The notes under the pieces: generated by a model
What the model saw: only the letters and a program-made list of their open reading frames with translations
The model's database searches: none
What the model was told of the DNA's origin: nothing
Program-made: the position numbers and the translations under genes
NCBI GenBank assembly: GCA_016782405.1
Contig: JADHYO010000011.1
Span: 1 to 26,682, forward strand
Length of the DNA stretch: 26,682 nucleotides
Source of the DNA: Candidatus Aenigmatarchaeota archaeon
GTDB taxonomy: Archaea > Aenigmatarchaeota > Aenigmatarchaeia > QMZP01
Direction of reading: 5' to 3'
Shown: positions 1-26,682 of the stretch, piece by piece
Layout: every line of letters begins with the position of its first letter
Numbering within the stretch: position 1 is the stretch's first letter

Positions 1-10
1 TAACCAAACT

Positions 11-1114
11 GTGAATATGGTTTCTAATTATGCGGACAGGTTGACACAAGCCATCCATGATAAAAACAATCCTTCTGTTGCTGGTTATGATCCAAGGGTA
101 GAATACACACCTAACCATATTTTGAATGCAGCTGTGCGCAGGTATGGTAAAACTCCCAAGGCTGACGGGGATTTTCTAAGGGAGTACTTTACTCTTTTGA
201 CAGAAACTATTGCAGATGTTGTCCCAGCACTGAAACTAAATGCAGCATTCTTCGAGCAATTCGGGCCTGAGGGTTTGGCAGCGATGAAATATATTTCTGA
301 TCATGCCAAGGAGTTTGGGCTGGTTAGGGTTGCAGATGCGAAGCGGAATGATATTGGATCCACTGCTGAGGCCTATGCAAAAACCTGGATTGGGAAGGTT
401 AAACATGCATGGGGCGGATCCTCGCCAAGCATGGATTTCGACGCAGTTACAGTGAATCCTTACCTTGGAAGAGATGGGATTGACCCTTTTATTGATGCTG
501 CCAAGCTATTTGGGAATGGTATTTATGTTCTCTGCAGGACCTCAAACAAATCAGCAGTTGAAACACAGGACAGCTTGACTGACCTGGAGGGCTGGCAGGT
601 TGAAATGATGAATAGGTTAGGGGGGGTAGATGTTATGGGTGAAATAGAAAAACTTCCTGAAGAAACTAGAGAAGCGGCCAAGGCAAAGTTTGCTTGGTTG
701 GATCAGCAGGGAGAAATAACAAGAGCACCAGAATATATCAAAATGGCCACCCTTATTGACATGTGGGGGGAGGATGTTGTTGGTGACTGTGGCTACTCTT
801 CTGTTGGGGCTGTTGTAGGGGCCACTTATCCTGTTGAGGCAATGATACTGAGGGCTTTGCTGCCCCAAACACCATTCCTTGTTCCTGGTTACGGGGCCCA
901 AGGCGGGGGAGCAGCAGGGGTTGTCCCTGCCTTTGATAAGGATGGGAATGGAGCAATCGTGAACAATTCCCGGGCCTTGACATATGCTTGCAGGAGTGGT
1001 GAATTCGAACCCGAAAGGTTCCATCATGCAGCAGCTGAAGCTGCAGGGTTAATGAGGTTTGACATAACAGAGGCTCTTCGAGATGCTGGAAAAGGTAAAT
1101 GGGGAAGGAAATGA
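11..1114 (+). CDS. pyrF: Orotidine 5'-phosphate decarboxylase, family 2 (long form)
   Basis: Translation contains LKLNAAFFE, VADAKRNDIGSTAEAYA and DAVTVNPYLG, matching the family-2 OMPDC substrate-binding and catalytic-Lys motifs. Start is GTG at 11 or ATG at 17. The gene overlaps the downstream PRTase gene by 16 nt. Confidence 0.6.
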   Translation: MNMVSNYADRLTQAIHDKNNPSVAGYDPRVEYTPNHILNAAVRRYGKTPKADGDFLREYFTLLTETIADVVPALKLNAAFFEQFGPEGLAAMKYISDHAKEFGLVRVADAKRNDIGSTAEAYAKTWIGKVKHAWGGSSPSMDFDAVTVNPYLGRDGIDPFIDAAKLFGNGIYVLCRTSNKSAVETQDSLTDLEGWQVEMMNRLGGVDVMGEIEKLPEETREAAKAKFAWLDQQGEITRAPEYIKMATLIDMWGEDVVGDCGYSSVGAVVGATYPVEAMILRALLPQTPFLVPGYGAQGGGAAGVVPAFDKDGNGAIVNNSRALTYACRSGEFEPERFHHAAAEAAGLMRFDITEALRDAGKGKWGRK

Positions 1115-1869
1115 ACGATCAAATAAAAGACTTTGCAAATGCGATTGCGCAGACCCCAGGGGTTTTGCTTATTGACCATAAGTATTTGGAAACAGGTGAA
1201 GCCGACCTTGGGTTAAAGGACGGCAGGAGGGCGCTTTATTTTCTTAATCTGGGAGCAATCGCTGACGGGGAGTCCTGCACGAAAATGGGTTCTGCGTTTG
1301 CTTATTCGCTAAAGCAGAGAAATCATTGGTTTGATGTGGTAATAGGGCCTGCTTACAAGGGTATTACAATCGCTAATGATACTGTGGGAGCATTGTGGAG
1401 GGATTACCGGATAAAGAGGGGGTGGGCATACAAGAGAAAAGAAGCCAAAGAGCATGGGGAGAAAGGATCTGTTATTGGTACAAAACTGAAAGATGGTGAC
1501 AGTTTATGGATGGTGGATGATGTTATATCATCTTCCAAGACTAAAATGGACGAGATGAAATGGTTTGAGGGATATGCTGAACAGAATGGCATTAGCGTCC
1601 CAATCAGTGGCCTCACTGTAGGGATAGACAGGGAGCAGAAGGCTGTGATTGAAGAGCCAGATGGAAGCAAGAAACAGCTGGATGTCAGTGCTTCGCAGTA
1701 TTTCCATGACGAGACATGCCTTCCAGTGGACGTTGTTATCGGGGTAACAGAACTGATGGATTATCTTCACCAGGATAGGGTTGAAGGTCCTGACGGGGTT
1801 GTGATTGACGACAGGTTTATGAAGGCTTTTGAGGAATATCAGAAAGAATTTGGCGCGAAGCCGTGGTGA
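1099..1869 (+). CDS. pyrE: Type I phosphoribosyltransferase, likely orotate phosphoribosyltransferase
   Basis: PRPP-binding motif LWMVDDVISSSKTK (hydrophobic-DD-hydrophobic-small-T/S). N-terminal LKDGRRALYFLN resembles the OPRT F-x-L-x-SG-x-x-SP-x-Y loop. Overlaps and follows pyrF. At 256 aa it is longer than canonical PyrE. Confidence 0.5.
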   Translation: MGKEMNDQIKDFANAIAQTPGVLLIDHKYLETGEADLGLKDGRRALYFLNLGAIADGESCTKMGSAFAYSLKQRNHWFDVVIGPAYKGITIANDTVGALWRDYRIKRGWAYKRKEAKEHGEKGSVIGTKLKDGDSLWMVDDVISSSKTKMDEMKWFEGYAEQNGISVPISGLTVGIDREQKAVIEEPDGSKKQLDVSASQYFHDETCLPVDVVIGVTELMDYLHQDRVEGPDGVVIDDRFMKAFEEYQKEFGAKPW

Positions 1870-1899
1870 ACTTTTATTTCTCCCTTCTAAGGGGAAATC

Positions 1900-2739
1900 A
1901 TGAAAATAGTGTTTTCTCCTCGCTGTTTGCAGTATTACCAGCCTGGCCATCCCGAGGGGCCTGAGAGGATTGAGAGGACGCTGGAACACCTGAAGCAGAG
2001 GGGATATCTTTTTTCTGAGCCAGCTCCTTGCAGGGAGGAGGAGCTGTTGCTCTGCCACAGCCAGGAGCATGTGGACTCTGTGAGGAGCGAGGCGCTGGTT
2101 GGCGGTGAGACGCCTGTGTATTCTGGGATTTTTGATTATGCTCGGCTTGCTGCTGGCGGGGCGCTAAGGGCGATGCTCTATGCCTTGGATGGTGAGGATG
2201 CCTTTTCCCTGATGAGGCCCCCTGGCCACCATGCTTCCAAAGGACCGGAGGGTTTCTGCTATTTTAACAACATTGCGATTGCTGTGAAGAAGGCATTGGA
2301 GAAAGTGGAGAGGGTTGGGATTCTGGATTTTGACGCGCATCATGGGAACGGAACCCAGGATATTTTCCTCGGGGACTCTCAAGTGTTTTATGTCTCGCTC
2401 CATCAAGCAGGGATTTACCCAGGGACAGGCTTGGCCTCAGAGAAAAACTGCATTAATTTTCCTTTAGCTCCATTCACTGGGGAAGAGGAATATTTAAGGA
2501 AATTTGAAAAAAGCCTGGAAAGGATGAAACAATTCATGCCAGACCTACTAGCGGTTTCAGCTGGCTTTGACGCGCATCGAGAGGACCCAATCACCCAGCT
2601 GGGGCTGACTGAGGCAGGCTTCGGAACAATCGGAGAAAAAATCAAGGGGTTTGGGGTTCCTGTGTTTGCTGTGATGGAGGGGGGCTACTCAGAAAAAGTC
2701 CCGAAAAGCGTTAGGGAGTTTTTGCGGGGATTGGAGTGA
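1900..2739 (+). CDS. Histone deacetylase/AcuC/acetylpolyamine amidohydrolase family protein (short form)
   Basis: Motifs PPGHHA, FCYFNNIAIA, DFDAHHGNGTQ and a C-terminal MEGGY correspond to the Zn-dependent deacetylase active site. A GGGG RBS-like stretch precedes the ATG. Confidence 0.7.
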   Translation: MKIVFSPRCLQYYQPGHPEGPERIERTLEHLKQRGYLFSEPAPCREEELLLCHSQEHVDSVRSEALVGGETPVYSGIFDYARLAAGGALRAMLYALDGEDAFSLMRPPGHHASKGPEGFCYFNNIAIAVKKALEKVERVGILDFDAHHGNGTQDIFLGDSQVFYVSLHQAGIYPGTGLASEKNCINFPLAPFTGEEEYLRKFEKSLERMKQFMPDLLAVSAGFDAHREDPITQLGLTEAGFGTIGEKIKGFGVPVFAVMEGGYSEKVPKSVREFLRGLE

Positions 2740-2770
2740 AGCTTAAATTATTTTCCTCGAAAAGGTTGTC

Positions 2771-3463
2771 ATGAGGAGAATGCAAGTTTATCCTGTCCTG
2801 TTGGAGGAGCCTGGGCAGCAGATTGCAGTTGCCCGCGAGCTACTTGAGGCTGGGGCTGACGGGTTTCACATTGATGTGATGGACGGGGTGTACAACAGTG
2901 GCAACACTTTGCGTTTGGTTGACCCCTCCATGATAGAGGAGGTGTACCGCAGGACAGGAGCCCCAATGGATATCCACCTTATGGTTATGGGACCTGCTCA
3001 CTTGGTAGGTGTATACACTTCTGGGGAGCGCAGAACTATTATCTCGCAGTTTGAGTGCTTTCAGAATGAGAATGAATGCTGGGACTTTATTCACAAAACC
3101 AGTGGCTATGGGGGTATGGTGGGGCTTGCGCTGGAGCCAGACACACCAGTTGCTGATATTAGGAAATATTTGCAATATCTTGACCAGGTACTGGTTATGT
3201 CAGTCCCTACCGGTGGGTCAGGGCAGCAGTTCATTAACCAGAGTAAGAAGATTAGGGAGCTTGCAGAGATTAGGGATGAAAGGAATACTAGGAGTGAAAG
3301 GAGATATTGCTTTGTTATTGGAAGTGATGGAGGGATTGATGAGGAAACAGCGCCGCTGGTTAAGAGTGCTGGGTCTGTCAGGGTGGCTGCAGATTCTTCT
3401 ATTAGGAGGGCTAGGGAGAGGGGAATGAGCTACAGGGATATAATCAGGAGCCTGAGGGGTTAG
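2771..3463 (+). CDS. rpe: Ribulose-phosphate 3-epimerase-like protein (with internal insertion)
   Basis: GFHIDVMDGVYNSGN, MDIHLMV, VMSVPTGGSGQQF and GSDGGI ... AADSSI align with Rpe motifs HFDVMDNHYVPN, IDVHLMV, LMSVNPGFGGQSF and VDGG ... AGSAIF. An extra ~40-aa insert lies between strands 3 and 4. Confidence 0.65.
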   Translation: MRRMQVYPVLLEEPGQQIAVARELLEAGADGFHIDVMDGVYNSGNTLRLVDPSMIEEVYRRTGAPMDIHLMVMGPAHLVGVYTSGERRTIISQFECFQNENECWDFIHKTSGYGGMVGLALEPDTPVADIRKYLQYLDQVLVMSVPTGGSGQQFINQSKKIRELAEIRDERNTRSERRYCFVIGSDGGIDEETAPLVKSAGSVRVAADSSIRRARERGMSYRDIIRSLRG

Positions 3464-4396
3464 TCATTTCTTCTCTTGGTTTTTTTGCTTCTTGCTGCTG
3501 ACCTCTGCTTCAAGGGCTGGTAGTGTTTCTTTTATCCTGGCAAGGCGCGACTGGTATTTCTCTGTCTTAATTTTGTAGAGGGACTCTGAGATAATGCCAT
3601 GTTTAAAGCGGTCCTCCTGGGCTTTTTTCATGAGGTGGATCAGGCTTTTTTTCTCCCTTTTCAGGCGGTGGATTTTCTTGATGAGCTTGCGACGGCGGAG
3701 GGCTCTCCAGGATACCAATGCAGCTAGGGAGCAGGCAGCAATGACAATAATTGTTTCAACCCAGTATGTTTCAATGAAGCTTTTTCCAGCAGATGTTATA
3801 ATGCTTAAGGATGTGACAGATGCCTCACTTTCTTCTAGGGTTTGTTTGGCTTGCTCCAGGAGGGAGGAGGCCTCTTCGTAACGTTCTTTGTAAAAGGCTT
3901 CACGGGCCTGCTCCAGAAGGGATGCAGCCTCGGAAGTGTCCACCAACTGCTTCTGTTCTTGCTTAGAAAAAAGATTCATTAAACCGGGCTCTTTGAATTC
4001 TTCTGTGCTGTAGGAATCCAGCTTCTTGCTGAATGCTGTTATTGAATCAAAAAGAATGATTTCATCATCTGCTAGCTGGCAGACTTCTTCTGCAGCTGAA
4101 ATTGCCCCAGCGTATGTTTTTTCTTCAGCAGGCAATCCTGTCAAGGACTGATTTAAGGCAGCGGCAACTGGGCCACTTAACCCTTTCTTCAGGCTTTCAA
4201 CAGATTCAGCCCTCCTCTTGATGTCATTGACCCTGATTAGGAGGTCCTCTGCCATCCCAGTTGGGAGGTTGTTGCTTTTCAATTCTTGGATGCATTGAGA
4301 TGCGTTTTCAATAGCAGAGGCTGCATCCTCCATGGGCTGGGCTGATACCAAAGGGAGGAGTACCAGGAAGGCAGCAAGCAGGGCTAGGGTTTTCAT
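3464..4396 (-). CDS. Secreted, C-terminally membrane-anchored coiled-coil protein; third gene of the giant-surface-protein operon
   Basis: N-terminal signal peptide MKTLALLAAFLVLLPLVSA. Helical/coiled-coil ectodomain, a TM helix (TIIVIAACSLAALVSW) and a basic cytoplasmic tail carrying the AQEDRFKHG...Y...RLARIKE motif shared with the giant protein. Start overlaps the giant ORF stop by 4 nt (ATGA). Confidence 0.6.
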   Translation of the reverse strand: MKTLALLAAFLVLLPLVSAQPMEDAASAIENASQCIQELKSNNLPTGMAEDLLIRVNDIKRRAESVESLKKGLSGPVAAALNQSLTGLPAEEKTYAGAISAAEEVCQLADDEIILFDSITAFSKKLDSYSTEEFKEPGLMNLFSKQEQKQLVDTSEAASLLEQAREAFYKERYEEASSLLEQAKQTLEESEASVTSLSIITSAGKSFIETYWVETIIVIAACSLAALVSWRALRRRKLIKKIHRLKREKKSLIHLMKKAQEDRFKHGIISESLYKIKTEKYQSRLARIKETLPALEAEVSSKKQKNQEKK

Positions 4397-7300
4397 TCTT
4401 CACCTCCTGGCTTGATGTGTTTTGATTCAATAACCATGCGCTCGCCCTCTATTTCAGCGATGCGCCCATTTAGCTCTTTCTCTATTCCCTTGTACTCGTC
4501 TCTTGATGTTTTCCCTTTTTCGAGGTAGTCTTCCTGGGCCTGCTTCAGAGATGACATCACTTCATTGCTCTCCCTGTCCAGGTCCTTGAGAACTTGGTTT
4601 GGTTTGAGGAGGCGGACCCTCTTGTGGCGGAGTGTTGTCCTCTCTTTTTTTATTTTGGCAAGGCGTTTCTGGTAGTCTGAAAGTACAGAGTGGTATGCTG
4701 CATAACCGAGCTTTCCTTTTTCAAGGTAATCTCGCTGGGTTTCTTTTAACAGCTCCTTCAGGGTTTGCTCTTCTTTTTCCAGTCTCCTGATTCTCTCAGA
4801 GATTGTTGCTTTTGTATGGGCCCTGTAACCAACCACACCTGTTGCTGACGCAAGGAACATTGCAATTATTATTGCCCACCAGTAGGTGAGGAGGAATAAC
4901 ACAGGGTTGAAGATGCTGGATTCTGCTGCCAGGCCTAGCATTGCTTCGCGGGCACGCTGCAAGGCTGATGTGTAATCCTCGCGCTCAAATGCTGCTTCAG
5001 CCAGGCGGAGGAGCTCCTCGGTTTTTTCTAAGGAATCAGGAGATCCAGTTAGAGAGAGTGATGCAATATCATTTTTCAGGGATTCAATCAGGTCGCTGGC
5101 TTCTAAAGCATTCTTTTTCATTGATTCTATTTCTTTGCTGAGTTCCCAGACCTTTGAGAAATCCCTTTGTTCCAGGGCTTTTTTTGCGTCAGCCAGCAGT
5201 CCGGATAGTTGGTCTGTGGGGAAGCCTGCTTTTTTCATTTCTTCTAGGGCGGATTCTGCTTCCTTCAGCAACTGGGAGGCTTGGCTCTCGCTTACCTCAT
5301 GTATAACAAGAGTAACAGTCCTGCTTTCAACAAGGTCCTTGTTCACACCATTTCCGATGATTTTACCTGTGATGGTTATAGATAGCCAGTGGGTCCCTGC
5401 TTTCATATAGTCAGGGGATGTTACTGTCACCAAGAATTCTGCGGATTCGCCGAAAGGAATACTCTCTATCTCAACAGGGGAGAACTCAAGGTACTGGGAG
5501 AAGAAACCCTCGATTTTCATGGTCACATCTTCAAGAGCTGCATCTTCAAAGATGTTTTTGACTGTGACTGGGAATAATTGACTCCCTCCGCGCACCAGCT
5601 CCACAGTCTCCTTAGAGGAGAGGAGCTCTTTTCCTCTAAGTACAGCGCTAACAACCTGGGAGGTTGTTGCTCCGCCGGTTGAACCGCCGCCGCCGACTTC
5701 TGTTGTGGTTGTCTGGGTTACTGTTGTGGTGACTGTTGTGGGGATTCCTATGGAAACACTCTTGGAGTCAGAACTGCTGGAGCCTTCAGAAGAGGAGGCT
5801 GTGGCATTGATTGTGACTGTTTTGTTGTCTGCAGTGGAGCTGACATCTATTGTTATTGTATTGGTTGCAGATGAGCCAACTGTGAGGCTGTCAATAGAGC
5901 GGTTGAGTGTGCCACTCTGGTTGGAAAATTCTGCTGGAAGGTCCCAGGCTAACCAGACCCCTGAAGCATCAGAGGTTCCTAGGTTCTCTACCTTGGAAAC
6001 ATAGGTTACACCTGAATCTCCTTTGCTTACAGCAGAGGTGAATGTTGTTATTGTAACAGATAGGAATGGACCTGGGGTATTCTGGATGTTTATCTGGGCA
6101 GATGCTGTGTTTGAGGATGGGGAGGAGGAGCTGTCGTTTGCTGTGGATGTTATTGTGAAATTGTAGGAACCAACTGCAAATCCTGTTGTGTTTGCTGTGA
6201 CATTGAGTTTTCCTGAGGAGCCTGACGGGATTGTTAGGAGCGTGCTTGTGTTCTCTGTTCCATTGAATGTTATCCAAGCTGCGCTTGATGAAAGATTGAA
6301 TTCCAGTGGATGGTCACCTGTGTTGTTGACAGAGACATTGCCCAGTGAAATCACTCTGGGCTCGCTCCTGACAACTGATTTAACTGATGGTATTGTGCTG
6401 TAGAATGTCCATGTCTTGTCCAAGGATACTGAAACGGTTTCAGTTGAGGAGATGTTCTGGTTTCCGCTGTCATCCTCTACCAAAACTCGGAAGGTCCAGT
6501 TGTTTGTTGTGTTTGCAGTGAAGTTTCCTGTAAACAAGTCCCCGGAAAGGGAGTGCATGGTGAAGTTGAGGAATTTTGAGGCATTATTCTCCTTGAACTG
6601 GAGCAGGAGAATGGATAGGTTTGTGTTGTCAGTTGCATTCGCTGTCACGTTTACAGAGACGCCGGGGTCAAGGTCTCCTGTTGAGGAGGGGGAGTAGGTG
6701 ATATTACTTAGGATGGGATTAGTGACATCAGTCACTGTGAATGATGTGGAGGTGGAGTTTTCATTACTAGTGGTGTCATTAACATAGAAGACGCATGTGA
6801 CGCCGCCCTTGGAAAGGTTGGCTGCTGGGATTGTGAGATTCAAATCTGCGGAGGTGCCTGACAGGGAAAATGTTGTGTTTACAAAGGAGCCGCTGGAATT
6901 CTGTTCCACTATACCAAATGCTAGTTCTATGTTGTCGCTCCAGGAGGAGTGGCAGGTTGCAGAGGCATTGTCCGTGGCTGTGGAGGGGTCTGTAGCTGCA
7001 GCAGAGAACTGGGGGGAGGTGTTGTCAAAGGTGAAAAAGATGATGGAAGAGGCGCCGGTGTTCTGGGATGTGTCATTTGCGAAGAATGAGATGTTGTGGG
7101 AGCCCTGGGAAGGGGTGATGGTGGTGTTCCAGAGAATGAGGGAGGCGTTTCCCATGCTCACGTTGGCGGCGTTGTCCAGGGAGTACCAAGCTGCTGAGCT
7201 GTTTTCATCCATGCTTATGTTTAGCAGTAAGGTGGAGTGGAGTGAATTGTTCAGCGGGGAGAGGACAACAATTGAGGGTGGGGTGGTATCGCCTCCTGAT

Positions 7301-10263
7301 GTGTCCACAGTAAAGGTCCGGACAGATGAAGTTCCCATATTATCAATTGAGTCATTGGCAAAGAATTGAATGGTATGGACACCATCAGCTATGGAGTTTA
7401 GTGTGGCTATCCAGAGTGTTGATGATATAGATGTCATGGTGACATTGGCCCCACTGTCCATTGAGTATAAAGCTGAATCAGCGGATTCACCCAGGCTTAT
7501 TGTAGCATAGAAAGTGGATTGGGTGTATGTTTTGTTTTCCGGTGTTGCTACTGTTACTATAGGGGCAGTTGAGTCGCTGATATATGTTCCACTAATTCCG
7601 TTGTTGACAGCTGCCTCGGTGGAGTTGTCAAAGATGTATACAAACCAATCATATACAGCATCAGTGGTGGAGCTGGTGAAGTTGCAGGATGAGTTGATCT
7701 TTGATGTTGTGTTAGAGCATAAGGTTCCGGTTATACAGCCTGAGGAATTTGCTTCACTGGTGTTACATACATAGAGGAATATTGCTTGGCCTAGGTCACC
7801 ATCGGTCTCATTTGAGACAGTGGTTATTGAAATATTTAGACCGCCTTTTATTGTTTCAGCGGAAGCAGATGCAGAGGTGAGGACTGGCAAGCGGTTGATG
7901 TTTATTGTGCTGCTCTGAGTTGACTGCGCGTTGCCTGCATCATCTGTTGAATTGTAGCGGAGGTAATTCGGTCCGCGGTGGGAGGAATTGAATTCAATAA
8001 CTGGGACCCCCCCATCTGAAACTGTGTTTGGTGTACATGTGTCGGTGGTGTCTGTGCAGAATTTTGTTTCAGGGTCGCTATCGACGTTGTCTGACTCTGT
8101 TATGGTGACATTGTAGTCTGGTGAGTGGATGATGGTGTTGGAGCTGTCTGATGTTTGCGGGGCTGTCCAGTCTGTGACAAAGGATATGATGTCAATGTTC
8201 TGAGATGTGTTTTGGCTGTTTGTCATATTGTCTGCACAGGCAATGTAAATGTTTGTTGTGTTGGAGCCTTCTGTGTCAGTTGTGACGGTGCAGGATGAGT
8301 TAGTGCCTGTGGTCACGCATGCCAGTCCTGTACCTGGGTTGTAGGCATTGTCTGTTGTGTAATGCCTGCACAGCATACCATACTCCCCTATGACAGTGAC
8401 GTTTGTATAGCCATCATTCACATTGTCGTAAAAGGTTGCAGGAATTGTTTTAGCAACACTGGTTGTTGCATTGGATGCGTTTTCTGTGACTGTAACTGTG
8501 GATGAAAGGGTTGGTGGGGTTGAGTCTGTTGTGTAGGTTGTTGATTGGGCACTGGAATAATACACTAGGTCATAAACCCTGCAGTATACTGTGTGGGCGG
8601 CATCATCAGTTGTTGCTGTGAAAGTGCAGTTCATTGCAGAGTATGGGTTTGCATAGGAACTGTCTCCCTGGCTACATTGGGTATTGCTTGAGTCAGGTGT
8701 TGCATTCTCAGAGCAGTAAAACCTGAGGTTGTCATTGTTGGAATCATTCACCCCGCTTGGTTCAATTGCTATCAGGCCACCGCCTTTGATTGGATCGGGG
8801 TGGTCTGCAACTGACGAGAGTCTTGGCGTCACTACAATGGTTTGGTTTGATGTTCCAACCAGGAATATGTCTGAATCGTAGAAAAGGGCTTTTATAGTGA
8901 AATTGCCTTTCGATGTATTCATTGGGAGGGTGTGGTTGTATTCCCAGAGATTTTCTGAGTTGTTGACTCCCTGATGAACTGTTCCGTTGATTTGGAATGT
9001 GACATTTGTTATAACTGATGTGCCGCCGGTTTCGTTGAAACTTATGTTCACTGTATCATTAATCATGAATTCTTGCAGGAGGGTTGGGGTTACAAAGCTT
9101 GTGTTTGGCACATCACCAAAAGTATAGGTTGCAAATCCAAAGCTGTCTGTGCTTGTTCTGTTGTAAAATGTGTATTCCACCTTGTTGTAATTCATCCTGT
9201 TGGTCTTAGGGAAATTACTGCAACGTGTTGTTGGGTAGCGGTGATGGTCTGTTGAAAACTTTATTAGGACAGGTGCGCCAAACCCACCAGGTCCGGAATG
9301 ATTGACATATCCAATTACGTCGTCTGCTCCAGTTTCATTGGTGAAAATAATGTGGTAAAGTCCATTCCCATCAATGCAGCCAGATAGGTCCTCGCTGTCT
9401 AGCGAGCCCAGCGTGCTTTCATGGAATGTTTCACCGGAGTCGTTGCTGTATACAACCAGGAGGGTGTCTGTTTCTATTTCACCTGTTATCAGGATGTGAT
9501 CACCCCGCGTGTTGATTGAAACACTGTGGACACTGCTTCCATCTGATCCTGTATGCACGCTCCTGGATGTGGACGTTACAAAATTGTCTGAGGAGTTGTA
9601 CAGCATTAAGTTGTCAGGTATGCCCTGCTGATCATCAACAGCAATGTATATGTCACCATCATCAGTAACGTCAATGCCACACATGTTCGTGTTCCTGGCG
9701 TTACCAATCTCTGTTCTGGTCCATGTTCCAGATTCTGAGTCAAGTGTGGCGTTGATAAAAACTGTATCCTCGGCTGAGTCATATGCGCATATCACCCATT
9801 GGTTGTTGACCCCGTCATAAGCAACAGCAGGTTCGTTCAGGTTGCTTGTCAGCCCTGCTGCATCCGCCAGTGAGGAAAAGCCTGCGCAGCCTGTGTCAGT
9901 TACTGAATACTGGATGTCCCCCTGTCCTGTCTGGTCTGCTATTACTATTGCTCTTGTACCGTTTGTTGCTATGCTTGGCCATTGGTAGGTTCCTCCTCCG
10001 ATCTCTGTTTCACTGGACCAGGTTGCCCCGTTGTCTGTGGACTGGGCACATCTGACGTCATTGTCAACATCCTCCCATACAGCTATCAGCATTTCATTGT
10101 CCAGCCTTACCATATTTTTCTGGGCTGGGTCTCCACCTGCTGTTGCAGCGACTGCCTTGCTTGAAGGGTTGCTTATGTAAGAGCTGCTGAAACCTGCATA
10201 GGCTGTGGCAGTCAGTAGCGAAAGCCCTATTACAACTGCAAGTATGAAAAAAGATTGTTTCAT
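4393..10263 (-). CDS. Giant (1956 aa) secreted surface glycoprotein: N-terminal BNR/Asp-box beta-propeller, long Ser/Thr/Asn-rich Ig-like repeat region, poly-Thr linker, helical stalk, C-terminal TM helix and repeated cytoplasmic coiled-coil motif
   Basis: Signal peptide MKQSFFILAVVIGLSLLTATAYA. Asp-box motifs STDNGATWS and SNDSGETF. Very high density of N-x-S/T sequons. Linker PTTVTTTVTQTTTTEVGGGGSTGG. TM PVLFLLTYWWAIIIAMFLASATGVVGY. The tail carries two copies of Q(R/E)DYLEKGK...Y...(R)(L/I)A.I..E. Confidence 0.8.
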   Translation of the reverse strand: MKQSFFILAVVIGLSLLTATAYAGFSSSYISNPSSKAVAATAGGDPAQKNMVRLDNEMLIAVWEDVDNDVRCAQSTDNGATWSSETEIGGGTYQWPSIATNGTRAIVIADQTGQGDIQYSVTDTGCAGFSSLADAAGLTSNLNEPAVAYDGVNNQWVICAYDSAEDTVFINATLDSESGTWTRTEIGNARNTNMCGIDVTDDGDIYIAVDDQQGIPDNLMLYNSSDNFVTSTSRSVHTGSDGSSVHSVSINTRGDHILITGEIETDTLLVVYSNDSGETFHESTLGSLDSEDLSGCIDGNGLYHIIFTNETGADDVIGYVNHSGPGGFGAPVLIKFSTDHHRYPTTRCSNFPKTNRMNYNKVEYTFYNRTSTDSFGFATYTFGDVPNTSFVTPTLLQEFMINDTVNISFNETGGTSVITNVTFQINGTVHQGVNNSENLWEYNHTLPMNTSKGNFTIKALFYDSDIFLVGTSNQTIVVTPRLSSVADHPDPIKGGGLIAIEPSGVNDSNNDNLRFYCSENATPDSSNTQCSQGDSSYANPYSAMNCTFTATTDDAAHTVYCRVYDLVYYSSAQSTTYTTDSTPPTLSSTVTVTENASNATTSVAKTIPATFYDNVNDGYTNVTVIGEYGMLCRHYTTDNAYNPGTGLACVTTGTNSSCTVTTDTEGSNTTNIYIACADNMTNSQNTSQNIDIISFVTDWTAPQTSDSSNTIIHSPDYNVTITESDNVDSDPETKFCTDTTDTCTPNTVSDGGVPVIEFNSSHRGPNYLRYNSTDDAGNAQSTQSSTININRLPVLTSASASAETIKGGLNISITTVSNETDGDLGQAIFLYVCNTSEANSSGCITGTLCSNTTSKINSSCNFTSSTTDAVYDWFVYIFDNSTEAAVNNGISGTYISDSTAPIVTVATPENKTYTQSTFYATISLGESADSALYSMDSGANVTMTSISSTLWIATLNSIADGVHTIQFFANDSIDNMGTSSVRTFTVDTSGGDTTPPSIVVLSPLNNSLHSTLLLNISMDENSSAAWYSLDNAANVSMGNASLILWNTTITPSQGSHNISFFANDTSQNTGASSIIFFTFDNTSPQFSAAATDPSTATDNASATCHSSWSDNIELAFGIVEQNSSGSFVNTTFSLSGTSADLNLTIPAANLSKGGVTCVFYVNDTTSNENSTSTSFTVTDVTNPILSNITYSPSSTGDLDPGVSVNVTANATDNTNLSILLLQFKENNASKFLNFTMHSLSGDLFTGNFTANTTNNWTFRVLVEDDSGNQNISSTETVSVSLDKTWTFYSTIPSVKSVVRSEPRVISLGNVSVNNTGDHPLEFNLSSSAAWITFNGTENTSTLLTIPSGSSGKLNVTANTTGFAVGSYNFTITSTANDSSSSPSSNTASAQINIQNTPGPFLSVTITTFTSAVSKGDSGVTYVSKVENLGTSDASGVWLAWDLPAEFSNQSGTLNRSIDSLTVGSSATNTITIDVSSTADNKTVTINATASSSEGSSSSDSKSVSIGIPTTVTTTVTQTTTTEVGGGGSTGGATTSQVVSAVLRGKELLSSKETVELVRGGSQLFPVTVKNIFEDAALEDVTMKIEGFFSQYLEFSPVEIESIPFGESAEFLVTVTSPDYMKAGTHWLSITITGKIIGNGVNKDLVESRTVTLVIHEVSESQASQLLKEAESALEEMKKAGFPTDQLSGLLADAKKALEQRDFSKVWELSKEIESMKKNALEASDLIESLKNDIASLSLTGSPDSLEKTEELLRLAEAAFEREDYTSALQRAREAMLGLAAESSIFNPVLFLLTYWWAIIIAMFLASATGVVGYRAHTKATISERIRRLEKEEQTLKELLKETQRDYLEKGKLGYAAYHSVLSDYQKRLAKIKKERTTLRHKRVRLLKPNQVLKDLDRESNEVMSSLKQAQEDYLEKGKTSRDEYKGIEKELNGRIAEIEGERMVIESKHIKPGGEE

Positions 10264-10472
10264 TCATCTCCCCCCTTTTTGCTCACCTGCCAGACATTAA
10301 TATTACTTATCCTTAAACCACTCACCTTGCCATGTATTTGGAGCTTTAGGCAGTGCCGATCAATTGTGTGCCATGCCCTTTTTGTTTTTAAGGAAATCTC
10401 CCGAGTGGAAACTGGTTGGCTGGATTGTTTCAGTACCTTCAGGATTTCTTTGTCGATTGTTTCAATACCCAT
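10260..10472 (-). CDS. Small winged-helix DNA-binding protein, first gene of the giant-surface-protein operon
   Basis: 70-aa ORF with an HTH-like core (STREISLKTKRAWHTIDRHCLKLQIHGKV + wing). Its stop overlaps the giant ORF start (ATGA). A TATA-like box lies ~30 bp upstream. Confidence 0.45.
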   Translation of the reverse strand: MGIETIDKEILKVLKQSSQPVSTREISLKTKRAWHTIDRHCLKLQIHGKVSGLRISNINVWQVSKKGGDE

Positions 10473-10498
10473 ACTACATTAAAATTGTTTCAGGTTGC

Positions 10499-10506
10499 AT
10501 ATAAAT
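10499..10506 (-). promoter_or_regulatory. TATA-like box (TTTATATG on minus strand) for the wHTH-giant protein operon
   Basis: AT box ~31 bp upstream of the minus-strand start codon at 10472, consistent with a leaderless archaeal transcript. Confidence 0.3.
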
Positions 10507-10542
10507 GGCGAAAGATGATTCTCATTGAGTGTTACTAGTGTT

Positions 10543-10560
10543 GGTGCGAACGTTCGCACC
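10543..10560. promoter_or_regulatory. Perfect 18-bp palindrome GGTGCGAACGTTCGCACC
   Basis: Read directly from sequence. Lies ~40 bp upstream of the putative TATA of the minus-strand operon and ~100 bp downstream of the KaiC-like gene 3' end. Candidate operator or UAS. Confidence 0.4.
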
Positions 10561-10660
10561 TTGAAATCGGTGTGCTGTGTGGTGGTGAAACAGTATAACA
10601 ATGTTATATTAACCCAGAAACAATCAAAAATAACAGTTCAACATTCAATGAAACAATTAC

Positions 10661-11650
10661 TTAATCCGCTTCCCCAAAAACTTGCTGGTTGGGGTAGACA
10701 ACAATTCCGTTCTCAGTTATTTCCATTGCCACAATCTTTTCCTCGTGGCGGGCTCCGCGAAGCTTTAGCATCTCAATGGCGCGCTCGCGAACATTGCCGC
10801 GCTTGATGTTGTAGATGACAACCACCCCGTCTGCAAGAAACTCCTCGACCCCGGTTTGGCTGAAGATTGTGGGAACTTGTTTTGTTTCTGTTATTAGAAA
10901 AGCGTTCGCTTCTATTCTTTCAAAGAACCGAAACAGTTGTTCAATATAGGCACGGTAGCTTTCTTCTTTCCCTGTGAATGCAGAGGCTATTGCAGTCAGT
11001 GAGTCCAATGCAATGACATCCGGACGGAATCCTTTAGGAAGAATTAGGGGCTCCATATCTATCAAGAGCTCGCCCTTAGCCTTCATTAGGAGAGCATCAA
11101 CAGAGCGGGTGATTTCAAATGGGTTGAATCTCTTTATTACCAGGTTGCCGCTCTTTATCATGGAATCAGCATCCCACCCAAACTCCTCTATGTGGTCCTT
11201 CAGCCTTTCCTCAGACTCTTCGAAACTCATGTAGATACATTTCTTACCATCGCTTGCTTTTTTCATTAATGTTTGAAGGCAGAAAATAGTTTTTCCACTC
11301 CCCGCACCACCTGCCACAATGACCGCATAGCCCTTGGGGATACCTTTCTCCAGAAGCTGGTCAAAACCAGGAATTCCAGTCTTGATGTACTGCTTAACTC
11401 TCCCTGCTTTTTTGTGGGTTGCACTGTCAATCACGTGCTTGACTGGGGCACGCTGCTTCAGAATATCAGCGTGCTTTTTCTCAATTTCTCCGCCCTTGAG
11501 TTTTTTCTCAATTTCACTCTTCACTTTAGTAGAATCAAATGTTTCGCTTGCTGGTTTCGGATCGGACTTTGCACTCTCTGTTTTTTTATTTGGTTTTTTT
11601 TCTGGTGTACTGAACGTAACCCTCTTTTCTTTTTTCCTAAAGCCTAACAT
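10661..11650 (-). CDS. KaiC-like single-domain RecA-superfamily ATPase with basic, disordered N-terminal extension
   Basis: GIPGFDQLLEKGIPKGYAVIVAGGAGSGKT (Walker A), Walker B/catalytic Glu region LIDMEPL...VIALDS, and C-terminal EMLKLRGARHEEKI typical of archaeal KaiC/RadA-like ATPases. The first ~90 aa are Lys-rich and low-complexity. Confidence 0.8.
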   Translation of the reverse strand: MLGFRKKEKRVTFSTPEKKPNKKTESAKSDPKPASETFDSTKVKSEIEKKLKGGEIEKKHADILKQRAPVKHVIDSATHKKAGRVKQYIKTGIPGFDQLLEKGIPKGYAVIVAGGAGSGKTIFCLQTLMKKASDGKKCIYMSFEESEERLKDHIEEFGWDADSMIKSGNLVIKRFNPFEITRSVDALLMKAKGELLIDMEPLILPKGFRPDVIALDSLTAIASAFTGKEESYRAYIEQLFRFFERIEANAFLITETKQVPTIFSQTGVEEFLADGVVVIYNIKRGNVRERAIEMLKLRGARHEEKIVAMEITENGIVVYPNQQVFGEAD

Positions 11651-11776
11651 AGTTAATATTTATTTGAAATGATATAAAAGATTTGCCGAATTTTACCATT
11701 TGCTCGCACGGTTTGCTAGCGTTATTAGCTTCTCAAAATTCTTTCCTTTTAATATTTCCAGCAACATTAATTAATA

Positions 11777-12325
11777 ATGGACCAATTGGGTTCTCAGTTT
11801 AAAGACCTTCCGGATGGTTTTATTGCGCTGGTGCTTACAGACGCAGAAGAAATGCTGAAGACCAATATTACAATACTTAAGGAATTGACAAAGCAAGATC
11901 ACATTGGGCTTTACATAACAGTCAATCAGCCATACAAGAGACTGCTCCAGCTGCTGGATAACAACAAGATTCCCACAGACAGGATGTTTTTTATTGACTG
12001 TGTGACAAGGATGGCTGGAGGGACGTCAAAGAGGGAGAATAACTGCATATTCATTGCAAGCCCTTCTGGCCTTACGGAGCTGGGGATTGCAATTTCGCAG
12101 GCACTGGAAAGCTTCCCTGACAAGAAGAAATACATTTACATGGATGCGCTTTCCACTCTGATAATTTACAACACTGCTGGATCTATTGCAAAGTTTTCGC
12201 ACTTTATCATGAGCAAAATAAAAATCCTCGGGGTGTCTGGGGTATTCATAGCTGCAAGAAAGGAAGTTGATGAACAATTGATTGCGCAGATTGCGCAGTT
12301 TTGTGATAAGGTAATTAGGACATGA
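11777..12325 (+). CDS. DUF835-like protein: predicted inactivated (P-loop-less) KaiC/RecA-fold domain
   Basis: No Walker A. Segments GLYITVNQPYKRL...MFFIDCVT and YIYMDALSTLIIYNTAGSIAKFSHFI...ILGVSGVFIAARKEVDEQ resemble, from recollection, archaeal DUF835 domains (…GLCITRTHP…WLS… / …LDGLEYLI..NGF..VLKFL…). Divergently transcribed from the KaiC-like gene. Confidence 0.45.
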   Translation: MDQLGSQFKDLPDGFIALVLTDAEEMLKTNITILKELTKQDHIGLYITVNQPYKRLLQLLDNNKIPTDRMFFIDCVTRMAGGTSKRENNCIFIASPSGLTELGIAISQALESFPDKKKYIYMDALSTLIIYNTAGSIAKFSHFIMSKIKILGVSGVFIAARKEVDEQLIAQIAQFCDKVIRT

Positions 12326-12369
12326 AGCAGTTGTGATTGATATAAAAGGAGGAAAAACAGAATATTAAT

Positions 12370-12792
12370 ATGCCGTCAGCAATTGAGGTTGGGGTTTATC
12401 TTGTGGTATTTCTTGGGGCGTGCTACACTGTAATGATGCTTTTATATGCGCAGAGGCGTTTCCTTCGCGGTGAAATTAAGGACTTCATAAATGCTATTGT
12501 CGCAGCTGCTACTGCCTTTTTGTTAGGATCGCTTTTGATTTTGCTGATGAATATTTATTCCAACACTGTATTTTACTCCACGCTATTGCTTGCTGCAGGG
12601 TTTGCGTTCCTGCTTACAAGTGTTTATTTTGTGAAGGGCGCTGTGAAGCTGCACGAGGTTTCCAAGGTTTTTGGGTTTGCTGAGGTGGAAAAGGAACTTG
12701 GATCAGCCTTAATGGGGAAGCGGGTGCCTCTGCCGAAGGCGCGGAAGCCTGCAAAGAAAGCACCAAAGAGGAAAGCATCCCGAGCCGCATGA
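12370..12792 (+). CDS. Small integral membrane protein (3-4 TM helices) with Lys/Arg/Pro-rich C-terminal tail
   Basis: Hydrophobic segments VGVYLVVFLGACYTVMMLLYA, AIVAAATAFLLGSLLILLM, STLLLAAGFAFLLTSVYFV. Tail PLPKARKPAKKAPKRKASRAA. Lies 44 nt downstream of the DUF835-like gene. Confidence 0.5.
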   Translation: MPSAIEVGVYLVVFLGACYTVMMLLYAQRRFLRGEIKDFINAIVAAATAFLLGSLLILLMNIYSNTVFYSTLLLAAGFAFLLTSVYFVKGAVKLHEVSKVFGFAEVEKELGSALMGKRVPLPKARKPAKKAPKRKASRAA

Positions 12793-12850
12793 GCAGGATG
12801 TTATTTTAGTGATTGGGTGCTGGTGTCCAGATGAATTGGTTCTGTTTTGG

Positions 12851-12877
12851 GTTATATACCGATAGATTTATATACTA
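12851..12877 (+). promoter_or_regulatory. Tandem TATA-like boxes (GTTATATACC / TTTATATACT) upstream of wHTH-MNT gene 1
   Basis: AT boxes 25-50 bp upstream of the start at 12902/12908. Confidence 0.35.
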
Positions 12878-12880
12878 ATG

Positions 12881-12896
12881 GTGTATAATTATACAC
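12881..12896. promoter_or_regulatory. Perfect 16-bp palindrome GTGTATAATTATACAC abutting the wHTH-MNT start codon (putative autoregulatory operator)
   Basis: Reverse complement is identical to the sequence. Lies 5 bp upstream of GTG 12902 and overlaps the TATA/TSS region. Confidence 0.5.
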
Positions 12897-12901
12897 TGTA
12901 G

Positions 12902-13501
12902 GTGTATATGTTGACTGAAAAAGAGACCCGGGTATTGAGATATTTGGCTGTACATTCCAAGGATTATCCTTCCATCAATAAAATAGCAAAGAAATGCAAA
13001 ATAACCCCAAATGGGGCATACAAAATACTGAAAAAACTTGAGAATGAGGGGGTACTACTGTTCAAAAGAATTTCCAATATAAAATCTTATTACATTGACT
13101 TCAGGAACAAAAAATCCCTGAATATAATGGAGCTTGCATTAAATCCTAGAATAATAAAAAAAAGAGTGCAATACAGAATTGAAGATATAAAACCAATGGA
13201 GAGAATAACAGATGGTTGTGTCTTATTTGGCTCATATTTGAGTGAAAAAAAGGAACCTAATGATCTGGATGTCTTGTTTGTTTTTGAAAAACGGAAATAC
13301 AAGACTTACCAACAAACCCTGAGCAAAATAAAAGAAATATGCCCGATAAAAATACATGATGTGATTCAAACAAAACAGGATTTAATAAACAACCTGGAAA
13401 AGGGCGATAAGGTGATTGAAAATATTCTGGAGAATGGAACTGTTCTGTGGGGCCACAGTTTAATAACAGAGGTGTTAAAATGCCAGTTAAAGAAAAACTA
13501 A
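12902..13501 (+). CDS. wHTH-fused minimal nucleotidyltransferase (MNT; Pol-beta NTase superfamily), antitoxin-like partner of the downstream HEPN-like gene
   Basis: N-terminal winged helix (SINKIAKKCKITPNGAYKILKKLENEGVL). NTase signature GSYLSEKKEPNDLDVLFVF (G[S/G]-x9-D-x-D). Start is GTG 12902 or ATG 12908. Confidence 0.7.
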   Translation: MYMLTEKETRVLRYLAVHSKDYPSINKIAKKCKITPNGAYKILKKLENEGVLLFKRISNIKSYYIDFRNKKSLNIMELALNPRIIKKRVQYRIEDIKPMERITDGCVLFGSYLSEKKEPNDLDVLFVFEKRKYKTYQQTLSKIKEICPIKIHDVIQTKQDLINNLEKGDKVIENILENGTVLWGHSLITEVLKCQLKKN

Positions 13502-13544
13502 AAAATGTTTTAAAGAGGGGGAAAGGGGTGAAAGGCACAAAGGG

Positions 13545-13988
13545 TTGAAGAATGTGGAAGTATATGAAGAAAAAATTAGGGGTCATATAGCAAAAGCAAA
13601 CAAGAACTTTCACGCAATAGAAGACTTTAGGAGAGTGGGGCATTCAGACTGGTCGCCTTCTGCAGCCTTTTATTCAATCTATCATCTGCTGCTGGCATTG
13701 CTTGCCAAATATGGAACAGAATCAAGGAACCAGAGCTGCACATTTGCTTTTATTGAAGACCTCATTGATAAAGGGGGGATATCCCTAACAAAAGATGACC
13801 TAAAGCAGATATTTGACAAAGGTGTTAAGGAGAATCTGGAACAAAGCGACAAAATATTGGATGTGAGAGAATTCACCCAGTATTCCACCAAAACAAACAT
13901 GGAAGACAAAGAATTTGAGCACATGAAAAACAAAACAAAGATCTTGTTTGATAGAATAAAGAAGGAAATTGAAAGGGGACTTGAATAG
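13545..13988 (+). CDS. HEPN-like domain protein (partner of MNT), canonical Rx4-6H His apparently absent
   Basis: All-helical. SAAFYSIYHLLLALLAKYGTESRNQSCTFAFIEDL aligns by eye to the HEPN helix-2/3 region (…AEKALKALL…G…THDLLEL). The Arg of the motif is present (ESRNQ) but His is replaced by Phe. A strong purine-rich RBS (GAGGGGGAAAGGGGTGAAAGG) precedes a TTG/GTG start. Confidence 0.5.
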   Translation: MKNVEVYEEKIRGHIAKANKNFHAIEDFRRVGHSDWSPSAAFYSIYHLLLALLAKYGTESRNQSCTFAFIEDLIDKGGISLTKDDLKQIFDKGVKENLEQSDKILDVREFTQYSTKTNMEDKEFEHMKNKTKILFDRIKKEIERGLE

Positions 13989-14078
13989 GAAGGCCTCCAG
14001 GGCTGCGTGATCGGGGATGTTATTTTGACGGATAGTGTGCTAATTGTAAGGCAAATGTTGGTTTCAGTAAAACAAAGC

Positions 14079-14086
14079 TTATATAC
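14079..14086 (+). promoter_or_regulatory. TATA-like box TTATATAC upstream of wHTH-MNT gene 2
   Basis: AT box ~55 bp upstream of the ATG at 14138. Confidence 0.3.
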
Positions 14087-14099
14087 ATGCAAATCTTAT

Positions 14100-14134
14100 A
14101 TTAACTGTGAGTTAATACATATTAACTGTGAGTT
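14100..14134 (+). promoter_or_regulatory. Two direct repeats ATTAACTGTGAGTT spaced 21 bp centre-to-centre, immediately upstream of wHTH-MNT gene 2 (putative operator)
   Basis: 14100-14113 and 14121-14134 are identical 14-mers. Two helical turns apart. They end 4 bp before the ATG. Confidence 0.5.
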
Positions 14135-14137
14135 TAT

Positions 14138-14731
14138 ATGAAAGGGCTAACTGATAAGGAAATGGAAATTTTGTCTCTTTTGTTTAGGGATTTCTCTAAC
14201 AATTACAATGCAAACAACATTGCAAAAAAAATAGGGATAACCCCAGCCGGGGCTTTTAAGGCATTGAAAAGGCTGGAGGAAAAAAAGGTGGTTATTGGGA
14301 AAAGGATGGGCAAAGCCACATTTTACAAGGCGAATTTAGATGAATATCACTCATTCAGGACGATTGAACTTTTGTTAATAAACGAGGCAAGGAGCAAAGC
14401 CTCCAGGTGGATATTTGAGTTTAGGGATATTCTTGATAAAGTGGAAATAGCAATCATATTTGGCTCTGTTATCAGGGATGCAAAAAAGGCAAATGATGTT
14501 GATATTTTATTGGTACTGAAAAAAGAGAAAAACAGCACAGTAAATAAAATAATAAGGGAAAGAAAGCAGCTATCAAACAAACCAATACATGTAGTAAAGC
14601 AGACACCTTCTGATTTAGTCAGGAATCTAAAAAATAAGGACAAAGTCATCCTCAACGCAATAAAAAGCGGGCAAATACTGTGCGGGTATGATAAGCTGTT
14701 GGATGTTGTTAAAAATGTCACAAGCTTCTAA
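14138..14731 (+). CDS. wHTH-fused minimal nucleotidyltransferase (MNT), paralog of 12902-13501
   Basis: wHTH (NNIAKKIGITPAGAFKALKRLEEKKVV). NTase signature IIFGSVIRDAKKANDVDILLV. Same domain order as gene 12902. Confidence 0.7.
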   Translation: MKGLTDKEMEILSLLFRDFSNNYNANNIAKKIGITPAGAFKALKRLEEKKVVIGKRMGKATFYKANLDEYHSFRTIELLLINEARSKASRWIFEFRDILDKVEIAIIFGSVIRDAKKANDVDILLVLKKEKNSTVNKIIRERKQLSNKPIHVVKQTPSDLVRNLKNKDKVILNAIKSGQILCGYDKLLDVVKNVTSF

Positions 14732-15227
14732 CAAAGTCAAATGGTGCTTGAATAAGGCTGAGAAAGAATTAGAACAATCAGACCTTCATAGGGGCTTGGT
14801 TAAAACAGAAGAGAATATGGGATTATCAGAAAGGCATATTGTCAAAGCTGAGCACAACCTGAAGGCTGCAACAGACTTTGATAAAATCGGGTATTCAGAT
14901 TGGTCTGCTTCTGCTTTCTTCTATACAATATACCATTGCTTTTTGTCAATACTTTCGAAGTTTGGGTATGAAAGCAGGAATCAAGAATGCACAATTGCCG
15001 CAATTGAGATGTTAAAAGAGGAAGGAAAAATAGATATTGACGACAAATTTATTAACAGCCTAAAAATAACTAAAATTGAAGAGATGCACGAAAGCAGCAT
15101 TATAAAGGCTAGGGAAGACTTCCAGTATGGGGTTGAACTGGAATTCAAAGAAAGGGAGCAATTCAACAGAATGAGTCAAATGTGCAAGGAAATCATTCAG
15201 GTGACAAATGATATTATACATGAATGA
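14715..15227 (+). CDS. HEPN-like domain protein, paralog of 13545-13988 (His of Rx4-6H again absent: ESRNQECTI)
   Basis: SASAFFYTIYHCFLSILSKFGYESRNQECTIAAIEML parallels the first copy. The ORF track starts at 14688, but the Met at 14715 gives a 17-nt overlap with the MNT gene and matches the paralog N-terminus. Confidence 0.5.
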   Translation: MSQASNKVKWCLNKAEKELEQSDLHRGLVKTEENMGLSERHIVKAEHNLKAATDFDKIGYSDWSASAFFYTIYHCFLSILSKFGYESRNQECTIAAIEMLKEEGKIDIDDKFINSLKITKIEEMHESSIIKAREDFQYGVELEFKEREQFNRMSQMCKEIIQVTNDIIHE

Positions 15228-15252
15228 GTCCTACCACACTGCCTGAGGTTCC

Positions 15253-15912
15253 TCATTTCCTGTCCACAAATGCTGCAATAATTGCTGCCACTGCAAAGAG
15301 CACTGCAAACTCGCAATACACTGAGGGGAACATTATTCCCAGCGAGGGGAGGATTAGTAGGAGGATTAATGCTGGGAGCAGGGAAAACAGAACAGCAAGG
15401 AAGATTATGATGTCCAGCCTCCTCCTGGAAGGATTAGCCTTCTTGGCGTCTTTCAGTATGAAATAACTCAGCAGCGCAATGTATCCAAAGTAATACAGTG
15501 AATAGATTACAGTAGGGGCTGGGTTCAGGTGGTCTGTGAGCAATGTCCTGACCACCACAAAGAAGGTGCTGCATTCTCCCTGGATGACAAAGCTTGTTGC
15601 CAGTGCTACTGCTGAGAATATTAGCGGGGGGATGTACAGCAAGGGGAATTTGAACTTCCTTTTGGTGAAGCACATGATGAAGTGCAGTCCTATTGCAGGG
15701 AGGAAGGAATAAACGAGGAAACCAATCTCAGCCCATATAAGCTGGCCTGTTGTGCACAACATGAACTCTGTGAGCTGGTAAACGCCGAGCAGTGAAAGCA
15801 GAACAGCAAAGAACTTGTTCACTAGCGACCTTCTAAATAGAAGAAGAATCATCACCACAATAAAGAATTCAAACAGCGCAGTTGTTAGGGAGACTGCTGG
15901 TGTGAAGCACAT
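15253..15912 (-). CDS. Polytopic integral membrane protein (~7 predicted TM helices), downstream of radical-SAM gene
   Basis: Alternating hydrophobic stretches throughout 219 aa. No recognisable catalytic motif. 47-nt gap after the radical-SAM gene on the same strand. Confidence 0.5.
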   Translation of the reverse strand: MCFTPAVSLTTALFEFFIVVMILLLFRRSLVNKFFAVLLSLLGVYQLTEFMLCTTGQLIWAEIGFLVYSFLPAIGLHFIMCFTKRKFKFPLLYIPPLIFSAVALATSFVIQGECSTFFVVVRTLLTDHLNPAPTVIYSLYYFGYIALLSYFILKDAKKANPSRRRLDIIIFLAVLFSLLPALILLLILPSLGIMFPSVYCEFAVLFAVAAIIAAFVDRK

Positions 15913-15959
15913 GGTTAATATATGGGGGACTGATTAATTTATTTGGCATTGGCTGGTTC

Positions 15960-17006
15960 TCATCTTTTTGCATGTAATTCAGAAAGCACCATTACATCAT
16001 CTAAGAAACCGGCCTCTACTTTTTCAAGTTCTTCGTGAGAATAACTCCCATCTCGCAGTCTTGCCCATATTGGCATATTACCCACAGTTGCCCACCAAAA
16101 TTCATCTTCAGTTTTATCATCGAACCCCCAATCTCTATCGTGTATTTCTTGTAATCGTTTTTGAATAGTCTGATAACCATCTGAAAGGATATTGCCTACT
16201 ATTCTTCTTTCTCCTTGTGAAAGCCAAGTATAATAACTAATATTTCCACAACTGTCTAAAAAGGCATAAGGTTCGGGGGTGTCATTTCTTCCTACAAATT
16301 GTATTCGAGAATCACCTAATTTTTTCATTCTTTGTTCTGTTAAAAGAAATTTCGCTAAAAGGCAATCTGTATAACCTCTTGCTGAAGTCCCGCCGTCCCG
16401 AAGCCTATCAATTCTTTGAATTCTTGCGATTAATTCACTCTGACTTCCCCCCGCATCAATAGCAGATTTAGATGCCAAATCGTCATTAAACTCATAGATT
16501 CTCCAATAATCAAATTCATTTTGACTGACATAATCATAAACTTGTGGAATATCTTGATGGTTTATTGCTGTAAAAACAGTATGATACCCCAATCTAACAC
16601 ATCTTCCCAAAATTGTTGATGCTAAATGAGGAAGTCTGTCCATTACTGCAAGAAATTTTTCTCCTCTTAATTCCTTTTGGGTATCTCTATCAGTACTATC
16701 AATAGGAAGTGCAATATCATCAACTTCCAATTCAGGTAAGATATCATCTAATAATAACCCATTGGTATGAAGACTGATGTATTTCCCAGCTTGTTTAAGA
16801 ATATGTGTAACTTCGGCCAAATCTTTGACTAAGGTGGGTTCTCCTCCTCCCAATGTCACTTTAGCAACATCACTATCTGCTAAAACATGGGCAAGATTTG
16901 CATTTCCACCTTCAGCTTCATTGTATGTAAATTTTGGTTTAAAACAATATACACAATCAAGATTACATCTATCTGCGATATACCAATGTACGTGTTCCCC
17001 AACCAT
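15960..17006 (-). CDS. Radical SAM domain protein of unknown specificity (no SPASM/auxiliary Cys cluster), C-terminal Trp/Asp-rich domain
   Basis: N-terminal CNLDCVYC (CxxxCxxC) at residues 14-21. GGGEPTL glycine-rich SAM motif. A single later Cys. C-terminal region WGFDDKTEDEFWWATVGNMPIW with no family I can place. Lower GC than flanking core genes. Confidence 0.7.
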   Translation of the reverse strand: MVGEHVHWYIADRCNLDCVYCFKPKFTYNEAEGGNANLAHVLADSDVAKVTLGGGEPTLVKDLAEVTHILKQAGKYISLHTNGLLLDDILPELEVDDIALPIDSTDRDTQKELRGEKFLAVMDRLPHLASTILGRCVRLGYHTVFTAINHQDIPQVYDYVSQNEFDYWRIYEFNDDLASKSAIDAGGSQSELIARIQRIDRLRDGGTSARGYTDCLLAKFLLTEQRMKKLGDSRIQFVGRNDTPEPYAFLDSCGNISYYTWLSQGERRIVGNILSDGYQTIQKRLQEIHDRDWGFDDKTEDEFWWATVGNMPIWARLRDGSYSHEELEKVEAGFLDDVMVLSELHAKR

Positions 17007-17119
17007 TATAATGAAAATATACTAAATATTATAAACATTGTTAATGTTGAGCATGCCCACTAACATCATCCATTACAACGCAGTAGAATGCTTATAAAGC
17101 AGGAGCACACTGTTTAACA

Positions 17120-18025
17120 ATGGCAACAGCAATCGCCGTAGCGTTGATAATTTTCGTCATTCTTGCAGGTATTACAATCTTCCCTGTGGTTGGAGTGGCG
17201 CTGCAGGTATTAACTGGAATCCTTACGTTCTTCTCCTTTATATTCATCCTAGCTGGGCTGAGGATAATCAAGCAGTATGAACGTGGGGTTAGGCTGAGGC
17301 TTGGGAACTTTATGGATGTGATGCAACCAGGGTTGAAGTGGATTATTCCTGGGGTTGATTCAGTTGGCAGGATGGACATCCGCCAGCGGACAATTGACAT
17401 GGAGCCGCAGGAGGTGCTGAGCAAGGACAATGTTAATCTTAAGATTGATGGGGTTGTGTTTTATACTGTTGAGGAGCCTGACAAGGCAATACTGCATGTT
17501 GAGAACATCAGGAACCAGCTAATTGCTAAAGCCACTTCTGAATTGAAGGAGATTATTGGGAGCAAGACAATGCAGGAGTCACTGACCCAGCGCGAGGAAA
17601 TTGGGGACCAGCTAAAGGAGAAGCTAAACGATGCTGTTAAGGACCTTGAGACCCGCGGGGAAAAGAGAAAGGATTGGGGTGTGGAAATAAAGGCTGTACA
17701 AATCAACAATGTCATCCTACCTCATGAACTTACCAGGGCAATGGCCAAGCAGGCTGAGGCTGAGAGGGAGAAGATTGCCCGCGTTATTAAGGCTGAAGGT
17801 GAGTTTGAAGCTTCCAAGAAGCTGAAGGAAGCGTCTATTATGTTCAAAGGGAATCCAAGTGCGCTGCGGCTTCGTGAGCTGCAGACTTACCAGGAGATTG
17901 GTGCAGAGCAGAACAGCCTTATTATTGTTGTTCCTGATTCAATGACATCTGGGGATGGAAAATGGACAATTCCACTTGGGAAGGAGCTTCTCGACAAGAC
18001 AGCGAAGAAGAATTCAAGGAAGTGA
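17120..18025 (+). CDS. SPFH/band-7 (stomatin/prohibitin-like) membrane protein
   Basis: Two N-terminal TM helices followed by RIIKQYERGVRLRLGNF and the SPFH core, then a coiled-coil C-terminus AEAEREKIARVIKAEGEFEASKKL. Confidence 0.8.
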   Translation: MATAIAVALIIFVILAGITIFPVVGVALQVLTGILTFFSFIFILAGLRIIKQYERGVRLRLGNFMDVMQPGLKWIIPGVDSVGRMDIRQRTIDMEPQEVLSKDNVNLKIDGVVFYTVEEPDKAILHVENIRNQLIAKATSELKEIIGSKTMQESLTQREEIGDQLKEKLNDAVKDLETRGEKRKDWGVEIKAVQINNVILPHELTRAMAKQAEAEREKIARVIKAEGEFEASKKLKEASIMFKGNPSALRLRELQTYQEIGAEQNSLIIVVPDSMTSGDGKWTIPLGKELLDKTAKKNSRK

Positions 18026-18067
18026 CATTAAAACAAGCAAAGACAAAAGATTATTTATTGGTGACAT

Positions 18068-19309
18068 ATGAGTTTTAGATCATTAGGAATATGCGAGCCT
18101 GTTCTAAAGGCTATTGAAGAGGAGAAGTTTGAGAAGCCAAGCTCTATCCAGATTAAGACAATTCCCTTGGTAGTGAAGGGAAAGGATGTGATTGCTGAGT
18201 CTTCTACAGGCTCGGGGAAGACATTGGCTTTTGGTTCTGGGATTATCCAGAGGGCAGAGCGTGGGAAGGGAATTCAGGCGCTTGTTCTGACTCCTACCAG
18301 GGAATTGGCAGAGCAGGAGACCCGAGCTCTTCGGATGTTCTCACGTTACAAGCATTTGGAGGTCATGTCAATCTATGGTGGGGTTTCAATAAACCCACAG
18401 ATTGAGAAGCTCAGGACTGTTGATGTTGTTGTTGGGACACCGGGAAGGATACTGGACCACATTGGCCGTAGGACAATAAGGCTTGCTGATGTGAAAGTCA
18501 TGGTTTTGGATGAGGCTGACCGCATGCTTGACATGGGATTTATTGACGATGTAGAGCGCATTATCAGTGAGTGCCCGAAAGAAAGGCAAACCCTGCTGTT
18601 CTCTGCAACTGTCCCTTTTGAGGTGGAAAGGTTGGCAAAGCGGTATATGCGCGACCCTGTCCGCGTTTCGGCAGAGTCGCAGGTTGACCCAAGGAAGCTT
18701 CACCAGGTTTATTACGATGTTGATCAGGGGATGAAATTCTCCTTGCTTGTACATCTCCTCAAGCACGAGGAGTCGGGGTTGGTTATGGTGTTTTGCAATT
18801 CCCGGAGGAACACAGACTTTGTTGCAAACAACCTGAAGGCCTCGGGTGTGGAGGCGGAGGCTATTCATGGGGGCCTTACTCAGGACCGTAGAACCCGTAT
18901 AATGGACAGATTCCATTCAAAGAGTGTCTACGTTCTTGTATGTACTGACGTGGCTTCCAGGGGGCTGGACATTCAGGGGGTTTCGCACATATACAATTAT
19001 GATATTCCTTCAGAGAGCAAGCAATACATCCATCGCATCGGCCGAACGGCGCGTGCAGGAAAAGAAGGGAAGGCAATAAACCTGCTCTGCCCAAAGGACT
19101 TTGAGAACTTCACTCGGGTTTTACATGATTTCAATGTTGATGTCACCAAGGAAAAGAGACCTTACATTAAGAGGGCTGAAATCCGCTGGCGCGATCCCAG
19201 CAGCCACAGCAGCGGACCCAGCCGCTACGGCAGCGGGCCAAGGCGCGGCCCAAGCAGGGGTTCCAGCAGGGGCCCCAGCCGAGGTGGGCATAGAAGGCAC
19301 TCAAGGTGA
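18068..19309 (+). CDS. DEAD-box ATP-dependent RNA helicase with Arg/Gly/Ser-rich C-terminal tail
   Basis: Q motif FEKPSSIQ, motif I ESSTGSGKT, Ia PTRELA, Ib GTPGRI, II VLDEADRM(LDMGF), III SAT, VI HRIGRTARAG. Tail SGPSRYGSGPRRGPSRGSSRGPSRGGHRRHSR. Confidence 0.85.
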   Translation: MSFRSLGICEPVLKAIEEEKFEKPSSIQIKTIPLVVKGKDVIAESSTGSGKTLAFGSGIIQRAERGKGIQALVLTPTRELAEQETRALRMFSRYKHLEVMSIYGGVSINPQIEKLRTVDVVVGTPGRILDHIGRRTIRLADVKVMVLDEADRMLDMGFIDDVERIISECPKERQTLLFSATVPFEVERLAKRYMRDPVRVSAESQVDPRKLHQVYYDVDQGMKFSLLVHLLKHEESGLVMVFCNSRRNTDFVANNLKASGVEAEAIHGGLTQDRRTRIMDRFHSKSVYVLVCTDVASRGLDIQGVSHIYNYDIPSESKQYIHRIGRTARAGKEGKAINLLCPKDFENFTRVLHDFNVDVTKEKRPYIKRAEIRWRDPSSHSSGPSRYGSGPRRGPSRGSSRGPSRGGHRRHSR

Positions 19310-19374
19310 CTGAGCCCTCTAAGTTGACAAAACAAAGACAAGGGCAGTTTCCTGCCACATGTCCTGAAGCCTTT

Positions 19375-19878
19375 TCATTCTCGAAGAAAGCTCTCTGCAA
19401 ATTCCCTGAAGGATCCTCTCTTCCCCTTGCGGAATTCTATGTATTTGTCTTTAAGGGGTTCCCCCCTGAGAGAATGTTTGAAGAATTTGGGATCAAATTC
19501 CATGCCCAGTGCGAGAAGCCTTCCGTACAGGGAAACATCGCCGTCACTTTTCATCCAACAGTTCAGCATGAAAGCAATTTCGTTGTATTCATCTCTACCA
19601 AAGATGTTGGTATGTTCTAGCGTGAACTCCCAAAACTTGGTGTCAACCTCTTCTGGTATTGGGCTGTATGGAAGTATTTCCAGGTACCCATGCTTCTTGA
19701 TTGACTCCAACAGTGGGGCTGGCTTCTCTGTCTCTTTTTCCATCTCTGGCGAGATGATGTTCCACATGCTGTCTACTACCCAGTTCTTCTCCCTCCGATA
19801 TTCCTTGCACTTTGTGAAAAGCGCCAAACCAAGAGAGAAAACAACCACTAAAGTAATAACTGTGTATTTCATGATCAT
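19375..19878 (-). CDS. Hypothetical N-terminally membrane-anchored protein
   Basis: N-terminal TM/signal anchor YTVITLVVVFSLGLALF. Start overlaps the upstream ORF stop (ATGA). No family recognised. Confidence 0.4.
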   Translation of the reverse strand: MIMKYTVITLVVVFSLGLALFTKCKEYRREKNWVVDSMWNIISPEMEKETEKPAPLLESIKKHGYLEILPYSPIPEEVDTKFWEFTLEHTNIFGRDEYNEIAFMLNCWMKSDGDVSLYGRLLALGMEFDPKFFKHSLRGEPLKDKYIEFRKGKRGSFREFAESFLRE

Positions 19879-20618
19879 ACGTCCTTATCAACCTCAAAAC
19901 CCCCGCTTTCGGCATCAATAAGAAGTCTCCTGAATGCACTTGTCAGCGGAGGCTCTCTATCAGTTAAAGTCTTCCATGCGTTTTGTGCTGCCTCTGCTGC
20001 ACAAACATAGTTGTCGTGCATTTTTTCACCGTATTCTTGGTTCGCTCCCCGGATCTCCCTGCGGCAATCCCTGTCGATAGTGTTCAGCTTATTGAACATG
20101 AACACTGTCTTGAAGTAGGTGAACACCATGCTGCACCCCAGCGCGAATGCAATGGAAGCGTTGTCCGCGTTCACTTTGTCCGCAAGGTAATGCTCCAGGA
20201 AAGGGAAGATTGCCTTTACAATGAAATAACCGATGCCAGCAAACATGACAAGGTGGAACCCTGTCTTCAGCCAGACACCTAATTTTTCCTTTTGACCAAT
20301 CCTCTCCATTGATGCCTGCCTTTTTTTCTTGGCTGCTTCAACCGCTTCCCAGAAGATTCGCTTCCTTCGGTACATACCATTGCTGAATTCCAGGGCAATC
20401 CTCATTATACTTTCCAGGTATTGCCTGCCATTGCTACCTTCTGGGAATTTCATGATAAAGGCCTGGAAAGCTTGCACAGCTGTGGCAGCTGCTCTTTTCC
20501 CCTCCGTTTCTTCGTCCCGATCAGCAATGAAGATACATTTCCCCACGTCAATCACAGAGGTTGGGGAAATGCAGCTTGCAGGTGCTTGTTCGTGTTCTGT
20601 TAGGAATGATTCTGTCAT
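19875..20618 (-). CDS. Hypothetical membrane protein (soluble N-domain + two TM helices)
   Basis: Central hydrophobic pair VWLKTGFHLVMFAGIGYFIVKAIFPF / SIAFALGCSMVFTYFKTVFMF. No family recognised. Confidence 0.4.
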   Translation of the reverse strand: MTESFLTEHEQAPASCISPTSVIDVGKCIFIADRDEETEGKRAAATAVQAFQAFIMKFPEGSNGRQYLESIMRIALEFSNGMYRRKRIFWEAVEAAKKKRQASMERIGQKEKLGVWLKTGFHLVMFAGIGYFIVKAIFPFLEHYLADKVNADNASIAFALGCSMVFTYFKTVFMFNKLNTIDRDCRREIRGANQEYGEKMHDNYVCAAEAAQNAWKTLTDREPPLTSAFRRLLIDAESGGFEVDKDV

Positions 20619-20620
20619 CT

Positions 20621-21040
20621 CTATCTCCCCGTGTTCTGCGTTTTCGTTTCATCATCATCACTTTTTGATGACTGTGGGCGGTTTTCCTTTATCCAGGACT
20701 GGATTATCTGGATCACCTTCTTGGTCGCTTCTTTGTGGACCTCCTCTGCATTGCTGCCCCCGGGTACAAGGACCCAGTCCTCCGCGAACTCTGAGACAGC
20801 TTCGCTGTTGATTTTCCCTTCATGAACTTCTGGGAAGATGTTCTTCTGGTAGTCCATGTAGGACTGGGAGTTCGAGTTTGGATCAAGTTGCAGTTCCTTG
20901 CAAATTTTGGCCCACAGATTGCGCTCGTCTGTGCCGTATCTATGGGCCGGTATCACCTCGCCAAAGACAGACCACCCACAGATCAATAAAAGAATCACTA
21001 TAGAAGCATAAAGAATCCATTCAGCATGCTTAGCCTTCAT
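20621..21040 (-). CDS. Small N-terminally anchored protein, paralog A of a tandem pair
   Basis: TM anchor WILYASIVILLLICGW. Conserved block IFPEVHEGKINSEAVSEF...AEEVHKEATKKVIQIIQSWIKENRPQ shared with the next gene. Confidence 0.5.
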   Translation of the reverse strand: MKAKHAEWILYASIVILLLICGWSVFGEVIPAHRYGTDERNLWAKICKELQLDPNSNSQSYMDYQKNIFPEVHEGKINSEAVSEFAEDWVLVPGGSNAEEVHKEATKKVIQIIQSWIKENRPQSSKSDDDETKTQNTGR

Positions 21041-21070
21041 TTCACTTCTCCTGCAAAGGTTATGTTGCGT

Positions 21071-21481
21071 TTATCCCATAATACCCCGTGTTTTCACACC
21101 GTCATCATGTTTTTGCGTCTGCGGGCGGTTTTCCTTTATCCAGGCCTGTATTATCTGGATCATCTTCTTGATCGCTTCTTTGTGGACCTCCTCCGGCGTT
21201 TTGTCCTCGGGGACAACAGCAAACTTCTTCGCGAAGGATTTGACAGCTTCGCTGTTGGTTTTGCCTCCATGAATTTCTGGGAAGATTTTGTTGTAATAGT
21301 TTGCGTAAGCTGGCTTACTTTGCTCGAAGCTTACCCCATTACAAAGATCGAGCCAGAGATAGTCCATATCTGCTTGGTATTCCAACTTTGGAATAACCAC
21401 ACAGAAGATGAGCCATAAAAAAGTCGATAGAAGTACTACTGCAACAGTCATAAGAAACCGTTCAGCGGGCGCGAATTTCAT
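21071..21481 (-). CDS. Small N-terminally anchored protein, paralog B (ORF track extends to 21538; Met at 21481 matches paralog A N-terminus)
   Basis: MKFAPAERFLMTVAVVLLSTFLW anchor. IFPEIHGGKTNSEAVKSFA...PEEVHKEAIKKMIQIIQAWIKENRPQ. The C-terminal coding halves share ~85% nucleotide identity. Confidence 0.5.
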   Translation of the reverse strand: MKFAPAERFLMTVAVVLLSTFLWLIFCVVIPKLEYQADMDYLWLDLCNGVSFEQSKPAYANYYNKIFPEIHGGKTNSEAVKSFAKKFAVVPEDKTPEEVHKEAIKKMIQIIQAWIKENRPQTQKHDDGVKTRGIMG

Positions 21482-21585
21482 TTCACTTCTCCTGATAAAG
21501 GTTCTGCTAGAAATATTTCCTACCCAAGTCTTTTGCATTCAGCAAGGACCTGGAATTTACGCACGAAAGTCATTGATTGAGCATG

Positions 21586-21616
21586 AACGCTTGGTAGCGA
21601 TTTGCTATTAGTTGGA
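21586..21616 (+). repeat. Degenerate copy (A0) of the cassette-boundary repeat
   Basis: GAACGCTTGGTAGCGATTTGCTATTAGTTGG versus core CGCCCTTGGCAATGTATGCTATAAAG, roughly 65% identity. Same orientation as the other copies. Confidence 0.3.
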
Positions 21617-21681
21617 GGCAAGGAATTTAAGGGTTTTTGGAGCCTGGAATAATAATATAATGTCTCCATCTAAAATATTGT

Positions 21682-22206
21682 ATGATTGAGCTGGAAAGGA
21701 CTTTTCTTGCCAAAGCTGTTCCCGCGGGAATTGAGAAATACAAGTCAAAGGAGATTGTTGATGTGTATATTCCTGCTTCCCATCCGCATCCCACTCTGAG
21801 GATTCGTAAGGAAGGAGATAAATTTTTCCTGACAAAGAAACAGCCTGTTGCAGGGGACGCTTCTGAGCAGAAGGAGCAGACAGTTGAACTTAGCAGGGAG
21901 GAGTTTGAAACGCTTTCTTCGGTTCCTGGGAAAGTTGTCCAGAAGATACGTTTCTATTATCCTTTTGAGGGGAGAACAGCAGAGATTGACGTGTTCCAAG
22001 GCCAACTCAGGGGGCTTGTCCTTGTTGACTTTGAATTCTCCACTCCAGAAGATAAGGCTGCGTTTACCCGGCCGGATTTTTGCCTAGCAGACGTTACCCA
22101 AGAGGAATTCATTGCCGGAGGCAAGCTATGCGGGAAGTGTTACAAAGACATAGAGAGTCAGCTTCAGTGGTTTGGGTATACGAAGCTTGAGGTTTGTGGG
22201 AAGTGA
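21682..22206 (+). CDS. CYTH-domain protein (triphosphate tunnel metalloenzyme; CyaB/thiamine-triphosphatase-like)
   Basis: N-terminal MIELERTFL (ExExK signature). TLRIRKEGDKFFLTKK, plus later acidic and basic beta-strand pairs (ELSREEFE, RFYYPFEGRTAEIDVF). Confidence 0.65.
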   Translation: MIELERTFLAKAVPAGIEKYKSKEIVDVYIPASHPHPTLRIRKEGDKFFLTKKQPVAGDASEQKEQTVELSREEFETLSSVPGKVVQKIRFYYPFEGRTAEIDVFQGQLRGLVLVDFEFSTPEDKAAFTRPDFCLADVTQEEFIAGGKLCGKCYKDIESQLQWFGYTKLEVCGK

Positions 22207-22281
22207 GCTTGCGGTGTTGGCGGCAGTGTCCTGGCAGAATTAATCGTGCAGACTGCCCTTGGCGATGTCTGCTATAAGATG
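22201..22281 (+). repeat. Cassette-boundary repeat copy A (extended form with upstream AGTGAGCTTGCGG element)
   Basis: …AGTGAGCTTGCGG…GGCAG…TAATCGTGCAGACTGCCCTTGGCGATGTCTGCTATAAGATG. Aligns with copies B, D and E. Confidence 0.6.
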
Positions 22282-22436
22282 TTCTATGAGAGTTTTATGG
22301 CATTATATGGGTGCTATATGATATAAAATTCAGAACACACTAAAACACCCTGAAAGGGGGTGTGGGATTGGGTGTTATTTATGCCATATAAATTATATAA
22401 TATTATACGGTGTTATATGATGGTATATAACAGTAT

Positions 22437-22886
22437 GTGATGGATATGATAAAAGAACTCAAAATTACAGATGAAAAGTTGCAAAATGTGGGATTGAGAC
22501 CTTTAATAACAGCAGTCATGATGGAAAACAGTTTCAAAAAGGGGTTTGTTAGAAACAACAGTGATGGGAGTGTGTCTGTTTTTGCTGAAGATACAAATGA
22601 TTTAGAGAAACTAAAGGATGCTTTAAACCAAGAAATTGAGAAAGAGGCACATAAATCTTATTCCAACATTTCAAAAGATTTTAAGCTTTCAGATTGGGCT
22701 GACCCGAACCCACATCCTCCTGAACTCATGGATTTGTCTAGTAATTTCAATGATATGTTAAACTTAAGACAGGTGACTAAAGGTGCAAGTGTCATGCAAA
22801 ATGGGTTTGAAAATACAATAAAAATACTTAATGAATTACCAGAAAATATAGCAAAAGCAATTGAAAAGACCAACTCTAAAAAATAG
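22437..22886 (+). CDS. Acylphosphatase-like domain protein (divergent), AT-rich cassette gene
   Basis: VGLRPLITAVMMENSFKKGFVRNNSDGSVSVFAEDTNDLEKLKDAL resembles the ACYP/HypF-N signature V.GVGFR..v...A...L.G.V.N..DGSVei.aeG. Much lower GC than neighbours. Start is GTG 22437 or ATG 22440. Confidence 0.35.
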   Translation: MMDMIKELKITDEKLQNVGLRPLITAVMMENSFKKGFVRNNSDGSVSVFAEDTNDLEKLKDALNQEIEKEAHKSYSNISKDFKLSDWADPNPHPPELMDLSSNFNDMLNLRQVTKGASVMQNGFENTIKILNELPENIAKAIEKTNSKK

Positions 22887-22930
22887 CCAATATTCTAACC
22901 ATAAATTTATCAGGCTTTAAGGGTAAAGCC

Positions 22931-22997
22931 AGCGGGCGCGAGCTTCGCGAAAAGTGAGCCTGCTGCCTTGGCTACAGTGTTCTGGCATATAAATAAT
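22931..22997 (+). repeat. Cassette-boundary repeat copy A' (shortened; with CGCGA-GCT-TCGCG hairpin and AAGTGAGC element)
   Basis: CGCGAGCTTCGCGAAAAGTGAGCCTGCTGCCTTGGCTACAGTGTTCTGGCATATAAATAA. Same orientation. Confidence 0.5.
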
Positions 22998-23014
22998 ACG
23001 TCAGGAAATCAGCG

Positions 23015-23566
23015 TCAGGCGCAGCTCTTTCCTGGGTCACTTGGATAATCACCCATGTTGAGAACCCTGCCTTTGGGGAGGGCTTCAAAACTGCCTGTTT
23101 TCATGTCAATATAAACACAGCCACCATAACCAGGCCACCCCACTTCCTCCTCGAGGCTGAATTCCTCTTTCATGACATATGAAGGGAGCTCTGACGCAAT
23201 CTCATAATGGCTCACCACAATCACGTTTTTCCTGCCCAGCCCCTTAATCATACTGTAAAGGCGCTCAAAATCATTATCAAAAGCCCCTTGGATGGGCCAG
23301 AGGTAGGGCTCGAACTCTATATCCCCCACATCGCAGTTAACATAAGGTGAAATTATTATTGAGCTGTTGCGGCAGCGCGTTGCTGTTGATGAAATTATGT
23401 GGACAGGCTCCAGCTCAAGCACTTCGCCTATGGCGAGGCCTATCTTTTCCATTTGTTTCTTGCCGTTTTCACTCAGCCACTCATCCACATCCTTGTCCCT
23501 TTCCCCGTGCTGAACAACAAACAGGCGCTCAAGCTTCTGGTCCATATTTGTTCTTTGGAGAGACAC
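23015..23566 (-). CDS. Histidine-phosphatase superfamily protein (SixA/phosphoglycerate-mutase-like)
   Basis: RHG catalytic motif in LFVVQHGERD. Second catalytic His in VIVVSHYEIASEL. Likely start at the Met at 23545 (MDQKLERLFVVQHGER). Confidence 0.6.
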   Translation of the reverse strand: MSLQRTNMDQKLERLFVVQHGERDKDVDEWLSENGKKQMEKIGLAIGEVLELEPVHIISSTATRCRNSSIIISPYVNCDVGDIEFEPYLWPIQGAFDNDFERLYSMIKGLGRKNVIVVSHYEIASELPSYVMKEEFSLEEEVGWPGYGGCVYIDMKTGSFEALPKGRVLNMGDYPSDPGKSCA

Positions 23567-23583
23567 TTAAAAAGTGTTATTTT

Positions 23584-23676
23584 GCGTGAGCTTCACGACA
23601 GGCGCGGCAGCTTTCCCTAGCCAATCTTTCTTAGTCATATAGCCCACCCTTGGCAGCGCCTGCGGCAGAGGACTGC
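23584..23676 (+). repeat. Cassette-boundary repeat copy B (extended form with CGTGA-GCT-TCACG hairpin)
   Basis: CGTGAGCTTCACGACAGGCGCGGCAG…TTTCTTAGTCATATAGCCCACCCTTGGCAGCGCCTGCGGCAGAGGACTGCA. Confidence 0.6.
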
Positions 23677-23677
23677 A

Positions 23678-24049
23678 TTACCCCATCTGCTTCAAACTAA
23701 TTGGCTTGACTAGCGGTAGAACAATCACTTCCTTTTCTATCACTGGCCTTACTTCCCTTCCGGTTTTCTCAAGCTCCACTACCCCGAATTTCTCAAGTGC
23801 CTTGAGGTCCCTCTCAATTGCAGGGAGTGCCCTCTTCAGTGATGTTGCCAATTCTGACATGGTTTTCGGCTTCTTTTCTTTAATTGCTTCAATGAGCTCT
23901 ATCCTCCTTCTTGTGAATATCTGTGTGAGCTCTTCCTTGGAAAGAGCCAATAGCAGGACATTGTCCGGGGTTTTTTCAGGGTGCCTCACACTTTCCCTGA
24001 TGTAGCCCATGACACTTTCCCACCGCTCATCAGTCATCTTGTATGCCAT
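23678..24049 (-). CDS. Winged-helix transcriptional regulator (ArsR/MarR-like), second gene of a two-gene cassette
   Basis: HTH core TMSELATSLKRALPAIERDLKALEKFGVVE. A 12-nt gap separates it from the upstream 104-aa ORF. Confidence 0.5.
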   Translation of the reverse strand: MAYKMTDERWESVMGYIRESVRHPEKTPDNVLLLALSKEELTQIFTRRRIELIEAIKEKKPKTMSELATSLKRALPAIERDLKALEKFGVVELEKTGREVRPVIEKEVIVLPLVKPISLKQMG

Positions 24050-24061
24050 TTTTTCACCTCC

Positions 24062-24376
24062 TTACTTCAAACTTGTTTTCTGAATGTAATAGCTTCTGTA
24101 CCGCTCGAAGCTTTCTTTCACCTGTTTCATATAAAACTCAAATGCGTAATCCAGGGATGTGTGCTGTATCAGGGGGATGGGCTCTGGCGACAGCCAAAAT
24201 CTCTGCTCATGCAGATACCCATGTGCGTTGTCCACCCTGTATACTTGATGCCACATTCCTTCTATCATGCATCTGAGGTTGATTACAAAGCTATCCACCC
24301 CACATTTCTCGATAACTATCTCCACATCGAGAATGTATTCTCCTGTCAGGGGAATTTTGAAACGCTTCTTCTTCAT
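24062..24376 (-). CDS. Hypothetical 104-aa protein paired with the wHTH regulator (toxin-antitoxin-like two-gene cassette candidate)
   Basis: ORF with good coding texture. No motif recognised. Tight linkage to the HTH gene. Confidence 0.4.
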   Translation of the reverse strand: MKKKRFKIPLTGEYILDVEIVIEKCGVDSFVINLRCMIEGMWHQVYRVDNAHGYLHEQRFWLSPEPIPLIQHTSLDYAFEFYMKQVKESFERYRSYYIQKTSLK

Positions 24377-24491
24377 GCAGCCATTATGGTTAACATATTA
24401 GGTTAAGTATTTAAATAGTTAACGGTATGTGTTAAGTTTTCAGCCTTCCTTGCGCTGCTCTGGTTCACATCATAAATTTCCACAGCAAGGG

Positions 24492-24544
24492 TTTCTTAGT
24501 CATACAGGCCGCCCTTGGCAATATCTGCGACAGGGACCGCAGAG
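24492..24544 (+). repeat. Cassette-boundary repeat copy C
   Basis: TTTCTTAGTCATACAGGCCGCCCTTGGCAATATCTGCGACAGGGACCGCAGAG. About 80% identical to copy B over 53 bp. Contains the inverted repeat CTGCG-N8-CGCAG. Confidence 0.65.
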
Positions 24545-24546
24545 AA

Positions 24547-24879
24547 TTAAACGCTATGCTGCACAGTTATTGGTGCTTCCTGCCTATCTGCAGCTGTTGT
24601 TATCAGCTGCTTCTCCAACCTGAACAACTCCTCCACCAACGGGTTGCCTCGGTTAATCTGGTAGAGTTTTGCCTTCCCGAATTTCCTTGAAATCTTTACA
24701 ATGCCAAACCCTTCCAGGCGGTCCCAGTGCTTGTAGAATGTGGCCTTGCTCATGCCTGTTTCTTCTATGATTTCCTTTTTGCTGAAGTCAAACAGCTTGT
24801 TATCAAGGAAAAAGTCTATTATTCTCATCTCTGGGGAACTGCCCAGCATCTCCAACAGGAGGGATTTCTCTTTGTTCAT
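24547..24879 (-). CDS. Winged-helix transcriptional regulator (TrmB/ArsR-like)
   Basis: FSKKEIIEETGMSKATFYKHWDRLEGFGIVKISRKFGKAKLYQIN is a classic archaeal wHTH. Confidence 0.6.
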   Translation of the reverse strand: MNKEKSLLLEMLGSSPEMRIIDFFLDNKLFDFSKKEIIEETGMSKATFYKHWDRLEGFGIVKISRKFGKAKLYQINRGNPLVEELFRLEKQLITTAADRQEAPITVQHSV

Positions 24880-24942
24880 AGTAATACCATTATAACACCG
24901 CTATAACACCACTATAACTAACTTAGCAAGTAAAGTATTTAA

Positions 24943-25254
24943 ATGTATCCTTACAAAGGTATTATAAGTGAACTTTTATGGGGGAAGAAGGACCTTACTG
25001 ACCGGCAGATTGAAGCTACTATTTTTGACAAACTTGCGAGGAAGGGGATGTGGGGGAATGTGTACAGACCAGCAGAAAGCATGGCCAAGTGGATAACCAA
25101 CAGGCTTAGAAGAAACGGAAAGAGGGTTGAATCTATTATGCACGGCCTGGAAAAGAAGGGATTACTCCTGTTCAAGAAGTCAGGGATGGTGGTATCGCTA
25201 AACCCCAGAAAAAAGGAAGATATTCTGAAAACAATCGAGGATGAGTTATATTAA
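24943..25254 (+). CDS. Hypothetical 103-aa basic protein, divergent from wHTH gene (possible wH fold)
   Basis: KRVESIMHGLEKKGLLLFKKSGMVVSLN resembles a recognition helix plus wing. No family assigned. Confidence 0.35.
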   Translation: MYPYKGIISELLWGKKDLTDRQIEATIFDKLARKGMWGNVYRPAESMAKWITNRLRRNGKRVESIMHGLEKKGLLLFKKSGMVVSLNPRKKEDILKTIEDELY

Positions 25255-25257
25255 TTT

Positions 25258-25300
25258 CAGTTGTACAGCCCGCCCTTGGCAATGTATGCTATAAAGAAGA
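25258..25300 (+). repeat. Cassette-boundary repeat copy D (begins at the stop codon of 24943-25254)
   Basis: CAGTTGTACAGCCCGCCCTTGGCAATGTATGCTATAAAGAAG. Confidence 0.65.
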
Positions 25301-25339
25301 ACACAAACATACTTTTAACTAAAAAACAAATATATAATC

Positions 25340-26362
25340 ATGGAAAGGGGTGTACTTCTTGCATTTCTCTTGGGAATGGCCGTTGTTGTCAGCGGGTGTA
25401 TAGTCCCACCTGCGGAGACTCCTCCCTATCAACCATATGAGAGAGAACATTTCAACTATCCTTGGGGAGAGATTCCTGAGCAAAACTGGACGAATCCGCG
25501 ATATGAACAAATACTCACTGCTGCCTTGAGGGATGCGAATGTCTCGCTTTGCCCTGAAATGGAGGACATTGGCAATTGCTCCATCCAGTTAAGGTACAAT
25601 GCGAGAGCCTGCACGCCATACCAGAGCCAGTGTTTTTATGAAATAGCCACGAAAACAAATAATGAGTTTTTGTGTGAAAATGTGAGCAATCCTTTATTTG
25701 CACTCTACTGCTTTGAATATATTGCCCTCGCGAAGAACAATACTGTCATCTGCGGGAAACTGGCCTCCATTAACCGGACAAAACTGGCCAACTGGTATGA
25801 CATTCCCATCGAGAATGTCTCCCTTGCTAACGATGTTGCTTACTGCCGCCAGAAAATTGCTGTCCAGACGCTCAATGTCAGTCTGTGTGAAATCAGCCAT
25901 ATTGCAGAAAACAATGTGTGGGAATTCTCCTGCCTGCACGATGTTGCCTTTGGGCTGAACAACATCAGCATCTGTGAGTTGATTGAGATTACAAACGAGA
26001 GGGAGTTCTGTTACAAGGGCATTGCAGAAAAGAACAAGGACCAGTCAATCTGCGATATGATTTCCCCGTTCTCTGTGGCCTGGGAAGCCGGTCCACTCAC
26101 GCGGGACCTCTGCTACCAGGATGTTGCTGCCGCAGCGAGAGATCCTTCTCTCTGCAAACTGGTTCAGAATTCAGAAGACCAGAATGGATGCTTTAAGATG
26201 ATGGCGAGGTTGATGAAGGATTACACTCTCTGTGCGTCTATCGCCGACCAGTATTTTAGGGATGTGTGTTATTCTAGTGTAGCGGATTGGACATATGACA
26301 AATCTGCATGTCAGTTTATTCAGAATGTGAATATGAAGCATTCCTGCCTCAATCCACTCTAA
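25340..26362 (+). CDS. Secreted Cys-rich tandem-repeat lipoprotein
   Basis: Signal peptide with a lipobox-like VVSGC. 21 Cys at ~12-14-residue spacing in reiterated [ND]-x-S-[LI]-C-x-x-I units (NVSLCPEM, NVSLCEIS, NISICELI, DQSICDMI, DPSLCKLV, DYTLCASI, DKSACQFI). Confidence 0.6.
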   Translation: MERGVLLAFLLGMAVVVSGCIVPPAETPPYQPYEREHFNYPWGEIPEQNWTNPRYEQILTAALRDANVSLCPEMEDIGNCSIQLRYNARACTPYQSQCFYEIATKTNNEFLCENVSNPLFALYCFEYIALAKNNTVICGKLASINRTKLANWYDIPIENVSLANDVAYCRQKIAVQTLNVSLCEISHIAENNVWEFSCLHDVAFGLNNISICELIEITNEREFCYKGIAEKNKDQSICDMISPFSVAWEAGPLTRDLCYQDVAAAARDPSLCKLVQNSEDQNGCFKMMARLMKDYTLCASIADQYFRDVCYSSVADWTYDKSACQFIQNVNMKHSCLNPL

Positions 26363-26387
26363 TCGTACAGCCCGCCCTTGGCAAAAC
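26360..26387 (+). repeat. Cassette-boundary repeat copy E (begins at the stop codon of the lipoprotein gene)
   Basis: TAATCGTACAGCCCGCCCTTGGCAAAAC. Its 5' part is near-identical to copy A (TAATCGTGCAGACTGCCCTTGGCGA). Confidence 0.65.
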
Positions 26388-26388
26388 C

Positions 26389-26682
26389 TCAAGCGTTAAG
26401 AAGAAAGATGCTTAAGTTCAGTGCCAATGCTATTGTGACCCAGGCAATGTACGGCAGAAGCAGCAGGCCTGCTGGCCTTGATACCTTGTAAAAAGATCGT
26501 AATGTCAAGGCTATGACAATCCAGAGGATTGCGATTTCTGCCAGGCCCAATATTGGGGACTGGAGGCCAAAGAAAAGGAATGACCAGAGCGCATTCAGTG
26601 CCAACTGTATAGCGAAGAGAACATAGGGCTGGCGGCTAGGCTGCTTTCTCCAGACCAGCCAGAGGGCAATCCCCATCAGGGC
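26389..26682 (-). CDS. tspO: TspO/MBR family protein, C-terminal portion (N-terminus lies beyond window end)
   Basis: LWLVWRKQ…LFAIQLALNALWSFLFFG…LLLLPYIAWVTIALALN matches the TspO TM4-TM5 signature (LLLPYLAW..FA..LN). Confidence 0.55.
   Translation of the reverse strand, partial: ALMGIALWLVWRKQPSRQPYVLFAIQLALNALWSFLFFGLQSPILGLAEIAILWIVIALTLRSFYKVSRPAGLLLLPYIAWVTIALALNLSIFLLNA

What the first reader, a model, noticed from the sequence alone, without database searches (positions are those of the whole stretch)
3464..10472. Translationally coupled wHTH - giant BNR-propeller glycoprotein - coiled-coil anchor operon with a shared cytoplasmic-tail motif present three times
Seen in sequence:
- Three minus-strand ORFs joined by ATGA overlaps at 10260-10263 and 4393-4396.
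- The 1956-aa product has a signal peptide and Asp-box (SxDxGxTW/F) motifs in the first ~300 aa. It continues with over 1000 aa of Thr/Ser/Asn-rich repeats dense in N-x-S/T sequons, then a poly-Thr/Gly linker, a helical stalk, one TM helix and a cytoplasmic tail.
- The tail of the giant protein carries …TQRDYLEKGKLGYAAYHSVLSDYQKRLAKIKKE… and …AQEDYLEKGKTSRDEYKGIEKELNGRIAEIEGE….
- The downstream 310-aa protein has the same membrane-proximal layout and a third copy of the motif (…AQEDRFKHGIISESLYKIKTEKYQSRLARIKE…).

Inference: both surface proteins are read by a common cytoplasmic partner, for example for sorting, anchoring or signalling. The adjacent KaiC-like ATPase/DUF835 module is a candidate partner. 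The giant protein may be an S-layer-associated adhesin or glycan-binding, sialidase-like protein of an archaeon.
Basis: partly seen in the sequence, partly recalled or inferred. Interest (0 to 1): 0.6.

Follow-up and report, generated by a model that had tools for sequence, protein, structure and literature searches.

The report
Giant archaeal surface protein, paralogous anchor, KaiC partner
A DPANN archaeon encodes a giant sugar-coated surface protein and a small "headless" copy of its membrane-proximal end; the pair shares a conserved inner-face helical motif and sits beside a dedicated KaiC-type ATPase in all nine relatives with enough flanking DNA, which points to an undescribed, widespread adhesion or signalling device.

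Summary
Three minus-strand ORFs (wHTH 70 aa, giant G 1956 aa, anchor A 310 aa) are joined by ATGA overlaps. The tail motif occurs exactly three times in the window, twice in G and once in A.

Comparative data take it further.
- A is a full-length paralogue of G's helical stalk, TM helix and first tail hairpin (hhalign E=7e-23).
- This module defines a large unannotated family: 1978 cluster representatives at E<=1e-3, with no Pfam or NCBIfam model.
- Among giants of 1300 aa or more in the top hits, 26 carry two motif copies like G. Another 26 are natural G+A fusions carrying 2+1 copies.
- G-A pairs lie next to one KaiC orthologue group (50-75% identity) in 9 of 9 loci with enough flank. Inactive KaiC-like (DUF7504/DUF7090) genes usually accompany it, and che, REC or histidine-kinase genes sometimes do.
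- The head is a swappable module. Here it is a probable Asp-box beta-propeller, supported by two Asp boxes (P=1.5e-4). The structure model is poor, and the sialidase FRIP motif is absent.

Best reading: G and A form one heteromeric surface adhesin or receptor functionally coupled to a KaiC/iKaiC signalling module. Direct binding of the tails to KaiC is inferred, not shown. An S-layer role is not excluded.

The parts
10260..10472 (-). 70-aa small basic protein H, a probable winged-helix DNA binder. It is the first gene of the H-G-A transcription unit.
   Evidence: ORF. Its ATGA overlap with G is confirmed. Its own Pfam match is only HTH_12 at E=0.07. The 70%-identical L001 orthologue hits HTH_24 at E=1.9e-4. 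pI is 9.9.
10499..10505 (-). Archaeal TATA-box-like element TTTATAT, 26 nt upstream of the H start codon. This spacing suggests a leaderless or short-leader mRNA.
   Evidence: Read directly from the sequence. Not tested statistically.
4393..10263 (-). Giant type-I membrane glycoprotein G (1956 aa).
   Evidence: ORF and translation. Orthologues P0033 (1858 aa) and P0019 (2049 aa) are 38-63% identical in the body and 40-80% in the tail, but only 23-24% in the head.
10195..10263 (-). G signal peptide (residues 1-23).
   Evidence: Hydrophobic N-terminus followed by AYA|G. Identified by inspection only.
9109..10194 (-). G head (residues about 24-385): an all-beta, probable Asp-box beta-propeller. 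It is the variable module.
   Evidence: Two Asp boxes, P(>=2)=1.5e-4. BNR_2 E=0.006, below threshold. The model has pLDDT 45 with about 20 strands. Its Foldseek hits are all propellers, at E down to 3.5e-11 and TM about 0.6. Only one homologue was found, P0012 at 53% identity.
5710..9108 (-). G body (residues about 386-1518): a chain of divergent Ig-like/CARDB-like beta-sandwich domains dense in N-x-S/T sequons.
   Evidence: Most of G's 81 sequons lie here, against 38.7+-5 expected for residues 1-1560. Weak Big_13, Cadherin, DUF11 (E=1.8e-6) and NPCBM_assoc (E=2.6e-5) matches. Internal repeats at 897-987 and 992-1080.
5623..5709 (-). Thr/Gly-rich linker (residues about 1519-1547).
   Evidence: Sequence. 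Gly-rich linkers sit at the same place in relatives P0008, P0009 and P0013.
5299..5622 (-). Conserved membrane-proximal beta-sandwich (residues about 1548-1655).
   Evidence: 57-61% identical to the orthologues. Weak NPCBM_assoc match at E=0.02. Present in all C-terminal homologues P0008-P0011.
4909..5298 (-). Alpha-helical ecto-stalk (residues about 1656-1785) ending in the AAFEREDY TPR-like helix. It is homologous to the ectodomain of A.
   Evidence: hhalign of the A family against G 1651-1956 gives E=6.9e-23. The homologous part of a natural fusion is modelled as all-helical.
4834..4908 (-). G transmembrane helix (residues about 1786-1810) with the conserved YWW start.
   Evidence: Hydropathy. 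Conservation.
4636..4794 (-). G cytoplasmic hairpin 1 (residues 1824-1876).
   Evidence: Unit HMM E=5e-18. Consensus.
4591..4635 (-). Conserved basic connector KERTTLRHKRVRLLKP between the two hairpins (residues 1877-1891).
   Evidence: 67-80% identical to the orthologues, the best-conserved stretch of G. Family consensus kLR.KRv.llk.
4435..4590 (-). G cytoplasmic hairpin 2 (residues 1892-1943), ending in the family's RLAEIE signature (RIAEIE in G).
   Evidence: Unit HMM E=2.7e-10. Consensus.
3464..4396 (-). Anchor A (310 aa), a headless paralogue of G's stalk, TM helix and hairpin 1. Layout: signal peptide 1-19, five-helix ectodomain 20-209, TM 210-233, hairpin 241-293.
   Evidence: ORF. BLASTP to the G C-terminus E=3e-13. 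hhalign E=6.9e-23 across nearly the whole mature protein. Homologues P0002-P0007 and 51 further A-type proteins. ATGA overlap with G.
3518..3676 (-). A cytoplasmic hairpin (residues 241-293), with the LMKKAQEDRF...Y...KY..RL..IKE.LP.LE signature.
   Evidence: Unit HMM E=5e-21. It is the most conserved part of the A family.
10661..11650 (-). Single-domain KaiC-family ATPase with a Lys-rich N-terminal extension. It has its own TATA-like element (TTTTATAT, 11672-11679).
   Evidence: Pfam KaiC E=5e-51. Matches PDB KaiC at E=1.6e-46. Walker A GGAGSGKT and the SFEESEE motif are visible in the sequence. Orthologues at 50-75% identity lie beside giant-anchor pairs in L001, L009, L011, L012, L013, L014, L015 and L016. 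It is not ArlH (38.8 bits against a cut-off of 215).
11777..12325 (+). Inactive KaiC-like protein (DUF7504, weak DUF835), divergent from the KaiC gene.
   Evidence: Pfam DUF7504 E=5.8e-11. No P-loop is visible in the sequence. Orthologues occur in L001 (69%), L011, L012, L013 (three copies), L015 and L016. DUF835 is termed 'iKaiC' in PMC5847659.
12370..12792 (+). 140-aa small polytopic membrane protein with a basic tail. It is a possible accessory member, conserved only in the closest relative.
   Evidence: 62-65% identical orthologue at the same position in L001. No significant family match.

Best explanation
The window carries one copy of a conserved cell-surface system of DPANN archaea.

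G is a type-I membrane glycoprotein with these parts, in order:
- an exchangeable ligand-binding head, here a probable Asp-box beta-propeller of lectin or sialidase-like shape;
- a long leg of heavily N-glycosylated beta-sandwich domains;
- a flexible Thr/Gly hinge;
- a conserved beta-sandwich, a helical stalk and one TM helix;
- a basic cytoplasmic tail of two antiparallel helical hairpins joined by a KLRHKRVRLL connector.

A is a headless paralogue of the stalk, TM helix and first hairpin. G and A are made together from one message through translational coupling. They most likely assemble side by side through their homologous stalks, TM helices and hairpins, which places three hairpins under the membrane.

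This unit works with a dedicated KaiC-family ATPase, its inactive KaiC-like partner and, in this lineage, a small wHTH protein. The proposed mechanism has two possible directions. Either ligand or host contact at the head is relayed through the stalk and TM bundle to the hairpin platform, which recruits or releases the KaiC/iKaiC complex, with wHTH or two-component proteins as output. Or KaiC state controls the adhesin from inside.

Shown: the architecture, the G/A paralogy, the natural G+A fusions, the size of the family, and the conserved KaiC/iKaiC neighbourhood.
Inferred: glycosylation, G-A contact, tail-KaiC contact, the direction of signalling, and the adhesive role.
For: 1. G/A paralogy: BLASTP E=3e-13. 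hhalign E=6.9e-23 over A residues 20-297 against G 1655-1880.
2. One functional unit. ATGA coupling is seen here and a 4-nt overlap in 7 of 9 other loci. Of the giants of 1300 aa or more in the top 150 family hits, 26 are single polypeptides with the layout SP-ecto-TM-h1-h2-TM-(A-like ecto)-TM-h3. One further protein has the reverse order.
3. Constraint on the cytoplasmic side. The hairpins and the basic connector are among the best-conserved stretches. Positions L5, E8, L15, K17, Q20, F24, IS29-30, Y34, Y41, RL44-45 and I48 are shared by all three hairpin classes.
4. Family size: 1978 representatives at E<=1e-3 and 401 at E<=1e-30.
5. KaiC link. A 50-75% identical KaiC lies within a few kb of G-A in the window and in L001, L009, L011, L012, L013, L014, L015 and L016. 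It can be upstream, downstream, convergent or divergent. The A proteins of the loci where identity to A was measured (L001, L002, L003, L007, L008, L009, L011) are only 23-46% identical. iKaiC (DUF7504/DUF7090) is present in 7 of these 9 loci and in the P0066 locus.
6. Signalling context: che genes in L012, REC plus histidine kinases in the P0066 locus and L015, a hemerythrin-KaiC fusion in L016, and an HTH-like N-terminal extension on KaiC in L009 and L015.
7. Head swapping typical of adhesins or receptors: head identity to the orthologues is 23-24% against 38-63% in the body. FG-GAP or LamG heads occur elsewhere.
8. Hairpin geometry. In a model of a natural fusion (pLDDT 79), each TM helix runs straight into the first helix of its hairpin.
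9. Precedent. ArlX is a single-TM protein whose cytosolic domain forms a ring that binds the KaiC-like ArlH (PMC8978795).
Against: - No physical interaction was tested. Synteny shows functional linkage, not contact.
- The fusion model has pTM 0.43, so how the three hairpins pack is unknown.
- Fold and sequence searches with the tail return only generic helical hairpins, so nothing specific supports a docking function.
- The P0066 locus has an iKaiC-like gene but no active KaiC within 8 kb.
- L010 has an anchor-like gene with no giant and no KaiC homologue on the 20 kb held.
- The small wHTH gene is seen upstream of the giant in only three or four of the loci, so it is not a core part.
- The head model is of low confidence, and no ligand can be named.
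- Expression level is unknown, so an abundant structural (S-layer) role cannot be excluded.
Confidence: 0.5

Rival explanations
1. G and A are the structural cell-envelope (S-layer) pair of these archaea. G would be the glycosylated canopy protein and A a stalk or anchor subunit, as with SlaA/SlaB. The hairpins would only fix the lattice to the membrane or to each other. The KaiC/iKaiC genes would be neighbours for regulatory or unrelated reasons.
For: - G is a large, acidic (pI 4.2) ectodomain rich in sequons and Ig-like domains. It has a small co-transcribed partner with a helical ectodomain and a C-terminal TM helix.
- DPANN surface proteins with Ig folds, many N-glycosylation sites and a C-terminal TM helix have been proposed as S-layer or anchoring proteins (bioRxiv 10.1101/2023.10.27.564410).
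- The family is very widespread.
Against: - Unlike SlaA, G has its own TM anchor. A is a paralogue of G rather than a distinct anchor.
- Heads are swapped between close orthologues (propeller, FG-GAP, LamG, none). That fits ligand recognition better than a lattice-forming surface.
- The conserved cytoplasmic tail of about 150 aa and the constant KaiC neighbourhood (9 of 9 loci) are not features of known S-layer genes.
- The gene follows a regulator gene in a multi-gene unit rather than standing alone behind a strong promoter.
Confidence: 0.2
2. The three hairpins are only an oligomerisation device, a cytoplasmic helical bundle that holds G and A together or clusters them. KaiC/iKaiC and wHTH would control expression of the operon without touching the tails.
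For: - The hairpins show heptad-like spacing.
- Natural G+A fusions keep exactly 2+1 copies.
- An HTH-like domain is fused to KaiC in two loci, which suggests a transcriptional output.
Against: - Surface-exposed positions such as Q20, the K/R runs and the KLRHKRVRLL connector are conserved more strongly than a simple bundle would need.
- The KaiC gene stays next to G-A even where no wHTH gene is present (L013, L014, L011).
Confidence: 0.2
3. The KaiC-family ATPase is a mechanical or assembly factor for the giant protein, helping membrane insertion, export, turnover or extraction. Alternatively, the tail docks the translation or translocation machinery, as the cytosolic helical domain of ribophorin I/OST1 does.
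For: - Giant, heavily glycosylated substrates might need help during synthesis.
Against: - KaiC-family proteins are known as signalling or autokinase proteins rather than translocases (established knowledge; PMC8978795).
- iKaiC, REC, histidine-kinase and che neighbours point to signalling.
Confidence: 0.07

Closest known systems
SlaA/SlaB S-layer pair of Sulfolobales
   Same: A large glycosylated Ig-rich surface protein is encoded with a small partner that has a helical or coiled-coil ectodomain and a C-terminal TM anchor. Both carry many N-glycosylation sites.
   Different: No sequence similarity was found with Pfam, NCBIfam or PDB. G has its own TM helix and a 150-aa conserved cytoplasmic tail. 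A is a paralogue of G. The head is exchangeable. The KaiC neighbourhood is constant.
ArlX-ArlH of the crenarchaeal archaellum (PMC8978795)
   Same: A single-pass membrane protein with a helical cytosolic domain serves as the docking scaffold for a single-domain KaiC-like ATPase.
   Different: The KaiC here is not ArlH (38.8 bits against a cut-off of 215). No archaellum genes are nearby. ArlX has no ectodomain. No interaction has been shown here.
Archaeal KaiC / inactivated-KaiC (DUF835, MEDS) signalling modules (Makarova et al. 2017, cited in PMC5847659)
   Same: An active single-domain KaiC is paired with an inactive KaiC-like protein. HTH, hemerythrin and REC fusions or neighbours are seen.
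   Different: I found no report of a link to a giant surface protein and its anchor paralogue in the papers I could search. The 2017 paper itself was not held.
Integrin alpha/beta heterodimers (an analogy, not homology)
   Same: A propeller head (FG-GAP in the L001 orthologue) sits on Ig-like legs. Two type-I subunits are paired through membrane-proximal, TM and short cytoplasmic segments, which couple to cytoplasmic partners.
   Different: No detectable homology beyond the FG-GAP repeats of one orthologue. The second subunit is a headless paralogue. The tails are helical hairpins. The organism is an archaeon.
BNR/Asp-box beta-propellers (sialidase superfamily) and propeller lectins (PLL/PHL, AAL)
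   Same: The head has two Asp boxes, an all-beta prediction of about 20 strands, and structural matches that are all propellers.
   Different: Pfam BNR_2 is below threshold. No FRIP motif is present. The model confidence is too low to count blades. The best matches are 7-bladed lectins that lack Asp boxes.
Putative surface proteins of cultivated DPANN (Nanobdella aerobiophila MJ1_0299/0309/0707 class; 10.1101/2023.10.27.564410)
   Same: Signal peptide, several Ig-like folds, many N-glycosylation sites and a C-terminal TM helix. A role in the S-layer or in host contact has been proposed.
   Different: That paper describes no conserved cytoplasmic hairpins, no paralogous anchor and no KaiC link.
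SHOCT domain (PF09851; a resemblance recalled from memory)
   Same: A short helix-turn-helix with a G-x-I-[ST]-x-x-x-[YF] turn, found at the cytoplasmic end of membrane proteins.
   Different: No SHOCT hit appeared when the two tails were scanned at E<=10, nor among the families listed for the 51 A-family members scanned at E<=1. It is not filed as a member.

Membership tests
Giant-anchor stalk/TM/hairpin module (the unnamed family defined here by alignment A2) | An ecto helix A..AF.ReDY, a TM helix starting F...YW, then the cytoplasmic unit L..E..L..LmK.aQ..[YR]F....IS...Y......Y..RL..I | tested here: met
   G and A both match. There are 1978 representatives at E<=1e-3.
Giant-anchor stalk/TM/hairpin module | A 2+1 hairpin layout: two copies on the giant and one on the adjacent or fused anchor | tested here: met
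   The window has 2+1. 26 giants have 2 copies, 26 fusions have 3, and 52 of 56 proteins of 280-400 aa have 1.
Giant-anchor stalk/TM/hairpin module | A neighbouring KaiC orthologue, with or without an inactive KaiC-like gene | tested here: met
   Seen in the window plus 8 other loci, that is 9 of 9 with enough flank. The sample is small and not random.
BNR/Asp-box sialidase-like beta-propeller | Repeated Asp boxes S-x-D-x-G-x-T-W/F | tested here: met
   Two strict boxes at residues 75 and 273, with P(>=2)=1.5e-4 in shuffles. Both are conserved in P0012. Canonical members usually have 3-5.
BNR/Asp-box sialidase-like beta-propeller | A significant match to the family profile (BNR_2/BNR) | tested here: not met
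   BNR_2 gives E=0.006 at 16.4 bits against a cut-off of 31.4. BNR gives E=0.08.
BNR/Asp-box sialidase-like beta-propeller | A six-bladed propeller fold | tested here: inconclusive
   The model has pLDDT 44.9 and pTM 0.44 from a 2-sequence alignment. Foldseek matches are all propellers, whether 7-blade PLL lectins, 6-blade AAL, GH BT3686 or sialidases, with TM 0.3-0.64. The blade number cannot be read.
BNR/Asp-box sialidase-like beta-propeller | The catalytic sialidase signature (FRIP motif or Arg triad) | tested here: not met
   No [FYWL]R[IVL]P motif occurs in residues 1-420. The Arg triad cannot be judged without a reliable model.
KaiC family ATPase (neighbour gene 10661-11650) | A RecA-like KaiC domain with Walker A and catalytic glutamates | tested here: met
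   Pfam PF06745 E=5e-51. PDB KaiC E=1.6e-46. GGAGSGKT and SFEESEE are visible in the sequence.
ArlH (archaellum KaiC-like protein) | A score above the NCBIfam ArlH equivalog cut-off, plus an arl gene context | tested here: not met
   38.8 bits against a cut-off of 215. No arl genes are in the window.
Winged helix-turn-helix regulator (70-aa protein H) | A significant match to an HTH or wHTH profile | tested here: inconclusive
   The window protein gives HTH_12 at E=0.07. The L001 orthologue gives HTH_24 at E=1.9e-4, 21.4 bits against a cut-off of 21.9. hhalign to the HTH-like N-terminus of the L009/L015 KaiC gives probability 4.5%.
SlaA/SlaB-type S-layer proteins | Sequence or profile similarity to known S-layer families, and lattice formation | tested here: not met
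   No S-layer family appears in the Pfam or NCBIfam hits, and nothing in PDB. Lattice formation cannot be tested with these tools.
SHOCT domain | A match to PF09851 | tested here: not met
   No hit when the tails were scanned at E<=10. It is also absent from the families listed for the 51 A-family members.
N-glycosylated archaeal surface protein | Occupied N-x-S/T sequons | not testable with these tools
   Only a twofold sequon enrichment can be shown.

The most novel reading that the evidence does not exclude
This is an undescribed transmembrane adhesion and signalling machine, present at least in Aenigmarchaeota and Woesearchaeota. A head-swappable giant glycoprotein and its headless paralogue would present a three-hairpin cytoplasmic platform to a dedicated KaiC/inactive-KaiC ATPase pair. 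That would make it an archaeal, integrin-like outside-in or inside-out receptor controlling how ultrasmall episymbiotic archaea recognise and hold their hosts or substrates.
Probability: 0.25. Interest if true: 0.85.

Novelty: new variant of a known kind. Interest (0 to 1): 0.62.

Why it matters
DPANN archaea make up a large share of archaeal diversity, and those cultivated so far live attached to other cells. The molecules that mediate and regulate attachment are essentially unknown. Archaeal KaiC-like ATPases are proposed signalling hubs, but few have known inputs.

This system offers a concrete candidate for both problems.
- It is widespread: about 2000 cluster representatives.
- It is easy to recognise by its cytoplasmic signature.
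- It ties a variable extracellular binding head to a specific KaiC clade.

It also supplies natural G+A fusion proteins and more than a thousand homologues. That is enough for co-evolution analysis and multimer modelling to test the proposed contacts. No Pfam or NCBIfam model covers the module, so these genes are currently annotated only as 'hypothetical protein'.

Tried and rejected
- Pfam on whole proteins and on eight segments at E<=10 gave no family for the tail, including SHOCT. NCBIfam gave nothing for G, A, H, DUF7504 or the small membrane protein.
- PDB sequence searches with G and with the module profile returned only non-significant coiled-coil, TPR-design, CdvA and OST1 hits.
- 24 of 51 A-family members give sub-threshold ECM10 hits. 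These map to the juxtamembrane 'FF.(K/R)YW' and TM segment, and I rejected them as a TM-composition match.
- The head structure prediction was limited by a 2-sequence alignment, because only one homologue was found. I therefore did not count blades.
- Homology between the free 70-aa protein and the HTH-like N-terminus fused to KaiC in L009 and L015 could not be shown (BLASTP found no hit; hhalign probability 4.5%). I do not use it as a Rosetta-stone argument.
- The palindromes in the KaiC-wHTH spacer are not conserved in L001, so they are not proposed as the operator.
- The predicted archaeal secretion system with Ig-like S-layer proteins (arCOG01314/02884, PMC5898192) is a different MoxR/vWA system.
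- The Makarova 2017 mBio paper and the afdb50 library were not available.
- The genome-contig scan used a single peptide pattern and found only 4 loci. It therefore says little about taxonomic breadth.

Full report
SOURCE AND OBSERVATION
The 310-aa ORF is identical to a protein of a 'Candidatus Aenigmarchaeota archaeon' MAG whose longest contig is 26,682 bp, which is the window itself.

Both junctions are ATGA overlaps, and A is preceded by a GGAGGTGA-like ribosome-binding site. A TTTATAT element lies 26 nt upstream of the H start codon. A TTTTATAT element lies 21 nt upstream of the KaiC start codon. So H-G-A and the KaiC gene each appear to have their own archaeal promoter.

ANATOMY OF G
- G starts with a signal-peptide-like segment.
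- The head (about 24-385) has two strict Asp boxes. The chance of two or more in shuffles is 1.5e-4, and only 0.023 are expected in the whole ectodomain. Both boxes are kept in the single detectable homologue of the head, P0012 at 53% identity.
- Pfam BNR_2 is below threshold (E=0.006), and there is no FRIP motif.
- AlphaFold2 with this 2-sequence alignment gave a poor model (pLDDT 44.9). It is all-beta with about 20 strands. Its PDB matches are exclusively beta-propellers: PLL/PHL lectins at E~1e-10, AAL, GH BT3686 and sialidases at E~1e-7.
- My reading is that a propeller is likely, an Asp-box type is plausible, and a catalytic sialidase is unsupported.
- Residues about 386-1518 are Thr/Ser/Asn-rich. 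Residues 1-1560 hold 81 sequons against 38.7+-5 expected, and most lie in this stretch. They are not a simple repeat. Only two pairs of segments are recognisably repeated, and the weak Big_13, Cadherin, DUF11 and NPCBM_assoc matches indicate a chain of divergent beta-sandwiches.
- After a Thr/Gly linker come a conserved beta-sandwich (about 1548-1655), a helical stalk, one TM helix and a basic tail.

THE MOTIF AND THE G/A RELATIONSHIP
A unit HMM built from family members finds exactly three copies in the six-frame translation of the window: G 1824-1876, G 1892-1943 and A 241-293.

The similarity is much wider than the motif. BLASTP aligns 130 residues across ecto-helix, TM helix and tail (E=3e-13). 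A 51-member profile of the A family aligns A residues 20-297 with G 1655-1880 (probability 99.5%, E=6.9e-23). A is therefore a headless paralogue of G's stalk, TM helix and first hairpin.

All three hairpin classes share L5, E8, L15, K17, Q20, F24, IS29-30, Y34, Y41, RL44-45 and I48 with heptad-like spacing. Each class also has its own signature: h1 is followed by kLR.KRv.ll, h2 ends in RLAEIE, and the A hairpin has RF...LPVLE.

FAMILY
Word-indexed searches found only a handful of relatives. An exhaustive HMM search with the module alignment A2 found 1978 representatives at E<=1e-3, 1552 at E<=1e-10 and 401 at E<=1e-30. None that I looked up carries a name other than 'hypothetical protein'.

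Copy numbers in the top 150:
- proteins of about 300 aa have one hairpin (52 of 56);
- of the giants of 1300 aa or more, 26 have two hairpins;
- another 26 have three, with the regular layout SP-ecto-TM-h1-h2-TM-(A-like ectodomain)-TM-h3.

The three-copy proteins are natural G+A fusions. One protein, P0065, has the reverse order. P0013 strings together several modules.

SYNTENY
In every related locus except L010, the anchor directly follows a large protein. There is a 4-nt overlap in 7 of 9 measured cases.

The neighbouring KaiC-family ATPase is an active-looking single-domain protein (Pfam E=5e-51; Walker A and SFEESEE present). It has orthologues of 50-75% identity beside the giant-anchor genes in eight other loci:
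- L001, same order as the window;
- L009, with an HTH-like N-terminal extension;
- L011, convergent and downstream;
- L012, alongside che genes;
- L013, alongside three iKaiC genes;
- L014, overlapping the 3' end of a fused giant;
- L015, two copies upstream;
- L016, a hemerythrin fusion 6 kb downstream.
These rest.

Where measured, the anchors are only 23-46% identical to A. This KaiC is therefore more conserved than its neighbours, yet it keeps their company in different orders and orientations.

DUF7504/DUF7090 proteins (inactive KaiC-like; compare 'iKaiC' in PMC5847659) accompany the pair in 7 of these 9 loci. They also occur in the P0066 locus, where response regulators and histidine kinases follow the anchor.

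The small wHTH gene is seen upstream of the giant only in the window, L001, probably the P0066 locus, and more distantly L014. It is a lineage-specific accessory. Homology between it and the HTH-like extension of KaiC in L009 and L015 could not be demonstrated.

HEAD VARIABILITY
Against its two closest full-length relatives, G is 38-63% identical in the body, 40-61% in the stalk region and 40-80% in the tail. In the head it is only 23-24%, which amounts to unrelated. The L001 orthologue has an FG-GAP head. Others have LamG heads. P0019 has a different N-terminus.

INTERPRETATION
The shown facts are:
- G and A are paralogous;
- they are translationally coupled;
- they are naturally fused in half of the two- and three-copy giants in the top hits (26 of 52);
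- the cytoplasmic hairpins are strongly conserved;
- the heads are swapped between orthologues;
- the KaiC/iKaiC neighbourhood is constant.

These fit best with a heteromeric surface adhesin or receptor whose cytoplasmic three-hairpin platform is functionally coupled to a KaiC-type signalling module. The closest mechanistic precedent is ArlX, a single-pass protein whose cytosolic domain scaffolds the KaiC-like ArlH (PMC8978795). Contact between the tails and KaiC, the direction of signalling and the adhesive role are all inferences.

The main rival is a structural S-layer pair, as proposed for similar-looking DPANN proteins (10.1101/2023.10.27.564410). It is weakened by the head swapping, by G's own anchor and by the conserved tail and KaiC link, but it is not excluded without expression or imaging data. 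A more modest rival is that the hairpins only hold G and A together while KaiC and wHTH act on transcription.

NOVELTY
Giant glycosylated Ig-rich, TM-anchored surface proteins of DPANN and archaeal KaiC/iKaiC hubs are both known kinds. I did not find three things described in the searchable literature, and no Pfam or NCBIfam model exists for them: the conserved stalk/TM/hairpin module, its paralogous or fused anchor, and its fixed association with one KaiC clade. The key 2017 KaiC survey could not be read, so prior mention there cannot be excluded. I rate this a new variant of a known kind, with interest 0.62.

Noticed in passing
window 10543-10560 and 10594-10608: A perfect 18-bp palindrome GGTGCGAAC/GTTCGCACC and a TATAACA-T-TGTTATA palindrome lie in the 188-bp spacer between the KaiC gene and the wHTH gene. 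They could be a terminator or an operator. They are not conserved in the L001 orthologous spacer.
   Followed up: partly
window 12902-15227: Two tandem pairs of a wHTH-nucleotidyltransferase (MNT) gene followed by a HEPN gene: 12902-13501 with 13545-13988, and 14138-14731 with 14688-15227. MNT/HEPN genes also sit between the anchor and the KaiC genes in L016 and in L003. An MNT-HEPN fusion family is listed among DPANN-specific gene clusters in PMC6393860.
   Followed up: no
window 12370-12792; L001 2045-2479: A 140-aa polytopic membrane protein with a Lys/Arg-rich tail follows the DUF7504 gene. It is 62-65% identical at the same position in L001. It has no family match and was not found in the other loci.
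   Followed up: partly
L012 434-3825; L015 20707-23904; P0066 locus (no DNA held): Chemotaxis genes (CheC, two REC, CheD, CheC/X) lie directly upstream of DUF7504-KaiC-giant in L012. REC and HAMP/PAS/dCache histidine kinases lie directly downstream of the anchor in two other loci. The system may plug into two-component or chemotaxis signalling.
   Followed up: no
L009 1068-2360; L015 4882-6087; L016 17184-18644: The syntenic KaiC carries different N-terminal input or output domains. Two loci have a 70-aa HTH-like domain whose sequences are 68% identical to each other. One locus has a hemerythrin domain.
   Followed up: partly
P0013 (1683 aa), P0035, P0087; L003 1-3429: Some family members deviate from the 2 or 2+1 layout. 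P0013 has five hairpin units and several TM helices. P0035 has four units. P0087 and the L003 giant continue for 230-690 residues of Lys/Glu-rich cytoplasmic sequence after hairpin 2.
   Followed up: no
L010 9445-10468: An anchor-like gene stands alone, with no giant gene upstream and no KaiC homologue on the 20 kb held. It appears split by a frameshift into two overlapping ORFs. It may be a decaying copy.
   Followed up: no
L012 5977-9673: The only homologue of the window's propeller head (P0012) belongs to a giant gene that is broken into a 476-aa and a 762-aa ORF. This is either a frameshift or an assembly error.
   Followed up: no
A-family juxtamembrane segment (window A residues about 204-233): The 'FF.(K/R)YW' start of the TM helix gives sub-threshold matches to the C-terminal TM region of the eukaryotic ER membrane complex subunit 10 model in 24 of 51 family members. 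I judged this a compositional TM match.
   Followed up: yes
[not shown]
   Followed up: partly
window 11-3463: Four plus-strand genes lie at this end of the window: OMP-decarboxylase/HUMPS-like, a weak phosphoribosyltransferase match, a histone-deacetylase-family gene and a ribulose-phosphate 3-epimerase-family gene. They converge on the 3' end of the anchor gene, with essentially no spacer between 3463 and 3464.
   Followed up: no

What the first reader, a model, noticed from the sequence alone, without database searches (positions are those of the whole stretch)
12800..15230. Tandem duplicated wHTH-MNT + HEPN-like pairs in which both HEPN copies appear to lack the catalytic His of the Rx4-6H motif
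Seen in sequence:
- Two consecutive two-gene modules at 12902-13988 and 14138-15227.
- Each encodes an N-terminal winged-helix fused to a minimal nucleotidyltransferase (GS-x9-DxD intact in both).
- Each is followed by an all-helical HEPN-like protein.

Established knowledge: HEPN/MNT pairs are type II/VII toxin-antitoxin modules. MNT neutralises the HEPN RNase by AMPylation, and HEPN catalysis needs the Arg and His of Rx4-6H.

By eye the motif region reads ESRNQSCTF in copy 1 and ESRNQECTI in copy 2. Arg is present, but His is replaced by a hydrophobic residue in both paralogs. Either this is a non-canonical HEPN active site or a non-nucleolytic HEPN variant (for example a sensor or scaffold) regulated by an HTH-NTase. 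The HTH fusion, together with palindromic and direct-repeat operators at both promoters, indicates that the MNT doubles as the transcriptional autoregulator.
Basis: partly seen in the sequence, partly recalled or inferred. Interest (0 to 1): 0.6.

Follow-up and report, generated by a model that had tools for sequence, protein, structure and literature searches.

The report
Two archaeal HTH-nucleotidyltransferase/HEPN gene pairs
Two side-by-side copies of a two-gene module (a DNA-binding nucleotidyltransferase plus a HEPN protein) that is common in small DPANN archaea; the "missing" catalytic histidine is real, but it is a published hallmark of this class of HEPN proteins, so the finding is mostly ordinary.

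Summary

ESRNQxCT is the helix 2-3 loop, which aligns to AF0298 "SKTH". The canonical position is REFTQY / REDFQY, that is R-x4-Y, and it is invariant across the homologs examined. So the canonical His is indeed absent. This is already described for the AF0298/HEPN-T clade (Anantharaman 2013) and for "Class II HEPN/MNT" pairs (Yao 2020). The wHTH-NTase also matches PADLOC candidate PDC-M05A.

Specific to this DPANN clade:
- the family's second His is Gln (SRNQ, 163/163);
- a conserved N-terminal Cys/His extension;
- a family-wide operator design, palindromes repeated at 21 bp upstream of the NTase gene (73% of 81 loci vs 4% of controls). This supports autoregulation.

Copy 1's HEPN has a reproducible -1 frameshift at A_AAA_AAT.

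Most likely this is a Class II HEPN/MNT toxin-antitoxin-like module in which the NTase nucleotidylates the invariant Tyr. Interest is modest.

The parts
12863..12910 (+). Promoter/operator of module 1. It has a TATA-like TTTATATA (12867-12874), a perfect 16-bp palindrome GTGTATAATTATACAC (12881-12896), and GGTGTATA repeated 21 bp apart (12880-12887 and 12901-12908), with the second copy overlapping the start codon.
   Evidence: inverted repeat p=0.015 against shuffles. The same palindrome is present in ortholog locus L001.
12902..13501 (+). MNT1: a winged-helix + minimal nucleotidyltransferase (199 aa from GTG 12902; more likely 197 aa from ATG 12908). GS-x9-DxD lies at 13229-13270 and the invariant I-H at 13352-13357.
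   Evidence: (Polbeta PF18765 31.1 bits against cutoff 26.9, plus HTH families), (PADLOC PDC-M05A E 1.2e-10); a 197-aa gene was called in L087.
13480..13988 (+). HEPN1 (type-1 subfamily). ATG 13480 opens 'MPVKEKLK' in one frame; the HEPN body (CFKEGERGERHKGL...) runs from 13506 in the -1 frame. The mechanical ORF is 13545-13988. SRNQSCT lies at 13722-13742 and REFTQY at 13866-13883.
13500..13506 (+). Frameshift site A_AAA_AAT, in X_XXY_YYZ phase relative to ATG 13480. It overlaps the MNT1 stop codon (13499-13501).
   Evidence: orthologs read CTAAAGAAATG; identical in three other assemblies; the same heptamer drives -1 PRF in S. solfataricus fucA1; no downstream structure.
14078..14140 (+). Promoter/operator of module 2. 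It has TATA-like boxes (14078-14085, 14095-14102) and two 20-nt direct repeats ATATTAACTGTGAGTT(A/T)ATA at 14098-14117 and 14119-14138, spaced 21 bp. The first holds the inverted repeat TATTAACT/AGTTAATA; the second, a 95% copy, is presumed to hold a near-identical one. The second repeat abuts the ATG.
   Evidence: The same operator sequence occurs upstream of the closest orthologs (L007, L008, L018).
14138..14731 (+). MNT2: a winged-helix + minimal nucleotidyltransferase (197 aa). The wHTH is roughly residues 1-66. GS-x9-DxD lies at 14462-14503 and the invariant I-H at 14585-14590.
14715..15227 (+). HEPN2 (type-2 subfamily, 170 aa from ATG 14715, overlapping the end of MNT2 by 17 nt). N-terminal extension: Cys11 at 14745-14747 and HRGL at 14787-14798. 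YH lies at 14931-14936, SRNQECT at 14973-14993 and REDFQY at 15111-15128.
   Evidence: (912 homologs).

Best explanation
The locus holds two anciently diverged paralogous copies of one two-gene module that is widespread in DPANN archaea. The module is a winged-helix-fused minimal nucleotidyltransferase (MntA-like) followed by an overlapping gene for a UPF0332/AF0298-type HEPN protein. This places it in 'Class II HEPN/MNT' and makes it a divergent relative of the PADLOC candidate PDC-M05.

Shown:
- the domain folds;
- intact GS-x9-DxD in both NTases;
- strict gene pairing across at least 80 species;
- an R-x4-Y motif in place of Rx4-6H;
- operator-like palindromes repeated at 21 bp over the promoter and start codon.

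Inferred mechanism:
1. The wHTH binds the paired operators, probably as a dimer of dimers on one DNA face, and represses its own operon.
2. The NTase domain transfers AMP/NMP to the invariant Tyr (Y113 in HEPN1, Y138 in HEPN2). This Tyr sits where the canonical His would be. The modification would switch off the HEPN protein, as MntA does to HepT Tyr104.
3. Unmodified HEPN acts through a non-canonical polar site: R133, E134, Q137, Y138, the S-R-N-Q loop, Y70/Y73/H74 and H41/K44/N48. It most likely binds or cleaves RNA.

The two copies have different operators, so they are probably regulated independently. HEPN1 has lost its in-frame N-terminal extension through a 1-nt deletion.
For: - Fold and family.
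- NTase catalytic motif invariant in 43 homologs (F-G-S, D120, D122).
- Pairing: a full-length wHTH-MNT lies immediately upstream on the same strand, usually overlapping by about 8-11 nt, in essentially all of 86 loci. Other neighbours are not conserved, and several genomes hold more than one copy. This is the toxin-antitoxin-like signature.
- Tyr: 161/161 in close homologs and 89/91 in 50%-identity representatives. It is also present in AF0298 ('REESDY') and in 9XBD, for which a Y->F variant, 9XBC, was deposited.
- Literature: the MNT was predicted to nucleotidylate a conserved C-terminal Tyr (PMC3710099); this was demonstrated for Class I HepT Y104; Class II keeps a conserved Tyr and the GSXnDXD motif (PMC7641770).
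- Operators: the best direct repeat is spaced exactly 21 bp in 73% of 81 distinct MNT upstream regions against 4.3% of 439 control upstream regions. Perfect inverted repeats of at least 8 nt occur in 51% against 5.9%. Half-sites differ between protein subfamilies.
- Low GC (0.36 against 0.44-0.48 in the flanks) fits acquired DNA.
Against: - No Class II (PF05168) HEPN/MNT pair had been characterised biochemically as of Yao 2020. Toxicity, RNase activity and Tyr nucleotidylation are therefore all extrapolated from Class I.
- There is no His at the canonical position, and the clade also lacks the 'second' His of the AF0298 family (Q90, 163/163), so RNase chemistry is uncertain.
- NCBIfam MntA_antitoxin scores 21 against a cutoff of 60.
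- The third metal ligand of MntA (D71) seems to be replaced by an invariant His; an adjacent Asp is present only in the MNT1 subtype.
- The HEPN proteins give no PADLOC PDC-M05B match.
- No virus-borne copies were found.
- The broad presence in DPANN genomes, some in housekeeping neighbourhoods (PMC6393860), could mean a cellular regulatory role rather than a selfish toxin-antitoxin module.
Confidence: 0.6

Rival explanations
1. First reader's reading. The HEPN proteins are catalytically dead and act as sensors or scaffolds (for example a nucleotide- or RNA-binding regulatory subunit), controlled by or controlling the HTH-NTase.
For: Neither the canonical His nor the family's alternative His (SKxH becomes SRNQ) is present. 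Anantharaman 2013 notes that HEPN domains can be non-catalytic binding modules. [quoted passage not shown]
Against: About 20 invariant polar or aromatic positions, including the canonical Arg and four conserved His (H25, H41, H47, H74), are kept over 163 close homologs. This argues for a precise active or ligand site. Anantharaman 2013 explicitly proposes alternative active sites for AF0298-like HEPNs.
Confidence: 0.2
2. The pair is not a toxin-antitoxin. It is a two-subunit nucleotidyltransferase in which HEPN is the substrate-binding subunit (as in kanamycin NTase, GlnE and HI0073/HI0074). It would modify a third molecule, and the wHTH would tie enzyme level or target genes to that activity. 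This would be a conserved DPANN cellular function.
Against: Neighbourhoods are otherwise not conserved: the next most common neighbour occurs in 6 of 86 loci. Several paralogs occur per genome. Composition is atypical. Copy 1 has a frameshifted HEPN. These are features of mobile toxin-antitoxin or defence modules, not of a core enzyme.
Confidence: 0.15
3. The modules are anti-virus defence systems (a PDC-M05-like abortive-infection module). Infection would release the HEPN effector from NTase control.
For: MNT1 and MNT2 match PADLOC PDC-M05A over the full length (E 1.2e-10 and 7e-17). Distant HEPN relatives match PDC-M05B (P0371, E 1.8e-6). PDC-M05 is NTase + HEPN, is enriched in archaea, and DPANN are enriched in PDCs (PMC12988326).
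Against: PDC-M05 itself is unvalidated. The HEPNs here do not match M05B. No recognised defence genes flank the modules in the window. This explanation is compatible with the best explanation; it concerns biological role, not mechanism.
Confidence: 0.25

Closest known systems
Class II HEPN/MNT modules (PF05168 HEPN + PF01909/PF18765 NTase; Makarova 2009, Yao et al. 2020) and the HEPN-T clade typified by AF0298 (PDB 2HSB, UPF0332)
   Same: - NTase gene upstream of, and overlapping, a PF05168 HEPN gene.
- R-x4-Y instead of Rx4-6H, with an invariant Tyr.
- GS-xn-DxD kept in the NTase.
   Different: - The family's second conserved His (S-K-x-H) is Gln here (S-R-N-Q-x-C-T).
- A roughly 30-residue N-terminal extension carries invariant Cys11 and near-invariant His25.
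- The NTase carries an N-terminal winged helix (about 197 aa rather than under 150 aa).
- The spacer is GS-x9-DxD, not x10.
Type VII HepT/MntA (Class I; SO_3166/SO_3165, Aphanizomenon HEPN/MNT, Legionella HEPN-MNT)
   Same: - The same two folds and the same gene order.
- A conserved Tyr next to the conserved Arg, a plausible NMP acceptor.
   Different: - No RX4HXY; the Tyr is at R+5, the place of the His, rather than R+7.
- NCBIfam MntA model not met (21 against 60 bits).
- MntA has no DNA-binding domain.
- The third metal ligand differs.
PADLOC phage-defence candidate PDC-M05 (M05A nucleotidyltransferase + M05B HEPN)
   Same: MNT1 and MNT2 align to M05A over nearly its whole length, including the N-terminal HTH part. 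The system has a two-gene NTase + HEPN architecture and is enriched in archaea.
   Different: HEPN1 and HEPN2 give no M05B hit even at E<=10; only distant SKxH-type relatives do. The antiviral function of PDC-M05 is itself untested.
DPANN-conserved MNT-HEPN fusion (cls.004259, NEQ050; Makarova, Wolf & Koonin 2019)
   Same: MNT + HEPN, DPANN-specific, and often in housekeeping neighbourhoods.
   Different: That family is a single fused protein.

Membership tests
Class II HEPN/MNT (PF05168 + minimal NTase) | The HEPN protein matches Pfam PF05168 above the gathering score | tested here: met
   29.4 bits (HEPN1) and 24.2 bits (HEPN2) against a cutoff of 22
Class II HEPN/MNT (PF05168 + minimal NTase) | No RX4H(XY) motif, but a conserved Tyr in the C-terminal helix region | tested here: met
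   REFTQY / REDFQY. Arg and Tyr are invariant, with no His at that position in the homologs aligned there (161 close, 91 representatives).
Class II HEPN/MNT (PF05168 + minimal NTase) | An adjacent upstream NTase with GS-xn-DxD | tested here: met
   GS-x9-DxD in both and invariant in 43 homologs. Adjacency holds in about all of 86 loci.
AF0298/UPF0332 HEPN-T clade | Closest fold and sequence relationship to 2HSB | tested here: met
AF0298/UPF0332 HEPN-T clade | A second strongly conserved His N-terminal to the motif. Here it is taken to be the S-K-x-H loop; the paper does not say which His it means. | tested here: not met
   The position is Gln in 163/163 close homologs and His in 33 of 125 more distant representatives. 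The helix-2 His (H74) is kept.
Type VII HepT/MntA (Class I) | RX4HXY motif in the HEPN toxin | tested here: not met
   R-x4-Y with no His
Type VII HepT/MntA (Class I) | The NTase meets the NCBIfam MntA_antitoxin equivalog model | tested here: not met
   21.2 and 21.4 bits against a cutoff of 60
Type VII HepT/MntA (Class I) | The NTase (oligo)AMPylates a Tyr of the HEPN and thereby neutralises a toxic RNase | not testable with these tools
   Requires co-expression with mass spectrometry, plus toxicity and RNase assays
PADLOC PDC-M05 | Gene A matches the PDC-M05A model | tested here: met
   E 7e-17 (MNT2, model positions 14-186 of 201) and 1.2e-10 (MNT1)
PADLOC PDC-M05 | Gene B matches the PDC-M05B model | tested here: not met
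   No hit at E<=10 for HEPN2 or P0002. Distant relatives do hit: P0371 at 1.8e-6, and P0335 and P0346 at about 1e-3.
Autoregulating wHTH antitoxin/repressor | Winged-helix fold | tested here: met
Autoregulating wHTH antitoxin/repressor | Repeated or palindromic operator over its own promoter | tested here: met
   21-bp spacing occurs in 73% of regions against 4.3% of controls, and inverted repeats of at least 8 nt in 51% against 5.9%. Actual binding was not tested.
DPANN cls.004259 (NEQ050 MNT-HEPN fusion) | Sequence relationship to NEQ050 | not tested

The most novel reading that the evidence does not exclude
In this DPANN clade the HEPN active site has been rebuilt without either of the histidines used by other HEPN proteins.
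- The invariant Tyr occupies the canonical His position and serves as both the functional residue and the NMP acceptor.
- A clade-specific N-terminal extension (Cys11, His25 in an H[RK]GL strand that pairs with the strand just before S-R-N-Q) supplies a replacement catalytic or metal-binding element.
- In copy 1 this extension is attached only by a -1 ribosomal frameshift at A_AAA_AAT. That would give translational control over an active versus inactive HEPN form.
Probability: 0.1. Interest if true: 0.6.

Novelty: new variant of a known kind. Interest (0 to 1): 0.33.

Why it matters
Class II (PF05168) HEPN/MNT pairs are among the most abundant two-gene modules in archaea, yet none had been characterised biochemically as of 2020.

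This DPANN branch is a clean test case:
- small proteins;
- confident structural models;
- an invariant R-x4-Y, with Tyr in the His position;
- a built-in DNA-binding domain with a readable operator code.

It could be used to ask two questions. Do His-less HEPN proteins still cut RNA? Is Tyr nucleotidylation the general control mechanism?

The practical correction is that "no His in Rx4-6H" should not be flagged as an anomaly for PF05168/UPF0332-type HEPN proteins.

Tried and rejected
- Full-text searches for 'UPF0332 + HEPN' found nothing. Searches for PDB codes 9XBD/9XBC returned only irrelevant papers.
- The 2026 paper on fused MNT-HEPN (PMC13000451) concerns Class I-type proteins and does not mention HTH fusions or Class II.
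- Histidine-relocation idea (H90 of SKxH replaced by H25 of the N-terminal extension). The covariation looked suggestive: C11/H25/Q90/C92 against no extension/H90/A92. However, several lineages have Q90 and no H25 (P0295, P0299, P0278, P0269), and the tools do not return model coordinates, so distances could not be measured. It is kept only as a low-probability idea.
- Programmed frameshifting. The heptamer and phase fit, but there is no stimulatory RNA structure downstream (z -0.58) and orthologs are in frame. A plain deletion is at least as likely.
- A virus-borne origin was not supported: no relatives in IMG/VR.
- Rfam and tRNA scans of the window were empty.
- The sigma-70 promoter scan was not used because the organism is an archaeon.
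- Long antisense ORFs inside the four genes (13257-13643, 13682-14092, 14347-14721) have no supporting evidence and are treated as by-products of purine-rich coding strands.
Full report
**What is there**

The window is a 26,682-bp contig of a Candidatus Aenigmarchaeota MAG. P0001 and P0044 are identical or near-identical to the window proteins, and their longest contig is 26,682 bp.

Four co-oriented genes lie at the stated coordinates:
- MNT1 at 12902-13501, with a likely start at ATG 12908;
- HEPN1, mechanical ORF 13545-13988;
- MNT2 at 14138-14731;
- HEPN2 at 14715-15227, overlapping MNT2 by 17 nt.

Both NTases match Pfam Polbeta PF18765 above threshold, and their first ~65 residues match many HTH families. 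GS-x9-DxD is intact at 13229-13270 and 14462-14503.

**Where the motif really is**

It aligns to 'DSKTHRGT' of AF0298.

A profile that includes more distant relatives aligns full-length to AF0298 (E 3.7e-14). It maps 'AREDFQYG' of HEPN2 onto AF0298 'LREESDYG'. According to Anantharaman et al. 2013, AF0298-type HEPNs keep the basic residue of Rx4-6H but lack the His. By transitivity, the canonical-position motif here is R-E-x-x-Q-Y: 13866-13883 in HEPN1 and 15111-15128 in HEPN2. A Tyr occupies the His position. I could not obtain a residue-level structural superposition with a Class I HepT, so this equivalence rests on the profile alignment plus the paper.

In 163 close homologs, Arg, Glu, Gln and Tyr of this motif are invariant apart from two sequences with Met at the Arg position. 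Across all 312 homologs examined, no sequence has His at the Tyr position.

**Is the missing His new?**

No.
- Anantharaman 2013 describes it for the HEPN-T clade typified by AF0298 and proposes an alternative active site using a second conserved His.
- Yao et al. 2020 define 'Class II HEPN/MNT' as PF05168 HEPNs next to NTases. They state that these lack RX4HXY, keep a conserved Tyr and the NTase motif, and had not been studied biochemically.
- PADLOC lists an NTase + HEPN candidate defence system, PDC-M05. Its gene A model matches MNT1 and MNT2 over nearly its full length (E 1.2e-10 and 7e-17).
- A 2026 survey calls PDC-M05 archaeal-enriched and unvalidated.

**What is particular to this clade**

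1. The family's loop motif is S-K-x-H-x-A-T in distant relatives and AF0298, but S-R-N-Q-x-C-T here. Position 90 is Gln in 163/163 close homologs. Among 50%-identity representatives it is Gln in 90 and His in 33. If that His is the 'second His' of the 2013 paper, this clade lacks both histidines.
2. The proteins carry a ~30-residue N-terminal extension: a helix at 3-21, then an H[RK]GL strand that pairs with the Y-E-S strand just before R-N-Q. Cys11 is invariant and His25 nearly so. Both co-occur with Cys92 and Gln90. The co-occurrence is not strict, because some lineages have Gln90 without His25.
3. About 20 polar or aromatic positions are invariant (C11, G27, K44, N48, D62, W63, Y70, Y73, H74, S87-Q90, C92, R133, E134, Q137, Y138), and His25, His41 and His47 are near-invariant. 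This is the pattern of a working site, not a decayed one.

The HEPNs here do not match PADLOC PDC-M05B, whereas distant SKxH relatives do.

**Distribution and linkage**

HEPN2-type proteins have 912 homologs in the 90%-clustered collection; HEPN1-type have 43. A profile finds 418 clusters at 50% identity.

In one-genome-per-species contigs, 368 loci encode a relative. The best 80 are almost all labelled as DPANN lineages (Woese-, Nano-, Pace-, Aenigmarchaeota) or as unclassified or uncultured archaeal MAGs.

In essentially every locus with enough upstream sequence, a full-length wHTH-NTase lies immediately upstream on the same strand, usually overlapping by about 8-11 nt. Nothing else in the neighbourhood is conserved: the next most common neighbour appears in 6 of 86 loci.

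Some genomes have two loci, and L036 has two pairs in tandem like the window.

The window's two pairs are only 34% (MNT) and 41% (HEPN) identical. They are old paralogs, not a fresh duplication.

The 2-kb segment has 36% GC against 44-48% in most of the window. No relatives occur in IMG/VR. The surrounding genes are chromosomal: KaiC, DUF7504, radical SAM, SPFH, DEAD-box helicase.

**Operators**

Module 1 has a TATA-like box (12867-12874), a perfect 16-bp palindrome (12881-12896), and GGTGTATA repeated 21 bp apart, the second copy overlapping the start codon.

Module 2 has two 20-nt repeats 21 bp apart (14098-14117, 14119-14138). The first contains an 8+8 inverted repeat; the second, a 95% copy, is presumed to contain a near-identical one and abuts the ATG.

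This is a family-wide design. I compared 81 distinct upstream regions of MNT genes with 439 control upstream regions from the same loci:

| Feature | MNT upstream regions | Control upstream regions |
|---|---|---|
| Best direct repeat spaced exactly 21 bp | 73% | 4.3% |
| Exact direct repeat of at least 9 nt at 21-bp spacing | 49% | 0.2% |
| Perfect inverted repeat of at least 8 nt | 51% | 5.9% |

Half-sites (TTAACT, GTAACT, GAACT, TTTACA, GTGTAT) change with the protein subfamily. Close orthologs share the window's operator sequences: L001 for module 1, and L007, L008 and L018 for module 2.

It also suggests the two modules are insulated from each other. Binding itself is untested.

**HEPN1 frameshift**

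Orthologs start MPVKEKLKKCF... In the window, ATG 13480 encodes MPVKEKLK, and the conserved CFKEGERGERHKGL... then continues in the -1 frame. The cause is a 1-nt deletion: CTAAA-AAATG against CTAAAGAAATG in the orthologs.

The same sequence is present in two ENA assemblies and one Logan assembly, so it is not an error of one assembly.

The site reads A_AAA_AAT in X_XXY_YYZ phase. That is the same heptamer that drives -1 frameshifting in Sulfolobus solfataricus fucA1. There is, however, no downstream RNA structure.

Two readings remain open:
- HEPN1 is made without its N-terminal extension (or not at all), which would be typical decay of a toxin gene;
- HEPN1 is made in full by frameshifting.

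I consider a plain mutation at least as likely as frameshifting.

**Most likely mechanism**

By analogy with HepT/MntA, the NTase probably nucleotidylates the invariant Tyr, which lies next to the conserved Arg, and so controls the HEPN protein. The wHTH represses the operon through the paired operators.

Supporting hints:
- the Tyr is conserved across the family, in AF0298 and in the solved relative 9XBD;
- a Y->F variant of 9XBD at exactly this Tyr has been deposited as 9XBC;
- the catalytic Asp pair of the NTase is invariant.

Open points:
- whether the HEPN cleaves RNA at all;
- what replaces the His;
- whether the invariant His151 of the NTase substitutes for the third metal-binding Asp of MntA (D71).

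Overall, the finding is a real but largely already-described kind of module, in a divergent DPANN variant.

Noticed in passing
window 13480-13545 (site 13500-13506): HEPN1 is split by a 1-nt deletion relative to its orthologs. The shift site is A_AAA_AAT in the correct phase for -1 ribosomal frameshifting, the same heptamer as in S. solfataricus fucA1, and it overlaps the MNT1 stop codon. The sequence is identical in three other assemblies (L087, L088, L089). No downstream RNA structure was found.
   Followed up: partly
window 13001-15000 and 16001-17000: GC content drops to 0.36-0.37 over the two modules and over the radical-SAM gene (15960-17006, minus strand), against 0.44-0.48 in most of the contig. 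This may indicate acquired DNA.
   Followed up: no
window 14585-14590 (MNT2) and 13352-13357 (MNT1): On the strand where pol-beta NTases usually carry the third metal-binding carboxylate (MntA D71), this family has an invariant Ile-His. An Asp follows only in the MNT1 subtype (IHDV), not in MNT2 (IHVV).
   Followed up: partly
window 14745-14747, 14787-14789, 14988-14990 (HEPN2 Cys11, His25, Cys92): Cys11 and His25 of the N-terminal extension co-occur across the family with Cys92 and Gln90 of the S-R-N-Q-x-C loop. Relatives without the extension have His90 and Ala92. This may reflect a structural or metal site, or a relocated His. The distances could not be measured.
   Followed up: partly
window 10661-12325; loci L001-L003: The type-1 module lies next to KaiC-like and DUF7504 genes both in the window (KaiC 10661-11650 on the minus strand; DUF7504 11777-12325) and in the ortholog loci, where the DUF7504/KaiC-like genes follow the HEPN gene. 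This may simply be synteny among close relatives.
   Followed up: no
window 4393-10263 (minus strand): A giant 1956-aa ORF whose only Pfam hit is a marginal NPCBM_assoc match. It is probably a DPANN surface protein.
   Followed up: no
window 14138-14161: The NCBI record calls MNT2 as 189 aa (P0164), starting at an internal Met. Homologs and the operator layout indicate the 197-aa start at ATG 14138. HEPN2 and MNT2 are both annotated only as 'hypothetical protein' there.
   Followed up: partly
PDB 9XBD / 9XBC (found with profile A6): Two recently deposited 'HEPN domain-containing protein' structures of the same UPF0332-like family differ by Y->F at the Tyr equivalent to Y138. This suggests someone is testing that Tyr as a modification site. 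No paper was found in the library.
   Followed up: partly
window 24547-24879 (minus strand): A stand-alone 110-aa winged-helix protein has relatives within a few kb of the MNT-HEPN pair in two other loci (cluster 15). Its significance is unknown.
   Followed up: no

Follow-up and report, generated by a model that had tools for sequence, protein, structure and literature searches.

Repeated 3′ ends of a small membrane-protein gene in a compact archaeal gene array and their possible origin by serial insertion

She et al. reportedly described in 2001 a 'gene capture' by SSV/pNOB8-type integrases in Sulfolobus, and additive flexible genomic islands, which lie beside tRNA genes of marine bacteria and carry strain-variable cassettes, are said to have been described by Lopez-Perez and Rodriguez-Valera. 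Integrase-less CIMEs (cis-mobilizable elements) can accrete at gene 3′ ends, examples of accretion being ICESt1/CIME at fda of Streptococcus thermophilus and tRNA-linked tandem islands (reviewed in PMC5704250). Archaeal mobile elements also integrate in the 3′-distal part of protein genes, and re-use of such sites leads to tandem arrays, as shown by a survey of Thaumarchaeota (PMC6563490). Archaea, Aenigmatarchaeota among them, are also reported to have integrons and CALINs (attC clusters without integrase; PMC9668308).

The window analysed here is a whole contig of 26,682 nt, in which an array of small gene units is divided by repeats. The motif CCCTTGGCR occurs five times on the + strand (at about 22240, 23631, 24496, 25257, and 26359), compared to 0.59 occurrences expected, and at least five were reached in 0 of 100 shuffles; every match falls within the 4.2-kb array and none elsewhere in the contig. 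The five + strand copies have a 30-nt core (family D2) in common, and pairwise blastn between repeat copies gave E values of 1e-5 to 1e-10. The earlier note had counted seven same-orientation copies, of which the five with the core stand. The supposed copy at 21586 scores no better than shuffles against any of the copies and has no blastn match, while that at 22931 is devoid of the core but shows homology with the sequence to the left of the first copy (22939–23004 against 22188–22251; alignment score 25.5, shuffles 8.4 ± 1.3, n = 1000; blastn 74 % over 47 nt, E = 5e-6). The two sub-forms proposed for the family are real, since the copies at 23584 and 24492 have 66 nt in common at 76 % and TAATCGTRCAG is common to those at 22201, 25258, and 26360. 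The five core copies are 761–1391 bp apart rather than 700–1100 bp as had been estimated, and as to contact with stop codons, the 26360 copy begins on the TAA of a 340-aa ORF and the 25258 copy 3 nt past the TAA of a 103-aa ORF.

These repeats are remnant copies of the last 8–18 codons (counting robust codons, out of 83) of p83, a small membrane-protein gene. Translated from the minus strand, all five core copies end in AKGGLYD and a stop codon, with GSLHD-stop and GGLYN-stop as variants. The 83-aa predicted membrane protein encoded by p83 has an almost invariant C-terminus, (D)IAKGGLYD before the stop, which is kept in all 21 database clusters of the protein (79–84 aa). The intact gene is located outside the window itself, 176 nt past the contig end, and is known from L001, a 99.3 % identical sister contig of another assembly that extends 1.6 kb past the window, including ~1.1 kb past p83. 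There it ends in FFVADIAKGGLYD and a stop codon, reads into the array, and overlaps with its stop codon the start of TspO (ATGACTAA). One further copy lies past the contig end, inside the intact gene (L001 2784–2852). The minimal block common to the remnants is GCC AAG GGN GGN CTN TAY GAY TAR, comprising at least CCCTTGGC.

The first unit after intact p83 is TspO (Pfam TspO_MBR, E = 4e-31), a gene of 158 aa whose 3′ part lies in the window (26389–26682, minus strand) and is cut by the contig end; TspO and p83 occupy L001 2315–3035. Remnant F (26359–26388, minus strand), reading GFAKGGLYD-stop, occupies all of the intergenic space between TspO and the next, convergent gene, which encodes a 340-aa Cys-rich predicted lipoprotein without family match (unit F–E; 25340–26362, plus strand) and has exact copies, in unchanged context, on four independent contigs. 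On its other side lies remnant E (25257–25310, minus strand), ~17 codons reading FVFFFIAYIAKGGLYN plus a stop codon 2 nt from that of the convergent 103-aa gene; it matches the intact gene end over 43 nt at 77 % (blastn). Remnants E and F, which flank the 340-aa gene, have 20 nt in common at 100 % identity; G and F, on either side of TspO, have only 7 consecutive identical nt in common. Unit E–D (24547–25254) is a divergent pair of a 110-aa wHTH gene on the minus strand and the 103-aa gene on the plus strand. Remnant D starts directly after the stop of the wHTH gene and aligns to the intact junction over 77 nt (74 %, blastn E = 2e-10); its p83 part (24496–24549, minus strand) reads FSAVP--VADIAKGGLYD-stop, ~16 codons from which 6 nt are deleted in frame, and its TspO-start part (24477–24503, minus strand) passes through the ATGACTAA overlap into MTKKPLLWK, 8–9 codons at the end of which the homology stops.

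Unit D–C (23678–24376, minus strand) consists of a DUF7718 gene (104 aa) and a gene for an HVO_A0114/ArsR-type HTH protein (123 aa), with Pfam E values of 2.7e-11 and 4.8e-20, respectively. It is followed by remnant C, which matches the intact junction over 79 nt (71 %, blastn E = 9e-10). The p83 part (23631–23663, minus strand) reads AGAAKGGLYD-stop, 10 codons plus the stop, and the TspO-start part (23597–23638, minus strand) continues from the ATGACTAA overlap into MTKKDWLGKAAAPV, ~14 codons of an N-terminus diverged from the intact MTKSWLWKAVALVV in L001. Unit C–B′ is a 183-aa gene (23015–23566, minus strand) with weak histidine-phosphatase (SixA-like) similarity (NCBIfam sixA E = 0.004, below cutoff; no Pfam match). 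B′ (22939–23004) is a degenerate, doubly truncated junction of p83 stop, spacer, and CYTH 3′ end without core, whose + strand frame reads ELREK-stop where the CYTH counterpart reads LEVCGK-stop. Unit B′–A is a 149-aa acylphosphatase-like gene (22437–22886, plus strand; GC 0.33, GC3 0.31), the only compositionally foreign unit of the array; the unevenness of GC content that had been ascribed to the array holds for this gene, but the remaining cassette genes (GC3 0.47–0.61) are like the backbone. Remnant A (22240–22275, minus strand; core family D2) reads IADIAKGSLHD-stop, 11 codons plus the stop, aligning to p83 residues 73–83, and its flank (22188–22239) is a convergent junction of p83 stop and CYTH 3′ end, with a 34-nt spacer and the last CYTH codons. 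The CYTH-domain gene itself (21682–22206, plus strand; Pfam CYTH, E = 3.5e-7) is convergent with remnant A at the distal array end, and is probably the original neighbour of p83. The architecture is compact, with one or two intact genes per unit; gene orientation is mixed (four of nine genes on the other strand), and a TATA-box-like motif, apparently a promoter of their own, is present in two cassettes. Homology limits vary among the copies both upstream and downstream, and no obvious dyad-symmetric core is found in them. The diverged TspO start (MTKK...) in C and D and the diverged CYTH 3′ end in B′ suggest that displacement affected entire junctions rather than a motif standing alone.

The differences among six copies in a 7-codon core are distributed 15:0:50 over codon positions 1:2:3, compared to 12:6:45 among intact p83 orthologues. 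Moreover, copies end in TAC GAT TAG or TAT GAC TAA, as do different intact alleles. This third-position bias argues that the copies descend from functional alleles that had diverged, rather than from the decay of one local duplication; the remnants were therefore once the ends of functional genes, in different alleles.

With a probability of roughly 0.55, we favour an origin of the array by successive insertions at the p83 3′ end, in which every new insertion would move the earlier gene end away. Five segments or more, and probably six, of 0.5–1.4 kb would have been inserted directly at the p83 terminus, each bringing its own copy of the last 8–18 codons of a p83 allele. The incoming codons would restore p83, and the old gene end with everything after it would be pushed downstream, leaving a row of same-orientation gene-end remnants between 1–2-gene units. 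The short remnants, the common CCCTTGGC, and the 20-nt identity of E and F point to a preferred joining site. Joining would most likely be due to a site-specific (tyrosine-type) recombinase encoded elsewhere, which would take the minimal block as its attachment site, and the units would now be integrase-less, as in tandem accretion at a gene 3′ end. Against serial insertion, no recombinase gene is seen in the contig or in the 1.6 kb past its end, the homology limits vary, a dyad-symmetric core is not obvious, and G and F have only 7 consecutive identical nt in common; the units, which are without decayed element genes, also fall far below known integrative elements in size. A search of 2.9 million viral contigs yielded no element with a matching attP, and no syntenic 'empty site' relative is present in the data. 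Remnants occur at none of 17 other p83 loci, ~8 of which have at least 2 kb of downstream sequence, and no lineage other than this one was found to have the array.

A possible, though clearly less probable, origin is accretion independent of a recombinase, in which circularised fragments of related strains, carrying the p83 3′ end and its downstream neighbour, would be integrated in the highly conserved p83 3′ end by single-crossover homologous recombination, or else by homology-facilitated illegitimate recombination, with a duplication of the anchor at each event. Variable remnant boundaries are expected of random fragment ends, and the remnants stem from diverged p83 alleles with native-looking TspO-type and CYTH-type junctions. 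Strain-level mosaicism at the locus, with a perfectly identical stretch of 2.2 kb bordered by 12 SNPs in 150 nt and by 7 in 49 nt, indicates that exchange between alleles occurs. The recombinase that the earlier note placed beyond the window is not seen either: no tyrosine recombinase was found in the 26.7-kb contig, and the genes predicted over the 1.6 kb past its end are without a recombinase domain. However, the homologous segments, being 24–55 nt long and 70–85 % identical, are poor substrates for homologous recombination. Furthermore, the remnants of 5–6 events all fall in the last quarter or less of p83, which is unlikely without site preference (chance <0.001, a rough estimate that assumes random joins along 83 codons), and the other p83 loci are without such arrays.

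It is unlikely that tandem paralogous p83 genes with their neighbours were lost in situ through independent deletions sparing the 3′ ends. Such loss would likewise give diverged, codon-periodic remnants beside native-looking neighbours, but it needs at least five independent deletions that spare the last 8–18 codons and leave the neighbour genes intact, and tandem p83 paralogues are found at no other p83 locus. Very improbable is a dispersed non-coding repeat (MITE/REP-like), a regulatory or terminator motif, or an assembly artefact, although the motif is a short conserved one between genes and two copies adjoin promoters. The copies match a real gene end in protein and DNA, the overlapping TspO start included; they are without terminal inverted repeats, are confined within the contig to the array, and are oriented independently of neighbouring genes. 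The MITE or regulatory-repeat alternative of the earlier note finds no support. In addition, the order D-E-F-p83 recurs on contigs of four further samples, two from ENA and two from Logan, from which it follows that the array is not a chimera.

The integron reading fails on every defining feature put to test. R''/R' box pairs number 0 in 21401–27200 (1.06 expected), and single-strand DNA folding of either strand was no better than that of shuffles (z −1.6 to +1.4) and gave no hairpin. Alignment of the six copies revealed no conserved structure (−1.4 kcal/mol, three trivial pairs, no covariation), no Rfam family matched at the repeats, and the attC data available as text for the archaeal integron paper (PMC9668308) do not contain the core motif. 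Since an attC site gives no reason for codon-periodic divergence of coding remnants, and with the opposite-strand genes and TATA-like motifs described above, an integron cassette array or CALIN, with the repeats as attC and an off-contig IntI, is hardly credible, despite same-orientation repeats <4 kb apart that divide one or two small genes in a phylum where such arrays are known. What survives of the earlier reading is the division of 1–2-gene units by same-orientation repeats beside a fixed anchor, for which an insertional origin is best, and its fallback of a 'novel analogous system' may apply.

Serial insertion at p83 would resemble ICE/CIME accretion in that direct repeats copy the target gene 3′ end, the intact gene stands at one array end, the site is re-used by successive insertions, and internal units are without integrase. 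Unlike the multi-kb, decayed ICE/CIME examples, the units here are 0.5–1.4 kb with one or two intact genes, six or seven lie in a row, no integrase or transfer gene is seen, the repeats are 70–85 % alike and derive from different alleles instead of being near-identical att copies, and the host is a DPANN archaeon. Integrated elements of Archaea likewise target a protein-gene end, supply a replacement stop region, and re-use the site in tandem, but they are several-kb proviruses, casposons, and plasmids with their own integrase or Cas1, none of which is present here; unlike casposons, the array has no terminal inverted repeats (TIRs) or 14–15-bp target duplications. Integron arrays and CALINs (PMC9668308) are similar in layout, with small 1–2-gene cassettes, same-orientation sites, and a fixed platform, and the predicted translational coupling of TspO to the platform gene p83 loosely parallels integron expression from Pc at attI. 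The array is nevertheless not a member of that family, as its sites are double-strand coding remnants without attC boxes, attC fold, or IntI, its genes lie in both orientations, and some units contain promoter motifs of their own. Additive flexible genomic islands are similar in that cassettes pile up at a single site and a duplicated gene 3′ end borders each of them; unlike the array, they are tRNA-anchored, bacterial, and integrase-associated, and strain variability is a feature of the islands. If serial insertion is correct, the array would be an unusually fine-grained case, in a DPANN archaeon, of an insertion hotspot of a known kind.

A family of 30-nt direct repeats (D2) punctuates a ~4.2-kb array near the end of the contig, with five copies, all on the plus strand, at 22241, 23632, 24497, 25258, and 26360. 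These core copies lie 761-1391 bp apart, well within 4 kb, and short ORFs stand between them. The 9-mer CCCTTGGCR was found five times in the whole contig against 0.59 expected; none of 100 shuffles contained five, and all matches fall within the array, with no core copies in the rest of the contig. Pairwise blastn comparisons between the junction regions gave E values down to 2e-10. Same-orientation repeats in two sub-forms, as claimed in an earlier note on this DNA, are real, with five plus-strand core copies. Two further copies listed there fared differently: the one at 21586 was no better than chance in blastn and shuffle scores, and the one at 22931 lacks the core, although 22939-23004 (the degenerate junction copy B') aligns with 22188-22251, which borders the first copy on the left (score 25.5 versus 8.4 ± 1.3 in 1000 shuffles). 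The repeat length is not fixed and ranges from 27 to 110 nt; the minimum common to all remnant pairs is CCCTTGGC, and the core block, a candidate attachment site, is GCNAARGGNGGNYTNTAYGAYTRR. A scan of a genome collection for TACAGNCCGCCCTTGGC returned only single matches in unrelated bacteria, which is the chance level for 16 fixed bases in 596 Gb.

The protein of the last complete gene, looked up by exact match, was present on four contigs of other samples (two from ENA assemblies and two from Logan run assemblies). The longest of them, L001, matches the window at 99.3% identity over 2608 nt and extends 1.6 kb beyond it. L001 contains the complete TspO gene and, before it, a gene of 83 codons termed p83, the stop codon of which overlaps the TspO start as ATGACTAA. 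The intact p83 occupies 2784-3035 of L001 on the minus strand, with its 3′ end toward the array, and is followed by a divergent DUF488 gene. Its last 40 nt are another copy of the repeat, and all of the direct repeats are copies of the p83 3′ end in the orientation of p83. Translated on the minus strand and each closed by a stop codon, the copies at 22240, 23631, 24496, 25257, and 26359 (remnants A, C, D, E, and F) read IADIAKGSLHD, AGAAKGGLYD, VPVADIAKGGLYD, FFFIAYIAKGGLYN, and GFAKGGLYD, respectively, and the C-terminus of the intact protein in L001 reads FFVADIAKGGLYD, likewise before a stop codon. In blastn, 20 identical nt are common to remnants E and F, which flank a lipoprotein gene. 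Since the intact gene is located outside the window and was seen in L001, we infer p83 for this contig from the sister assembly. The window ends within TspO, 176 nt before p83, where strain variation perhaps broke the assembly.

The copies at 23631 and 24496 run past the p83 stop codon into ATGACTAAGAAA..., a diverged TspO N-terminus; the TspO-start fragments are MTKKDWLGKAAAPV and MTKKPLLWK, respectively, compared to MTKSWLWKAVALV in the real TspO gene. A junction at which the p83 stop codon and the 3′ end of CYTH converge occurs both in the first copy and in the element at 22931. Because the copies include these pieces of neighboring genes, the repeats are gene-junction remnants and not a free-standing motif.

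Read along the minus strand, the locus begins with the intact p83 overlapping TspO, followed by remnant F and a 340-aa lipoprotein gene in reverse orientation, and then by remnant E with a reverse 103-aa gene and a 110-aa wHTH gene. Remnant D, with its TspO start, precedes DUF7718 and an HTH gene; remnant C, also with a TspO start, precedes a SixA-like gene; B' precedes a reverse acylphosphatase-like gene, and remnant A a reverse CYTH gene. The stop-to-stop spacings are 499, 1102, 761, 865, and 1391 nt. The array genes are intact, with little space between them: remnant F is the whole spacer between two convergent stop codons, and remnant D starts right after a stop codon. Nine genes are of mixed orientation, four on the plus and five on the minus strand. 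The order of p83 and remnants F, E, and D is unchanged in the four near-identical contigs from other samples, and look-ups of the 340-aa and 110-aa genes returned only the same arrangement; exact-protein look-ups found no record for CYTH, nor for one of the HTH gene and DUF7718.

Several smaller features were seen within the array. A 36-nt direct repeat (75%) with AGTATTTAAAT occurs at 24381-24416 and 24909-24944, in front of the minus-strand unit DUF7718/HTH and of the 110-aa wHTH gene, likewise on the minus strand; it contains a TTTAAAT box (D13, read from the sequence) and is a candidate archaeal promoter or operator common to both units. A 46-nt palindrome (24390-24435) holds its first copy. 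The uneven cassette GC content that had been proposed is borne out by the gene at 22437-22886, with a GC3 of 0.31, but not by the other cassette genes, which lie with the backbone at 0.47-0.61. Upstream of this low-GC acylphosphatase-like gene is an AT-rich spacer of 157 nt (22280-22436) in which direct repeats GGTGYTATATGAT occur together with a hairpin (22345-22363); on the minus strand, a T-run comes after the hairpin. The SNPs between the window and L001 are clustered, with 12 in 150 nt of DUF7718 (24075-24224) and 7 in 49 nt of TspO (26437-26485), and 2.2 kb of perfect identity between the two clusters, a mosaic suggestive of recombination among alleles that co-exist.

The window is a whole contig of 26,682 bp from a metagenome-assembled genome. 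Its gene content is archaeal, including a KaiC-type ATPase, an HVO_A0114-type HTH protein, DUF7718, DUF7504, and MNT/HEPN pairs, and the proteins on record for the genome (locus tag ISS93_) include MBL7160607.1 and MBL7160617.1, a DEAD-box helicase. Two adjacent minus-strand genes at 20621-21538, of 139 and 155 aa and with no family match, are tandem paralogues that have in common a repeat of 204 nt with 78% identity (20650-20853 and 21097-21300). The low-GC block at 12902-17006, in a contig of 45% GC, consists of two tandem wHTH-nucleotidyltransferase/HEPN pairs (GC 0.33-0.38), the gene u219 with an ordinary GC of 0.46, and a radical-SAM gene with a GC3 of only 0.21; the block was probably acquired as an island of its own. 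A minus-strand ORF of 1956 aa at 4393-10263, with only a marginal NPCBM_assoc match, presumably encodes a giant surface protein.

The divergence of the copies bears on their origin. Over seven shared codons in six copies, pairwise differences at codon positions 1, 2, and 3 are 15 : 0 : 50, and the intact orthologues of other contigs give 12 : 6 : 45. The copies end in TAC GAT TAG, TAT GAC TAA, or like synonymous variants, endings that also differ from one intact allele to another, and one remnant has an in-frame deletion of 6 nt. It follows from the codon-position pattern, the synonymous ends, and the in-frame deletion that the copies diverged as functional coding sequence. This divergence took place in different alleles or genomes before the copies came together, and the remnants did not arise by duplication and decay of the gene end now in place.

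Overall, the locus has the intact gene at one end and, beyond it, a series of displaced 3′ ends of this gene in the same orientation, each with a fragment of its former downstream neighbor, as expected from repeated gene-end insertion in which the incoming DNA brings a replacement gene end. To this extent the general idea of the earlier note, a cassette array built by insertion, fits the data. Archaeal elements are known to integrate in the 3′-distal part of protein genes and to re-use sites, giving rise to arrays (PMC6563490), and integrase-less cis-mobilizable elements (CIMEs) accrete at gene 3′ ends (PMC5704250); repeated insertion at gene ends is established for tyrosine-recombinase elements (PMC6563490, PMC5704250). 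On the basis of this pattern and of the precedents with tyrosine recombinases, we favor serial site-specific insertion at the p83 end, in which the block encoding AKGGLYD and the stop codon would serve as the attachment site. The confinement of the remnants to the last 8-18 codons points weakly to insertion next to p83, as does decay that roughly rises with distance from p83: remnant F is perfect, two amino acids are changed in A, and little is left of B'. In the main competing explanation, fragments from related strains would have integrated without a recombinase, anchored by homology. This could account for remnant boundaries that vary and for the mosaic of strains seen at the locus; however, homology so short and diverged, and the restriction to the end of the gene, fit it poorly.

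Serial insertion might be taken further, to a platform by which a DPANN archaeon captures genes in a way analogous to an integron, which we regard as unlikely (a probability of roughly 0.15). The resident site would be the p83 3′-terminal coding block GCC AAG GGN GGN CTN TAY GAY TAR, and the mobile units would be mini-cassettes of 0.5-1.4 kb, each with a gene-end mimic as its own recombination site. An unrecognised trans-acting recombinase would insert, stack, and perhaps excise them at double-stranded sites, and TspO, as the most recent cassette, would be expressed via translational coupling to p83 through the ATGACTAA overlap.

The p83 family comprises 21 clusters of 79-84 aa with a nearly invariant C-terminus (D-I-A-K-G-G-L-Y-D), matches no Pfam or NCBIfam model, and consists of small uncharacterised proteins predicted to be membrane-bound. 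At nearly every p83 locus examined (L001; L125-L140 and L143) the neighbors differ, and convergent neighbors often overlap or abut the p83 stop codon. At 17 other p83 loci, about eight of them with at least 2 kb downstream, neither regular expressions nor blastn at word size 7 revealed remnants, and none of the 17 is syntenic; nor were cassette homologues found adjoining p83 elsewhere, or a syntenic relative or empty site in the data. Among viral contigs, the p83 profile had no match, the back-translated core had two, both in ribosome-binding-site regions of unrelated genes, and there was no attP-like match. Rightward extension via DUF488 returned the identical protein only on the 4.2-kb contig, the next relatives being 53% identical.

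In layout the array resembles an integron cassette array or a CALIN (clustered attC sites without an integrase), with at least two same-orientation sites less than 4 kb apart with short ORFs between them. An integron-like array, as the earlier note proposed, would have attC sites with R'' (RYYYAAC) and R' (GTTRRRY) boxes 50-150 nt apart, folding as imperfect single-strand hairpins with extrahelical bases and a structure kept between copies. A regular-expression search of both strands of 21401-27200 found no box pairs, compared to 1.06 ± 1.66 in shuffles. Single-stranded DNA folds of six sites (±40-60 nt, both strands) gave z values of -1.6 to +1.4, no better than shuffled sequences, and RNAalifold on six copies gave -1.43 kcal/mol with three trivial pairs and no covariation. 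An Rfam scan of the whole window at E ≤ 10 gave no match in the repeat region and no family of note, and the window has no tRNA gene. A tyrosine recombinase with the IntI-specific insertion beside attI is expected of an integron and not required for a CALIN; no recombinase, including Phage_integrase, was found among the contig's 30 main ORFs by Pfam, among array and unannotated ORFs by PHROGs, NCBIfam, and PADLOC, or among genes called in the 1.6 kb past the contig end, with 28.3 kb covered overall. The cassettes are not co-oriented, lying on mixed strands, and two units may not be promoterless, as a predicted promoter motif with the TTTAAAT box stands upstream of them. In archaeal integrons as described, the attC folds are canonical and the integrases are of the IntI type (PMC9668308), and the repeat core is absent from the text-form supplementary data of that paper. 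With no R boxes, no attC-like folds, and no IntI in the sequence covered, and with mixed orientation and the TTTAAAT motif, the locus is neither an integron nor a CALIN. A MITE or REP-type repeat, the earlier note's alternative, or a transposon or casposon target duplication fails as a reading because terminal inverted repeats are absent, no inverted repeats flanking the units; the repeat length also varies, and all contig copies lie in the array. Reading TTGGCA-N-TGC as a sigma-54-like or transcription factor-operator site was dropped in view of wrong spacing, the archaeal host, and one copy between convergent gene ends.

For integron hunting, the locus illustrates that displaced gene ends can mimic same-orientation repeats and 1-kb cassettes, and that translating the repeats on both strands quickly tells them from an integron array. 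If serial insertion is true, gene-end hotspots in a reduced DPANN genome can operate on single genes and need no resident integrase, providing a piecemeal route of gene gain that bears on how such symbionts acquire membrane, regulatory, and metabolic genes. Should a dedicated recombinase come to light, the 24-nt coding block would define an att site of an archaeon and might be of use as a genetic tool. Compared to known gene-end insertion, the array would represent a fine-grained, integrase-less variant in a DPANN host.
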